A stretch of DNA of 64,000 nucleotides from Phallusia mammillata (GCA_965637545.1 OZ281496.1:25048001-25112000); one strand, 5' to 3'. Positions 1 through 64,000 are shown, counted from the first letter of the stretch. Notes: a model not told the origin generated them from the sequence alone. Numbers and translations: made by a program.

Positions 1-32
1 TGAAAGATGATGGTTCTGCTCTGTCACTTTAC

Positions 33-3000
33 CTGCTTAATCAGTGTGGTAATGTTCATTAGTTTAGAGTAGGTCGCCCACTGGTTGATCTTGTTGTAAA
101 ACGAATCCATGAAAAGGATGGGAATGTTGAAGCGAGCAATCTCTGGTCCCACAGTTTCACCCTAAAACAAAGGCAATATTTTGTCTACAATCGATAGCAC
201 AAAATAATATACCAGTTGTAGAGCATTTTTAGTTGTTTTTCAAATGTCCTACATCAACTCTATGTGTAATTTTACCTCCATCTCGTTGCAAATGCATGGC
301 ATTGTCATAGCAGTTGGTGTCGTCCTTTCTGCTTGGCAGCGAACGGTTCGGCCATTTGGCATACCTACGTTGGCGGTCATGCCCATCAAGGCGTTATTGT
401 CGTTCATTTCCATCGTCATGGTGATGTCGTATCCTCCCATCGACCAATGGAAGTGCAACGGGCGCATAGGAAGACTGTCAACCAATACAGAAGTAATGCG
501 TGGTTCAACAGGTTATGCTAAAAACTCTCAGATGGAAGTTCACAATAAATTGCCCTTTTGAACAAATAGAAAGTCATTTATCTGCTGGACTCACCGTGCT
601 GTAAAGGTCAGTGTCGATGTCATGATTGGACTTGTGCATGACAAGGTGGCAATTGATCGGTTTCGTGCGTCTCTTGTCAATCTGAGTTCAAATGTGGCCA
701 GGGGACGATCGCATCTATACAAACCAATTGATGTATTAATGCGATGAAATTTCGATTAGTCAAAGCATAAGACAGGCCTTTTTTGCCAAAATCCCTACAA
801 CTTTTTGTTTCAAAGTATTTTAAAGTGTTGACATAATAGATTACATTGACAAGGCACTACTCCTTTTAAATAAAACTTTAACGGGGACGGTTCCGTTGGT
901 ACGACTAAGATTAGTTTGACCTGAACTCTTTTAGGTGATGTAAGTGCGTTTCAAATTTCAGCTTAATACCACTGTTATAAATCTCTCTAAATTTTCTGTA
1001 TTTGATTTGAGAGGTCTTACTTAGGGCATGTAACTTCCACTCTGAATACATCGTCGTGGTTGATACTCTCCATCGAAAATCTTAGGTAGTCTTTGCTCAG
1101 ATACGTGGCAATATTACTTGTATATGGCTCAATCAAATCGTAGTAGGGCTTCATGTACAAGTTAACGCGATGCATGGCTTGGTTCACTGCAGAGATTACA
1201 AGGTTGATGTTAAATGCTTTGTTATAATAGTAGAAAATGTTCAAATAATTAAACATACCTATTTCGGGATCATAACTCTTGTTCCATCTTTCAATCAACT
1301 TGTTGTTTTCGGCACACAAGTATGAAGATAGACGGGTACATAAGTCCGGATCATTTACATGGAACCTCTGTTATTAGATAATTTGTTAGTATATCTATAA
1401 GATAAGCTTTGGCGCTGTAATATCTATGAAGCAATAAGTTAGGTCCGGCGGTGGGGTATAGCTGGTTCGCACAGGTTCTATAGATCCGTCTCATGAAATT
1501 TTATGAGATCAGCGAACCGGTTAGCATTACTGGTTACCATCAATGGACTTTTTGTAAGAGAATTGACTGAAAAATATGACTTTTGTGACAGAACCCACTG
1601 GGAAGAAAATTGAATTCCACCACTGGTTAGGTTACTTGTATAAGCTGAAAAATGAAAACGACCTAGGACTAACCGTTCGTAAGGTTTCCGCGATCCAAGT
1701 TTCGTCCAGGCAATGACTGTAATTGAATGTGAAAAGGAATCTCATGACTTTCAGCCAGTCAGCATTTGGCATGTCATATCCGATCACATAACTTGCGTCC
1801 AACCGCCATTCAGCCACAGTCACTGGTCGTGGTGGTGCCTTACCAGAAGGTGGCTGAAAAATAATATATTACCAACCACCTGATAAACAGGGCCACATAA
1901 CTTTATGTCGACTTCAACTATATACACACAACGAAACATGCGTTTTATGTAGGGTGTTAATTTAACTGTATCCGTACCTCAGTTCTGATGCAAGTAAAAG
2001 CCAAGGTGTTTTCGACCGCTGGAACTGGAGTACCGGTGCACTTGTACAGTGTATCGTTATCGGTATACGTCATCCTCACAGTTCTGACATTTGTAGTTGC
2101 GTCTGTTTCGTATCTGATGTCGACACCTTGGGCGTTGTCTGGCAGGCCCACTACCAGTTGATTCAGAAGCGCTGATCTCGGAGTCAGATTCCAGGTGCTC
2201 TTTGTCCAGCAGAATATGTTGCTAACCATCAGGTCACATGACCAGGCTTCCCTGGGTACGGTGGTTCGAATAACCACAGAAGTTATGTGGTTTAACATCG
2301 GGTACCTGAAAAAAACGTAACCAAAGAAGTTGCTTAAAATCGGCAATGCATACCAGTTGAAACACTCGAAATGGCGGAAAATGTTGATTGTTTTTAAATA
2401 TATGTTGTCTTTGTTGAAAATTTCAGAAAAAACAATTCTTTTCAAAAGCAAAGCATGGAATGCAATGGTTCCCTTAATGGACCTTGTGGTTTGATAATGC
2501 AATATACGAAGGTAAAGGAATTACCTTTCAGTTGTAATCTCCCAACGGAGTCGAACTGGGTTCATGGTGTTGTCCATAATCATTGAAACGTTGAACATCA
2601 TCACAGAAGGTACACAAACAGCACAGGATCTAACATTGAGCATCCAAGTGTCAGTCGTTGGTTTCCTGTATTCCATATCAATGTCAATGGGAAGGAACTC
2701 CCTCATTTCTCCCATCGTTTCAAGCTGGAAGAGAATGTGGTTGACCATGAGGATGCCTGGGAAGTCAGTAATGACGTGGTGTTTGATCCTGTACAATGAG
2801 ATAAGTTTCATTATGAAATAGGCTATTGCTGCCAGGCATAATGTATAACAAAGTATTGCTCATCCAGCAGTTTTATTATAAATAATCGACGTTTCGACGT
2901 CCTATACAAGATGCCTTCATCAGGATAATGACATAACTTGCAGGACAAAATTCGTATATAGCGACAAAGTTTCATTATGTTTTAATCAACTTTGTTCTAA

Positions 3001-6000
3001 AAGAAGTACAAACACATTGCAAATAACTGTTGCTTCTGTTCATGTATTTTCCATGAACTATTTGGCAGGACAAATTTATCAGTTTTATATTTACTAGTTA
3101 AGTAACAAAAACTTGCCATGTAGTTGTAATTGTGTGTTCGCTCGTAAACGCCATGGTGGCAGGTGTCCACTCCCAGTTCATTATAGTGTTCCAGTGATTG
3201 AGAGTCATGTGGTAGGAACAGGTTTCGGCTGACATAGTAAGCGTGCTGTGCATTATCAGGTTGTCGGGCATAGAAGGTCCGTTCAGTTGCATATTAGTTG
3301 TTATTGTGCAACCCATACCGGCGCAATGAACGATCATGGTCATTTGAGAATGCTCCAAGGTCAGATCAAACATGCCGTTGTCCGGAACAAACCTTTTGAG
3401 AAGTGGAATTGCGCGAAGCACAGATGTAAATGGGACGTTAACGTCAACGTTTGATAGCTGCCACGTCGTGGGAATGCAAATCACGCTAACTTCCTCCAGG
3501 CAATCGGAAAGTGTAAGATCTCCGTTTAGAATCAATTCGTTCTCTGACGTTACGACTCTTACATTGTTGCTTCCCTTTACAGACGATGGGCTGTAGATTA
3601 CTTTGAATTGTGGAATGCTTCCTAGGTTCAGCGTTGTGGAAATGATATTTGATGTGCGATCTGCGGTTGGTGTCATTCTGATCCCGACGCTTGTTCTAAG
3701 GTCAATCGGCCACATCATTTCTGAGGTAAAGTTGTAAACTCCAGTGACAGCATTTGGATTGGTGTTCCATTCGACGTCCATATGTTCTCTAAACATGTAG
3801 ATTGGTTCACAGCCGGTTGCTGTGCGGCGGAGGATACTGAAGTCCGTAAGCACTGTCCAGTGGTTATCGTTGAATGTCCACATGGCATTTGACTTCATTA
3901 GTGGGAGATCTACTGTTGCATTAAGGATCATGCGCCGTGGGTCACAAATCTGAAGTCCGAATACATCATATGTCGCCAAGCACTCTGTGGATATTAACCA
4001 ATGTTGCGTAGTCGTCCATCTGTCACCGACTTGCATTGTTGCTGTAATTTCTCTGCCCGCTATTTCATTGTTGGGTCCAAGTGTCAATGAAATGTGGTAA
4101 GGCGTCGCATGTTCTGGTGACAAAAAGTACCACCGATATACTGTCAAATCAAAGGCTCCAGTCATGATTTTTGTGGTCGGGTCTGGCGCAAAGTTCGAAC
4201 GATACCGCGTCTTGATAACAGGCACCATCTTTCCAGTGTTTGGATTGGTCATTTCTATTGCCCAGGTCAGGTTTTCTTTTATTAAGGCAGTGGAATACAA
4301 CGCATTAAAATCCATGTCCATATATATTGTAGGCATATCCAAGTGTATCAAACTGCCAACAGTGATTTCCGCACCCGGAGTTAGAGCAATTTTTACGGTT
4401 ATCATCTTTCCGGCGATGTCCCTGATGTCGATGTTCCACTCGCCGCCAATCGAAGCTTCCGCTGATCCGACAATGGTAAAGTCGCACGCACAAGGGGTTG
4501 GAGCACCACAGTTGCATGTGCGAGTTAGGCGCATGTTTTGCATGTTGAAGCCTACCAAGCGCTGATCGATGTCGCGCAGTAGCCGTACAGTCATGCCTCG
4601 GAGTCTCCAGTCATGCCGCCAGGTAGTAAACTTGACATCGCGAACTGTGAGTTGATCTTTATTTACGTCGAAGTCCGCCATTACAAGCGCGTCCCTCGTG
4701 TCTGGGTAGCTATAAATAAAAAAATAGTGAATTGTTTTGGTCAGGGACTTATGCAACAATGTAACATCTTCTGTTCTAATCAATGCAAATAGTAACCGTT
4801 TGTTATAGTTTTACTAATTGGCATTTAAAATTCCTACTGTCCGATATTGCTTAATGGATTTACTTGGGGTTTTCTATGAAATTTAAATACTTTTTTAGTT
4901 TTACCTGAACGTGAGTCTTGCTCTAGTCGAATCAACTGCCAGGGAATAGCGGAGTGATGTTAGGGCGTTGCGCAATTGCATGCTTGACATAAGGGAAGTC
5001 GAAACTCGGTACTCGTTCCGTGTGATAAAGACAATGTTGTTTATCCCACATCCTTCACAATTCGACTGAATGTCAACTTTATAAATCGACGATGGCGCAA
5101 TGTGGATATCGTTGACCAAGGACCAAACTGGACGAGCGGTTTCATCTCTTCGACCTAGAGTGATTGTCGTTGCTCCTCGGAGAAACAAGGCGGTGTTGCT
5201 CTCCCTTGGCCCAGTGGTGTAGTTCATTACGATATCTGCGGCATTAGCAAATCGCGATACAACGTCGATGCGCTCCTCATTGGTTCGGGTTGCGTCGTAA
5301 TTTGCAAACATCTCAAGTGGGCCCAAGCATGTCCAACAGGTGCGAAGTGGCAAGACAGGCGATACTAATACGTTCCAGGCGCTTCCTTCCACAAATGGCC
5401 AGGCGTTGATTGTGGCGTTGATTTTCGTCGATAAAAGTCGTGCACGATCTTCTGTGAAGATGTTTACGTTCTCAAATAAGACCAAGCTGCTACAGGCACG
5501 GTAGTTCAAACGTATGATGTTTAGTTGACTAGATGCCGGTGCGGATGGAATGTGGTCTGGAATAACTGGATTGTTTCTGCCCTTGTAGTACCTGTACTTG
5601 TACGTTATCTTTCCTATGTTCATCAGCATGTCCAGGTCAGCGGCAACGTCGGGCGAAATGCGGTAGACACAGCGCCATGAACAGGGGTCGACGATTCCTG
5701 GGAGGCGAACAGACTCACCCTCCAAGTTCATTGACCTCAGTTCCCCCTCGTAAACCAGTGAGTTGGTAAACCGCGAAGGTGAGTTGAAGGTCACTGTCAC
5801 GCGAACATTTTCGTTGGGTGCCATATTCAAACTGGTTCTAAACAGAATCAGTGGAGTCTGGACGCCAATAAGCAACTCGTTATTGGCCCATGAGCAGTTG
5901 ACATTTTTGCTGTAGAAATTGCTGGTGATTACAAAAGTGGATGGTGAAAATGTAGCTCTAATATTACAAGGGGGATTAGGATTGGTCGCACTTCCGCACA

Positions 6001-9000
6001 GTACCCTTGTACTCAGGGTGCTTTCTGCCATAGCCAATTTTAGCATCAAGAGTGGCTCGCTGCTGGCAAGGCAATTGGCGTTAATGTTCCAGTTTCTGAG
6101 GGATGACATGCGTGCAATAACAGTGGTGTTGTATATTGCTTCTCCGGTCAACGGTCTGTATCTTAAAGTGCATCTTGGAATCGACATTGACATGGTGCTA
6201 GCGTCAACAGTTGTCCTGTAGGTGCAGTCAACTTCCAAGGGAAGGTTTTTGGTTGCCATAGACACAAAGAATTCTTCGTTAAGCGTGTAGCGAACTGCAA
6301 AGTCAACTGTACCTGTGTCTAGATTCACTTCCATGCGCATTGGACTGGGTTCTACCAGCATGCTGAACTCTGTTCTTATGGGAAATAACCTAGTTGGTCG
6401 TGGAAGTTCACTCAACCAGGTCATGCGTCTCCTACTTGCTGTTTGTTCATATGTAACCGCCACGTAGTCAATAAAAACCGACGGATCGTGTTTGCCATCG
6501 ATGACAACGCTTCCTTTTCTTGAGCTGCCCGATTTAATGTAGTCCCATCCAATGAAGGAGCACCGTGTCGACCTGTACACGTTCGCCTCTTCGTGGCCAG
6601 CGTAGTACACGCTGAAGTCTGGACAGTTGTTCATCTATTAACAAAGATAAAGAACCATTAAAGGAAATCCATTTCTGAGAGGGTGATCAGCACATGTATT
6701 TTTCAAAACTATTTTGAGGTGTTTTAAATTTTATTCAGTTTTAACAGTTATAAATTTTGCGCCGCTCAAATGCATGTGAGAAGGGCAGCTATGTCATGTT
6801 TTTATGTGAAATACACATTTACTGAACTTACACAGTAAAAAAGTCTCTTACCTGCCAAAGGCTGAAGTTTCTGTACATACAGGTCTCAGAAGCAGTGCAA
6901 ATTTCTGGGAATCGAGTAACAGGGACTGGTGCTTGAGTAAACGTTCCTTCCCATAAGGAATTCCGACCGTAGCTTAATGCAACATCATAAGCAAATCCGT
7001 TTGCTGGACTATTGGGCCGGGCGGTTACGTTGATGGCGAACGGCAACTCGATCACGTCGGTCCACATTGTTAACAACGAATTGCGGAGGTTCGAGTATTT
7101 GAAGTTAAATTTGCTTCGAAGTCGATGGAGCTTGGAGCCGGCGATAATCTCGTGTCTGAGATAAGTGTCAATTACTACCAAACCCTGGTGGTTGTGAACA
7201 AGTGACATCTCGTGTAAGTAGCCGCAATCTTGAGGTGCGAATTCAGTTAATTCTGACTTTTCCAGTTCCTTAAATTTATAGCTAAAGTCAGTTGTAAATT
7301 GGGACTCCAGCAAGGGCACGCATCGTGTACACAAGATGTTAGACGTAAAAAGGACGTTATTCCACACTTTAGCAGTTGGTGTCGCCAGGTTTGCAGAAAT
7401 TTCGAATCTTCTTTCGCCCACGTAGTACATTAAATTGACATTCCACTTTTTCTCGGGGACCTGCTCCTCGAAAGACTGCAAGATTCCGAACCTTAGATTT
7501 TCGTCGGTATAGAAGTGGTTAAGAAGGTTCACAATCTTGTCTGGTAGGTAAAGGTAGGACATCACTCCTCGGTTTATGTTCACGTCCATTTGCCAGTTAA
7601 AGATTCGAGCCTCCGAATCTAATAGACGGCTGTTTATGCGTAAGTTCGGTAGGTTGACATCAAGATGATGGCACTTTGCGCATCGGTTTGGTTTTAGAGT
7701 TAGATAAGCGTAGTATGAAAGGCTTGCAGGCAGTGACCAACGCAGTATAGGATGTCGCGATGCCGTTGTAGTTATATCCATTTTGAAGTAGGTCTCATCG
7801 TCCACGGTCTTGCAAGCTGATATTGCTAAGGTAACACAAGTGGGGTTGTACTCGGTATTTGTGTCCAAGATTCTCACCTCATTTTGCACGTTGCTCTCCA
7901 TTAAGGTATTGGGAAACATTTTTTCCGGGACAACGTATCTGGTGGTGGTGATAAGAGTTGTTGTGTTGGGCGACGTTATATCAATTTGCGTTTGCCATAT
8001 ATTGCAAGTAAGTGTAGCCTTCAGTGCAACTGAACTTGGAGCGCTTCTGGCAATGTCGTAGCGAAGGTTAACGAAGGGAACTGGTCGACCGTCACGGCGC
8101 AAGGCTTCAGCATGAAGAATGTTGTTACAATTTCCGGCAGTGTCGTTAACAGATCTGTAGTGCATGTTGATTTGGGTGAAAGGTACCATCGGGATGTTTA
8201 GAGAATCCACGGTTGCCTCCGTTAGGTATCCGCTCATTGTGCCATCAGTGACAGGCTTTGTTTTGATACTGAAGTGGCCTACTGATGGTCCTGGCGTTTC
8301 CAATAGCCCCTTGTTTAACTAAACAATAAAGCTTATTTAGGATTTAAAGTTTAATAATGTGGGTTGTTAATACGGAAAGACACAATTTTCTACTGTTTTC
8401 ACTCTTTTAACGAAATATTTAACTATTCATTAACGCTTGTTTACATGTCATTAAAAGAGGTTAAAAATCAAACTTGTTTCACAAGGGGTTGGTAATCTTT
8501 TGCATAAACTTTAAATTTGCTTTCTCCAACCATTATGGTTTTTTTTAATTTTCAGAGCTGTGGAACCTTCGGCGGTTCAAACGAGCCCAGGTTAGAGAGT
8601 GCTCTAATATGTTTTAAGATATACTTTTAATGTGCAACTGACGAGTTATGTGAGGTTACCTGTACTCTAGCAGTGTAGCTGGACAAACTACTGGATTCGC
8701 TCTTGACCAAACCTTTTGCTGAGTAGTATCCTATTACCGGGAATTGGAATTTCCCAGTAACTGTGTAGGTGGTAGCTTCAGCTGTGTGCTGTAAATATAT
8801 CAGAATTCAACAAAAGGTTTGCGTTGTCGCAGGGTTTATAGTGAAGCAAACAGTTTTTTGGTTATGCCACGAACGTTGGAGACTGTAGTTATACTGATAA
8901 AACTAAATTCTAGTCATTTATTTCGACAAAATCGTGGAACCGGTTTGTATAAATTGCATTAAGGGTTTTGTACTTAAACTCAATGTTGGTGAAAGATCTA

Positions 9001-12000
9001 GCTTATCATAGGACGATTACAGGACAAATGACTAAAAAATGTCGTGGTGAATACGGAGAAACCTTGCACTCGCAATATGTCCGTTACAGTAATCTTAGTT
9101 CATGCCATACTTACGTGTGAAAAGTAACGGAAGAGTTCCAAAAAGTTGTTGTCCGGTGTAGATTGACGAGCAATCTTAAGCTCATTGTTGTACACGATGC
9201 TGCCATCTGGCCTTGTCACTTTTGCAACAGCAAGGTAGTAATCAAGTGGGCTATCGTTTACTTCTTCATCTACAAGCTGAACGGCCGACTTCAGGCTCAC
9301 TATCCAAGGTTGTCCACTGGAAAATGCGTATTCCCAGCGAACTTCGGACAGGGTTGGGATATATTTAACTGCCATCTTCAGACCATCGGCTATATCTTCC
9401 TCAGTTGGGTTGATGCTTCTTCCAAACTGAAATCACAACGTTCAGCTACTAAGTGCCAAAAAAGAAATGTATTTACCCAAAACAGTTCAACAAAGGCCTT
9501 TTGTCAAAGGAAATATGGCCATAGGAACAGATTTCAGGGTTTTGAAGATTCTAACGAGAAACAAACCATCAAATACATGCTTGGTTTTTTAATTCACTTC
9601 ATTTGAAAATGACACAAGTCGTCATGTTCTATACGGCCACTTTAGTTGTATTGCAAATTCAGATTAGCTGATAACTGATACATTAGATGTGTGGGGGGCC
9701 ACAAAGCCTTTTACCAAATAAATAATAATGTAGTAATTATGAATGAAGTATAAATGTGTCCAAAGCCCTGCTGGCTGTTGGTGTAAAAAAAACTTACCAC
9801 AAATTCCATTCCTTTGCTTTCCACGTTTTGTTCGTTTATGACTGTGTTGAGAAGTCCTGTGGCGATTCTCATCTTGTAGTAATAGCGCTGGTCACTTCGA
9901 AGGTAGAGACCGATGTCCATTGGGTTATTGTAACAGTTCTGCAAAACATGGATTTCTTTATATTCCCATTCTACTGTAAGTTTGAGTTGAATTCAGTTTA
10001 TTTCGCCTGATAAAAGCACATATCATATAGCGTGTCACAATGTCACCCAACGATCACCAAGCCGGAAATACTGGCGCAAAAATGTGAATTGGTGGATCAT
10101 GACCAAGCGCGCTGCCGCTACACCGTAATTTCATGCGATAGAAGCCTCAAAAGCATGGTAAGTTATTTACTTCCTCAAAATGCCGAACTTTTCCGATCGG
10201 TTTTGGGTTTGGGCTTAAGTTGGAATAAAACAGACTTGATTAGGATCTGACTTCGTACTCGGTCTCTTTTGTTTCGCAATTTTACCAGCTTTTGTGTATA
10301 ATTGTGCTTTCTGGTTTCGGTCAAGTTTAGGCACCAATTTCAAACCTTCTTGATACTCTGCTTTTGCTGCTATGTTATTGCACAACTTAAGGGATTTTAA
10401 CCGACATTTTGTAATCGCGTATCGCACTAATTACCTTGTACTGAAGATATGTGCCCCTGTTACAGTTACTGGAAAGGCAAGTTTCTGCACATTCACTGGC
10501 CCTTGGAATCACCTTTAAAACACCGTTCTTCACCGCCATTATGTTGGATCTGCAAACAAGATAAAACAAATCCAAAAGCAAACAAATGTTTTTTAAATAA
10601 CATGTCGATTTAAAGCAATGTTTGTTTCAATCTTTCAACAATTTGAATCATATTATATTTTCAATTTTGAAATGGTGGTCGTACTTACGTAATGCTTAGA
10701 AGTTCAGTAGACGCATGCAATGGTGCAACGTTAACCGACACCTGATTTGGTTCCACGTCGATGCTCACGCTGATGTCACTGCTATGGCCCGCGTTAAGCA
10801 AGTACCCAGCACCACAGGTTGCGCCTCCAGGGAATTGAATTTTGTGGCTCCATTCCATACTAGATCGTATGCTAAAAAACAAAGAGGCATAAATACTTGT
10901 ACATTTACACTACGGTTTATGTTGTTGAAAGCGTTTAATAGTCTTTGTTTGTAATGATAATAACGAAAGGCTGTTCTGCGGTTTCTTGGGCTTATGAAAT
11001 GGTGAGATTATAACAACGTAGGTAACACAAAATCTGGAATTATTGTCAGAATTTAAGACCTTTAGGCGGGTCCGAGGTTACTGCTTGTTTGAAATCAAAT
11101 AATCTGTACTCACAGTGGTTTGGCCTGAACAGACAAGGTGCCCCGGTTGTAAAGGAAGATGTTCCGAATTTGTGCAGTTACGCTTGAACGGAGATTGTAG
11201 TAGTAAGTAAGACTCGTGCTTTGTACATGCGGTAAGCCAATCGAAGTGGGAGAAGCAATGTCCATTCGCAAAGGTTCGTTGGCCTCCAAACTCCGATAGC
11301 TTTTGCCACTTTCAAACTCTTGCGATAGCTATAAAAAATCCATCAGTTTTTACTTTGCGACACGACTACCATTAAGCTACATTCCATCACTAACGACATC
11401 TTTAAAAGAAAGCAACAATTTCTGGTTTTAAACAAAATGAAGTGTTTGCTTTTTCGACTAAACTAGATAAGGCAAATTTAACTCAATGAAAATCTTTACT
11501 TCTCACAGTTAAAATATATTTTTTGAAATAATGTTGCGACAGTATTTTTCATGTTTTAGACACCTGTCATGTTTTTCATGGCTTTAAGTACTGTAAAAAA
11601 GGATACGCACCCTTACAGTGTAATTTTACAATCTAACGTTTGTTTGCACTGTTATCCAGGGTTATTTATGTAGTTATCCAGGGTTTATTTATGGGTTGCT
11701 GCCTAATGGGATGTCTTTTAAGCTTGTAATAGAGTAAATATTACACACAGCCTACCGTCCATAATTTCATGAGATTCATCTTACGAAGCCAGGGCATCTC
11801 AATCAGCCTGTTGAGGTCGATCTCCTTGTTCAGAAGTTTGACGTAGACTGGCATGCTACTTTGCATTTTCAGCATGTTGAACGCGACGTATGCCTGAAAC
11901 AACAACAAAAATCAACAACAAGTTTTATGTGTTCTAACTCTCGTTAATAACGTCAGAAAGGTATATTGACATTAGAAAATCCTTTTTTGAGCTTGAGTGT

Positions 12001-15000
12001 TTTCCTACAGGACAGTTGTTTTGCATTATTTTATAAATTTTGTGGGTTTTAATTTGTCTCGGTCGTCGTGCTGGCCTGTAAATGAATTACTGGCCTTTTG
12101 ACTAAAGTGAACAAAATGGTAACGCCTTAAAAAAGTTACTAGTTGGCGCAGTGTTAGCTTTTGCGCAGTGTAAGGAATTGTGTGATATGCAATTAGATGA
12201 AAAAGATACGTTGTCTGCGTAAAATATTCGGTTTCGGCGAAACCAACTCTTTGTAAAGATCTTTGGTTCAGTCAAATAATTTCGTTAAACTGACGTTTCG
12301 GTACATCACTACCCGTACCTCATCTTGGATTTGGGCTAAGTTGCGTAGCTCTTCTTCAGTGAGTGGGGGTAGAGCGCTGGTGGCACTGTCCATAAGCTGG
12401 TAGAACGGCAAGTTGAGCAGTTGTTCGAGTCTAGGTTCAGCGAAGATTCCTTTGCTTCCGAGCAATGGCCGAACGAGAGAAAGCATGTTGTTCAAATCTG
12501 CTGTCAACTCCATAAGTGTGATGTTTCTTGAATCCCACTGCAAATAGTTGCAATTTGACTGGGGGTGCGGAAATTTGATTCTTATCTAGGTATATTACAT
12601 TACAATGATTTTTGAAAAGGTGGTAATTGGTCTATTTTGTAAACCATTGTTGTTGGTTGTGTATGTTTAGCTACTTTTTGTTTGCTACTATCGAGGTAGA
12701 GCAAATGATGTTGTTTTTGGCATATGCAAACGTATGCCTTTAATACAGACAATCTACATAATCAGTTTGGTTACGAAATCTTTGAAAACACGGGTAAAAC
12801 GTATTTTTACCTCACCAACCATCTTAAGGGAAGCCTGAGTATCTTTGTGGCGTTAAAAGAGCGATGCCAGTTTTTCACAAAAAAACGAAATCGCTTACCT
12901 CTCCCATGATTGCAACGTCCGCCAACAGTGGGAAAATGCTATTTTGTGGGAAAACAACATGGGATTTCACGTAGAAATTGACTTCCCGCTCGAGGTACGG
13001 CACGAAGATTGATCTTGCAAAATTGTACTCTTTTTCCGTGACTGGTGTCACTTCGTTGTAAAGGTCGATTTCCGCCCAGTTGTTTCGTCTAAGCGACTTC
13101 ATAACTATATCCGCGAAACTGAGAACCATAACATACAAAAACTTACAGCTAATATTATGAACTGTTACCTGGTTCATTCGATATTAATCGGGAAAACGAT
13201 TTTAACTGTGTTTACGTGGTCGATTCATGAAACAAATTTGTTCATGCTTGCATTGTAAATCTTAGTTCACGTAATCTTATTTAATTTTTGTGCAATTTAA
13301 TGGCCATATGAGACAAAGAAGTTGGTTTAAACCTGACTGGTGCGACTGCCATATATACTTATTTATTTTATTGCTTATGCAAAATTCAGTATTATTACCA
13401 GTTCTTGGAGCCGCAAACCGTAGCAAAACCCAAGTTAAATGCGACAGCTATGTCGGGTATATACCATATCAAATTATCGGGCCCTGACCTGTTAACACGA
13501 AAGGTCGTGTATAACAAACTTTATTTTGACCTTAGATTTAGCCGAAAGTCATACCTTTCGCTAAGCACGCAATAACGAGTTCCTCTGTACTGGATCTGTG
13601 CTTTAATATGTTCCTTCACGTAGTGTTTCACTGCTTTTGGTGTAGGGTCCAAACTGACTACATTATGAAAGATTTATGTTTGGTACTGTTTTCGTAGTTA
13701 GTGATTAGTAAAACTTTGTAAGGCCTATATGAAAATGCGTTTTATTCAGAAAATCAAATGTTCTTACCAATGTTGGCAATGCTTCGGAATTCCGCTTCTG
13801 TTGGGTTGTTGTTGATCAAATATGCGTAACACGACAAACGCAGTGTTACCAGGCGGCTGTTGTCGGTGAAAATCGACAAAATCTTCGTCCGCATCTGGTT
13901 TCATACAAGTATTTAAATTACGCAATTTTAGTATATCTTAAATGGTGAAACTAACGGCCCAAATAGACGTAAAAAGCGATATTCTGTATATTCATTATAA
14001 CGTTTCGGAAAATGCTCATGCCATCATCAGTGATATCAAGGTGGCTTACACCTCCTTCTGCGCATCTTTTATTCTATCGTTTTAAAGCATGACGTTTTTC
14101 GGGTCGTTATTTTTACGTCTATTTGGGTCGTTATTTTCACCGTTATACTTATGAACAGATTAGTATAACTGTGTTTGGATTTTTAATTAGACACCTAAAC
14201 ATGTTCGGAAACAACTACTGCTGTAGACTAGGGCTTCACAAACTGGGGTGCGCGATCCTTACATGGTCCCACTGAAAGTTTTGGGGTCGTGGTTACTTTG
14301 ATTTAACTTAATAAAAAGTCATTTGAAGGTGATTTTTCTAACTTTCAGCAAGCACATTAAAAAACTGATGAAAAAAATCCTAAAGTAGCAGTGTAGCATG
14401 CAACTGGCAGTATATGTTACCATAGGGGCATCAGCTAAAACGTTTGTGAAGCTGTAGATCATATTTGGTAATCAGTGAATTTAGTAGCAAAACTTTTAGC
14501 TTTATTTGTAGCAATATATATTCGCTGTAGTACGAATTTTAATATTAAACTCACCGCCGGCTCAACAGGAACGTTTTTCAGCGATCTGACAGCTTCCAGT
14601 GCCACAGTAACCGGTGCATGCACATTGTACGCGCAGTTGACAAAAATGGCTCCGTTTAGTCCAGCGTTTGTGGGAAGGGCGCTTAATGATTTTATGGCCG
14701 CCAACATGATGAGTTCATGTTCTGTAAAGTAGACTTGTGTTACTTTTTTAAACATAATTCTTTGACATAAATTGACTGATTCTCTGTAGAGATTTTATCG
14801 TCCGGTTTTACTGTTTTATCGTAAAAAGAGGCAAACACTGATCTTCAGTTTAAGCCTTGCTGTTGATGGTTTTGATCCATAACTGAAGCTATAGTTGGAT
14901 CATTTTAATCACAAGTAGTTTTAATATGTTGTCAAGTCAGACTTGACGTAGAGCCTTTTATCGTTAAACTTATGTAAAACATTAATAACTAATTATGCCT

Positions 15001-18000
15001 ACAGATCTATTCAATTAGAATTTATTACTTGCTCAACTTAAGAAACCCCTTTTTCAAACCAATAACTGAGGTATATGTGTTGTATTTGTGGCTGATAATG
15101 TGCAACATTGATTTTCTAGCTTAAATTATAATTGCAACTATAAAAAGACGTTTTAGTGCGAATTCATACCGTTGTAAGTGATTGAAATTGAACAGTCGGT
15201 GTTCAGAAGGGTTTTAAGGTAGTTGATTGCTTCGATGGTCTGAGGTTCGAGCGTATCCAATTCACACGTATCCATGTGTCGAGCAAGGACTTTTCCGAGA
15301 GTCAATACCCTCAATGGTGTGGTGCGCTGAGTTGCGAAGTACTGCAAAGGGTTTTGGTGGTTAAGTCTCTTTGAAATTAATCGAAGCGTTGTGACGTACA
15401 CTGTTTTCCTGATGTAATAAGCTTTAAGACATAATTATGGTAAGGCATGACTTTTTTTCCTTCTCAGGTAAGCCCCTGTGAAGAAGCTCATAATGATAAG
15501 TTGGCCTTGAGGGCAGTAACAATTCTTATTCTGAGTAAATTGCTTGTAAACGGTTAATTTCTGATTTTGTTTTCTATACCTTAAAGTGCAAAATGAAACT
15601 TACGTGTGCGGCGGCAACCATGTTAACATTTGGTTTCTCAAACGTCGTCATTGCTTTCATCACTCCGCTTTCAATTTCCACTGCGTCGGTTGTTAAGTCA
15701 ATGTTGCGTAGGAAACGATGGAAACCGTTCTGGCAAGCAAGTGCTTCTTGGCAAGTCGGTAGGTGGCAGCGAAGAGACACAATGCTGCACCTGTAGAGAA
15801 GCTGCACCCACAAAATCCTGCGTTCAAAACAGCAGGTGTGTTATTTAGAGTGCCTAACTTCACAGCGCGAGCAACTAAGTCTTACGTGAGAGTTTCACGT
15901 TGTTCTCCGGTATAGGCATTAGAAACGTTTTCCCACAAGGACCACATGCCATGGTTCGGTAGTGTAGATATGTACTGAGCAAGTTTTGCGAATTTACCGG
16001 CCGTAAACGGACCGTTAGGTGTCGTGATGAGATCTCGCACTACAGCCACGGGGTCAAAGTTCACGAATAACCCGTCGATCGTTTCCTTCCATTGCGCCTC
16101 GTACATAACCGAGTGTCGTTCGTATCGCGCCTTGATTTGGTCTCTTTCCACTGAGATAAAAAATATTTGAGTAATTAAACAAAGCAAATTGTTACCGAAA
16201 TGCTTTTGGTCATTTGCAGACATGTTAAAATGCTTTAACACTATATTTATTTTTTTATTTGCGCTACTGCGTGCATATTAATAGGAAACATGTAGCTTAA
16301 AGATAAGTGCCATTTTTGTACACTAAGTCCTAACTGTAAAACCATGTTCTATACTTTAAACCAAACAGCACATGCGTTCGCGCAAGATTGATATCCAATC
16401 TCATACACTTACCTGATGTGATTCGATCGCTGGGTTCCATTCTCTCGTCCGCCAATCTGTTCATGTTCAACTGAACTCTTGCCTTCGCATTCGCAGTGTT
16501 TCCGTACAGTAAGTCGCTTAGAGCCTGTCATATACAGTAGCATCGTGATGTAACAAAGTATACAAACCCTTGACAAATTAATTCAGCGCAGAGTTGTAAG
16601 CCGGACTGGGCCTTTCGGGCCGGGTTTGGGTTTAGGTTTCTTTAAATTTAAAACAAGGGGCTTGATATGGGCCTGACTGTGTCAGTATTTAAAAAAACAG
16701 CTTAGTAGCCAGTTGCTGGACCTGACCTAATGTCAAAAACTCTACATCGCCTTGTTTAAGACCAATGGTCCATCATTGTATATGCGGTTTGTTGTCTTGG
16801 TTCTTCTGGGGCTTTACTTCTAACGCCTGTCAATCAAACTTTCGGGCCTAAACTCGATTTGATTCGGGACGGGTTTCAGGCGTGTACTTTCGGGTTCGGG
16901 CTCCAATTTCAGGCTCCAATTTTTTTGACATAATTATACAAGTTCTAACAACAGGCTAAAACGTTTTCCTATGCCTGAACCATGATCAAAAACGTGGCGA
17001 TCCATTTTATATAGGTTCAAATGGAACGCGTTCAAATTGCACTTGACTAGCCCTATTTCGCAACTTATAAGTTTGAGTTTGCAAACAAAGGGTATACGTA
17101 CCTTGAAGTAGGGATTGTTGGTTAAGAATACCGGTTTGGTTTCGACACAACGCACTTCTTCAACCAGTCGTCCTCTCTCCAACATGTAGCTGCATTCTTG
17201 TACTGGCGGCTTTTCCAATTTGTGCGCCACACTCACTACCTGCAAAAGTATCAAACGCCTCATATCGAAAATTTGTTAATATCGATTATTTGTTTAGTTT
17301 AGCGACTAAATTAATTATGCGCTGGACATGATTAGGTTTTTGGTTACATACACCGAATCAAAAATATTCGTATTTCTTATGGTCATACTGAACCACTTTA
17401 TTTATTGAGGTTAAAACCATTTCAGTTACTTTTATCTGGGTTCGCCTCCGTGTGATGATGGTTATTAGAATGTAGTTTACCAAAGTAAGACTTGGATTAA
17501 TGTTTTAGGGGTCTGGAGTGTTAGCAAAAATTTACGAACCACTGCTTTACATTAACAGACGTCCGTCATGTAGAATCACAAGTATTAACTTTATCAAACG
17601 TAAACTTGTTTTAACGCACCAAGTCGCTTGCTATGGCCCTTAAATCAGAATTTTCATTGGTGGTATGAATCTCTCCATATTCTTTGATGCTCCACGGGTG
17701 TTTGAAGTTAGTTGTGTCTCTTGTTACCGTCACTTGACGTGGTGCACCGACCGCTACTGTGCTGATTCGAGCGCTGACGTTGCCGATTCCAAAGATGTTT
17801 TCCTCTTCATACTAAAAATAACACGAAATGTTTTGGATATAAGTCAAGTGGGGGGTTGAATTGTGCAGTAAAACATTGGGCGATAAAGTGTAGTTGCGTT
17901 TAAGGGTTAATACAGGGGTGCGCAACCTTTTTGCTCCTTATTTCACCGACGGCCGCAAATTGCTTTTCGATCCTTATTTCACTGACGGCCACCAATTGCT

Positions 18001-20980
18001 TGCTTGTTTTTGGGTCAAAAAAAAATTATCGTCTATATACGCCATCCATTGGCGCCAAAAAAGCCCAGATTAATTTCTAATTTATACACAGATTTAGCTA
18101 AATAGCCTGGTGATCAGTCGTAACTGTGTATGACGTCATAATCTATATTGTGACGCTTGTGGTACCTTTTTTTCACATTGTTTGCACATAGTAAGCGTGC
18201 AAAAAGTCTGACGCTTTTGGCTACTAAGCTGAAAGTGCTCTTTCCAGTCCCACAAAATTTGTTTAGAGCAATTTAAAAATATTTAGCAAAAGGGCTTTTT
18301 ACGTCACGGCCGCCAGTACGTGTATTTGTAAACATGTTCACGGCCGCACAAACTCGTCTCGTCGGCCGCATGTGACCGTACGACCGCAGGTTGTGCACCC
18401 CTGGATTAATGTATTATCTTGCAGTCTCATAGCTTTCATAAATTATACATTATTTATCGAAATAGTAATAATACGTGTTTTTTTTCAACTGTTTAAATTA
18501 CATGGACGCTAAGCGTTGCTTGTTTGAGCATGATGTTGGTGAGTTTTTAGGGCACAACTTTTACGTTGAGTATAGGTCTTGCCTAAATTCGTTTTTCACG
18601 GGCCTGGTCATATTGAGACGTTAAATTTTTGTGTGAAAGTAAGGGATCTTCATATAAAGGAGGGCAAAAGCTGACTTATGTAGCGTTTCTTTTGATTGAT
18701 GTTTTACCTCCACTGGTGCGTTGAGTCCAGCCACCCTAAGAGCAGAGAAGTTGATCTGAAGAACCGAAAGCGCCGCTTTTTTGATGTTGAGAATATCCGA
18801 CGGTTCGGAGTTATCAGCAAACACTTTGGTTATCTGCAAACGATCAAATTGATTTGTTCTGTCACAGAAAGTCAAAAGCAATAGCACATAGATTAGTACA
18901 CCTAGTATTTGTCATTACATCTTCAATCAGAAGCTTTTAATACTTCAATAATTAAAAAATGGATTCTGTACCAACATTCAGCAATTTTAAACCCGAAAAA
19001 GGGGATTATAGATTTCGATTTGATAAATTGAAAGGAAGAAAGTTTAATTTAATCTTACCCTTCCATCAACAAAATGGAAATACACGCTATTCTGTCTCAT
19101 CAGCTTAGCGACATTGTCAAGCGGCGACGGGTTGGTGTAGACCAGGGTACCATTCGGAAAGGGAGTCCCCCCAAAAACATGACAATGTTTAAAGGACATT
19201 GTCCCCGCACATTGGTAGGGTATCTTGATCTCCACAGAACACCTAGGTATGTTACACAATACCGTTTATTGTTTTTCGGGCAGATTTTCATTGCATAATA
19301 ACAGACGCGTCGACGTCCCGTACGAGGCGCCTTCATCAGAATAATTGCGTGCGGTAAAACACAACACAATTGTTTATGCAGCATGCCTGGCAGCAGCAGC
19401 TTATTCATAGTGATTAGTATCATTTAGAAACGATAAAGGACATTAAGGTGCATTTTGGCAAACGTTTTACAAATTCATTTCAAAATAACATATACGGGCC
19501 TTAATCTCTCGTTGTTTAAGAACTCAAAATTGACGCGCACACAAATAAACTTTTTGGTGTAGCCTACTTGTTAGAATTTTTTTTCATTTATGTCAAATTT
19601 TATGGAAAACAATACTATTTAAAGTTTGAGCTGTATGAATCGTATTTAGACGTTTTCGTTGTTTTTTGCAATTGACACTCACAAAGGGCATCATTTTTTA
19701 TTTGCGTTTTTACATTTTTTGGCGCTAATTTGGAAAAAAACGTATTCGGCGCTCATCCAATTCTGTTACTTGCATATTCTATTCGGGGTACGAATGCTGG
19801 AAAAAAATCAACTACTCCCTAATTAGGTAATATGCTAAACGCCATATTGACTCACCGTTTCGAAAATTACACCATTGAAAAGTACACAAATACTTCATCC
19901 CATATTTACGTTTCCTATATTGATGTAATACTTGCTTTAATATGCGCGGTTTAAAAAAAGTTTGTTATTGGTTTGTCCCGAAGCTAAAAAACATGTGCCG
20001 CTTTTTAAATTTCGGTTTAAAATATTTATTTCAAAAGTAGTTTACCTTAACAGTGCACCGTTTCGAATTTCATGTTGTTGACTTTCAATGATTCCTTCAT
20101 ACTGGTAAGTGTACTTTCTTGCGATAATGAAACTCTGTACCGCTAAAACATAAAATAAAAACTTGAAAATGGTAAAATAACGGCAAATTATAACACCCAC
20201 TTCTTAAACCACACAACTTACGTTTGCATTGTGGAAAGTCAAAAAAGTCTTCTTTGATTTCTGAAAGTAGAGGATCACGTATTTTTATATGTTACGAACT
20301 TCCACAAACCAGTCTTTACATGGCGAGGCATTTTTTAAATGCGTAAAATAGCAGTTAATTCTGGGCCACAGTACGCCTGCCCCAGGCCCATTGAAGGCGC
20401 GACACCGAATCAGTCGGTCACCGAGCATTCACCACCATACGGCAAGGCGTAGGCTAGAAAAATCTAGCCTGCGATGGGATTCGAACCCACGACAGGAGCC
20501 TTTCCGGACTCGCGCTCTACTAATTGAGCTACGCGGGCTCAGTGGAGAATCCGCCGAAAGTTGTTGAAAAAGTTGAATCACAAGCACCGTATGTTCATCC
20601 TAACTAATTCTGGGCCAGGTTGTTTTAGTTAGGTTTAATGTATTTTAAAAAAATCCCTATTTATAATTTTTAAACACAAAATTTGGTTTATTCAAGTGCC
20701 ATAAGTGCCATTGAGAACGAAATAGTTATTATTACAAAATGCGTAGTATTTTTAGCAAGAAAGAACTGTTGTTATTGCTTATATGAAACATCAAAAAATA
20801 TCCATAGTAACTAGCTGTTTTGGTAATTCATGGCGAACAAGCGATTTCTTGTACGGGCAAAATGCGATGCACTAATTTGTATGTAGCCTACTCACGTGCT
20901 ACTGGCTCCTCCAATTGCGCCTCAGTTGCCACAAAACAGATGAGCATCAAAAGCAGCAGGGCAAATGCCTGTCGCCCCAT
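33..20980 (-). CDS. Apolipoprotein B-like / apolipophorin-vitellogenin family large lipid transfer protein (LLTP); 3' end lies beyond the left edge
   Basis: Phase-consistent exon chain (5' to 3' on minus): 20980-20896, 20142-20046, 19242-19059, 18833-18708, 17811-17620, 17239-17102, 16524-16413, 16150-15886, 15790-15604, 15341-15170, 14721-14555, 13894-13768, 13657-13555, 13118-12899, 12537-12319, 11893-11756, 11328-11114, 10871-10689, 10549-10435, 10385-10259, 9973-9798, 9426-9115, 8788-8660, 8309-6852, 6634-4905, 4709-3117, 2788-2525, 2305-1978, 1853-1674, 1367-1021, 714-595, 474-276, 161-33 (10,137 nt, no stop). Exon 1 encodes a signal peptide, MGRQAFALLLLMLICFVATEA. Motifs collinear with the apoB N-terminal lipovitellin-like module as I recall it: RKYTYQYEG, CSVEIKIPYQC, EPSDILNIKK, QECSYMLE..VEEVRCVE, EAINYLKTLLNTDC, LRLSCYAYL...PT, VKHYVKEHI, VKSHVVFPQNSIFP, ITLMELTADL..LLGSKGIF, SPTSIGLP. 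A few junctions (10259, 1674/1367) have alternative solutions. Confidence 0.9.
13943..14142. mobile_element. Small MITE-like inverted-repeat element in an LLTP intron
   Basis: GGTGAAACTAACGGCCCAAATAGACGTAAAAA (~13944) is the reverse complement of TTTTTACGTCTATTTGGGTCGTTATTTTCACC (~14110-14141), 32 bp with 2 mismatches. No TSD resolved. Confidence 0.65.
16589..16920. mobile_element. hAT-type MITE family A (CAGAGTTGTAA TIR), right end truncated
   Basis: Shares the left TIR and internal blocks (AGTAGCCAGTTGCTGGACCTGACCTAATG; GCCTGTCAATCAAACTTTCGGGCCTAAA; CGGGTTCGGGCTCCAATTT) with the copies at 54280 and 56584. Confidence 0.8.
17913..18403. mobile_element. hAT (Buster/Charlie-like) MITE
   Basis: TIRs CAGGGGTGCGCAACCT / AGGTTGTGCACCCCTG; degenerate 8-bp TSD GGTTAATA / GATTAATG; short internal tandem duplication near 17936-18000. 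Confidence 0.8.
20369..20603 (-). mobile_element. tRNA-containing interspersed repeat, copy 1 (SINE-like), in LLTP intron 1
   Basis: Flanked by the direct repeat TAATTCTGGGCCA (20356-20368 and 20604-20616). Contains a tRNA-like sequence at 20467-20538. Homologous over ~200 bp to 49913-50124. Confidence 0.8.
20467..20538 (-). pseudogene. tRNA-like sequence (tRNA-Lys-like head), not a canonical tRNA
   Basis: GCCCGCGTAGCTCAATTAGTAGAGCG...GTCGTGGGTTCGAATCCCATCGCAGGC has A-box and B-box, a D arm and a T arm. The acceptor stem has a mismatch and the anticodon loop (CGGAAA) is non-canonical with no U33. Confidence 0.7.
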
Positions 20981-21100
20981 TTTCGCCGACTTGGATCTTC
21001 GTATAACAGGTTTCTTGAAATGCCTACGTTGAACAAATCAAACGCAGAATGCTCCAAGGCATCGGGGTTGATTGCTTTTATTCCCCGGGGCCAGAATCGT

Positions 21101-21230
21101 ACCTTGACCCGCGTAAGAGGAAATAATGTCGCGGTGGCCAAATCGACGCCAATGCTTGTTCGCGCGCCAGCGTCGGCGCCAGAAAAGGAGAGCGGCTTGC
21201 CCACATGAAAATGCAAGGTAAACAAATGCT
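21101..21230 (-). promoter_or_regulatory. GC/CpG-rich probable promoter and non-coding first exon of the LLTP gene
   Basis: GC-rich island upstream of the ATG at 20980, with a minus-strand donor (CAAG|GTACGA near 21100) and an acceptor (TTGTTCAACGTAG near 21025) ahead of the start codon. Confidence 0.4.
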
Positions 21231-23951
21231 GCAATTATTGCAATATCGCGACCGTTGGTTGCAATGCAGCGTCGATTTTTATTGCTTATTTTCTCAGTCG
21301 ATCCTGTTGGCGGTGTGTTACGAGTTATATACCTACTTTCACAAAATCCACCTAAAAAGAGGGCATGCCGAAATCACCTTTATATTTCATTTTCCAAAAA
21401 GCAAACCGTGGTGCAAAATAGGTAAAAGCATTTGGGTCTTGTATTTGTGCCACTTGGGATCAAAAGAATGCAGACATGCATAAAAACTATTCCAGATTTG
21501 GTAAATGTTCGCAACCAAAAATCGTGTGAATTACGTTTTAGGGACACTGAAATTAAACGTATCAGCGAAAGAACATAACACTAAGCCGGCAAAAGAGTAT
21601 TTTTGAAGGTTTTTGTACGCAATATGTTTCAGTTGAGTTTATTTCGCTAGGTGAACGTCAACACAATTGCACTAAAACAATCACCAAGCCGGATTTAGCA
21701 CATTTAAAGTTCCGTTTGGAGAACAAAGGTTATACGAACTCGCACAATTGGACCAAGTGTTTTTCACACTCTGTATCAAGTGCGCCTTAAATGTTTGCTG
21801 TCTGGTGCCAAGAGTCTGCCCACCTGTGCACCGCACCTGGTTTTATAACTCGTAAAAGCGTCACTTTCAACTGTGAATTTGCGACTTTACGGCTCCGCCA
21901 AAGCTGCTTGTAAACAGCAAACAAGTCGACTGTCAACCTTGCTGGAGCAAATTCATCAACAAAACGTGACTTTTAAAATTCAGCTGCATTAATAACATGA
22001 TCTGCGGTTCGTTGACCCATTTGTAAACGAGTTGTAAAAAAATGCTCTAACAGGGGTAATTTGTTATTTAAGTGTAAATTTAAGCAAGAATAAATTGATT
22101 GCCGAATACTATGTAGGAAACTTGGGGTAAATTATATCATTCAAATCTATACTAAAAAATGAAAGAGAATTAAAATTGGTATCTATAAGCAGGGTTTATT
22201 CATTTTTCGTTGCGTTCACTATACACATTTTAGTGTTTTCGCCAGCCAGTACGACAAAAAAACTTATATTGTTGTGGACTTTTCGAATGAGTTAAACCCA
22301 ACCGAAAATAATAACTTTTGCACATCAATGTTTTTCTTGGCTGTAAGGTTTGACATATAAGGTAGTGAATTATACATTTTGGGAATTGGTCTTGTCCCTT
22401 CCACTAAATCGTGTTCCGCTTGATTTCTAAGAAGAGTTATTTGATCGAAGTCCAATCTGCGTTCCCATACCTTGGAGAACAACAACGTTTTAACATCTTA
22501 AAGCAATAGCAAGAATATTGCCGAAACGTTTTTGTTGCAACGGACTAATATTTTTTGGTCACACAAAACACCTAAGATTTAGAAGCAAAAAACACAGGCT
22601 TGTAAATTCATGTTCTAAATACCAAAATGATATAGGAATCTGATTTAGGAGCCCTTTTTAGATACGTACAAACTAATTTTGCAGTTTTTTACTTGAGATC
22701 CAAAACCCCAATTTGTACCTTTGTACACGGTGAACCACTTCTTTGAATATCATGGCTTTTGTGTTGAGGGATATACAGCATATCGGTAGGGAAATCGGCG
22801 AAAACGAATTCGAATAACACAGTACAGTCCAAAGGTTCGTTCACAGATACTTCAACGGGTAATTTAGTCAGTTAAGGTTGAAATAGGCCGAAATTCATTT
22901 TGTTGTAGGCTATAAGGGTAACGGACAAAGTCCCTTGTCCAAACTTTTCGTATAAATTTGTGATCATCTGAAAAGGCCCTTCTAGTCAAATACAGGAAGT
23001 TTACATGATATCTTTAACTCAAATCAAATGTTATGCGTTGGTACAAAGGTCGCAGTCCGGTTTTGGGAAAGCGAAAACGGCTGCAATTTTTCATGCAAAT
23101 TTAAACCTAAATCTGCTCCGACCCAGTAAAAATGCAGAAAAAAAGTGAACGCCGCACGGAGTTTCAAACCAGACGAATAATAATGTATCGCGCAGTGCAC
23201 GGCCAAACTCTTTGAGAATAATAGCCGTGAAGATAATGAGAAGCCATACAAGTAAACCGGTTTAAAACGTAGACCTAACCTGAACCCGAAATTAGTTTGT
23301 TTGAAAAAATAAGAACCTAAGCCATAAAAACAATAAATAGGGAGCCTGAACCCATCCAACAACTTTTTGACTCCCACACCAATTAAAAAAAAACTCGACA
23401 GGGCGTACCATTTGCAAGGATTTTCATTGGTAGATTAGTGCCAACATTTCCATTGCAAATGTAAGATTTAGGCACAAATAACAACAATTACTTCTCAAAG
23501 TATGCATAACATCAATGTGGAAAACAAATATAAATGTGTTTGGTCCACGTATGGGTTTTAAACTAGCTGCAGTGTTATCAATTTTTTTCCCAAATCAAGA
23601 TTTTAAAATCAGTTTTACCGTTTTTTTTACTTCAGTCGTGTTTTTAAACTTCAGCTATATTTTTTGTCCACCACTATTTCCTTCTCTCTGCCGAAAAACT
23701 ATAGAGAAAGGAAATAAGGCAATGTCATAGCTTCCTATAGGCCTACCACGTTTAATTTGTCTCAAACAGACTACATGAGAATGAAAAAACGTACTTTAAT
23801 TTTTCCGGAATAGAAATCTAAAAAAAGAATGTCGATTTAAATCATGTCGGTTTAGGGAAAGCACGCAAAACGCGGGAACGTGCTTCAAGCTTTTGTTTTC
23901 AGGAAAAAAACGCTCAAATTGCGCTCGTTGATTGTTTTTGCGCCTCCAGAA

Positions 23952-26900
23952 ATGTCCAAGAGGCAACTTCCAAAACTTAGCCGCATCTCTGTGCTTCGGG
24001 AAATGCAATCAATGACACGTGATGTATTGGAGACCTCACCACCTCCGCCGAAGTTGCGCATTATTGGTAGTGCGACGGACATGAGGAAGGCCGATCAGGA
24101 CTTGAGAAATAACAACTATTTAACAGGTCTGTTTACGAATTTATTACTGTGTTTCTGTTGTTTCAAAATTTTTGTAATGCAGATACAACAATGAAGACCA
24201 GAAAGCAAGTTAATAACAAAAGTAAAAAAGAAGCAAACCGTATTAACAACAATAAAGTTGAAAGTATTGAAGATGTAAGTTTCAGCATGCTAGTTTTATA
24301 TTTGTTAAGCTTGTTTATTCATACAATAACTTTGCTTTGTTTTGGTGTTGAAGTTGTTTTTGTATATTTTGTATGTAGGTTGCTGAACATCAAGTTGCAT
24401 ATATTTTACACTGATGTTATAGTAGTTTGCATTTTGACAGTGGGAATATTATATATGTAGAAACAAATTGTGAAATAACATGTAAAAATCTTTTAAAAGT
24501 TGGATTTATCAGCATTGAGGCTCCTTCATGGTTATTATAGTTATGAAATTATCCACACATCTTATTTTAGAGTTGCATTGTACCTATAACCAGCAAGCTG
24601 ATTTTACATGATCCATCGTAAAGATTTATATTTTTAATCAGGTTTTAATATTTGCTTGTTTACTACTTTGCTTATTCAAAAGAACAGTTTCACTGTTGTG
24701 TGTGGACCTGCTATTGCAACAAGCCCTGTTGTAAATTGAACAATGCTAATGTTATTGTCAATTGCAGGACACTAAACTAATTTTCAGCTGGGAAAAGAGA
24801 TCTTGTATAAAACAACATGAAGAATTAGAAAGGTTAAGAAAGTTAACTGGACAGAGAAAGTCAGAGTAAGTTTTGCCATTTTGACACTTTGTATTCTTGT
24901 TACCTTATCTATAAATATATTTAATAGGGATGATTTGATTTCTTGAATTAGTGGACTAAGCTTTGTAGGAACAATTTAAATCTGAAGCATTTTGTTATGT
25001 ACAGAAACAGTTAAAGCAAGAATAGTTTTTGGAAATAAACGATAAATGATAGAACATATGTTACCAGGGCTAGAAAAAATGCAAATTTCCCGGGAAGCCA
25101 CCAAAATTTCCCGCCATTTTTCCGTAAATCCCCCAAGTTGTTATACGCAACAGGAATACTTAACTAATGCAGCTCATTTCACGTTTCCAACGTTGTAATT
25201 TTCGCACACAAAGAGTCATCCAAACTTATTTATGCGCTTTCGTTGCTTTCTACTACGCTGTTCGGAAACACTGAGATGCAGTATATTTTTAAACTCAATA
25301 ATTAGTCTGTCAAGTTCTAAAAATAACTCCAGCTGATTAGTAAAGATTAAAAATCGTAACAACGATGTGTACTATTACTACTGTTCGTCCGGATTTAACT
25401 CTGTTTTTTCATTCATGTACTTGTTTTTGTTTCGCGCCATTGCTATACTTGTCGTGAAACAAATGCGTATTGTTGTGCTTGTGCACACACACACACACAC
25501 GCAATGCGAACAAAGTCACTCAGCACCTTGTGTGTTGACCTATGTGTCGCAGCGTTTTAGTTACGTGACGTTTCGGTGCATCGCCGGTTGTAACCAGAAG
25601 TAAAATCTGGCGGTGTTGCGTTATTCCACCGCAAAACTTTTCGACTTTTGTGTTCGCTTTTACACAAAGAGCTAAAAATGAGTGTGACCGATTTCCCGGG
25701 ATGGAGCATCCCCATTTCCCCACTTTTTCCCGCCATGTATGTTACTTTTTAACATAAGGAGAACATTATAATTTTGTAAGTGATGATGAGTATGTGACAC
25801 ACAAAGATTAGCCAACCCCGCGCTAATGTTTTTGTTCAAGACAACCAAGCTACCAATTGTTAAATTGTCTTCAAAATTAAGCTGGTATATTCATGAATTG
25901 TTGAATGTCATACTAACTTACCAACGCAAATCAGATTGGTCTAATATTGAACATAAACAAAAAGCTGTTAAATACGCCATCACATGTGAAAAAGGTTAAT
26001 TAGAATGCTTTGAAATATGAATTTGCCCTCGTTATAATACCTAAGTATAGATAGATACTTAATTAAGGTGTTTTACCATGGAGTAATAATAACTATAACA
26101 TAGTTTTGATTTGTCTTCTTAACATGTATTATGTACTTAACATACAAAACTCCTTATTTCCACTTCCCCACATCACATGTTTCAGTGTTTGTGTATTGTT
26201 TTTTATACAGGTTCTACAAGACCCTTGTAATTACTGATGCATTAACTTCTAAATATGAAAGAGTTTCTGTTGGAGATGGAGCCATCGTTGCCAGTGGAGA
26301 GGAAGGGAAAGACGATTACATTGCAAGGATAGAAGCATTTTATGACATAGGTAGGATTAAGTGTCAACAAAGTTTAACATGGTGCATATTGTATTATTTT
26401 ATACTATTAATAATTCATTCAGTGTGTTTTAGGTTATGATTTTTTTGTGATATTTGAGTCATGCTGAAAGGTATTGGGTTTAAAATGTCCCAACCTGGTA
26501 GGCACAAAAGTAGTGGTGCTAACCCCTGAACTGCCTTGGCCGCAAATTAATTGCTTATTACTAAGAGTTGTTTACTGTTTTAGGTGCAACAATTGACAGC
26601 AAATATGCCTGTGTCACTTGGTTCTTTAAGCAGGATGAAATGCCCAAAACCAGATTGCCAGCAAACTGTTTTTCAAATGAGGTACATAAACGTGACATTT
26701 ATCTCCTAAAAAGCTGATCACAGTGAAAACGTTTTTTTGTACTAACAGATATTTCTATGTGTTGCTGAATCTGATAAAATCATAGATGCCGAGACCATTA
26801 CCAAGTCATGTAGGATTACATGGGTTCAAGAGCCCCCAGCACGATCCACTGGTAATTTGTTGTTATAACATGGCTTTAATGAAAATGTAAAGACAATAAA

Positions 26901-29900
26901 CACATTTTTAGTGAAACACGAAAAAACACTCAACTATTACTACAGGAAAAGTTTTAATGGAAGGCATGTCAGAGTTGCTGACCCACCAATGGATAAAGGT
27001 ACTGCTCACTAACAAGATATATAGCTCATTACCCACCTAAAACAATCTAACCTGATTTGTAAAAATATTAGACTGCATAAGCTTGGTGATACGCCTGAAA
27101 ATTATTAAGGGTGTTTTAATTAGGACTCACTTGTCAAAATCTATTGTTTTAGTTGTCAATGGAAAAAATGAAAACAAACCCAAAGAAAAATCTGTGCAAG
27201 ATCTAGCGAAAAATAAAAAAGCCAAAGAAAGTAAAAGGAAAAACCAAACAACCACCATCTCTGGTAAAACACCACTGAAGCCAACTGAAAACTCTATGGA
27301 CACTAAACAAAGCAAAGGTAAATCATGCATAATACTTCAAAAACAGGGTTGTGCAACCAGTTTAAGACCTGCAGAATAGGTTATGCACCCCAAGATAATA
27401 TTTTTTTAGCGAATTAGTGTGTCCAGTGCCATTTTTCTGCGACCCAACAATATGACTTGTAGCTGTACACTCAATAAGAGTGTTTGGTACGCAACAAAGT
27501 AAAGGTGCAGCTATGGTTTGATCCTGGTAAATAGTATTTCTTGCCCATAGGTTACAAAGTTACGTACTTCTACCTAACAGTATTAATTCCCTAGATAATT
27601 ATGGGTTCCCTTCCCTGAAGGGGACACATATTGATTTTACTCAAAATGTTTGTTTGTTTTTCTTCTTTTTTTTTCTTCCCAAAGTTTGTCCGACTCGTTT
27701 TTCCATCAAATCCTTGATGGATTTGGCTGAAATTTACACAGATGGTAGATGTAGTTATGTAGATGTGCATCCCACTTTGTTTTTGTTGATAACCCCAGTA
27801 TTTACCCCGCTAGCCCCCTAAAATGTTTTTTTCCCCCGAAGTTTGTCTGACTCGTTTTGCCATCAAATGCTTGATGGATGTGGCTGAAACTTATACAGAT
27901 GGTAGATATAGTTATGTAGATGTGCATCCCACTTTGTTTGTCCGGATAACCCTAGTATTTACCCCGCTAGCCCCCTAAAAGGGGTGAGTTTGTAAACAAT
28001 TTTAGAATTGGCTAAAATTTGGATAGCTTGTAAAGTATGCCAATTATCATTATTGCGCCATTGCAGTTCGGGGGTTGTTAACAGCCCTTTGATGTCAGAA
28101 ACATTAACAGTTGTTGCTCAAAACACCTCTAGTGGTTGAAATTTTTAACGTTGGCAGATTGGACTGAAATTTTGCTGTACTATTGATTGAGTCATTGTGG
28201 TTTCCTACTTTTAAGTTTGTGTGTGTTGAACCTCAATTAGTTATCCTACTAGCCCCCTAAAATGAGTTTTTTAATTATTCCTTCCTTGAAGGGGACACAT
28301 CTTGATTTTACTCGATTTCTTTTTTTCTTTTTTCTTTTTTTTTCTTTTTTTTTTTTTTTCTTCCCTGAAGTTTGTCCACCCCTTTTTACCCTGAAATGTT
28401 TGATGGATTTGGATGAAACTTTCACATATGGTAGATGTAGTTGTGTAGATGTGCCATCTGCTTCGTTTGTCATGATAACCCCAGTATTTACCCCGCTAGC
28501 CCCCCAAATGTAAAATGTGGTTTGTGCGCACCACAAACGTTAGTTTTGTGTGATGTTATAAAGGCAACTACATATGGTACTTATGTTTGAGGATTGCTTG
28601 GTGAACGTGTTTGCGGATAGCAGTCAAGGGGGTTGTTCACAGCCTTGTGACGTCACAAGTCATTACGGTTGTTGGTTAAAACGCCCCCTAGTGGTCAAAT
28701 TGAAACATTGGCCGATTTGGACAAAATTTTACAGGATTGTTGTTTGGGTCATTGCAGATTCATATTTTCAACATTAGGGTGAAGAACCCCATCAGTTACC
28801 CCACTAGCCCCCTAAAATGGGTGAATTTTTTAAACAGGGTCGGAATTGGCTGAAATTTGGATAGCTTGTACAATTTGCCATTTACAAATGACGATTGTTG
28901 TGTTAAACCCTGTAGCCCCAATAGTCACCCTACTAGCCCCCTAAAATGGGTGAGTTTTTAAACAGTGCGCAATTGTTGGAAATGTTATGCCATTTATAGG
29001 TATCGATTGTTGTGTTTTACTTCTTTGTTTTAAACTAAACAAACTTTAAACAATGCTTGAATTGAGTCGATTTGTATAGTTTGAACTTTGCATAGCATGA
29101 CTATTTAATCCTAGTACCAATCACAGTGTTTTACTTTACAACACCAATGTTTCTTATGGTTATCTCTTGAAATGCAGTATTTACAACTTTGCATGTGTGG
29201 GGACCCATGAGTTTCTGCCTGCAGAAACAACTAACGTTTTAAAAGACGGTGGCTAATATGGGACCCAATATAAAATAAGTGAAGGAATTATATTGCCGTT
29301 TTAGAATACGATTTAGTGTATGGACAATGGCAAAATGTGCTAAGCCACCCTTCTAGTTTAAATAGTTTTTACTCCATATAGCATATTTAGATATGCACAG
29401 TACCAATCACTGTGTTTGTCTTCACAATACCAAACTTACTCATTGTTATCTATTGAATTGCATTATTTTCAACTTTGCATGTGTGGGGACTCATGAGTTT
29501 TTGCCTGCAGAAACAACCAAGGTTATAAAAGATGATGGCTAATATGGGACCCAATACAAAATAAGCATAGGAAATATATTTATGTTTGAAAATAGATCAT
29601 AGTGTATGTGCAAGGGCAATATGTGCTAAGCCACCCTTCTAGTTTTGAAACTATATTTTATCAATATATCTTGCCCACACCTCATAATGATATATTGATA
29701 TTTGACATATATTTATCGTTATCAGCCTTTTTGTTATCAGGTAGACATTAAACAACACAAATGTTGTTTTTTTCTTGGTGCAACTGTGTCTCTGTCTTAA
29801 GCATTGGCTATTCGCTGATCAGTATCAAGGCAAATCAGCATCAAAAGCTTTGATGTTCTGACTTCGCTTTGTTAGTTTCATTGTTGGTTACAATCGCTTA

Positions 29901-32900
29901 TACTTATAATTAGCAAGGCATAGCAAAGCACAACCTTGTGAAAACCATATCAGTCTATCTCCAATTTCTTATCTCTTGAAACAGGGGCAAGTACACCAGT
30001 TAAGTCTAATTCAGACTTCGTAAAACAAACAACCTTAACCTCTCCGCTGTCAGCTTCCAAGATGCGAATGGTTGATGTTAGTGTGGCAGCTTTGGACATT
30101 CTTGACAGCGCCAATGACAGTGACAGTTCATTGTCTACTCACAGCAGCAAAGGTAACATGTTAACATTATCAAACATGTAAGCAATGGGGCACAAATCAC
30201 TTTATTTGTCTGTGTGAAAATTGCCAAAGTTATATCAATTCTATCGTGTAATGTGTATGTATATAATGTATTTGGTAAGTCTATTCCCATGTTGCATATA
30301 TTACTTTTTCATCAATGCTTACAATATGTGTGTTTTTGACTCCTTATTTGTTTACTTTCAGCCAGCACTCGATCATCAAGGAAGTCTAAATCTAATCAAA
30401 CTGCACAGGTGTGTTTAGGAACTCTGTGACTATTTGTAGGGCCTGGGTAAGCTTTTTTAACCAGACATTTGTAGTCATTTCTCTTGTGGACACCCATTGG
30501 AAGTCACCAGTCCCTTCTTGCAGTACACATTGTATTTTTCCTGGAAAGCAGATGTTATTATTTGTATCCAATGGTTAAGCTTTCTTTTATCCCTTGTTAA
30601 CAACTTTGTTTCTCGCTGATTACATTTAAAAGTGTTGCATCACAAAAATTAGGGTCACATATTAAAAAGTTATTATTTAATTTATAGATCAAACCCAACA
30701 AGTCTACTGTAAAAAGCCTTAAAGCTCAAGAGACATCCAAGAAAGTGACTCCGATTCGAATTGACAAAAATGCAATGCTTGTAGTCCCAAAAAACAAGCA
30801 GCTTTCAAAGACTGTTACAAAACCGAAAGCCAATGACAGGGATTTAGATTCCAGTACCAAAAGACTCACTAGAACAGTGGAAAAAACAGTATCAAAACCA
30901 TCTAAATCAAGAAGATCTCTTCGCCTTTATGTTGCGAAAGAAGGTACAATTTTCGTTTTTTAATCAGACCTTTATGGAACACAGTTTACAAATATATTCG
31001 AGTAAACGGTTTGATTTTAGCCCCACCAGTTTGTAATTGGTATAACAGTGTAAGGAATGCTTAAATATACCTCAGACCCCAAACAAGGTCCAAGTGCTGT
31101 CCAGTAAAAGTTAGTAAGTTTGCTGATGACTGTTCTTCCCCGTGTATGAAAACTGTTACATGCAGTATTTTTTGTTTATTTGATCAATGACTTTTTTCCA
31201 GATGTTGAAAATCAGAAGCCACTTAGCAACAAAGCAAGAAGAAAGCTGGTTGATGATGCTGAACCTAACACAGAAAAAACAGATATTGTACCAACTTTAA
31301 GTCGCCACAAGTCACTGAGGATTGCAACACCTCTTCCAAGTATGTTAAGGTCGACTCTGTCCTTGTTTGATATCAAAATATCTGCACTTTTCATAGTAAA
31401 TTGATCATTTTTATCTTAAAACTTGTTCACCATGGTCTGTAAAAAAATATTTTAGTTTTTTTTCCATTTAATACAAACAAACATTTGCTTTCATTTATTT
31501 CAGGGGAGTAAATATAATGGTGTGATGATGAGTGCTTATTTGCCATTTCTAACTTTTTTAAATCTTTGTTGTTTGAACCATTTGTAAAAGAAGAATATAT
31601 ACTTTTTAACTTTCCTTTTTTCAGATTCCAGAAAACAGAACATAAATGGTTCTAAAGATGAGGACAATAGCACTGAAGATGACAGCAGTGAAGATGACAG
31701 CAGTGAAAAAGAATCAGATTATGATGATTTATTTGTGGCAAAGATTGACTCAGCTTCAAGGAAAAAGAAACGGCGCTCTGTAAGGTTATCTTGCAAAAAG
31801 CCAGGTTAGTGTGACTTTAGTGTTTAATAGTGATTGGACGAGTACCCGGTACTCGGTATCGAACGATTTCAGTGGTATCGATACTCGTACTTGGTATCGA
31901 AATATTTTGTCTCAGTTTTCGATACCAACGTGTGAGTACCGAAGACCAATTTACACCATAAGAATACGGGCAACTTTTGGCCAATATTTGCTTCGGACAG
32001 CACAAAATCGGGAAAAAGTTCTGCCAGGTTATACATATATTTCTTTCGCTACCACGTGGTGATTACATTTTTCGGCATGTGTGTGTGCACGCATAAGATT
32101 GGTTAAGAATAGCCTGAGCTTTAAGAAAATAGAGTATCTTGTTTTAATGCTCATTATAAGACTTAATTATTTTGTAAAATCATCCAGGTTGAAATGTGGT
32201 GGCAATTCGTGAATAAAAATAATGAAAGATGGGGCAAAAACTTTTACCATGTCATGTGTGCAGTAATACTAATCTTGAACGTGTTAACTGATAAGATGTA
32301 TGTGGCATAACACTATTTGTGTTCTAACATATATAAAATTGTAGAGCAGTTTTTAAGAATAAGACATAACATGAGGTCTTTTTTAGACTTACCCAAATCT
32401 GAAGCTAAGTCGAATAAAGCAAGACGACAGCTCTTACCCAAAAGTGAAAAAACTGTTGAAAACACAACAGATGAAGATTCAAGTGGGAGTGACGAGGATA
32501 TTAGTGATGAAGACAAAGATTTCAATGCAAGTGGATCAGATCACTCTAGCAGTGATGGTCAAGATGATGGTGTGGACTCTGAGGAAGATTTTAGTAAGAT
32601 ATGATCAATACAGTGTTGAAGAAATTAGGCTAATGTATAGATTTACTGTATATGTACACCAGGGGTTGGCTATCTCTTAGGCATGTTTTGTGCATGTAAG
32701 GCTGAATTTTAAGACTATGACATGATAAAAACTGAAAACAAGCAGTGTAACAGGTTAAATTGTTTCTTCAATATAAACACACAAATCGGTTGGCCATCTA
32801 TTTAGCCATCTATTTAGTTCTTTATATTATAGTATTTTAATTAAGATGACATGTTTTCAAAATACTCGGTAAACAGGCATTAGTTTATATTAGTGATGCA

Positions 32901-35900
32901 CTGAAGTTTCGGTTGGCCGAAACATTTCGGCCGAATACACTGTTTTCCGAACTTTTTAATTGCATGGAATTAATGCCCAAACTATCATTTTCACCAATAC
33001 AAAACATCATAAATCAACTAATTGTTGTATCTATAAAATACGAGCCACGTTGTGTGCAAAATATTACAAGTTTAGTAAAGCTTCTGCATTGTGGTAATTA
33101 TGGGTCCCCTTCCCTGAAGGGGACACATATTGTTTTTGTCCGTATTTTTTTTTCTTTTTTTCCGTCTAACGCGGATTTGTTCCCACGTTTTGGTCAAGAA
33201 AGAATGGTTCAAACTTTTTCAAATTTACACACATTACAGATATTGGTCTAAAGATGGTCCATGTGAATTTTGACCCCGTTTGACCCCTCGGTTCACCCAC
33301 AGCCCCCCAAAACGTGAAATTTTTAGCGCAGATTTGTTCCCACGTTTTGGTCAAGAAAGAATGGTTCAAACTTTTTCAAATTTACATACATTACAGATAT
33401 TGGTCTAAAGATGGTCCATGTGAATTTTTACCCCGTATGACCCAGAGGTTCACCCACAGGCCCCCGAAACGTAAATGTGTCTAACCCTCGTTTGGTCAAG
33501 AAAGACACTGTAGGCAGAAGTACCAAGAGAGTAACTCACTGGTTTACGATAGCGGGAGGGCTCAGCTTGACGTCGGACAGACGTTTTACGAGACGTCGTT
33601 TCAGTGATTAGATATCAGCTGTTTTGCACAGCAATGCTATGTCGTTTTATTCAGTTATCACTCACATTTTTAGTTTTGGCGAAGGTTTTACACCTATGAC
33701 GTGATTTAAACCTAATAACCGTGCTTCGGTTTTGTATATGTGAAGAAAAACTTTGTTAATAAAAGTTAAGATGAAAAAATTAACTTGACTTTTTTGCCAA
33801 ATAAATGTTTTTTTAAATGCTCGTTGTCACGTTGGCCGCCGCATGATCACGGGTTATTAAAGGTCAACTAGTCGGTATTACAAACACAGCTCAGAACTTT
33901 CTTCATAACGTAGCGTTTTTTGACAATCAATTTAGGAATCAATACTCAAGGCATGTATAAATTAGGCTTAACAGTATTGTTGAACACGAATGACGGCGTG
34001 CTATTGAAAACGGTGTCAAAAGGTCAAACAGTCGTTTGGCGTGTGCACCCTGAGAGGTTACTACAGGTCAATGGTACTCGTTTTGCGAAACAAAGTTAAA
34101 TGAAAAACAATTTGTTATGTATACACTTGTAGCAAATTGCTTTTTAATTTAAAGTGTCTGTAACACAACTGTTACAGCTTTCTAAAAAAAATTGTGTTCA
34201 AAACCCGACCTTGGAGGACTATATCTCGGTCAAAGCAAGAGATTAGATTTAAGTCTTTGTTACGTTTTTTTAATGTTTTTGTAATTACATGACAATAATA
34301 GTGCAAAAAGAATATGAACAATTTTTTTTATTGTTGGGTTAAAGCTTTCTAAAAATTTGTCCTTAAGAATCTAAAAATCACCGCAACATTTGTTTACTGT
34401 AAATCCGCACAAACGGGCGTAAGGGGACCCATTTGTTTTTGTTTACAAAAACAATCATATGTGTAGATCAAATGATGTGTATAGTAAATTGGTAAATATC
34501 GTATAGAATATATAAAATGGAAGTATATCAGAAAGCCACTCTTCTAGTTTTGATTTGTCATAATTCAGTTCACTCGCATTAACGACACAAGGTTCAGTTG
34601 AAAACATCCATAAGAACAAGACTCTAGGTTCGGCCTGATTCGGCCGAAATTATTCGGCCTCATGGCCGAATATTCGGTTGCGGCCTGAACCTTTTTAGGC
34701 GGGTTCGGTGCATCACTAGTTTATATATCTTCTAATATTACTGAAGAAATTTAATTAGAGTCATTGGAATTAGACATATCATTTGCAATAAGTCCTTGTC
34801 GCATATTATAGAAGCAATTGCTTTTTTGTTTAGGTACAAAGTTAAAACTTAAGACACCTCGCCGTGTTCGCATACTCACTCCTCGTCTCACCAAGTCAGT
34901 GAAAAAAGGAAATGCAGTTACTCCAATAGTGATTAAAACACCGAAGGTAAGATTTTGTTGTTCTAAAAATTGATATAATACTGTATTGTTTTGCTTGTAA
35001 CTTTCAAAAGGTAACCAAATATGGAAAAGATCCAGCCCACAGAACTAACTTAACACTTGTTCTGTTTAAACTTTAAATCATGATTTTTAATTCTGAACTA
35101 AAAGGTCAACTTTTGGTTGTTTTTGTAATATTAGATAGGCACTAGGCAGCATAAACATTAGTCATACAATTCATCACCTTATGTTTGTGGGCAATAAGGT
35201 TAGTTTTTTTACTGCATAAAATTGGTGGAAAATTTTGCAAGGCTCTAAAAAGTTCAAGAGGCTCTGGTTTAAATTCGTGATTTTATTACGTACTTTGTCT
35301 GTAGCAAATAGATGTTTTCCTCACAGAATCGAAAGCCATTTATTCCACAACGAAAAACACCCCTGCGGGCATCAAGCAATGTTTTTGATCAAGCCAGGGA
35401 AAGACTTCATGTTTCTGCAACACCAGATTCCCTACCTTGTCGAGAAGAGGAATTTCAATCTATTTATTCTTTTGTGGAGGGTAAAATATTATCAGGCACC
35501 GGAGGGTAAGTGTAAATTTTTCATATCAAAACATCTTTATGATATGTTTGTTTTGTTGTTGTTTTTTAACAATGATTTTGCTGAGCTTCCGCTTGTTCAG
35601 TATCAGCTTCCCTCTTACCAACTTTTTTGTAGTTGACTACATGTATCTTAATCTTACAATAAATTAAGACATATACATAAAGATACAAACACTAAGACAA
35701 TAAACATTCTGATTTTAACAGCAGTAGAATTACTTGTGTGTTGTTTATAAACACGGTCAAAAGGGATAGGTTTGTACAGACTGTTAATGCTATTTCTGGA
35801 AAAATCAACAACCACTTCAATTTTGTGTGCTACAAATAAATTAACGGAAATTTTCATAATGGTTTAAATCTAACCTGCTCATTGTAGTGCAAACTATTCA

Positions 35901-38900
35901 GCACATACTAAATCAACTGTTAGAGATAAGCACTTTTTCATATATTTACTATCGTAGTGATACACCAGTGAACTACGAAACATAATGACATTTAGAAACA
36001 CTCATGGACTTGAAAAGTAACCCAATCAAAAACATAACTTTCGGAGTTCTTGTGTATATAGCATACTCCATGCAGATGTTTCAACAATGTAATGACACTT
36101 AATTTTGGAATCTTCAAACAAAACTCTTAATATCCTTGTTCTTGTGAAAATACAATGTATCTGATATGAGCAGTCTGATCATTTAAGCTACACTTTTAAC
36201 GTTCCTTTGTTTAATTACAGCTGCATGTACATCAGTGGTGTGCCAGGAACTGGAAAAACAGCCACAGTTATGGAAGTTCTCTCTAACCTTAGAAGTTGTG
36301 TTGATGACGGAAATTTAGAAGTTTTTAAATATGTTGAAATTAATGGTATGCGTTTAACTGAACCACACCAAGCATATGTCCAAATATTAAAGGTATGTGC
36401 ATAAAAAGTAATCAGTTTGCAGATAGATTCTTAACCCCTTATAAAAGTGCAATTTCTAAATGACAACTATTTTTGAATTGTGTAAAATCAGAAGCAGTAC
36501 ATCCGGGGTGTCCAAAGTGTGGCCCGCAGGCCAAATGCGGCCCCCGGCGACATTTCACGTGGCCCACAGCTCTTTAAATTGTGTCGCAAAAGTTTTTGGG
36601 TTTTGCGACTTCACGCAAAAGCTTTCCATGGAACTTTATTTATCGGTAAACGGGAAGTGTGCAGCGTGCTGACGCAACAAAATTCCACAATTTCATTAAA
36701 TCCCTTATATTTGTGTTCTAATTCTAAAAAAACGTTGGCCAGCGGGCGTCTTCACCTGGTAAAAATTGGCCCTACTAAAAAAAGTTTGGACACCCCTGCA
36801 TTACATGATCTTTTTGTCTTTTATACTGTATAGTTTTTTGAAAGAAAAGTAACCGTTCCTTTTTTATGTAGCAACTGAAAGACATGAAAGCTACTCCAGA
36901 GCATGCTTCCCAACTTCTTACTAAACATTTTGACCAACGAGGAAAGAAGACCACTGTTCTTCTTGTTGATGAACTAGACCTGTTGTGGACTAAAAAGCAG
37001 GTGCCTTGAAAATGTTGTCATTTTTCAGTTAAGTTTCTTTTTACAACAAACAAGTAATGAACTTTTCTCTGTCTACATTTTTTGGATGAAATGTACCTCA
37101 TTCTGTTCAGTAACTCTTCATTATACTTTTATAAAACAACGTGTTCTTGTTTCAGTAGCATGTATTGTGCTCAGAAAAAACTATAGCTTGAATGCTTGGC
37201 CACAAGTTATTTGGTGTCACTTGTATTCCAGTCATGCAGTACTGCTAGAATTTGGAAAAAATGCATATTTTAGAAAATACAGAATAACAGGCAACTTACA
37301 AAAAAAACATGTTGTACTGTCATGTACTGCAACATAGTTGTTTTATTGTCAGGATGTTATGTACCATATTTTCGATTGGCCTTCACATCGCCATGCAAGA
37401 CTGGTTGTGGTTGCTATCGCCAACACAATGGATTTGCCTGAGCGAATAATGATGAACAGAGTGTCAAGTCGCCTTGGTCTAACAAGACTTTCCTTTCTTC
37501 CTTACAACTTCAGACAGGTTACCCAGATACACATTTCATTTTTATGATGCACTAGCTAGTTTTTAATAAACAATCAATATATTCTAAAACCTTGTTTCTG
37601 CTTACTTATTGATAAATAATGTTTGCCAAACACTCATTAAATGATGTTGTTTTGTAATGTTGTACAATGATAAAACAACCTCACAAATAATTTAAGTTTT
37701 ATTTTAGTACCTGTTAATTACATATTATATTAAATTGCAAGAGGATATAAAATTAAATTTATCGGAGACTAAAAATCCAGTTTAGCTTTAAATAATAAGG
37801 TTTCAAGTGTCTGTTTTATTTTTATGTGCAGTTGCAAGCGATTGTCAGTTCCAGATTAAGTGGTCTTGATGCATTTGATTCTGATGCCATCCAACTAGTT
37901 TCTCGCAAGGTGGCTGCTGTATCGGGTGATGCCAGAAGGTGTCTTGACATCTGTCGAAGAGCTGTGGAGATTGCAGCAAGAGAAAAGAGGTCTGTTAATT
38001 TTGGGATTTTGTGTATGTGTTTTTTGTATAGGCTTTGGGTACTTTGGTGACTGTAAATTTTGTTACCTTGTGTACCCGTCTGAATTATATGATTACAAGC
38101 TGCTGCTTTTACGGTTTTTTCCCAAATCATTTGTGCAGCTTTCAATCAAGTCCAAATTACATATTTAATGTCATGCCAATATTTTTTCACTGCCTACATT
38201 TTGATAGAATTTTAATTAGTTATTATTTGCATGTAGACATAAGTTACAATGATTTATTAGTTCACAACACGCAGCTTACAATCAAGGAAATACAGCAGTT
38301 GTTAAGCTTTTAATTTATCAATTTCTGATATAGTAGTGCAATGATTGTATCTGAATGCTTGCTTGCATGTGTGACTTAATCAAAATATATTTCTACTCTT
38401 CTATGTTACACAATGATTGATGAAGATATCTTTTATTGTGCAGAAAAAACAAGAACATACAAACTGTGGGAATCGAGCATGTACATGAGGCATTGCAGGA
38501 AATGTTTGCTTCACCTATGGTCATGTTTATTAGGTAAACGTTTTTTCGTTGCAGAGTAAAAAAATCCTATTTTCTTGTGGTTGGTGTTACATAGCGCAAC
38601 ATATTCTGATATTGTAACTTATTTCATGTGCAAATGTTGACTGCTTCCTCAATTTTAAACTGTGAGACAGATCTAGCAAAACATTTGTAGCAAAGAACTA
38701 GTTTGACGAGCAATTGACGAACTACAGGTGTCTTTTGTATTGTTTGAATGTGTCTTTGTAATCGTGTGAAGAGTTGTTGTATGAAAAGCATGATATCATG
38801 TAGCATTTAAATAGTAATATTGCTTTGTAATGTTTTTGAGTAGTAAACCAATGTAGCACAATTATTGGTTAACTTTTTCCTTTAACTGAGTGGCTTATTA

Positions 38901-39997
38901 GGGCTGGACATTGTTTTATCCTGCAGGAGATGAAACGCAAACTTTTCGAAGTCAAAAAACATATATCAACTCACTTAAAATTTGCTTGAAGAAAGTTGAA
39001 AACCTAACTATGGTGTCTAAACTTAACTTTGCTTATCAAATTTAATTCTCAAGCAAGAAGTCAATCTTCTACATCATCAGTAACTGTGAAAAGCATAAAA
39101 AAACATATCGCAATAAATACCAATGTCCTATTGTTTTCTATTAGTTTAAATTTACAGACATGACAATGGACTGCATGATTCTATTTTTTACCTTGGAACT
39201 ATGAGTAACGACTGGACTTATATTTAGGAATTGCTCAACCCAAGAAAAGCTTTTCCTGAGGGCTACAGTGTCGGAGTTTAGAAGATCAGGATTGGAGGAA
39301 GCCACTGTGGGTCAAATCCTTCAGCATCATGTGACACTTGCAAAACTTGACAATCTTCCCCCTGCCACAGTGACATCCTTAATAAAGGTAATAGTTGATA
39401 TATTTATGGGCATTTTTTCAATCGCAGCCAACGAAGCTTGTTTACCTAGGGTTTCTTGTTGAACTATTCAATTTGTTTTGAACCAATTTTGATCTGTGCA
39501 ATTTAGACTTGACTAATTTGAAAATATCTCATTTAACTGAATGTGATAAAACCCTTTGCTACAGTTCATTTATAACCCAAAATGCACATCAGTTGTCTGT
39601 TTGTTGAACAATATGTAAATAATGCTAAGTTAAAAAAATGATCTTGCTTGTGGTAAGTGAACCTGGGCTGTACTTCTATTTAAATTTACTTTTGTTTGAA
39701 TAATTTTGAGCACATTTTATGTTGGCATGAGTTTTTATAAGGTTCCTGCTTAATCAAAGGAAAAAATGGGTGTTTTAAAAAATATAATTGGTTTGGTATT
39801 TGCTACTTTATACCTTAAGAATCAGTAAACTCTCAAATTGCATGCTTTGAAATACTTGAAACGTTTTTCAGGTTTGCAATCAACTTGCTGCTTCACATGT
39901 CCTGCTGATGGAGATGGGTCGTCATGATTTGTATGCTCGTGTTCGATTAAATGTCAGCATTGACGATGTTTTGTTTGCGCTCAATGCTGATTCTTAA
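23952..39997 (+). CDS. ORC1: Origin recognition complex subunit 1 (~1,100 aa; BAH, long IDR, AAA+, winged helix)
   Basis: Exons 23952-24126, 24183-24274, 24768-24865, 26211-26350, 26584-26681, 26749-26851, 26912-26998, 27153-27317, 29985-30152, 30362-30408, 30688-30943, 31202-31339, 31625-31804, 32345-32593, 34834-34946, 35312-35505, 36221-36392, 36872-37000, 37353-37517, 37832-37989, 38444-38533, 39228-39387, 39872-39997; all GT-AG and in phase. Motifs: BAH ([14 protein letters not shown]), [18 protein letters not shown], Walker A GVPGTGKT, Walker [32 protein letters not shown] at 40179. The start codon could instead be the ATG at 24191. Confidence 0.96.
25065..25735. mobile_element. Probable degenerate non-autonomous DNA element in ORC1 intron 3, containing a (CA)n tract
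   Basis: Begins CAGGGCTAG...; TTTCCCGGGA and TTTTCCCGCC motifs cluster at both ends; CA microsatellite at ~25482-25500. No clean TIR/TSD pair. Confidence 0.4.
27603..29000 (+). repeat. Two head-to-tail Helentron/HINE-like non-autonomous units with internal repeats
   Basis: Head GGGTTCCCTTCCCTGAAGGGGACACATATTG at 27603 and a variant at 28278 (same head at 33101). The block GATGGATTTGG.TGAAA..TACACA.ATGGTAGAT.TAG occurs 3 times; a CCC.CTAGCCCCC(T)AAAA-type motif occurs about 6 times. Confidence 0.7.
29115..29645. repeat. Tandem duplication, ~286-bp period
   Basis: TACCAATCAC...CAACTTTGCATGTGTGGGGAC.CATGAGTTT.TGCCTGCAGAAACAAC...AAGCCACCCTTCTAGTTT starts at 29115 and again at 29401. Confidence 0.9.
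31828..32000. mobile_element. Fragment of a TAGTGAT-type MITE with palindromic GTATCGATAC/GGTATCGA motifs
   Basis: Starts TAGTGATTGGACGAGTACC; repeated GGTATCGA/TCGATACC motifs; partner TIR not found. Confidence 0.4.
32891..34718. mobile_element. hAT-type non-autonomous element (TAGTGATGCAC TIR) with a nested insertion
   Basis: TIRs TAGTGATGCACTGAA / TTCGGTGCATCACTA; perfect 8-bp TSD GTTTATAT (32883-32890 and 34719-34726); subterminal TTCGGCCGAA repeats at both ends. Confidence 0.9.
33101..34430 (+). mobile_element. HINE/Helentron-like element nested in the hAT element, with a ~157-bp internal tandem duplication
   Basis: Left end GGGTCCCCTTCCCTGAAGGGGACACAT; inverted copy AAGGGGACCC near 34421-34430; near-identical repeat units start at 33171 and 33328. 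Confidence 0.7.
36503..36798. mobile_element. hAT (Buster/Charlie-like) MITE
   Basis: TIRs C(C)GGGGTGTCCAAA / TTTGGACACCCCTG; TSD CAGTACAT / CATTACAT; GGCCCGCAGGCC subterminal motif. Confidence 0.85.
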
Positions 39998-41090
39998 ACT
40001 GCTCTTGCTTGCTATGAAGGTGACATTTTTAGCAAAATATCATGTGCTACGTTGTTGCTTACTGCTGTGTAAGCGTATTTTTAGACAAGTGCTTTTCCTA
40101 ATATCACAAAATATGCATGTTATCTGCAGTTAGTGTTATATTGCTTTGGGTTCGTTATACAGTTCTATGATATTAGGCAATAAAAAATATGTTTTGTGTT
40201 AAGTTCGAAATACATTTTTACAGCTTTAATTTGCAAGGTGGAGACTAAAGAGTCAAGATAGAATAGCCTGAGCATCGTTTACAAGTAAGCCAGTTTATTA
40301 CTTTCATAAACAGGGCAATTTTGACATACAAACATGGGTTTAGTTACAACAAAGGCCTTTTTTGTTGCTCTGTTTCACCTAGCCCACCTTATCCTAATTA
40401 TTTTGCTTGTTTGCATAGAGGTATTTTGAAATGGCAGTACCATTCATCAGAAAGGTTTTTGTAATGTATGACAAAATAATGTGACTGCTTTCTTTAAACC
40501 AATGAGTCCCAAAACTGGTACAGCGAGATATTCCATAACAAGTTCAAAAAGTCAAAACAACATGTGATCGATCTGTTAAAAACAAGTGGGACCCATCCAA
40601 TGGAGGGAACGGGAGCTTTTCTCCACATCCATAAAAGCGATATCTAGTTAAGCTTATTATCCGTGAGAAAACAGCGATATAGGCTACAAACAGACTCGCA
40701 ATGTAATTTTAGAAACAAGCTTCTTAATAAACTGGATTTATTTGGAACAACCTTGAAATGAATGACAATCATACTTGCATCAGAAAAACATCAATGGACC
40801 AAAAAGATTCCCTGCCCAATATTGTCAATACAGTAAGAATGACCACTGCATGCACATAAGTTCAATCTTACTTTGCACATATACACACAATTCATGCTTC
40901 TGAGGTCTTTTCGAAATGTATCTTTCAAAATTGCACAGCCTTTTTCAAAAACACAATGTTTTCTACATTTATCAAAGTAGTTGTACAACACCAAGGGTAC
41001 CACCGTGTGCCAAACAAACCTCAATATAAATTGAAAATTACAACAAATATGAAATTGGGTTAAAGAACACTTTGCAACAAAAAGGAAATC

Positions 41091-44000
41091 TTATCCTTGT
41101 AAGGCATCCTTGACTTCCTGAGGAACTAGATTGATGATAGTATTGTGTTCTCTGTATGTTGCTATTACACCACCAAGATTTGGCCATTTTACATCAGCAT
41201 CATACTGAATTTTCTTTCCTGAAAATATAGGGGAAAACAGGATAAGGAAACAATTACGAGGGGAAATGATCATTCAGGGCTTTTTTGTTGTATGTTTGGG
41301 ATCAACCAATATCCAATGTTTTGGATGAAAATGATAATGTTGAAACTAACTTGTCTTGTAGTTTTAAACGGACGTCATTAACTAAACACCATTATAATTT
41401 TTTTTGAAGTTTGTCTAATTGAAACACTTTGCCAAATTCAATCTTTCTTTTTACTACCGTTTTTAATTATCGAAATACTTTGTATGACAATTTTTCTACT
41501 ATGAAATGGTCTTGAATCAATTTTCATTCACCATAACTAAAAGTGGGTGAGTGTTTTGATTTGACTTATGACTCTATACCAAAGTCTTGTTAGAACACCA
41601 GCATATAGGAAAACAAAATGCCAAATTTGAATTTAACTAATGCTTTATGAGATAAGAAATAGGAAGGGGTGTTACCGTGGACATCAGTAAGCTGTCCGCC
41701 AATCGCACACAGTATTGCTTCTGGTGCACAAGTGTCCCATTTTTTGCATCCAGGTGAAGCAAAGACATATGCATCAGCCTCACCTTCAATTACCCTGATG
41801 ACCTGGTAAAATGTAAAAGCACTTATGTACAGAAAATACTTTTTTTGTATTAAGGTTGGGATTTAATGCTGCTTTGAAAGCAAACACTACAACAATTTAT
41901 TACTTTTCCTTTTTGCTCAATTGGCAATTGTATGTAACTGAAAGAGACATCATTACATCAGATAATGAAATGTCAAGATGAGTTGCTGGTTGAGCAAATG
42001 GAAAAGTTTGTGACATATGCCTGGCAACAACACTACACATACTTACCACACAAATTTAGTGCTTTGTACATACATCAAACATTATTTAAACTGACAGCTA
42101 CGCCAATATTGCCAATGTACAACTTTTTAACTACAATGTGTGTAAATGAAATAAAATATTTTTTTCTGAAAAACATGGGAACCAAGCAAAGACAAACAAT
42201 AAAATGTCACTATTGTACAAAGGATTCACAACAAGGCATTCTCAGGTTACCAGGTGTGTCCAGTGTAAAAGCCAGTGGTCACATCAACATGTTTATGGTG
42301 ATTACAGAGTCTTATTTTTATCACTGGTCATTTGTTTATCTCTCACTTTTACTACTGTGTACCAAGTAATCTTTTCAAAGCCCAATTGCTTGACATATGT
42401 TTGCCCACCTAAACTTATGAGATGCTTGTGAAAGTTTTAGTATGACTTTTGTTTATTTTCTCTATTAACTCTGCCAAAATTTCATATGGCCATACACCTA
42501 TAACCAACAATGCCTGGACAAAGCACTTCTTGTGCTTTATATTGGACACAGCCATATTGCAATGAGCCTGGCATTAACTTACCTTGTTGCCGGCACCTCC
42601 TTGTCTTTCTACAGCAGTTGGTGACATACTTTCCAAGCAGAGGTTAACTAGTTTGTTGGAGTGGGATCTTGTGGTAATTAGAATTCTTCTGCCAGTTGGA
42701 GGCTCCGCCCGGTTCCAACCAAATGCCCCAAGACCCATTAGGCCCCAAATCGACCGGCCGAGCTGGGACTAAAATTTATTATTAAATGTTTATTGTAATT
42801 TCATATACAAATAAACATCAGTAGTTGACAATTTCGTACCAAATCTAAGCTTTATTTTCACTTACATGGGAATTAACTAAGTAAATATGTGCTTTGAAAT
42901 TACTATGTAGCATGTTGGACTTGGGGCACCTGTATGTCACAGACTAGCACACAATCTCATAAAGTAAACACAAGTTAATATTTTACTAACATCCTTGGCA
43001 CACCTGAGATCCGGATTGGTAATTGTAAAATGGTTGGTTAACAACCCCACCCACAGCCTTTCCATTGACAGCCAACCCAATCAGGATTGTAACATGATCA
43101 AGAAGACCTGCATACATGTAAATGTTTTTAAGTTCCATCAACAAAGGCATACATGTTTTAGGTCAGCGTGGTCCAACTGCAGGCCCGCGGGCCAATTGTG
43201 GCCTGCGAGATCTTTTTGTTGGCCCGCGAACGTCCAACGTTTTAATGACAACTATAATTTTTGTTTTCAATTTTTTAAAATGTGATAATTAAGCAACACA
43301 AAATGCTGTAAAATATCCTATTGTGACGCATGACCGGACATTGTTATGTGTAATAAAGGGTTCTTGCATCAACAAACCGTTTGGGCATATTTTGCACCAG
43401 AGTAGAAACTGAATGTTTGTAACGGCTGCTACTTGGTATATAACTATAAAAGATACAAAATAAAATTATCCATTGATTAAAAACAGTGTATAGTCACCCT
43501 GGTGTTTGTGCCAGAAAACAAGTTTTACCTGCGAAAATTTCAGACCTTGGCATGCGAAGTAAGTTAACGATTTTTAATGGCCCGCAACAAAATAAAGTTG
43601 GACCACACTGTTTTAGGTAATGCTTGATATCTTATGGCAGTGGTTTCCAACCTTTATCGACAAGTTCCTTACTTAACAATCCAAAACACTTTCACTTACT
43701 CCCAAAGCAATGTGTCTATTTACAAAGCACATGTGCAAGCTTAGTAAATTTGTTCCTCAAGTTTTAAAATTCCTTTTTGGTTGCGACGTTTTAACTTGTC
43801 AACTAAATCATGCTTGTTTGCATTTTAAAGATTTGCAATATTTTTTGGGAGATGACAAGAATCCTTGTCTGTTTATGTTCAAACTACATACACCTATTGA
43901 AACCTGCATTCACACACATTTCGCATGTTTGTTTTTTCTATCACATTTATAAAAATGGCATACCACATACCTTCAGTAAATTCTGCAGTCCCATCCAATG

Positions 44001-44617
44001 GATCAACCCATACTACGATCTATGCAAAAGAAATCAGTTTCGATACAAATCACATATGGTGTTTAGCAAAAGCTTACATTTTCTTCATTAACAGTGGAAT
44101 AGTTGGCTGGGCATTCCATCTTCATGACCTCTGGGTCCAAGTCCACTTTCGCATCCGCACTTGGGTCCAAGCCCTCATCTTCTTCACCAATAATGACAAG
44201 TTTAGGGAATTTGGAGATCAGAGAAGCCCTGATTAATTTCTCGACAGAGCGGTCGGCTTTTGTTTGCAAATTCTTTTGACCACCCTACATAAAAAACAGC
44301 AGATTACACCAAACAGTTTGAAGATCACTCTTAAGAAGTTATAGTTCAAATGGCTTTATATTCAAGTTTGTAACTGGCTTTATATTTCTTGTAATTGAAC
44401 CTGAATTGCTATAATCAGGGATAATTAGTGGTCTATAACTGAACAATGAAGAACTAAACATATGTCAGTAAATGAAATCTTACAATATCAATTCTCATAC
44501 CTTGTCGACAATTCCCAAATCACCAGATGTCATAATTTGTCTAACAAGCTCTGCAGCTTTGTCAGCAATTCGCACAGATGCAGCCAGCACTCTATGTATT
44601 ACAGGTCCACTTGCCAT
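41091..44617 (-). CDS. BPNT1: 3'(2'),5'-bisphosphate nucleotidase 1 (305 aa)
   Basis: Exons 44617-44501, 44284-44078, 44019-43971, 43107-43004, 42768-42583, 41802-41676, 41218-41091. Sequence starts [29 protein letters not shown] and carries [31 protein letters not shown] and [10 protein letters not shown] (inositol monophosphatase superfamily metal-binding motifs). Confidence 0.96.
43164..43610. mobile_element. hAT (Buster/Charlie-like) MITE in a BPNT1 intron
   Basis: TIRs CAGCGTGGTCCAACT / AGTTGGACCACACTG; perfect TSD TTTTAGGT on both sides. Confidence 0.92.
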
Positions 44618-45049
44618 CTTTTATCACTTATGTACAGTGTAATTAACACAAAACCTGCAACGAATCTCATGGTATTGATTGTAACCAGTAAAATTACACA
44701 AATCTAATGGAACATTTTAACAAAAGAAAATATTACAAGAGGTATCAGTTAGGAATTGCAAGCCAGTAATTCACAAACTATGTGCAATAATATACAGTAC
44801 TGATGCACTAAGAGATCATTAAGGGTGCCCACTTGCACGGTAAAAATCTTTATAGGGCTGTACAGAAAATGCGATTGTGCAAGGCTAGAGCCATATTTTG
44901 ATCTGTTTCGTTACCAAAACAGCCCCGCCCCCAACTATATATTTCGTGAAACATAAAGATCTTTTTTTTAAGAAACATTAGTCTTTTACTAAGTTTTCCA
45001 CTAAAGATATATAAAGAGATAGTGTGCCACAAAATCAAAACTTAAACAC

Positions 45050-45305
45050 TCCACAAAGTTGTCTACAAACAACACAAAACAACATCTTTATCATTGACTG
45101 TCAGTTCCAAAACCCCTATTGTATTGTATTAATTTTAAAACCGGGCATGAAAATGGTACTTAACAGAACAGAAACACTACACTAGTGGCACAGAATCTGG
45201 AAACGCCTGCAAAATCTCGTATTTAGTTACACTTATAGATCTTTTTCACAACTAAGTTGCCTACAAACAACACAAAACAACAACTTTATTATCGACTGGC
45301 AGATC
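45050..45305. repeat. Dispersed ~50-bp local direct repeat
   Basis: AAGTTG.CTACAAACAACACAAAACAACA.CTTTAT.AT.GACTG.CAG at ~45055 and ~45254. Confidence 0.7.
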
Positions 45306-45329
45306 AATTGACTGGACACTGGGCAGTAA

Positions 45330-45560
45330 GAAGGTCTACGTGACCACTTCAGCAACACAATGAGCATTGATTTCGCAACCAAATGAAGTTAGTGAAGTTC
45401 CAACGTGTATCTTTATTTTCCAGGTGGGGCTTTCACTTTTAAATCGCTGCCTCAGCATGACGCTAACAAATCCCTTGAGCATTGCGGTGAACGTTCGCTC
45501 GAGCACGTGCACAAACCACTCATGCGTGCAATGACCGGTCAACTGTGACGTCAGATTGTT
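45330..45560 (-). promoter_or_regulatory. Probable BPNT1 promoter / 5' region
   Basis: Locally GC/CpG-richer segment upstream of BPNT1 with a CRE-like GTGACGTCA at ~45545. Confidence 0.35.
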
Positions 45561-46748
45561 ATCGCTGATTTAAAGGTATGTTTTTGCTTTTCTAAGATTT
45601 ATAGTACAAAGGCTAGCCACTAAACTTGTAGACTTTTGTTTTCATTGATGACCAAGTAAATACAAAGTAAACTGGGCACGTTCAGCTGCTTTTCGTGATT
45701 GTGGTAACGTAATGTCGTGATAGACCTCATAAGGCCTTCACGGCATATTTGGCATGGGTTGCTGGTTTAGTTTATTTTTTGTGTTGTTTTGTAAACTTAA
45801 TCTGCTATCTGTTCTACTAAACTTAACCCACACTTTGTGCCAACAATCCCCAACCATAGGCAGATGCAATCGTAAAAAAACATCCTTAGCGTTTTACTTA
45901 GATTATTAACTTACTGCTAATCAGTAAAATCTATTGGTGTATTTCCTGGCTACTGTAAAACGGAAAAGCCGCGTAAAATTAACTTTGACTTTAGGTAACA
46001 ACAGTTTTCAGAAACTTCCAAAATAACACTGGCATACTGATCATTTTAGTGTGTGTTCTAGTTGTTGAAAGCAGTCGTTTATGATTGCATTTTCCTCGGA
46101 CCTAAATAACTTACTAAGTATGTATTCAAATCTTGCTGACAAAACATATCATATGTACGTTATTTTAATACGCCAATCTCCGTATATGCGGGTAACACAA
46201 AGTTTAACCAGTCAAATGGAACAATTGAACAGGCAGCGCATAAATAAAGGCCGACGTTGTTAGGGGTTAAATAAAAGACAAGGATGAATACAATTTGTGC
46301 AGACTAGAATGTATGTACAATATTTACACAGAAAAATGAGAAATTGCAATTACATACAAAGCGCAACTCTAAGCAAAAAACAACAACACTGCTTAATTTA
46401 GAACATAATTTACGTCACTAAAATTTTATATTTTTTGCATATTGTTTGTATCTTTTACAATGTTTATTGCACATTTGTTGCATATATTGCAGAAAAACTT
46501 CCCCTATCTTGAAGTATGCAGAAAAAGTTCACCTATTCTTGAAGATAGCGGTGTGAAAATGTAAATTAGTCTTAAAATAGCTTTTTCTCTACATCTACAC
46601 CGCCAGTATAGTCTTTCAAAATGTTGAAAAAGTGATGCTTAGATTTCGATGTTGATAGATGGTATGGTAACAACAGTTTGGTATAATGATGAGACTTTGC
46701 AGTCCATTACATAGAACTGTTCCTAACTGTAGATGAACCTCTTTGTTA

Positions 46749-49700
46749 TTAGTATTCGAAATCTTCTTCATTTTCCCCTGCTTCGTCTTGAGTCTCAGTT
46801 CCCACCTCTTCGTAATCTTTCTCCAACGCGTCGAGATCTTCTTTGGCTTCACTAAATTCTCCCTCCTCCATTCCTTCGCCGACATACCTGTGTTATTGAC
46901 GAAATGGTTAATGTGTTTTCCGCAAATAGGTGCGTTAAGGTGAAGCTTGACGGTTTCAAATGTGTTACAGACTTCTTAGATCGTATCCATTTTGACCACA
47001 ATATCTTATGAGTGGTTATGACAAATGACAGAGCTGGTTATAAACATTATAAGCTTGTAGTGGTGTAATGGTACGTACCAATAGAAATCCTTAACAATTT
47101 TATGCTTGTCTGAATTCAAGACATGGCAATATATTGCAACGGTGTAGGTCAGTATACGGTTGAGAAACAGGCGATGTAAGTGTAGACGATATTGATTAGC
47201 TCATTTTGCTGTCAAACTTATTGGCTCTGGGACAAGCTTTTTGGAAAACTTGCCACAACATTTTTGGCGTGTTTTGTTTTTAGCGTCCAATAGACTGGCA
47301 ATCTCCAAACTTTTCCAGTTTGTTTTTATGTTTTTCATTGATTGGTCTTTGCATATACCGGACAGTGGCTTTTAGGTTTAAAAGGTAAATAACGCCGCAT
47401 GAACTGACAATAGGATGACGAGCTTCCTTTCGAACTAAACAATACTGTCCCAAATGAGTCATATAACTTTTTGCGTTCGGTTTAATCGGTTAGAAATTCT
47501 GTGATCACATCGTTTTACTAACCAGCAAAATTTAAAGCTTTGAAATTAGTTTAATTTGCGGGACATCCGCATTCTGCATGAATCACAGTCAGAATTTTAG
47601 CAGGGCTGTTTGTATCCAAATTAATTTTGCGCAAATATAGGGTTTGCGTTTATACGGGATTTTGCGTTTTATAGGGTCTTGTCTTTTTGTTAAGTCAACC
47701 AAATGCAAAATAGCGTTCTATTAAGTTGACTTCTAAACCGCCAAAATTTACTTTAAAATGTTTACAAGAAAAGGCTTGATTCGGTCATTCTGTGTCTGTA
47801 TTTTTTTTATCTAAGATATAGATTACCAAACTAAGTAGCTAGTTGCTGGATATAACCTAATGCCCATCGTCTTGTTTAGGCCATTGTTTATTTTTGACTT
47901 ATTGTCTATTGTGTATGTATGCTTTGCTATAGGCCTGTCAATCAAACTTACGGGCCTAAACGGGCTTCTCAAAAACGATTCGAGTTAGGCCCGGGCTTCT
48001 TGTTTATTGTTTCTTGTTTGGGCCCGGTTAAAACTCTGGTTTGCACAAAAGAGATTGAAACTGTTTGATTCCTTAAAGTCTTTACTTACCAATGGACGAA
48101 AGCTCTCTTGTCGTACATCAGTTGAAATTTATGGTTGAGTCTCGACCAGGCTTCCGCAATGGCAGTTGTGTTGCTGAGCATGCACAGAGCGCGTGGCACA
48201 GCAGTCATGTCGCTACCCGGAACCATGGTGGGTGGCTGAGAGTTTATTCCAACTTTAAAACCGGTCGGGCACCAGTCTACGAACTGCGAGTAAAAACAGA
48301 ATGTTATGCTACTAAAATTACAATCGAACTCAATTTAAACTTTATGTGTGCAAACAGTGGAGCCATCTATAGACTTGTACAAGCTGGAACAGTTAACTTA
48401 TTAAGGCTTTTAATAAAAGCATAATGGCTGTTTAAAAGTAACACTCTTAAAGGCTATTTTACAGTTAGTGGAAGGTGGCAGCGCTACGTTTATAGAGTAA
48501 ACTTAGTATTATTTTTAGGATTTCGTAGTTGGTTTTGGTTACCAAGAAAGGTTAACGTTTCTTAATTAACGGACATACTACTAAGTGTTCGTGACTACCC
48601 AAAACATGCGAAAACTGCAAAAATAGCAGAAACACAAGCAAATCATCGAACTACAGTTTTTTCATCGTTTAAGCACTGTGTTTGAACCAGTTTTCCCCCT
48701 TTTGCATCCTGTATGGTCTAATAAGAACGTTTGTGTTAATAGTGTGTCATTAGCCTGATGTAGACGCCCCAATTGAGACATATTTGTACGTTTGTGTAAT
48801 AATTCTGGAAGAAAACTCGGCGGATCGCAGTACTACTTTAGAGGACCATGCCTATTTTTTCCTTTTACCTGAATGGTTCGTTTGTTTTTTATGTTGGAAA
48901 TAGCCACATTCACATCCTTCGGCACAACATCACCTCTGTACAACATACAGCAAGCCATATATTTTCCAGTACGTGGGTCGCACTTTACCATCTGGTTTTC
49001 TGGCTCGAAACACGCGCTCGTGATATCGCTCACGGTGAATTGCTCGTGATAGGCTTTCTCGGCTGATATCACGGGAGCGTACGTCGTGAGAGGAAAATGG
49101 ATTCTAGGATACGGAACCAAGTTGGTTTGGAACTCAGTGAGATCGACGTTAAGAGAGCCTGAGAAGCGTAAAGACGCGGTAATGGATGAAACGACTTGGG
49201 CAATTAGATGGTTAAGGTTGGAGTAGTTGGGTCGTTCTACGCCAAGTTTCTTCATGCAAATTTCGTAGATTGCTTCGTTGTCAACCATAAATGCACAGTC
49301 TGTGTGCTCGAGGGTTGTGTGAGTTGTGAGAACTGAGTTGTAAGGCTCTACAACTGCTGTTGAGATCTGCAGAGAAGGAATAATGCATTAGGGTTAATGC
49401 TGCTTTGATAAAACCCTTTCTACGCTTCTAAATGTGCTGTAATGTCACATTTTTTTTGCTTTAGTTGTTTTTGTTTGGGTAAAAGCTAGCTTTTTAGTGC
49501 TTGAGTTGTGTTTGTATGAGAAGCCAGTTTTTTTCATGACCAGATAAATAGTCTGACAAATGTATTCAAACATTGGTCATTTGGATGCAACTATTATATA
49601 AGCGAGGAAAAAATGGCCAAAATTAACTTGACTAACTCTTCAACCTACCCTTGGTGCTGGGTACACTGCAAATTCCAGCTTTGATTTCTTCCCATACTCA

Positions 49701-51868
49701 ATGGAAAGTCGTTCCAGGAGCAAAGATGCGAATCCTGATCCGGTTCCTCCTCCGAATGAGTGGAAAATAAGGAAACCTTGCAAACTGGTACACTGGTCGG
49801 CGAGCTTCCTGATTCTGTCCACAGTTTGGTCAATTTGCTCCTTTCCTGCCAAAGAAATGTCGATTTATACTGGGATCAGCCCCGAGGCGTTCATGCAGAC
49901 CAGAGATCAGGGCATGCAACGATGCTTGTGATTCGACTTTCGGCGGGCTCACCTCAGAGCCTGTGTATCCCAGTTAGTAGTGCTTGAGTCCCTAAAAAGG
50001 CTCTTGTCGTAGGTTCGAATCCCACCGCAGTCTAGATTTTTCTAGTCTTCACCTTGCCATATGGGAATGCTTGCAAAACCGGCTTGATTCGGTATAATGC
50101 CCTCAATGGGCTTGACGTACTGTGTATTTAATTTGCGTCCTATTTGTCTCATAATCCTATAAGCCAACAACCACTTACCGACGGTATAATGTCCCCTGGC
50201 GTAATTATTAGCCGCATCTTCCTTTCCTGTTATCATTTGCTCCGGATGGAAGAGAGCCCGAAATTCCCCGGTCCGTATCTCATCTGTGAAGGGGATTATG
50301 TTGGATTATTTATTTGGACTGTTAGTATAGCTGTTGCAGAAATACATAACAACCTGACAAGGCTAATTGATGTCTTTTTGACAGTATAAGGTTGTCATAA
50401 AGACCTAAATGTAACTACAATGCATATTAAACGGTTCAATTATCCGCACGAACTTTAGATAAGTTACTATGACTTTAGCTTCGAAGAAGCAGGTTCTAAT
50501 ATTCTTTGTGTATTGAAGACTACAGCTTCACAGTGTGAAGAGTTCCACAGACTATTACCATGGAATGTAGTAAAGCCACGTTTAAACAAATATATGCGTA
50601 CTGGTTTAGAAATGTATTAAAGAAAAAATTCAAAAAAGGGGGGTGGGGGGTTAAAGACTACCAAATAACACCTTCTGCCATTGTTCCAAACCAATTTTGA
50701 TACTCTTTTATACAGTAAATTTCCGTTTGAACTCAAAAAATTGTCCAGTTTAAGCGAAGGACCGGATTAACCAATGTCGATTGGTTGAAGCTTTACCACA
50801 TTACAAATCATTTGTACCTCAAGTTTTTGTCCGAATTAGGCGAAGAACCGGATTAACCGAATCCTGTTTACTGTATTATATTTTTCGGTTTGTATGTTGC
50901 ATCCCACTTACCCACTACGGTTGGCTCCAGATCGACGAATATGGTTCTGGGAACGTGTTTTCCAGAACCAGTTTCGCTGAAGAAAGTGCTGAATGAGTCG
51001 TCCTTTTTGTTCGATTGGGCCGTTTCCATCATCCCACTTTTGTCAATTCCATGTTCCAGACAGTAGAGTTCCCAGCAAGCACTGCCGATCTGGGTCCCGG
51101 CTTGACCAACGTGAAGTGAAATGCATTCGCGCTGCGTTAAAAATGGTTGGTTTTGTAACTTCATGAAGGCATCTTATGTAGAGTTTCACAGGCAGAAAAC
51201 GGGATATATGGAACGTTAACTTCACAGATAGATTTTAATTGGCTTTTTTGGTTGATGACGTGGCCCTCTCTGTAGCTTGTGCAACAAAAGGTTATGCGCA
51301 GAAATGATAAGGAAATGCTTTCAAGTGCAATACCGGTCATTTACTAGTTAAAAAAATAACTGTCCAATTTCTAGTTGCAAATTAAACAACTGCGACATTT
51401 TGGGTCAGTTTTTCAGGTTGTTCCCTTGAAATGTTTATCTTATGACCTGATACACATTAGGTAGCAATTCCTGTTTTGCATTTTTTAAATAGTAAATCTT
51501 TACAACACTAAGTTTTATGTACTTCTAACCTCATGTACTGACATAATGTTGCCCTGATGAAATAAACCTATATCTTAGCTGGATCGTAATTCTCCCAGAA
51601 TGCATTTACAGCTTAGAATAAACCGTTAGAAATGTAGCTAGTTTAATGTATTGGGTTTGCCGGTTCGCAGAATTGAGACCGTTTTTGGCATTTAATTCCA
51701 ACACGTTGGCAAAACACGAAGCGGTAACGCCCAGTAGCTCTTTGTCTGAAGCTAGTCTCATCCTGCCTAAGACCATCCTTGTAAATACCAGTTAAAGCGT
51801 GACAAGGCCAAGCTTTAAAGTTATAATAAACAATACCTTTCCAAACATATTATGAAAACACCTACCAT
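46749..51868 (-). CDS. TUBA: Divergent alpha-tubulin (451 aa)
   Basis: Exons 51868-51866 (ATG alone, then GTAGGT), 51131-50912, 50283-50179, 49845-49649, 49366-48869, 48283-48090, 46887-46749. Motifs [73 protein letters not shown]; acidic tail ending ...EEDFEY. Confidence 0.97.
47835..48038. mobile_element. hAT-type MITE family A, right half, in a tubulin intron
   Basis: CTAAGTAGCTAGTTGCTGGA, TAGGCCTGTCAATCAAACTT.CGGGCCTAAACGGGCTTCTCAAAAAC and terminal AACTCTG match the 54280 copy. Confidence 0.75.
49913..50124 (+). mobile_element. tRNA-containing interspersed repeat, copy 2 (more diverged), in alpha-tubulin intron 3
   Basis: Collinear with the reverse complement of 20369-20603: TGCTTGTGATTC..CTTTCGGCGG leader, tRNA-like 49959-50032 with GGTTCGAATCCC, then CTAGATTTTTCTAG and a CCTTGCC.TATGG...GATTCGGT...CAATGGGC...CGTACTG tail. 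Confidence 0.8.
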
Positions 51869-52020
51869 GATTTTAGCTCGAAGTTGCTTTTTCTGTCTTG
51901 CAAAGTGTTGAAGCCTGTTTAAAGTACCTAAAACTCCGCACAGTAATAGCGTTACGGCTTACCGGCAGACTGTAACAATTAACACAGCGTTTGCCCGCAC
52001 ACACTGCAGTCACACCACAA

Positions 52021-52035
52021 CCGGAAATGACGTCA
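52021..52035. promoter_or_regulatory. ETS-CRE composite motif in the alpha-tubulin upstream region
   Basis: CCGGAAATGACGTCA: an ETS core overlapping a perfect CRE palindrome, in a GC-rich patch ~150 bp upstream of the tubulin ATG exon. Confidence 0.5.
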
Positions 52036-53319
52036 CTTCTGTCGTGCTCTCGACTTCGCCGTCCTTCCTCGTGCAGCCGCCACGAATGCAAGTCTGATGC
52101 CAAAGCATTTCATCCTCAAAAAACGTGCAATGAAAATAGTACTTAACCGCGCGACCTAGCGTTATTGATTGTCCTGACTTTGGTCACTGTTGGTTTGATT
52201 AATTGATTTGGCTTGCAAAGTTTCGATTTTTGGGTAACTTCTCATTGTGTTGGGAAAAAGTTAACCTGGGTTGTGTATACACTCATTTTTTTATGCCTAC
52301 AATAGAGTTTTTACCGTTAGGTGGTGCCGGTATTTGAGTTTATATTTGGTATCGACATTTGTTTAATCCCACACCTGATTTGATGCCATTTTGAATCGGG
52401 TTTATTTTTTACCTATTTATTGTGACTTGTTTATGGGGCAATATTGCATCCTTGTTAAAACTAACGGGAATTAAACGAAGCGTCTTTTATATCTTCAAGG
52501 GGGAGATCGAATGGTTATTTTGGATAAATCGAAAGGTGTTTTTACGTCGATCGGATGGTGTTTTTTAGGTAATGCAAATTCTACACGTGATTGAAGGACT
52601 TAAAACGCTTCCCGCAGACGTTTTCGCCTTTTTTACAGACGTTTTTTCGCTTCTTTCTAACAATACACACCATTCATTGTTCTGAACTCTAAATTTATTG
52701 ATCGTGAAAATAACGTATTTATATATTTTAAAACTCGTATTCATATGAATGATGCGTATCCAGTTATAAAGGGTAACATCAAAAGGTCGCGTACACGCTG
52801 TTGTTGGTCGATGACGTCGGTTGACCTCATCAAACACATACTACAATTATGATGACGCAGCCATAAATCTTAAAACGGTTGTGACGATTAGATAGCATTG
52901 AGAAATGCTAGGCTGCCACCTGAAGTTTATCAACGTGATCTCATGAATTATCCCCTCGTAGAGATCATTCCTCAAGCGTTTGTGACGGGCTCTTGGCTCA
53001 TTTCCTTTTCTGGTTATTTTTGAAACCTATACCTTACGATGCAAATCGGATGTGAGGTGTTGTATCACTTGGGCGGCGCAGCACGCGAGAACATCAGAAA
53101 CTAGTGCACTTTATTTTGTGAAAAGAAAACTCTGTGTTTTAACTTTTAAGATGCATGTTAGGTTTTTTATTGCAAATGTTATACTTTTCGGTTTTGCGGA
53201 GAAGCGGTTGCCAGATTTTAAAAGTAGTTGCACTGCCGTTCTGTTTTAGACTGCTTAATAAGATTGGTTTTTTTAGACCACTTAGTTGTATTAAATTAGG
53301 ACCTTTCTTTCACGCTGCA

Positions 53320-54219
53320 ATGGCTGTGAACGTGTCTGATCTCCCAGCAACAAGCAATCTTCTGAATGACTCGTTGTCTTACCCGGTAAAAATCGGATGT
53401 AGTGTGGCAACTGGATTGAGCCTTGTTATTTCAGCTTTTGTCGCTGTCTCCTTAGTCTGCTATGGACTGACACACAGGAAGTTTACGAAGGGAATTGTGA
53501 GCGGCCGTATTTTGTATATTCTGGCGTGTTTGGCCAGCTTTATCAATTGCATATTTCCTGCCCTTACCCTGGCCGTGTACGAAATTCCTAATACTAGTCA
53601 CTCAACAGTCCAATGTGCTATTCTGGTAAAGCTCATTCTTGGGATCCTGGGGATAAACGTCTTGACAATCTATACGTTCCTGTGGTTGAAACAACGCTGT
53701 CTCTACACAAGTGCTCTGCTTATTCACGCCAGAAAACCATGGATAAAAGTTCTTAGTTACTTGAGCATCGTTGGTATGGTAGCGGGCTTTCTGACCGCCA
53801 CTGTATTATACAACATTTTCCAGGATTATGACTACATTGGAAACGGTTGTATTTATGCAAACGAAGCCTTCATTTTACCATTGCTGGTGGCTTCGTCAGT
53901 GGACGCAATCGGCCAGTCTGTGTTGTTGTTTCTGTTTATTTACCCCTTCCAGTGCGCTCATATCGAAATCGAGGCGCGTTGTGGCATGAAATTTCTAAAA
54001 CGAACCGCGTTTATGTCCCTTGCGTGCGTTGTTACTGATCAAGCTGTGGCCGCCATGTCGGTGTTAATGAAAGCCCGCTATGTAAACATCCCCCTAGCTG
54101 CTTATACGTGCGGTGTAACGTTCAACGTAGTAGCTGTTTTGTTAACATTTGAGACCTGGCGAGATATTATCGCCAGTCCGCTGAGATGTGTGTCAAAGCG
54201 TATAACAGACCAAGGTTAA
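53320..54219 (+). CDS. Intronless orphan 7-TM (GPCR-like) protein, 299 aa
   Basis: ATG in GCAATGG context after an acceptor-like TTAAATTAG. Seven hydrophobic segments, N-terminal sequons NVS and NDS, Cys at the top of TM3 (VQCAIL) and in ECL2 (GNGCIY). No DRY or NPxxY. The ORF track's upstream extension from 53155 looks like intron/UTR. Confidence 0.85.
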   Translation: MAVNVSDLPATSNLLNDSLSYPVKIGCSVATGLSLVISAFVAVSLVCYGLTHRKFTKGIVSGRILYILACLASFINCIFPALTLAVYEIPNTSHSTVQCAILVKLILGILGINVLTIYTFLWLKQRCLYTSALLIHARKPWIKVLSYLSIVGMVAGFLTATVLYNIFQDYDYIGNGCIYANEAFILPLLVASSVDAIGQSVLLFLFIYPFQCAHIEIEARCGMKFLKRTAFMSLACVVTDQAVAAMSVLMKARYVNIPLAAYTCGVTFNVVAVLLTFETWRDIIASPLRCVSKRITDQG

Positions 54220-54279
54220 CCTGCCTTACTGCGCGTTTTTTATGTGCCGTTTTGTAACCTACGTAGTTAGTGTGTGGCT

Positions 54280-54587
54280 CAGAGTTGTAAGTCGGGCCGG
54301 GTTCGGGCGTAGGTTTTTTTTTAAAAAAAAAACAGGGTTGATTTGGGCCTGACTTTACACTCAGTGTCAGTACAAATTTAAGTAGCCAGTTGCTGGACCT
54401 GACCTAATGTCAAACAGGCCTAAAACACAATGTTTAAGACCAATAGTCTGTTGTATCTTTCGTGAGGCTTTAATGTATAGGCCTGTCAATTAAATTTTCG
54501 GGCCTAAACGGGCTTCTCAAAAACGTTTCGGTTTTGGGCTTGTACTTTCGGGTTCGGGCTCCAATTTCAGGCCCGTTTACAACTCTG
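54280..54587. mobile_element. hAT-type MITE family A, full length
   Basis: TIRs CAGAGTTGTAA / TTACAACTCTG; TSD GTGTGGCT / GTGTTGCT. Confidence 0.9.
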
Positions 54588-55433
54588 GTGTTGCTGCGTT
54601 TTTAAAAAAAAAAAAAACTTGTAAAATTATTTTCCTGTGTGCCACATTAAAACTTCAAACAATTCCATCTTTGTTGATGTTTAAACACCTTTTTCTTATT
54701 GCATTGTTGGCGTAAAAGATTTTTGTACAGTTAAAAAATAAATAAATAAATGAAAATAATACAGTGTTTGACAACGCTGTACAAGCAGTTGATGTTTAAT
54801 TTTTTCCTGGTATGTATTCTAAACACGCGATCCAACCAGAAGCAGCTACCAATTTTTTTTTGTTAAAAAGTTTTGTAAAAAAATCATAAAAAGTAGACAT
54901 GGTACCAATAAAAAATTGTTGTTGTTATTGTAAATCCAACTTAATAATTTTCATTCGGAGAAGCATTTACAGTAAACTCTACTAACAAATAAAACGATGA
55001 TTCATACAGTGTTTGAAAAATAGTTTGCTGTATTTAGCAGGTTTAATAGTTCGTAACATTTGTTAACACTGCAGATCGAGCCATGTGTAGTTCATGGCTC
55101 TTTATGAGTAATTTATATCCATTGGTGGTATAGGTAAGTGCGAACAGTGAAGTCGACATGAACTTCCCATGTATTGCGCTCATTTATGTCCGTGGAAGTG
55201 TCCTTCCTATGAATTGCGCTCTGAATTATCATGCTTCTGCTGTCAGAGCCTTCAGGACACTTGACATTTTTTGAAAAGGATGTCAATATCAATTTGAAAT
55301 GCTTCGGAAGATTATATTGTGAAATTGATCTTTGATATTTGAAACGCAGATCAGTATAGAGCACTTTGCAAATGTCAAACGCTTTGTTTTGCAAAATATG
55401 GAAATGCTTCTGTAATAGGCTACCTAATTAGTC

Positions 55434-55813
55434 CAGAGGTTCTTAACCTTTTTATCATGGCCGAACCCATATGATATTCTTTAGCCTTTAGTCGAACCCC
55501 AACAAGTTACATCCTAGGTTTCTAGCTCATTTTGTGCTTTTGACCATGCGTTTTTGCCCCCAACAAGGAATCATTGTTTTTCTGCTTACCAACAATGCGC
55601 ACAGTGTTCTTTGTTACGTCAAATAGAACACAGATACAACCTTTCAAAGTTTTGCCATCTATAGCAAATAAAATTGCTATTTTTAGCGACTTAATACTTC
55701 TATAGTTTGATTAAAACGCTTAAGTATTTGTTGTTCAAAATACCTTCGTCGAACCCCTGAATCAGCGTTACCGAAACCCTGGGGTTCGATCGAACCCAGG
55801 TTAAGAACCACTG
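55434..55813. mobile_element. hAT (Buster/Charlie-like) MITE
   Basis: TIRs CAGAGGTTCTTAACCT / AGGTTAAGAACCACTG; TSD AATTAGTC / CCTTAGTC; repeated TCGAACCC subterminal motifs. Confidence 0.85.
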
Positions 55814-56583
55814 CCTTAGTCCGATACACGGACAAGGAAATTTGATGTCTGGTTTATCATCAATACACTCCAAAAGGTTGATTAAATGCCCTTAAAACCA
55901 GTGGTTTTCAAACACAGGTCCTAAAGCTATTGTTGGATTGTTTTGTAGCGTCTGTCAATGCAAATATTGATTTCAAATAGTTTTTCAAAAAATTTTTTAA
56001 ATACCACCCTACAAATGTTAACTTTTAATCCAAAATGCTTGACAACTTTTGATTTCTGATTTCTTACCTTCTTTTTTATAAAAAATGCATAAATTACTTT
56101 TTTCATAACAGGAAATTTGACGCAAGGGACGAGTTTAAAAAAGTGGTTCATTGCAACAAAACTCTTTGAAACCTCCGCTTTAAAACAAATATTTCAAAAC
56201 GTATATCTTTTGAATGCGTGGCACCGAATTTTTAATGTTTTCACTAAGCAATTTGTTTTTCAGATGCCTGGAGTGGTTTAGATGTGCATTCACGACTCCT
56301 GGTTAAAGAAGGGTTTTCCTGGGACAGGATCTCTAGTTCTGGCGACAATCCCTGTGACTCTGGAAAAGTCTTGAATGGAAAATGATATGGTATGCAAACT
56401 TGTCGGTCACTTCCCCAAAAGCAACGTATTTTTGACTAACAAGGGGTTGTTATTCCCTTTTGGTTGGAAAGGAGTCTCAAAGCCTAAATCTACACACGGG
56501 ATAGAAAGGTGTCTGAAATTGGCGTTGTAGATTTTAAATTCGATTCACCCTTAGACCATAAAAATTGTAAAGGTAATGTTATC

Positions 56584-56905
56584 CAGAGTTGTAAACGGGC
56601 CGGGTTCTGGCTTAGGCTTTTTCAAAAAAAACGGCTTGTTTCGGGCCTGACTTTACATTCTGTGTCAGTATTTCTTTTAATTATGTAACTAGCTAAGTAG
56701 CCAGTTGCTGGACCTGACCTAATGTTAAACAGCTTTAAAACTCTGTGTTCAAGAACGTTTGTTTATTGTGTTTGTTGTCTTGGTATTCCCAAGGCTTCAA
56801 TGTATAGGCCTGTCAATCAAACTTTCGGGTCTGAACGAGCTTTTTAAAAACCATTCGGGATAGGGCCGGGTTCGGGCTCCAATTTTTAGCCGGTTCACAA
56901 CTCTG
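56584..56905. mobile_element. hAT-type MITE family A, full length
   Basis: TIRs CAGAGTTGTAA / TCACAACTCTG; TSD ATGTTATC / ATGTAAAC. Confidence 0.88.
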
Positions 56906-57489
56906 ATGTAAACTTCAGGGAGCTCTCCAGTCAAGGGAGCTTAGCGTATTGGCGTCAAATGACGAGTAGAATGGCAAGTCAAATGAATACAGGTTCTGGA
57001 CCTCAAACGCCCTTGTTTTAGTTCGTTTTCATATGGAACAACAGGAATATGTGGTCTGGCCAATGGGTCGATGACAGCGTGAGCTGAGATAACGCTTGTC
57101 AGTCCAGGAAGTACCTGGTAACTAGGTGAATAAAGTAGATAACATGGCGGATAAAAAAGTTAATACGTTCGCACCGAACGCGAAGGCAATAATTCAGTTT
57201 GTGTAAATTCCTATCTAAGGAATAATTAAATTTCACCTAAGAGTTCAAAAAGGTTGCGAATGTGGCCATTAACTTTAGTTGGCGTTGTATGAGAATTTAG
57301 CCTTCTTAACAAACACTTAGCGTTGCTGTAATGAAACAACATTGTACAAATACACAGTACAACTTAGTTGTGACCGCTCAAAGACTATTTCACAACCTCG
57401 AACAACTAGAATAAAAAAACACATTTGCAACAAAGTTAAAACTTGAGCTTGCACACAAAAGCCTATTTGGCAGAGAATATTGCTAAACC

Positions 57490-57565
57490 AACTTTTGGCT
57501 TTTTTATAGTTTCTCTGTTTAAAAATATTTTGGCTTTTTTATAGTTTCTCTGTTTACAAATATTT
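57490..57565. repeat. Short tandem duplication (~36 bp)
   Basis: TTTTGGCTTTTT(T)ATAGTTTCTCTGTTTA.AAATATTT occurs twice. Confidence 0.85.
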
Positions 57566-57940
57566 GTCCAATTCTGACATTTAAAACCCTTGTTACTTTG
57601 ATTTCAGCTCTGATGAATAATGTTTCCACCACCGCGTATGGATGACAGTGTCCATGGGCAAAAAATCGAAACACCTGCCCTCTAGCGCTTTACTCGGCAG
57701 ACCTAATAGATTAGGTTGTTCTCAAGAGGAATATTCGAAAAGGTAACGTGACATATGCAGTTGATATTAAAACGCGAACGATGCGCAACTTTTAGCGATC
57801 ACAAATCGAAATGTTAATAGTAAACCCACGGTGTAAAAACAATGGTACGAATACAATGTTAGCTTATAGCAGTGGTGTTCAATCTTATACGGATCGCGTA
57901 CCACTTGACAACTTTTCCTATTGCTGTGTACCACCTAAAC

Positions 57941-58111
57941 CAGTGGTTTTCAACCATTTTGTAGCCCCGGACCCGCTTTATAAACTGTGTAGGTCTCTGG
58001 CCTCCAACGTAATTTAGCGCAGGTTTTTGGTAAACATATTTGCCTCCATGAACCCCCTGAACCATCTCACGGACCCCTTTGATTCCGCAAACCCCAGGTT
58101 GGGAACCACTG
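57941..58111. mobile_element. Short hAT (Buster/Charlie-like) MITE
   Basis: TIRs CAGTGGTTTTCAACC / GGTTGGGAACCACTG; perfect TSD ACCTAAAC. Confidence 0.9.
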
Positions 58112-58284
58112 ACCTAAACCCTGTTTGAATAGGTGGACCAAGAAATAGATCTATTTTCTCGACCTGGCTAGCATATTAGCAGTTTCAAAAGATTGTCTAA
58201 AACACGACCCAAATCAGGGCTTGTCAGTTGGGTCAGTTGACTTGCAATTTTAGATCGGACTTTCATTGAGTATCACACAAAGCT

Positions 58285-58352
58285 ACTCGCGTACGACCTG
58301 AAAAGTTCCGTCGTACCACTAGTGGTACGCGTACCACAGTTTGAGAACTACT
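58285..58352. mobile_element. Right end of another hAT MITE
   Basis: GTACCACTAGTGGTACGCGTACCACAGTTTGAGAACTACTG, a Charlie-like terminal sequence; left end not found. Confidence 0.6.
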
Positions 58353-59229
58353 GGCTTAAAGTGACCGATGAACTACAATACGAAAAAAGTATTTAACACC
58401 CAATATGAAAATATGGGCGTTGAGAAACCGTGCTATCTAATAACCACACAACTGAGTTAACTGTGAAAACGCTTTGTTATAATATTGATGATCGTGTCGC
58501 TACATACATAAGATGCGTTCTAATCGTGCGCATTTGCGGCTTAGGACATTACACGCCTTGAGAAGAAAAGAAATAAATCAGAGTATGAACACCTTCGAAA
58601 ATCAAATGTAAAACAGCAATGTACCAATACACCTTAATTTAAAATGTTTTTTAAAATGATTAATTGTGCACAAAGTACAAATTGTCTAAGAAAAAGGGTT
58701 ATCCTTTTTGAATGTGCTCGACTTATTTAACGCCTATGTAAGTGCAACTGCTCTTGGAAACTGCATGTAGAAAAGAAAACTTTCCATGTTTTAATCTGGG
58801 AAACAACCCATGAAAATAGATAACGCCGGCCTAAATCGGCATGTTGCTCTTTCCATATCACATTTCGCATGTATGCTTTTATTTCAGCTTTGTGTATGCG
58901 TTGTGTGACGGGTTAAACCACCGTAAAATATTGTTTTAGTTAAAAGTCTAAGCATTGCCATAAAGTAACATTAACTTGTTGTTTAAAAGCCATCCTGTAA
59001 GTTAAAAGGCAATTTACCGCAGGCTCAATTGCAACACCATTTTCAGTTCCAGAGCACACCGACGCAGGTTGCCTCTCGAAATCTTTGAGCATTCCGGTTC
59101 AAGACCTGATGATTGACTCACTCGGCACTGTCATTGGACGGTTTGTGCGCGCTAGTGACGTTGGAAAATCCAGCATTCTGATTGGCTAAGAAAAAAAGAA
59201 AAAAATGAAACGGTTGTGCCTGGACTCGT

Positions 59230-61500
59230 GGTTTCTTTCATTTGACTTTGGACGCCAGTGAGGGAGGCTGTGTTTTTTTGTAGTCGTCATTTATTCAAGG
59301 ACTTCCGAGTTTGCAGGTAATAGCTTTGAAGCATTTAGAGGTGTAATCGCTTTTATGTTTTCAAGATAGTGTGAAGTATATTGTGCGTTAACTTTACTAA
59401 GTTTAACGATCCTAAGTAGTTTCTGTTCTATGCTGCGATGAGATTCAGTGCTGATCAAGTTCATAATTTTAAATTTTAGTTTATTGGTTTAGTTATGTAA
59501 GATAGTTCATCTGCCATTTATTCTGTGGTGACCGCCGCGCCGCACAAACGTAAAATGTCTGCTCATATTGTATGACTGATCGTTGAAATCAAAATGCCAG
59601 TAAAGACTCCTTTAGTTTATAGTTTTATTAGACAGTATGTTTAGTTATTATTTTATTTTTGCTAATTATTATATATTTTTCAGAACAAAAATAAAGCGGC
59701 GCTTTGTGGATGGAACTGGACCATGAAGTAAGTTATCGATGATTTACTTTTTTATTTATTTGCTTTTTTAATAATTTTGTTGCGCTCTATTATATAGTAC
59801 TTTCGCTGAAGCCTGCTTTCTCCGTCAATGTTGTTTTTCCAATAGACTTCTTGTAATACTATATGTAATGGATGTCACTTGCATTACTCCATGTTTATTT
59901 TAAAGTTCTTTCGTTTATTGTATCAGTATGTAAACAGTTCAGCTATAACTTATATATATGGGTTGTGTGGTGAAGGCCGCGCACCACAAACAATAAGTTT
60001 CTGCTATTGTTTAATAACTTACCGTTGCAATTAAGTCAACAAAATAGTATCATTATAGTATTACGTAGACAGCTTTTTGTTTGTTTGTTTTTTTTATGTT
60101 TTTTTATTTTTGTTTGTTTTTTGCTGATGATTTTGTAATATATTTTAGAACAAGAAGAAATAAAACAGGACATCGAATGTCAGTTCAACTACAATAAAGT
60201 AAGTAATTGTTTTATTGCGTTGTGTTAAAAGCTACTTTTTCTGTATTTTAAACACTGTGTAATGCATGTCACTTGTGCTATGATATCATACTTTACTAAT
60301 GTTCGTATTATTATTTTAGAACAACAATCTATTTGTGCTTTAGATGGAACTCGACAATGTCTTCCAGTTCTACTACAATGAAGTAAGTAACCCATTGTTT
60401 TTTTACCATGTATTAAAAGACACTTTTGGTAGATCATGCGTCATCAATTATGATTTTTTAATTTAGTTTTCAATTAAATTAGTGAGACACCTAGTGTGTT
60501 GGGACATATTGCGATACTATGTAATGGTTGTCACTTGGCGCTAAACGTTAGGGTCTTTGAACTACTTAACGTATCCACTTCGTATTAAACAAGTTATGAT
60601 AGCGTTGCTTTGTTCTGTGCAAGCAAGTTTATGTCGTCGTTACCGAAGTCTGACTTTTTATCTCATATTTTGTACAAATTGTAATTCTTACTTGACTTGC
60701 AATCGTAGCATGACTTAAGTGGTGCGCTATAGATAATAAGTGTTGTATTAAACTTTGCTTTGTAGCAACTACCATACGAGTGGACAATAATAGTCAACGC
60801 TTTTAAATCAATACTTTACACGAGCAATACTGGAGCTAATTTTTAGTTATTCTTCTACATTAAACTTTAATTGTGCTTTAGTTTATCGTAGTTCCGAATT
60901 CACGCTACAATCCATCTAGGAACGAACGGGTGAAACACTCTTCAGAAAACGAAATGACATCCAAGCCATCAAAGCCAACTGTAAGCAAAATAAACAGCAT
61001 ACTTTATTGTTACTTATGTTTTATACTGTTGGTAATCCTATGCCTCGAAATAGCATGAAAACCACGTTAATGGCGCTTTATGTTAAATAAATGTTAAGTT
61101 TGATTACCTTGCCATTCATTGATTATAATTGTAATGTCGTTAACATTAGTATATTACATCAAGTAAATTGTACAATAAGTAATGTCACATCCTAGCTTGC
61201 TATGTTATTCACATTGGTATATAGCATTAAGTCAATTATAATTGTGTTTAGTTTAATAAGTGATTTTTAACTGGATGTTTGAGTGTTTTGCAGGTGCTGA
61301 TGAAGACAAGGCACTATTCAATCTCTGTCGTGAAGCTTGCAACAACACTGTTTTCGTTTAACACCGCAATTGATAAGTTCATGCATATATGTAAACTTCA
61401 AATAGGACTTATTTTTTGCATAATAATTAAGGATATAATTACAAGGGTGGTTTTCCAAGTTACCACATATTGTAGTTTACACACATTGTAGTTCATGCTT
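59230..61500 (+). other. Unidentified spliced locus with small exons (possibly a short protein-coding gene)
   Basis: CCAAT box (ATTGG ~59180), donor TTTGCAG|GTAATA (~59316), exon-like units 59684-59727, 60149-60198, 60320/60344-60382, ~60882-60980 and an acceptor at 61293, each with a pyrimidine-tract acceptor and/or GTAAG donor. No family recognised. Confidence 0.5.
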
Positions 61501-62514
61501 CCTACAATAAATGCTTTATAATTCCAACATTGGAGCGTTTATGGTTCCGCCTTTACTGAAACCTACTGCACTCCCGTGAAAAAGAAAACAAGCTTTTGCC
61601 ATGTACCGATTTGAAACTTATAGTGTTAATTAAGTCCATTAAGGAATTGGTTTGCGCGTAAATGGTCGGTTTAATACGTAGGTATATATTTTACATCTTT
61701 ATATTTAAAGATTTCCTTCTCAATTTTTTATATAACAAATATTATTAACATAATGTCCTGGGGGGATTGTTAGTAATTAAACAGATTTTGAAACAAGTAG
61801 TGTTCTTCTATTGGGTTGTAAACTGTCCCAAGGAGTTGCACCGATATTCGATGTCCCGACGGATCTTGGAACACATGAACAAGTGTGGAAATGAACCATT
61901 ATGTAATAAAGTTTGTTTAATAACGTATAAATTGAATTGAGATTATAATTCAAAACTATGTTTCCTTAAATACCCTTATGGTGTAAAAATAAACGCCTAA
62001 ATATATGCAAAATTTAAAGGTAAGTAATGTAGAACGTTTTTTAGTGTACTGGTCATACCGATCGTCTCTGAGAAGGTATTCTGCATGGTACTGGAGAAGA
62101 GTGAAGTATTCAATCGATGAATCGAAACGGACACCATGATCGTACGCCCAAACTTCAGCACTCCTTCTGGCCCAACGTCGGGTGTTTTTGTTTCGTAACA
62201 CTGTTTTCGTTTTAATGCTTCGTCGTTCATATCGCACACACATGGAAGTCACGGAACCTAGCTCTCTCTCACATATGGACAATGGATCGCGGTGAGGAAG
62301 TACGCCCAATCGTACAAATCGGAAGAAGACCCCCTGGATCACAACATATCACACACAAGGAGCAATCAACTGGACCACAACATATTATATATGGAACGTC
62401 TTACTGGAGCGCAAACATAACACACAACATACCCAAATTTTTGACTGGTGCTCATTCGCCCTGCACAATAAAATTATGGAATTTACACATTGTGGTGAAT
62501 TGCAGTTATTCCAG

Positions 62515-63150
62515 AAACTGAGAATTACGCATTTTATGAGTTTTTCAAAAAATTTGCAAATAATCTGTAAACGGAAAATACGTATTTTATGTATTTTTAA
62601 AAAAATTTGCAAATAATCTGTAAACGGAAGATACGTATTTTATGTATTTTTTATAAATAATCTGTAACCGTAAAAAACATATTTTAGTTAAATGAAATAA
62701 TGCCTATGCTGCACTTCTTTTTAAATTGTTCGTAAATACGTATTTTAGTGTTTTTATAACTCTGAAAAGGTAAAATACATATTTTAGTGTTTCTTATAAC
62801 TTCAATCTGGAAAAGTAAAATTCTGAAAAACGTAAAATACGTTTTTTATATGTTAATGTAAATTTGCGTATTGGTGTTTTTTGTTTTGCAAATGTAAAAA
62901 AAATCTGTAGGCCTAACCGTAATAATACATCCAGACTGGCTGATAAGGTGGCTTTAGGGTCTTTTGCCACCCTCCAGCGCAAATAAACTTACTATCCTAC
63001 TTCTGTCTTTCTTTACATTTGTAGATAGGTTAAGCTGTAGTTACGTAAATACGTATTTTTGTGTTTCTTATAAATTGGTAGTTAGGTTAAGCTGTAGGTA
63101 CGTAAATACGTATTTTTGTGTTTCTTGCAAATAATCCACAAAATACGTAT
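62515..63150. repeat. AT-rich minisatellite region (~53-bp and 57-bp units; recurrent AATACGTATT)
   Basis: AATTTGCAAATAATCTGTAAACGGAA at 62551 and 62604; GGTTAAGCTGTAG.TACGTAAATACGTATTTTTGTGTTTCTT at 63028 and 63085. Confidence 0.85.
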
Positions 63151-63792
63151 TTTGCATTTTTTAAATAACAGGCATTTTTTGTATATTTTCCATTTTTTGT
63201 ATATTTTCCCAGTACCGGTAAAATGCAAATTCTACATATAATGTCTAAAACTGTAAAACATTCACAACCGTCTTTTGTAGTTAATGCATTTATTGCACCC
63301 GAGCAAGTGTTCAACGTTCATGTGATATCATGACCGTGGAAGTATGTGTTAAATATGGTGTTTGTTTGCGAAATCCAATGTGTAATATGTGTTCCATTGT
63401 TCCCGCGTAATGTGTGTGTCTTGTTCCATGTCCAAGCTGTTCCCCGGCGACACTCCATGATCGGGAGGTTTCCGTCTGTCCGGTAGGTGTGTGTGAAATA
63501 ATAAAGACTTAAAATACACAACGAAGCGAAAATATTCAACACAAGAAAAATAAGACTAAACCGATCATTTGGTTCAATTTAGCTTAGCTAAGGATTAAAG
63601 GTCCAAGATTAGTATTAGCATTAGACTTACCGTCGTTAGCATTAATTCACAATTGCCAAACGATATCCATATAGGCCTACAAAGTGGGTATTGACAAAAA
63701 GCCTTTTTATTTGTGGCCGTCATACCCATAAAGACACTTCTATTATCGTTTATGCAAAGGTTCCCAACTAAATACCCTAAATACGTTGAAAG

Positions 63793-63957
63793 TTATTGAT
63801 AATTCTATATTATCCAAAATAAATTAACAGAAGAGAACATTACATCACTGGTTCCCATTGAAGTTATTTTTCGTTAAAAGTTAGGGGAATTATTAATAAT
63901 TCTATATTATCCAAAATAAATTAACACAAGATATCATTACAGCAGTGGTTCCCAACT
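63793..63957. repeat. Tandem duplication (~97-bp period) ending in a hAT-like CAGTGGTTCCCAA
   Basis: TTATT.ATAATTCTATATTATCCAAAATAAATTAACA.AAGA...CATTACA.CA.TGGTTCCCA at 63793 and 63890. Confidence 0.8.
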
Positions 63958-64000
63958 ACATAACGTTTAGTTTGAAATAAAGTCGCATTTCAAACACAGA

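What the first reader, a model, noticed from the sequence alone, without database searches (positions are those of the whole stretch)
33..20980. Giant apoB-100-like lipid transport protein in a probable invertebrate chordate
Seen: 33 exons join in phase into at least 3,379 codons with a signal peptide and no stop before the window edge. Established: LLTPs (apoB, apolipophorin, vitellogenin, MTP) share an N-terminal beta-barrel/helical/DUF1943 module; human apoB is 4,563 aa with a long amphipathic extension. Inference: my recalled motif matches fit apoB, including residue spacing, and the long extension resembles the apoB-100 belt. This would be a full-size apoB-type lipoprotein scaffold, relevant to when LDL-type particles or yolk lipoproteins arose in chordates.
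Basis: partly seen in the sequence, partly recalled or inferred. Interest (0 to 1): 0.72.

Follow-up and report, generated by a model that had tools for sequence, protein, structure and literature searches.

The report
Sea squirt giant yolk-type lipid carrier gene
This is a real, expressed sea-squirt gene for a roughly 4,000-residue secreted fat-carrying protein, but it matches the giant "vitellogenin / ApoB-like" protein already described in other sea squirts, so it is a solid annotation and not a new kind of thing.

Summary
On the minus strand, an ATG at 20980 opens a signal peptide. RNA-derived contigs confirm seven consecutive introns linking the N-terminal exons to three giant exons, and show about 2.7 kb more transcript beyond the edge. 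Most exons have collinear counterparts in three other unidentified genomes.

Exon 4 hits Pfam Vitellogenin_N at the same profile position in three species. Its profile finds only human apoB-100 among solved structures. Other large-lipid-transfer motifs are visible in order against a published alignment. The roughly 2,000-residue extension has strong amphipathic beta periodicity and folds as a long beta meander, but has no sequence similarity to the apoB belt.

By eye it shares family-specific motifs, at matching positions, with the published 3,999-residue Halocynthia roretzi "vitellogenin". That protein ends in a von Willebrand D domain that apoB lacks.

The parts
20896..20980 (-). Exon 1: start codon and signal peptide (28 codons plus 1 nt)
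   Evidence: Translation MGRQAFALLLLMLICFVATEA.. and a GT donor
20046..20142 (-). Exon 2: LLT motif N1 (..ARKYTYQYEG..)
   Evidence: Reading the sequence. The published N1 alignment has human apoB FKHLRKYTYNYE. There are weak matches in species B and D.
19059..19242 (-). Exon 3: Cys-containing beta-barrel segment
   Evidence: 38% identical over its full length to L006:3774-3956. It resembles H. roretzi vitellogenin residues 72-100 by eye.
18708..18833 (-). Exon 4: LLT motif N2 (..SEPSDILNIKKAALSVLQ..)
   Evidence: Pfam Vitellogenin_N profile positions 92-123, E 0.001. The orthologous exons score E 4.6e-5 and 0.046. The exon profile hits only apoB-100 residues 146-164, E 0.002.
8660..17811 (-). 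Exons 5-22: rest of the N-terminal module, up to about residue 1,233. Motifs N8 and N11-N16 lie in the exons at 15817-15604, 14721-14555, 13894-13768 and 13657-13555.
   Evidence: Collinear exon matches in species B, C and D. Motifs compared by eye with the published alignments and with H. roretzi vitellogenin. RNA joints confirm 10689|10549..10435|9938..9798|9426..9115|8788..8660.
6852..8318 (-). Giant exon (489 codons): start of the amphipathic beta extension
   Evidence: Both boundaries are confirmed by RNA joints. It has three distant relatives. AF2 gives pLDDT 62 and about 28 long strands. Beta periodicity is seen. A conserved C-x2-C-H motif is also present in H. roretzi vitellogenin near residue 1404.
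4905..6634 (-). Giant exon (576 codons): beta extension
   Evidence: Both boundaries are confirmed by RNA joints, and one 8,694-nt contig spans it. Orthologous exons are found in species B, C and D. Beta periodicity z is up to +3.7.
3150..4709 (-). Giant exon (about 519 codons): beta extension. The donor at 3150 is not RNA-verified; 3113 is the alternative.
   Evidence: The acceptor is confirmed by an RNA joint. There is a full-length match to L007. AF2 gives pLDDT 53, mostly strands.
1..2788 (-). Exons 26-34: about 490 further codons, with the frame still open at base 1. The exons at 2788-2525, 2305-1978, 1853-1674 and 474-276 have cross-species support. The rest are model only.
   Evidence: The X1 transcript contig continues about 2.7 kb beyond the window edge.

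Best explanation
Window 1-20980 (minus strand) holds the first roughly 3,300 of about 4,000 codons of the sea squirt's giant secreted large lipid transfer protein. It is the counterpart of the protein published as 'vitellogenin' in Halocynthia roretzi (3,999 aa, 453.5 kDa). It is probably also the counterpart of the 'ApoB-like/vitellogenin-like' protein of Ciona.

Build:
- a signal peptide;
- an N-terminal lipid-transfer module of about 1,200 residues, encoded by 22 small exons;
- an amphipathic beta-sheet extension of about 2,000 residues, encoded mainly by three giant exons;
- the start of a different C-terminal region.

By analogy with its relatives, a von Willebrand D domain and a CT region lie beyond the left edge of the window.

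Inferred mechanism: the module nucleates a lipid pocket during translation into the ER, probably with MTP. The beta sheets then lay their hydrophobic face on a growing neutral-lipid core, as the apoB belt and apolipophorin do. The particle is secreted from the digestive gland and delivers lipid and yolk to oocytes. C-terminal fragments end up on the egg coat.

Shown here: gene structure, splicing, expression, signal peptide, LLT motifs, beta character of the extension, and kinship with the ascidian family. Inferred: lipid loading, tissue, and the C-terminal domains.
For: - Gene model and open frame.
- Spliced RNA contigs join the N-terminal exons to the giant exons and run about 2.7 kb further. 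This fits 3,999 minus 3,307 residues plus a UTR.
- Collinear exons at 20-64% identity in three other genomes.
- Vitellogenin_N hits for exon 4 in three species at the same profile positions.
- The only solved-structure hit of the exon-4 profile is apoB-100 residues 146-164.
- Motifs N1, N2, N8 and N11-N16 appear in order against the published LLT alignment.
- Amphipathic beta periodicity in the extension, z +5 to +7, with helix periodicity depleted.
- AF2 models of two giant exons are nearly all long antiparallel strands.
- Structural matches are lipid-facing beta sheets, including apoB-100 residues 2845-3400 at Z 10.8. Among the Foldseek rows listed, apoB-100 has the best TM-score.
- H. roretzi vitellogenin shares, at like positions, the MFEE.WEE motif, the four-Cys motif, the RL.C / K..I.E..Q....RGT.YC stretch and C-x2-C-H.
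- Literature on the ascidian proteins.
Against: - No whole-domain Pfam hit above the curated threshold. Only one exon of about 22 is recognised by profile methods. Four other exon profiles found no LLTP among solved structures.
- The match to H. roretzi vitellogenin was made by eye from a paper supplement, not computed.
- The C-terminal domains are outside the window. The vWD-like exon in species D was not confirmed by Pfam or by the solved-structure search.
- The AF2 models have middling to low confidence, and their top structural matches are generic beta barrels.
- Ciona is said to have both an 'ApoB' and a 'vitellogenin'. Which of the two this gene corresponds to is not settled.
Confidence: 0.85

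Rival explanations
1. It is a strict orthologue of vertebrate apoB: a single-chain LDL/VLDL-type scaffold without a vWD domain.
For: The exon-4 profile hits apoB-100 only. Motifs N1 (RKYTY.YE), N2 (EP..ILNIK) and the Cys in N8 resemble apoB rows more than Vtg rows. No furin site is present. The layout of small exons followed by giant exons recalls human APOB, but that comparison rests on my own knowledge and was not tested. The total size is about 4,000 aa.
Against: Its published relative carries a vWD plus CT at the C-terminus, and species D has a vWD-like exon downstream. There is no sequence similarity to the apoB belt. DUF1081 was not detected. No helix-rich alpha2-type block lies within the 3,300 residues seen. 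The motif evidence rests on a few dozen residues.
Confidence: 0.12
2. It is a true member of the vitellogenin clade that has independently acquired a long beta-rich insertion. The apoB-like look would then be convergent.
For: The family is named vitellogenin in H. roretzi and serves eggs and the egg coat. It has a C-terminal vWD as Vtg does. N12 and N13 are slightly closer to Vtg rows by eye.
Against: There is no polyserine tract. The RL(A/S).Y motif in N14 and motifs N1/N2 are of the APO type. The architecture (LLT module, long extension, C-terminal vWD) is that of apolipophorin-II/I and apolipocrustacein. Lipovitellin and honey-bee Vg are in the solved-structure library and were not hit.
Confidence: 0.2
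3. It is two adjacent genes, or a decayed gene, wrongly read as one long frame.
For: Several 3' small exons are model only.
Against: Overlapping RNA contigs join the exons from 10871 down to 4600 and beyond. There is no stop in 3,307 codons. The same exon order is seen in three other genomes. The H. roretzi protein is one 3,999-aa chain.
Confidence: 0.03

Closest known systems
Halocynthia roretzi 'vitellogenin' (gene model S367.g04226, 3,999 aa, 453.5 kDa; Akasaka et al. 2010/2013; sequence in PMC11673157 Fig. S5)
   Same: The size fits: 3,307 codons plus about 2.7 kb more transcript. Both have a signal peptide. The shared motifs lie at matching positions: N2 near residue 140, MFEE.WEE near 330, a four-Cys motif near 410, RL.C...P and K..I.E...Q....RGT.YC near 600-660, and C-x2-C-H near 1,400-1,450. 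All comparisons were by eye.
   Different: Overall identity is low, roughly 20-25% in the stretches compared. The vWD and CT parts cannot be compared because they lie outside the window. No computed alignment was made.
Ciona 'ApoB-like / vitellogenin-like' major vitelline-coat and egg protein (PMC9265791; PMC5550911)
   Same: Both are ascidian giant LLTPs, and earlier notes call this genome a Ciona-type sea squirt.
   Different: No Ciona sequence was available here. Ciona is reported to have both an ApoB and a vitellogenin, so the one-to-one assignment is open.
Vertebrate apolipoprotein B-100
   Same: Both are secreted and share N-terminal LLT motifs and their spacing. Both have a very long amphipathic beta extension, are a single chain without a furin site, and are about 4,000 or more residues long.
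   Different: There is no sequence similarity in the belt. No helix-rich alpha2 block was seen. The ascidian family ends in a vWD plus CT, which apoB lacks. DUF1081 was not detected.
Insect apolipophorin-II/I and decapod apolipocrustacein (APO family, PMC1783640)
   Same: The architecture is the same: an LLT module, a long extension, a C-terminal vWD (inferred here from relatives), and no polyserine. The N14 motif is of the RI/L-A-S/A-Y-L type.
   Different: The conserved RX(K/R)R cleavage site between N19 and N20 is absent from the model. DUF1081 was not detected per exon. The extension is longer.

Membership tests
[quoted passage not shown] | N-terminal LLT module recognised by Pfam Vitellogenin_N (PF01347) above its curated threshold | tested here: inconclusive
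   Only exon-by-exon scans were possible. Exon 4 hits profile positions 92-123 at 18.2 bits, and its orthologues score 22.6 and 12.7 bits, against a cut-off of 24. About 20 other exon pieces gave no hit. The scan of the joined protein was left out.
[quoted passage not shown] | Conserved motifs N1-N22 in order (Babin et al. 1999; alignment in PMC1783640 Additional file 2) | tested here: met
   By eye, N1 (exon 2), N2 (exon 4), N8 (exon 9), N11/N12 (exon 11), N13-N15 (exon 12) and N16 (exon 13) are present in order, with spacing close to apoB. N17-N22 were not examined. The check was visual, not statistical.
APO family (apoB, apoLp-II/I, apoCr) | DUF1081 domain (PF06448) after the LLT module, at residues 957-1072 in human apoB | tested here: inconclusive
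   No hit at E up to 10 for the exons covering residues about 940-1,230, in the window or in species B and D. The domain would be split over 3-4 short exons, so a miss is weak evidence.
APO family (apoB, apoLp-II/I, apoCr) | Long amphipathic beta-sheet region following the LLT module | tested here: met
   The hydrophobic moment at 150-180 degrees has z +5 to +7 over 2,185 residues. AF2 models are strand meanders. The match to apoB-100 residues 2845-3400 has Z 10.8 but is not specific.
apoLp-II/I and apoCr | Furin-type RX(K/R)R cleavage site between motifs N19 and N20 | tested here: not met
   There is no R-x-[KR]-R anywhere in the 3,315-codon model.
apoLp-II/I, apoCr, vitellogenin, ascidian vitellogenin | von Willebrand D domain near the C-terminus | not testable with these tools
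   The C-terminal 700 or so codons lie beyond base 1. H. roretzi vitellogenin has the domain. Species D has an exon resembling its start (L009:6856-7092), but Pfam and the solved-structure search did not confirm it.
Vertebrate apolipoprotein B | Sequence homology across the beta1/alpha2/beta2 regions, and no vWD | tested here: not met
   Giant exons and a 5-sequence profile found no apoB chain among solved structures. The exhaustive library search found only three unnamed relatives.
Classical vitellogenin | Polyserine/phosvitin tract and a length of 1,300-2,600 aa | tested here: not met
   The maximum is 10 Ser in any 50 residues. The protein has at least 3,307 residues.
Ascidian giant 'vitellogenin / ApoB-like' LLTP | Family-specific motifs shared with H. 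roretzi S367.g04226 at matching positions, and a length of about 4,000 aa | tested here: met
   Five landmark motifs were matched by eye. The inferred length is about 4,000 aa.

The most novel reading that the evidence does not exclude
The ascidian 'vitellogenin' is phylogenetically the chordate pre-apoB. It would be an APO-family protein with an apoB-like N-terminus, an uncleaved chain and a belt encoded by giant exons as in APOB, that still keeps the ancestral vWD/CT tail and an egg-provisioning role. Vertebrate apoB would then derive from a yolk or egg-coat lipoprotein by losing that tail.
Probability: 0.3. Interest if true: 0.5.

Novelty: new member of a known kind. Interest (0 to 1): 0.27.

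Why it matters
It gives a well-supported gene model, partly verified by RNA, for the largest lipid-carrier gene of this sea squirt. It shows that the ascidian protein published as vitellogenin has an apoB-style build: a lipid-transfer module followed by about 2,000 residues of amphipathic beta sheet. This is useful for annotation and for a proper phylogeny of apoB, apolipophorin and vitellogenin. It does not change what is known: giant ApoB-like/vitellogenin proteins of ascidians, and pre-vertebrate relatives of apoB, are already in the literature.

Tried and rejected
- Pfam scans of single exons and open stretches from the window and species B, C and D gave only the exon-4 Vitellogenin_N hits.
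- Solved-structure sequence searches with the giant exons, exon 4 alone, profiles of five exons and the species-D vWD-like exon gave one hit, the exon-4 profile to apoB-100.
- The word-index protein search with the 577-aa exon was blank, as expected from its length window.
- The exhaustive representative search with the first giant exon found only three unnamed ORF-type relatives and no named LLTP.
- An exact look-up of the window's 577-aa exon found nothing on record, so the left-adjacent DNA could not be fetched.
- Foldseek on the exon model found nothing significant.
- The first two dynamic-programming gene models missed real exons and inserted spurious 9-38 nt exons. They were replaced after adding conservation and RNA constraints.
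- Internal repeats in the protein: none by self-BLAST.
- Paralogous exons elsewhere in the window: none.
- The idea of a second giant LLTP in this genome could not be checked from earlier notes.

Full report
**Observation.** The feature is a minus-strand gene. An ATG at 20980 opens a classic signal peptide.

A first pass of stop-to-stop stretches showed three very long open exons, at 8318-6831, 6634-4904 and 4810-3101, and many short ones. I built a splice-aware model locally with codon log-odds trained on the long exons and generic GT/AG weights. Conservation and RNA constraints were added later.

After removing one spurious 27-nt exon, the model has 34 exons, the last a 20-nt stub at the edge. 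It has 3,307 codons, only GT-AG introns, no stop, and the frame is still open at base 1.

The joined model was built and used only inside local scripts, for phase, composition, periodicity and motif checks. It was not sent to any search or folding tool.

**Expression and continuity.** Four runs of one study hold 30-77% of the sampled words of 3101-9430. This is about what exons alone would give. Two genomic runs hold 100%.

Contigs of X1-X3 laid on 4600-10599 skip six intervals: 4710-4904, 6635-6851, 8319-8659, 8789-9114, 9427-9797 and 9939-10434. All are GT..AG on the minus strand, and none is skipped in DNA run X6. A loose end at 10549 continues with the reverse complement of the exon ending at 10689.

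They also corrected three of my exon boundaries.

One X1 contig of 8,694 nt has 5,637 nt lying 3' of position 4600. The window holds only about 2,900 nt of exon there. The transcript therefore runs about 2.7 kb past the window edge.

**Relatives.** The word search was blank. The exhaustive search with the first giant exon found only three unnamed proteins of 486-561 aa at 21-24% identity. These are single-exon ORF calls on contigs of unidentified eukaryotes.

Local tblastn showed that nearly all modelled exons have collinear, mostly end-to-end matches of 20-64% identity in these three genomes. Species B is L005/L006, species C is L008, and species D is L001-L004, L007 and L009.

The gene and its exon structure are thus conserved, while the sequence evolves fast.

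**What it is: the N-terminus.** Exon by exon, Pfam recognises only exon 4. It hits Vitellogenin_N profile positions about 92-123 in the window (E 0.001), species C (E 4.6e-5) and species B (E 0.046).

A profile of the three exon-4 sequences finds one thing among 177,635 solved-structure sequences: human apoB-100 residues 146-164, E 0.002. Lipovitellin, honey-bee vitellogenin and MTP are in that library and were not hit. Four other exon profiles found no LLTP.

I compared the exons by eye with the published alignment of LLT motifs (PMC1783640, Additional file 2). Six exons carry motifs in the right order and spacing:

| Motif | Exon | Sequence seen |
|---|---|---|
| N1 | 2 | RKYTYQYEG |
| N2 | 4 | SEPSDILNIKK..S.L |
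| N8 | 9 | Q.L..C |
| N11/N12 | 11 | not written out |
| N13-N15 | 12 | ..RL.CY..L....P |
| N16 | 13 | VK.YV.EHI |

N1, N2, the N8 cysteine and the N14 tyrosine look more like apoB/APO rows than vertebrate Vtg rows. N12 and N13 lean the other way. This is too little for a clade call.

**What it is: the extension.** From about residue 1,234 on, no Pfam family and no solved-structure sequence matches, even with a five-sequence profile.

The hydrophobic moment is strongly enriched at 150-180 degrees per residue, z +5 to +7 against shuffles. It is depleted at 100 degrees. This is the signature of amphipathic strands, not helices.

AF2 on the first giant exon gives about 28 strands of 10-13 residues in an up-and-down meander (pLDDT 62, pTM 0.42). 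The third giant exon gives the same picture with less confidence (pLDDT 53).

Foldseek finds nothing significant. Among the rows listed, apoB-100 (9e9r) has the highest TM-score and probability. VIA-align ranks lipid-facing beta barrels first (Z about 13, rmsd about 20 A). The apoB-100 belt fragment 2845-3400 follows at Z 10.8 with 303 aligned residues.

The extension is therefore belt-like in kind, but homology with the apoB belt is not shown.

There is no furin-type site, no polyserine tract and no internal repeat.

**Placement in the literature.** Ciona is reported to have three LLTPs: ApoB, vitellogenin and MTTP (PMC5550911). The most abundant Ciona egg-coat protein is 'ApoB-like or vitellogenin-like' (PMC9265791).

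H. roretzi 'vitellogenin' is a 453.5-kDa LLTP with a long liver-type mRNA. Its C-terminal vWD and CT fragments sit on the egg coat and bind sperm proteases.

Its full 3,999-aa sequence is printed in a supplement. By eye it shares with the window gene family-specific landmarks at like positions:

| Landmark | Window | H. roretzi |
|---|---|---|
| N2 region | about 129-150 | about 141-160 |
| MFEE.WEE motif | about 325 | about 330 |
| four-Cys motif | about 402-435 | about 404-440 |
| TKIL..F...RL.C and K..I.E...Q....RGT.YC | 585-660 | 590-664 |
| C-x2-C-H (invariant in my alignment) | about 1,450 | about 1,404 |

3,999 minus 3,307 residues plus a UTR fits the 2.7 kb of transcript beyond the edge.

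In species D, exons about 5 and 8 kb downstream resemble the start of the H. roretzi vWD and its CT. The latter gives a weak Pfam VWA hit (E 3.5e-4). The vWD-like exon was not confirmed by Pfam or by the solved-structure search.

I did not compute an alignment with the published sequence, because it has no reference here.

**Verdict.** This is a real, expressed gene: a member of the ascidian giant LLTP family already described as vitellogenin or ApoB-like. Its build is apoB- or apolipophorin-like: an LLT module plus a long amphipathic beta region.

It is unproven as a statement of orthology, and it overstates the novelty.

Noticed in passing
window 48836-51173, minus strand: This is an alpha-tubulin-like gene. 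An N-terminal exon begins [17 protein letters not shown] (50871-51173), and another exon hits Pfam Tubulin_C at E 2e-32 (48836-49288).
   Followed up: partly
L009:4119-4499 (-) and L009:6856-7092 (-), species D: Downstream of the orthologous gene, one exon resembles the start of the H. roretzi vitellogenin vWD domain. Another resembles its CT region and gives a weak Pfam VWA hit (E 3.5e-4). The egg-coat 'CT' fragment of ascidian vitellogenin may therefore be VWA-like.
   Followed up: partly
window 27668-27980, 33170-33476, 29113-29645: Two different 157-bp units are each present as two tandem copies (90-93% matches). A 286-bp unit is present in 1.9 copies. All lie in the gene-poor stretch upstream of the LLTP gene.
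   Followed up: no
window 53155-54219, plus strand: A 354-codon ATG ORF has no Pfam match. It is the longest open frame outside the LLTP gene.
   Followed up: partly
window 3150-8318 compared with L001, L005, L007, L008: The three giant exons keep their number and order in four genomes but are only 20-25% identical. Some small N-terminal exons reach 45-64%. In species B and C the middle giant exon is about 840 codons, against 576 here and 428-540 in species D.
   Followed up: partly
L007 (ENA ERZ27241789 contig k141_374628): The stored gene coordinates for this locus do not translate to the listed products; for example, 1211-2368 contains stops. The table seems offset from the DNA, so ORFs had to be re-listed.
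   Followed up: yes
window 10049-10131: A second contig of DNA run X6 matches only two 22-24-nt pieces here, with 68 other letters between them. This is probably a short repeat shared with another locus, inside an intron.
   Followed up: no
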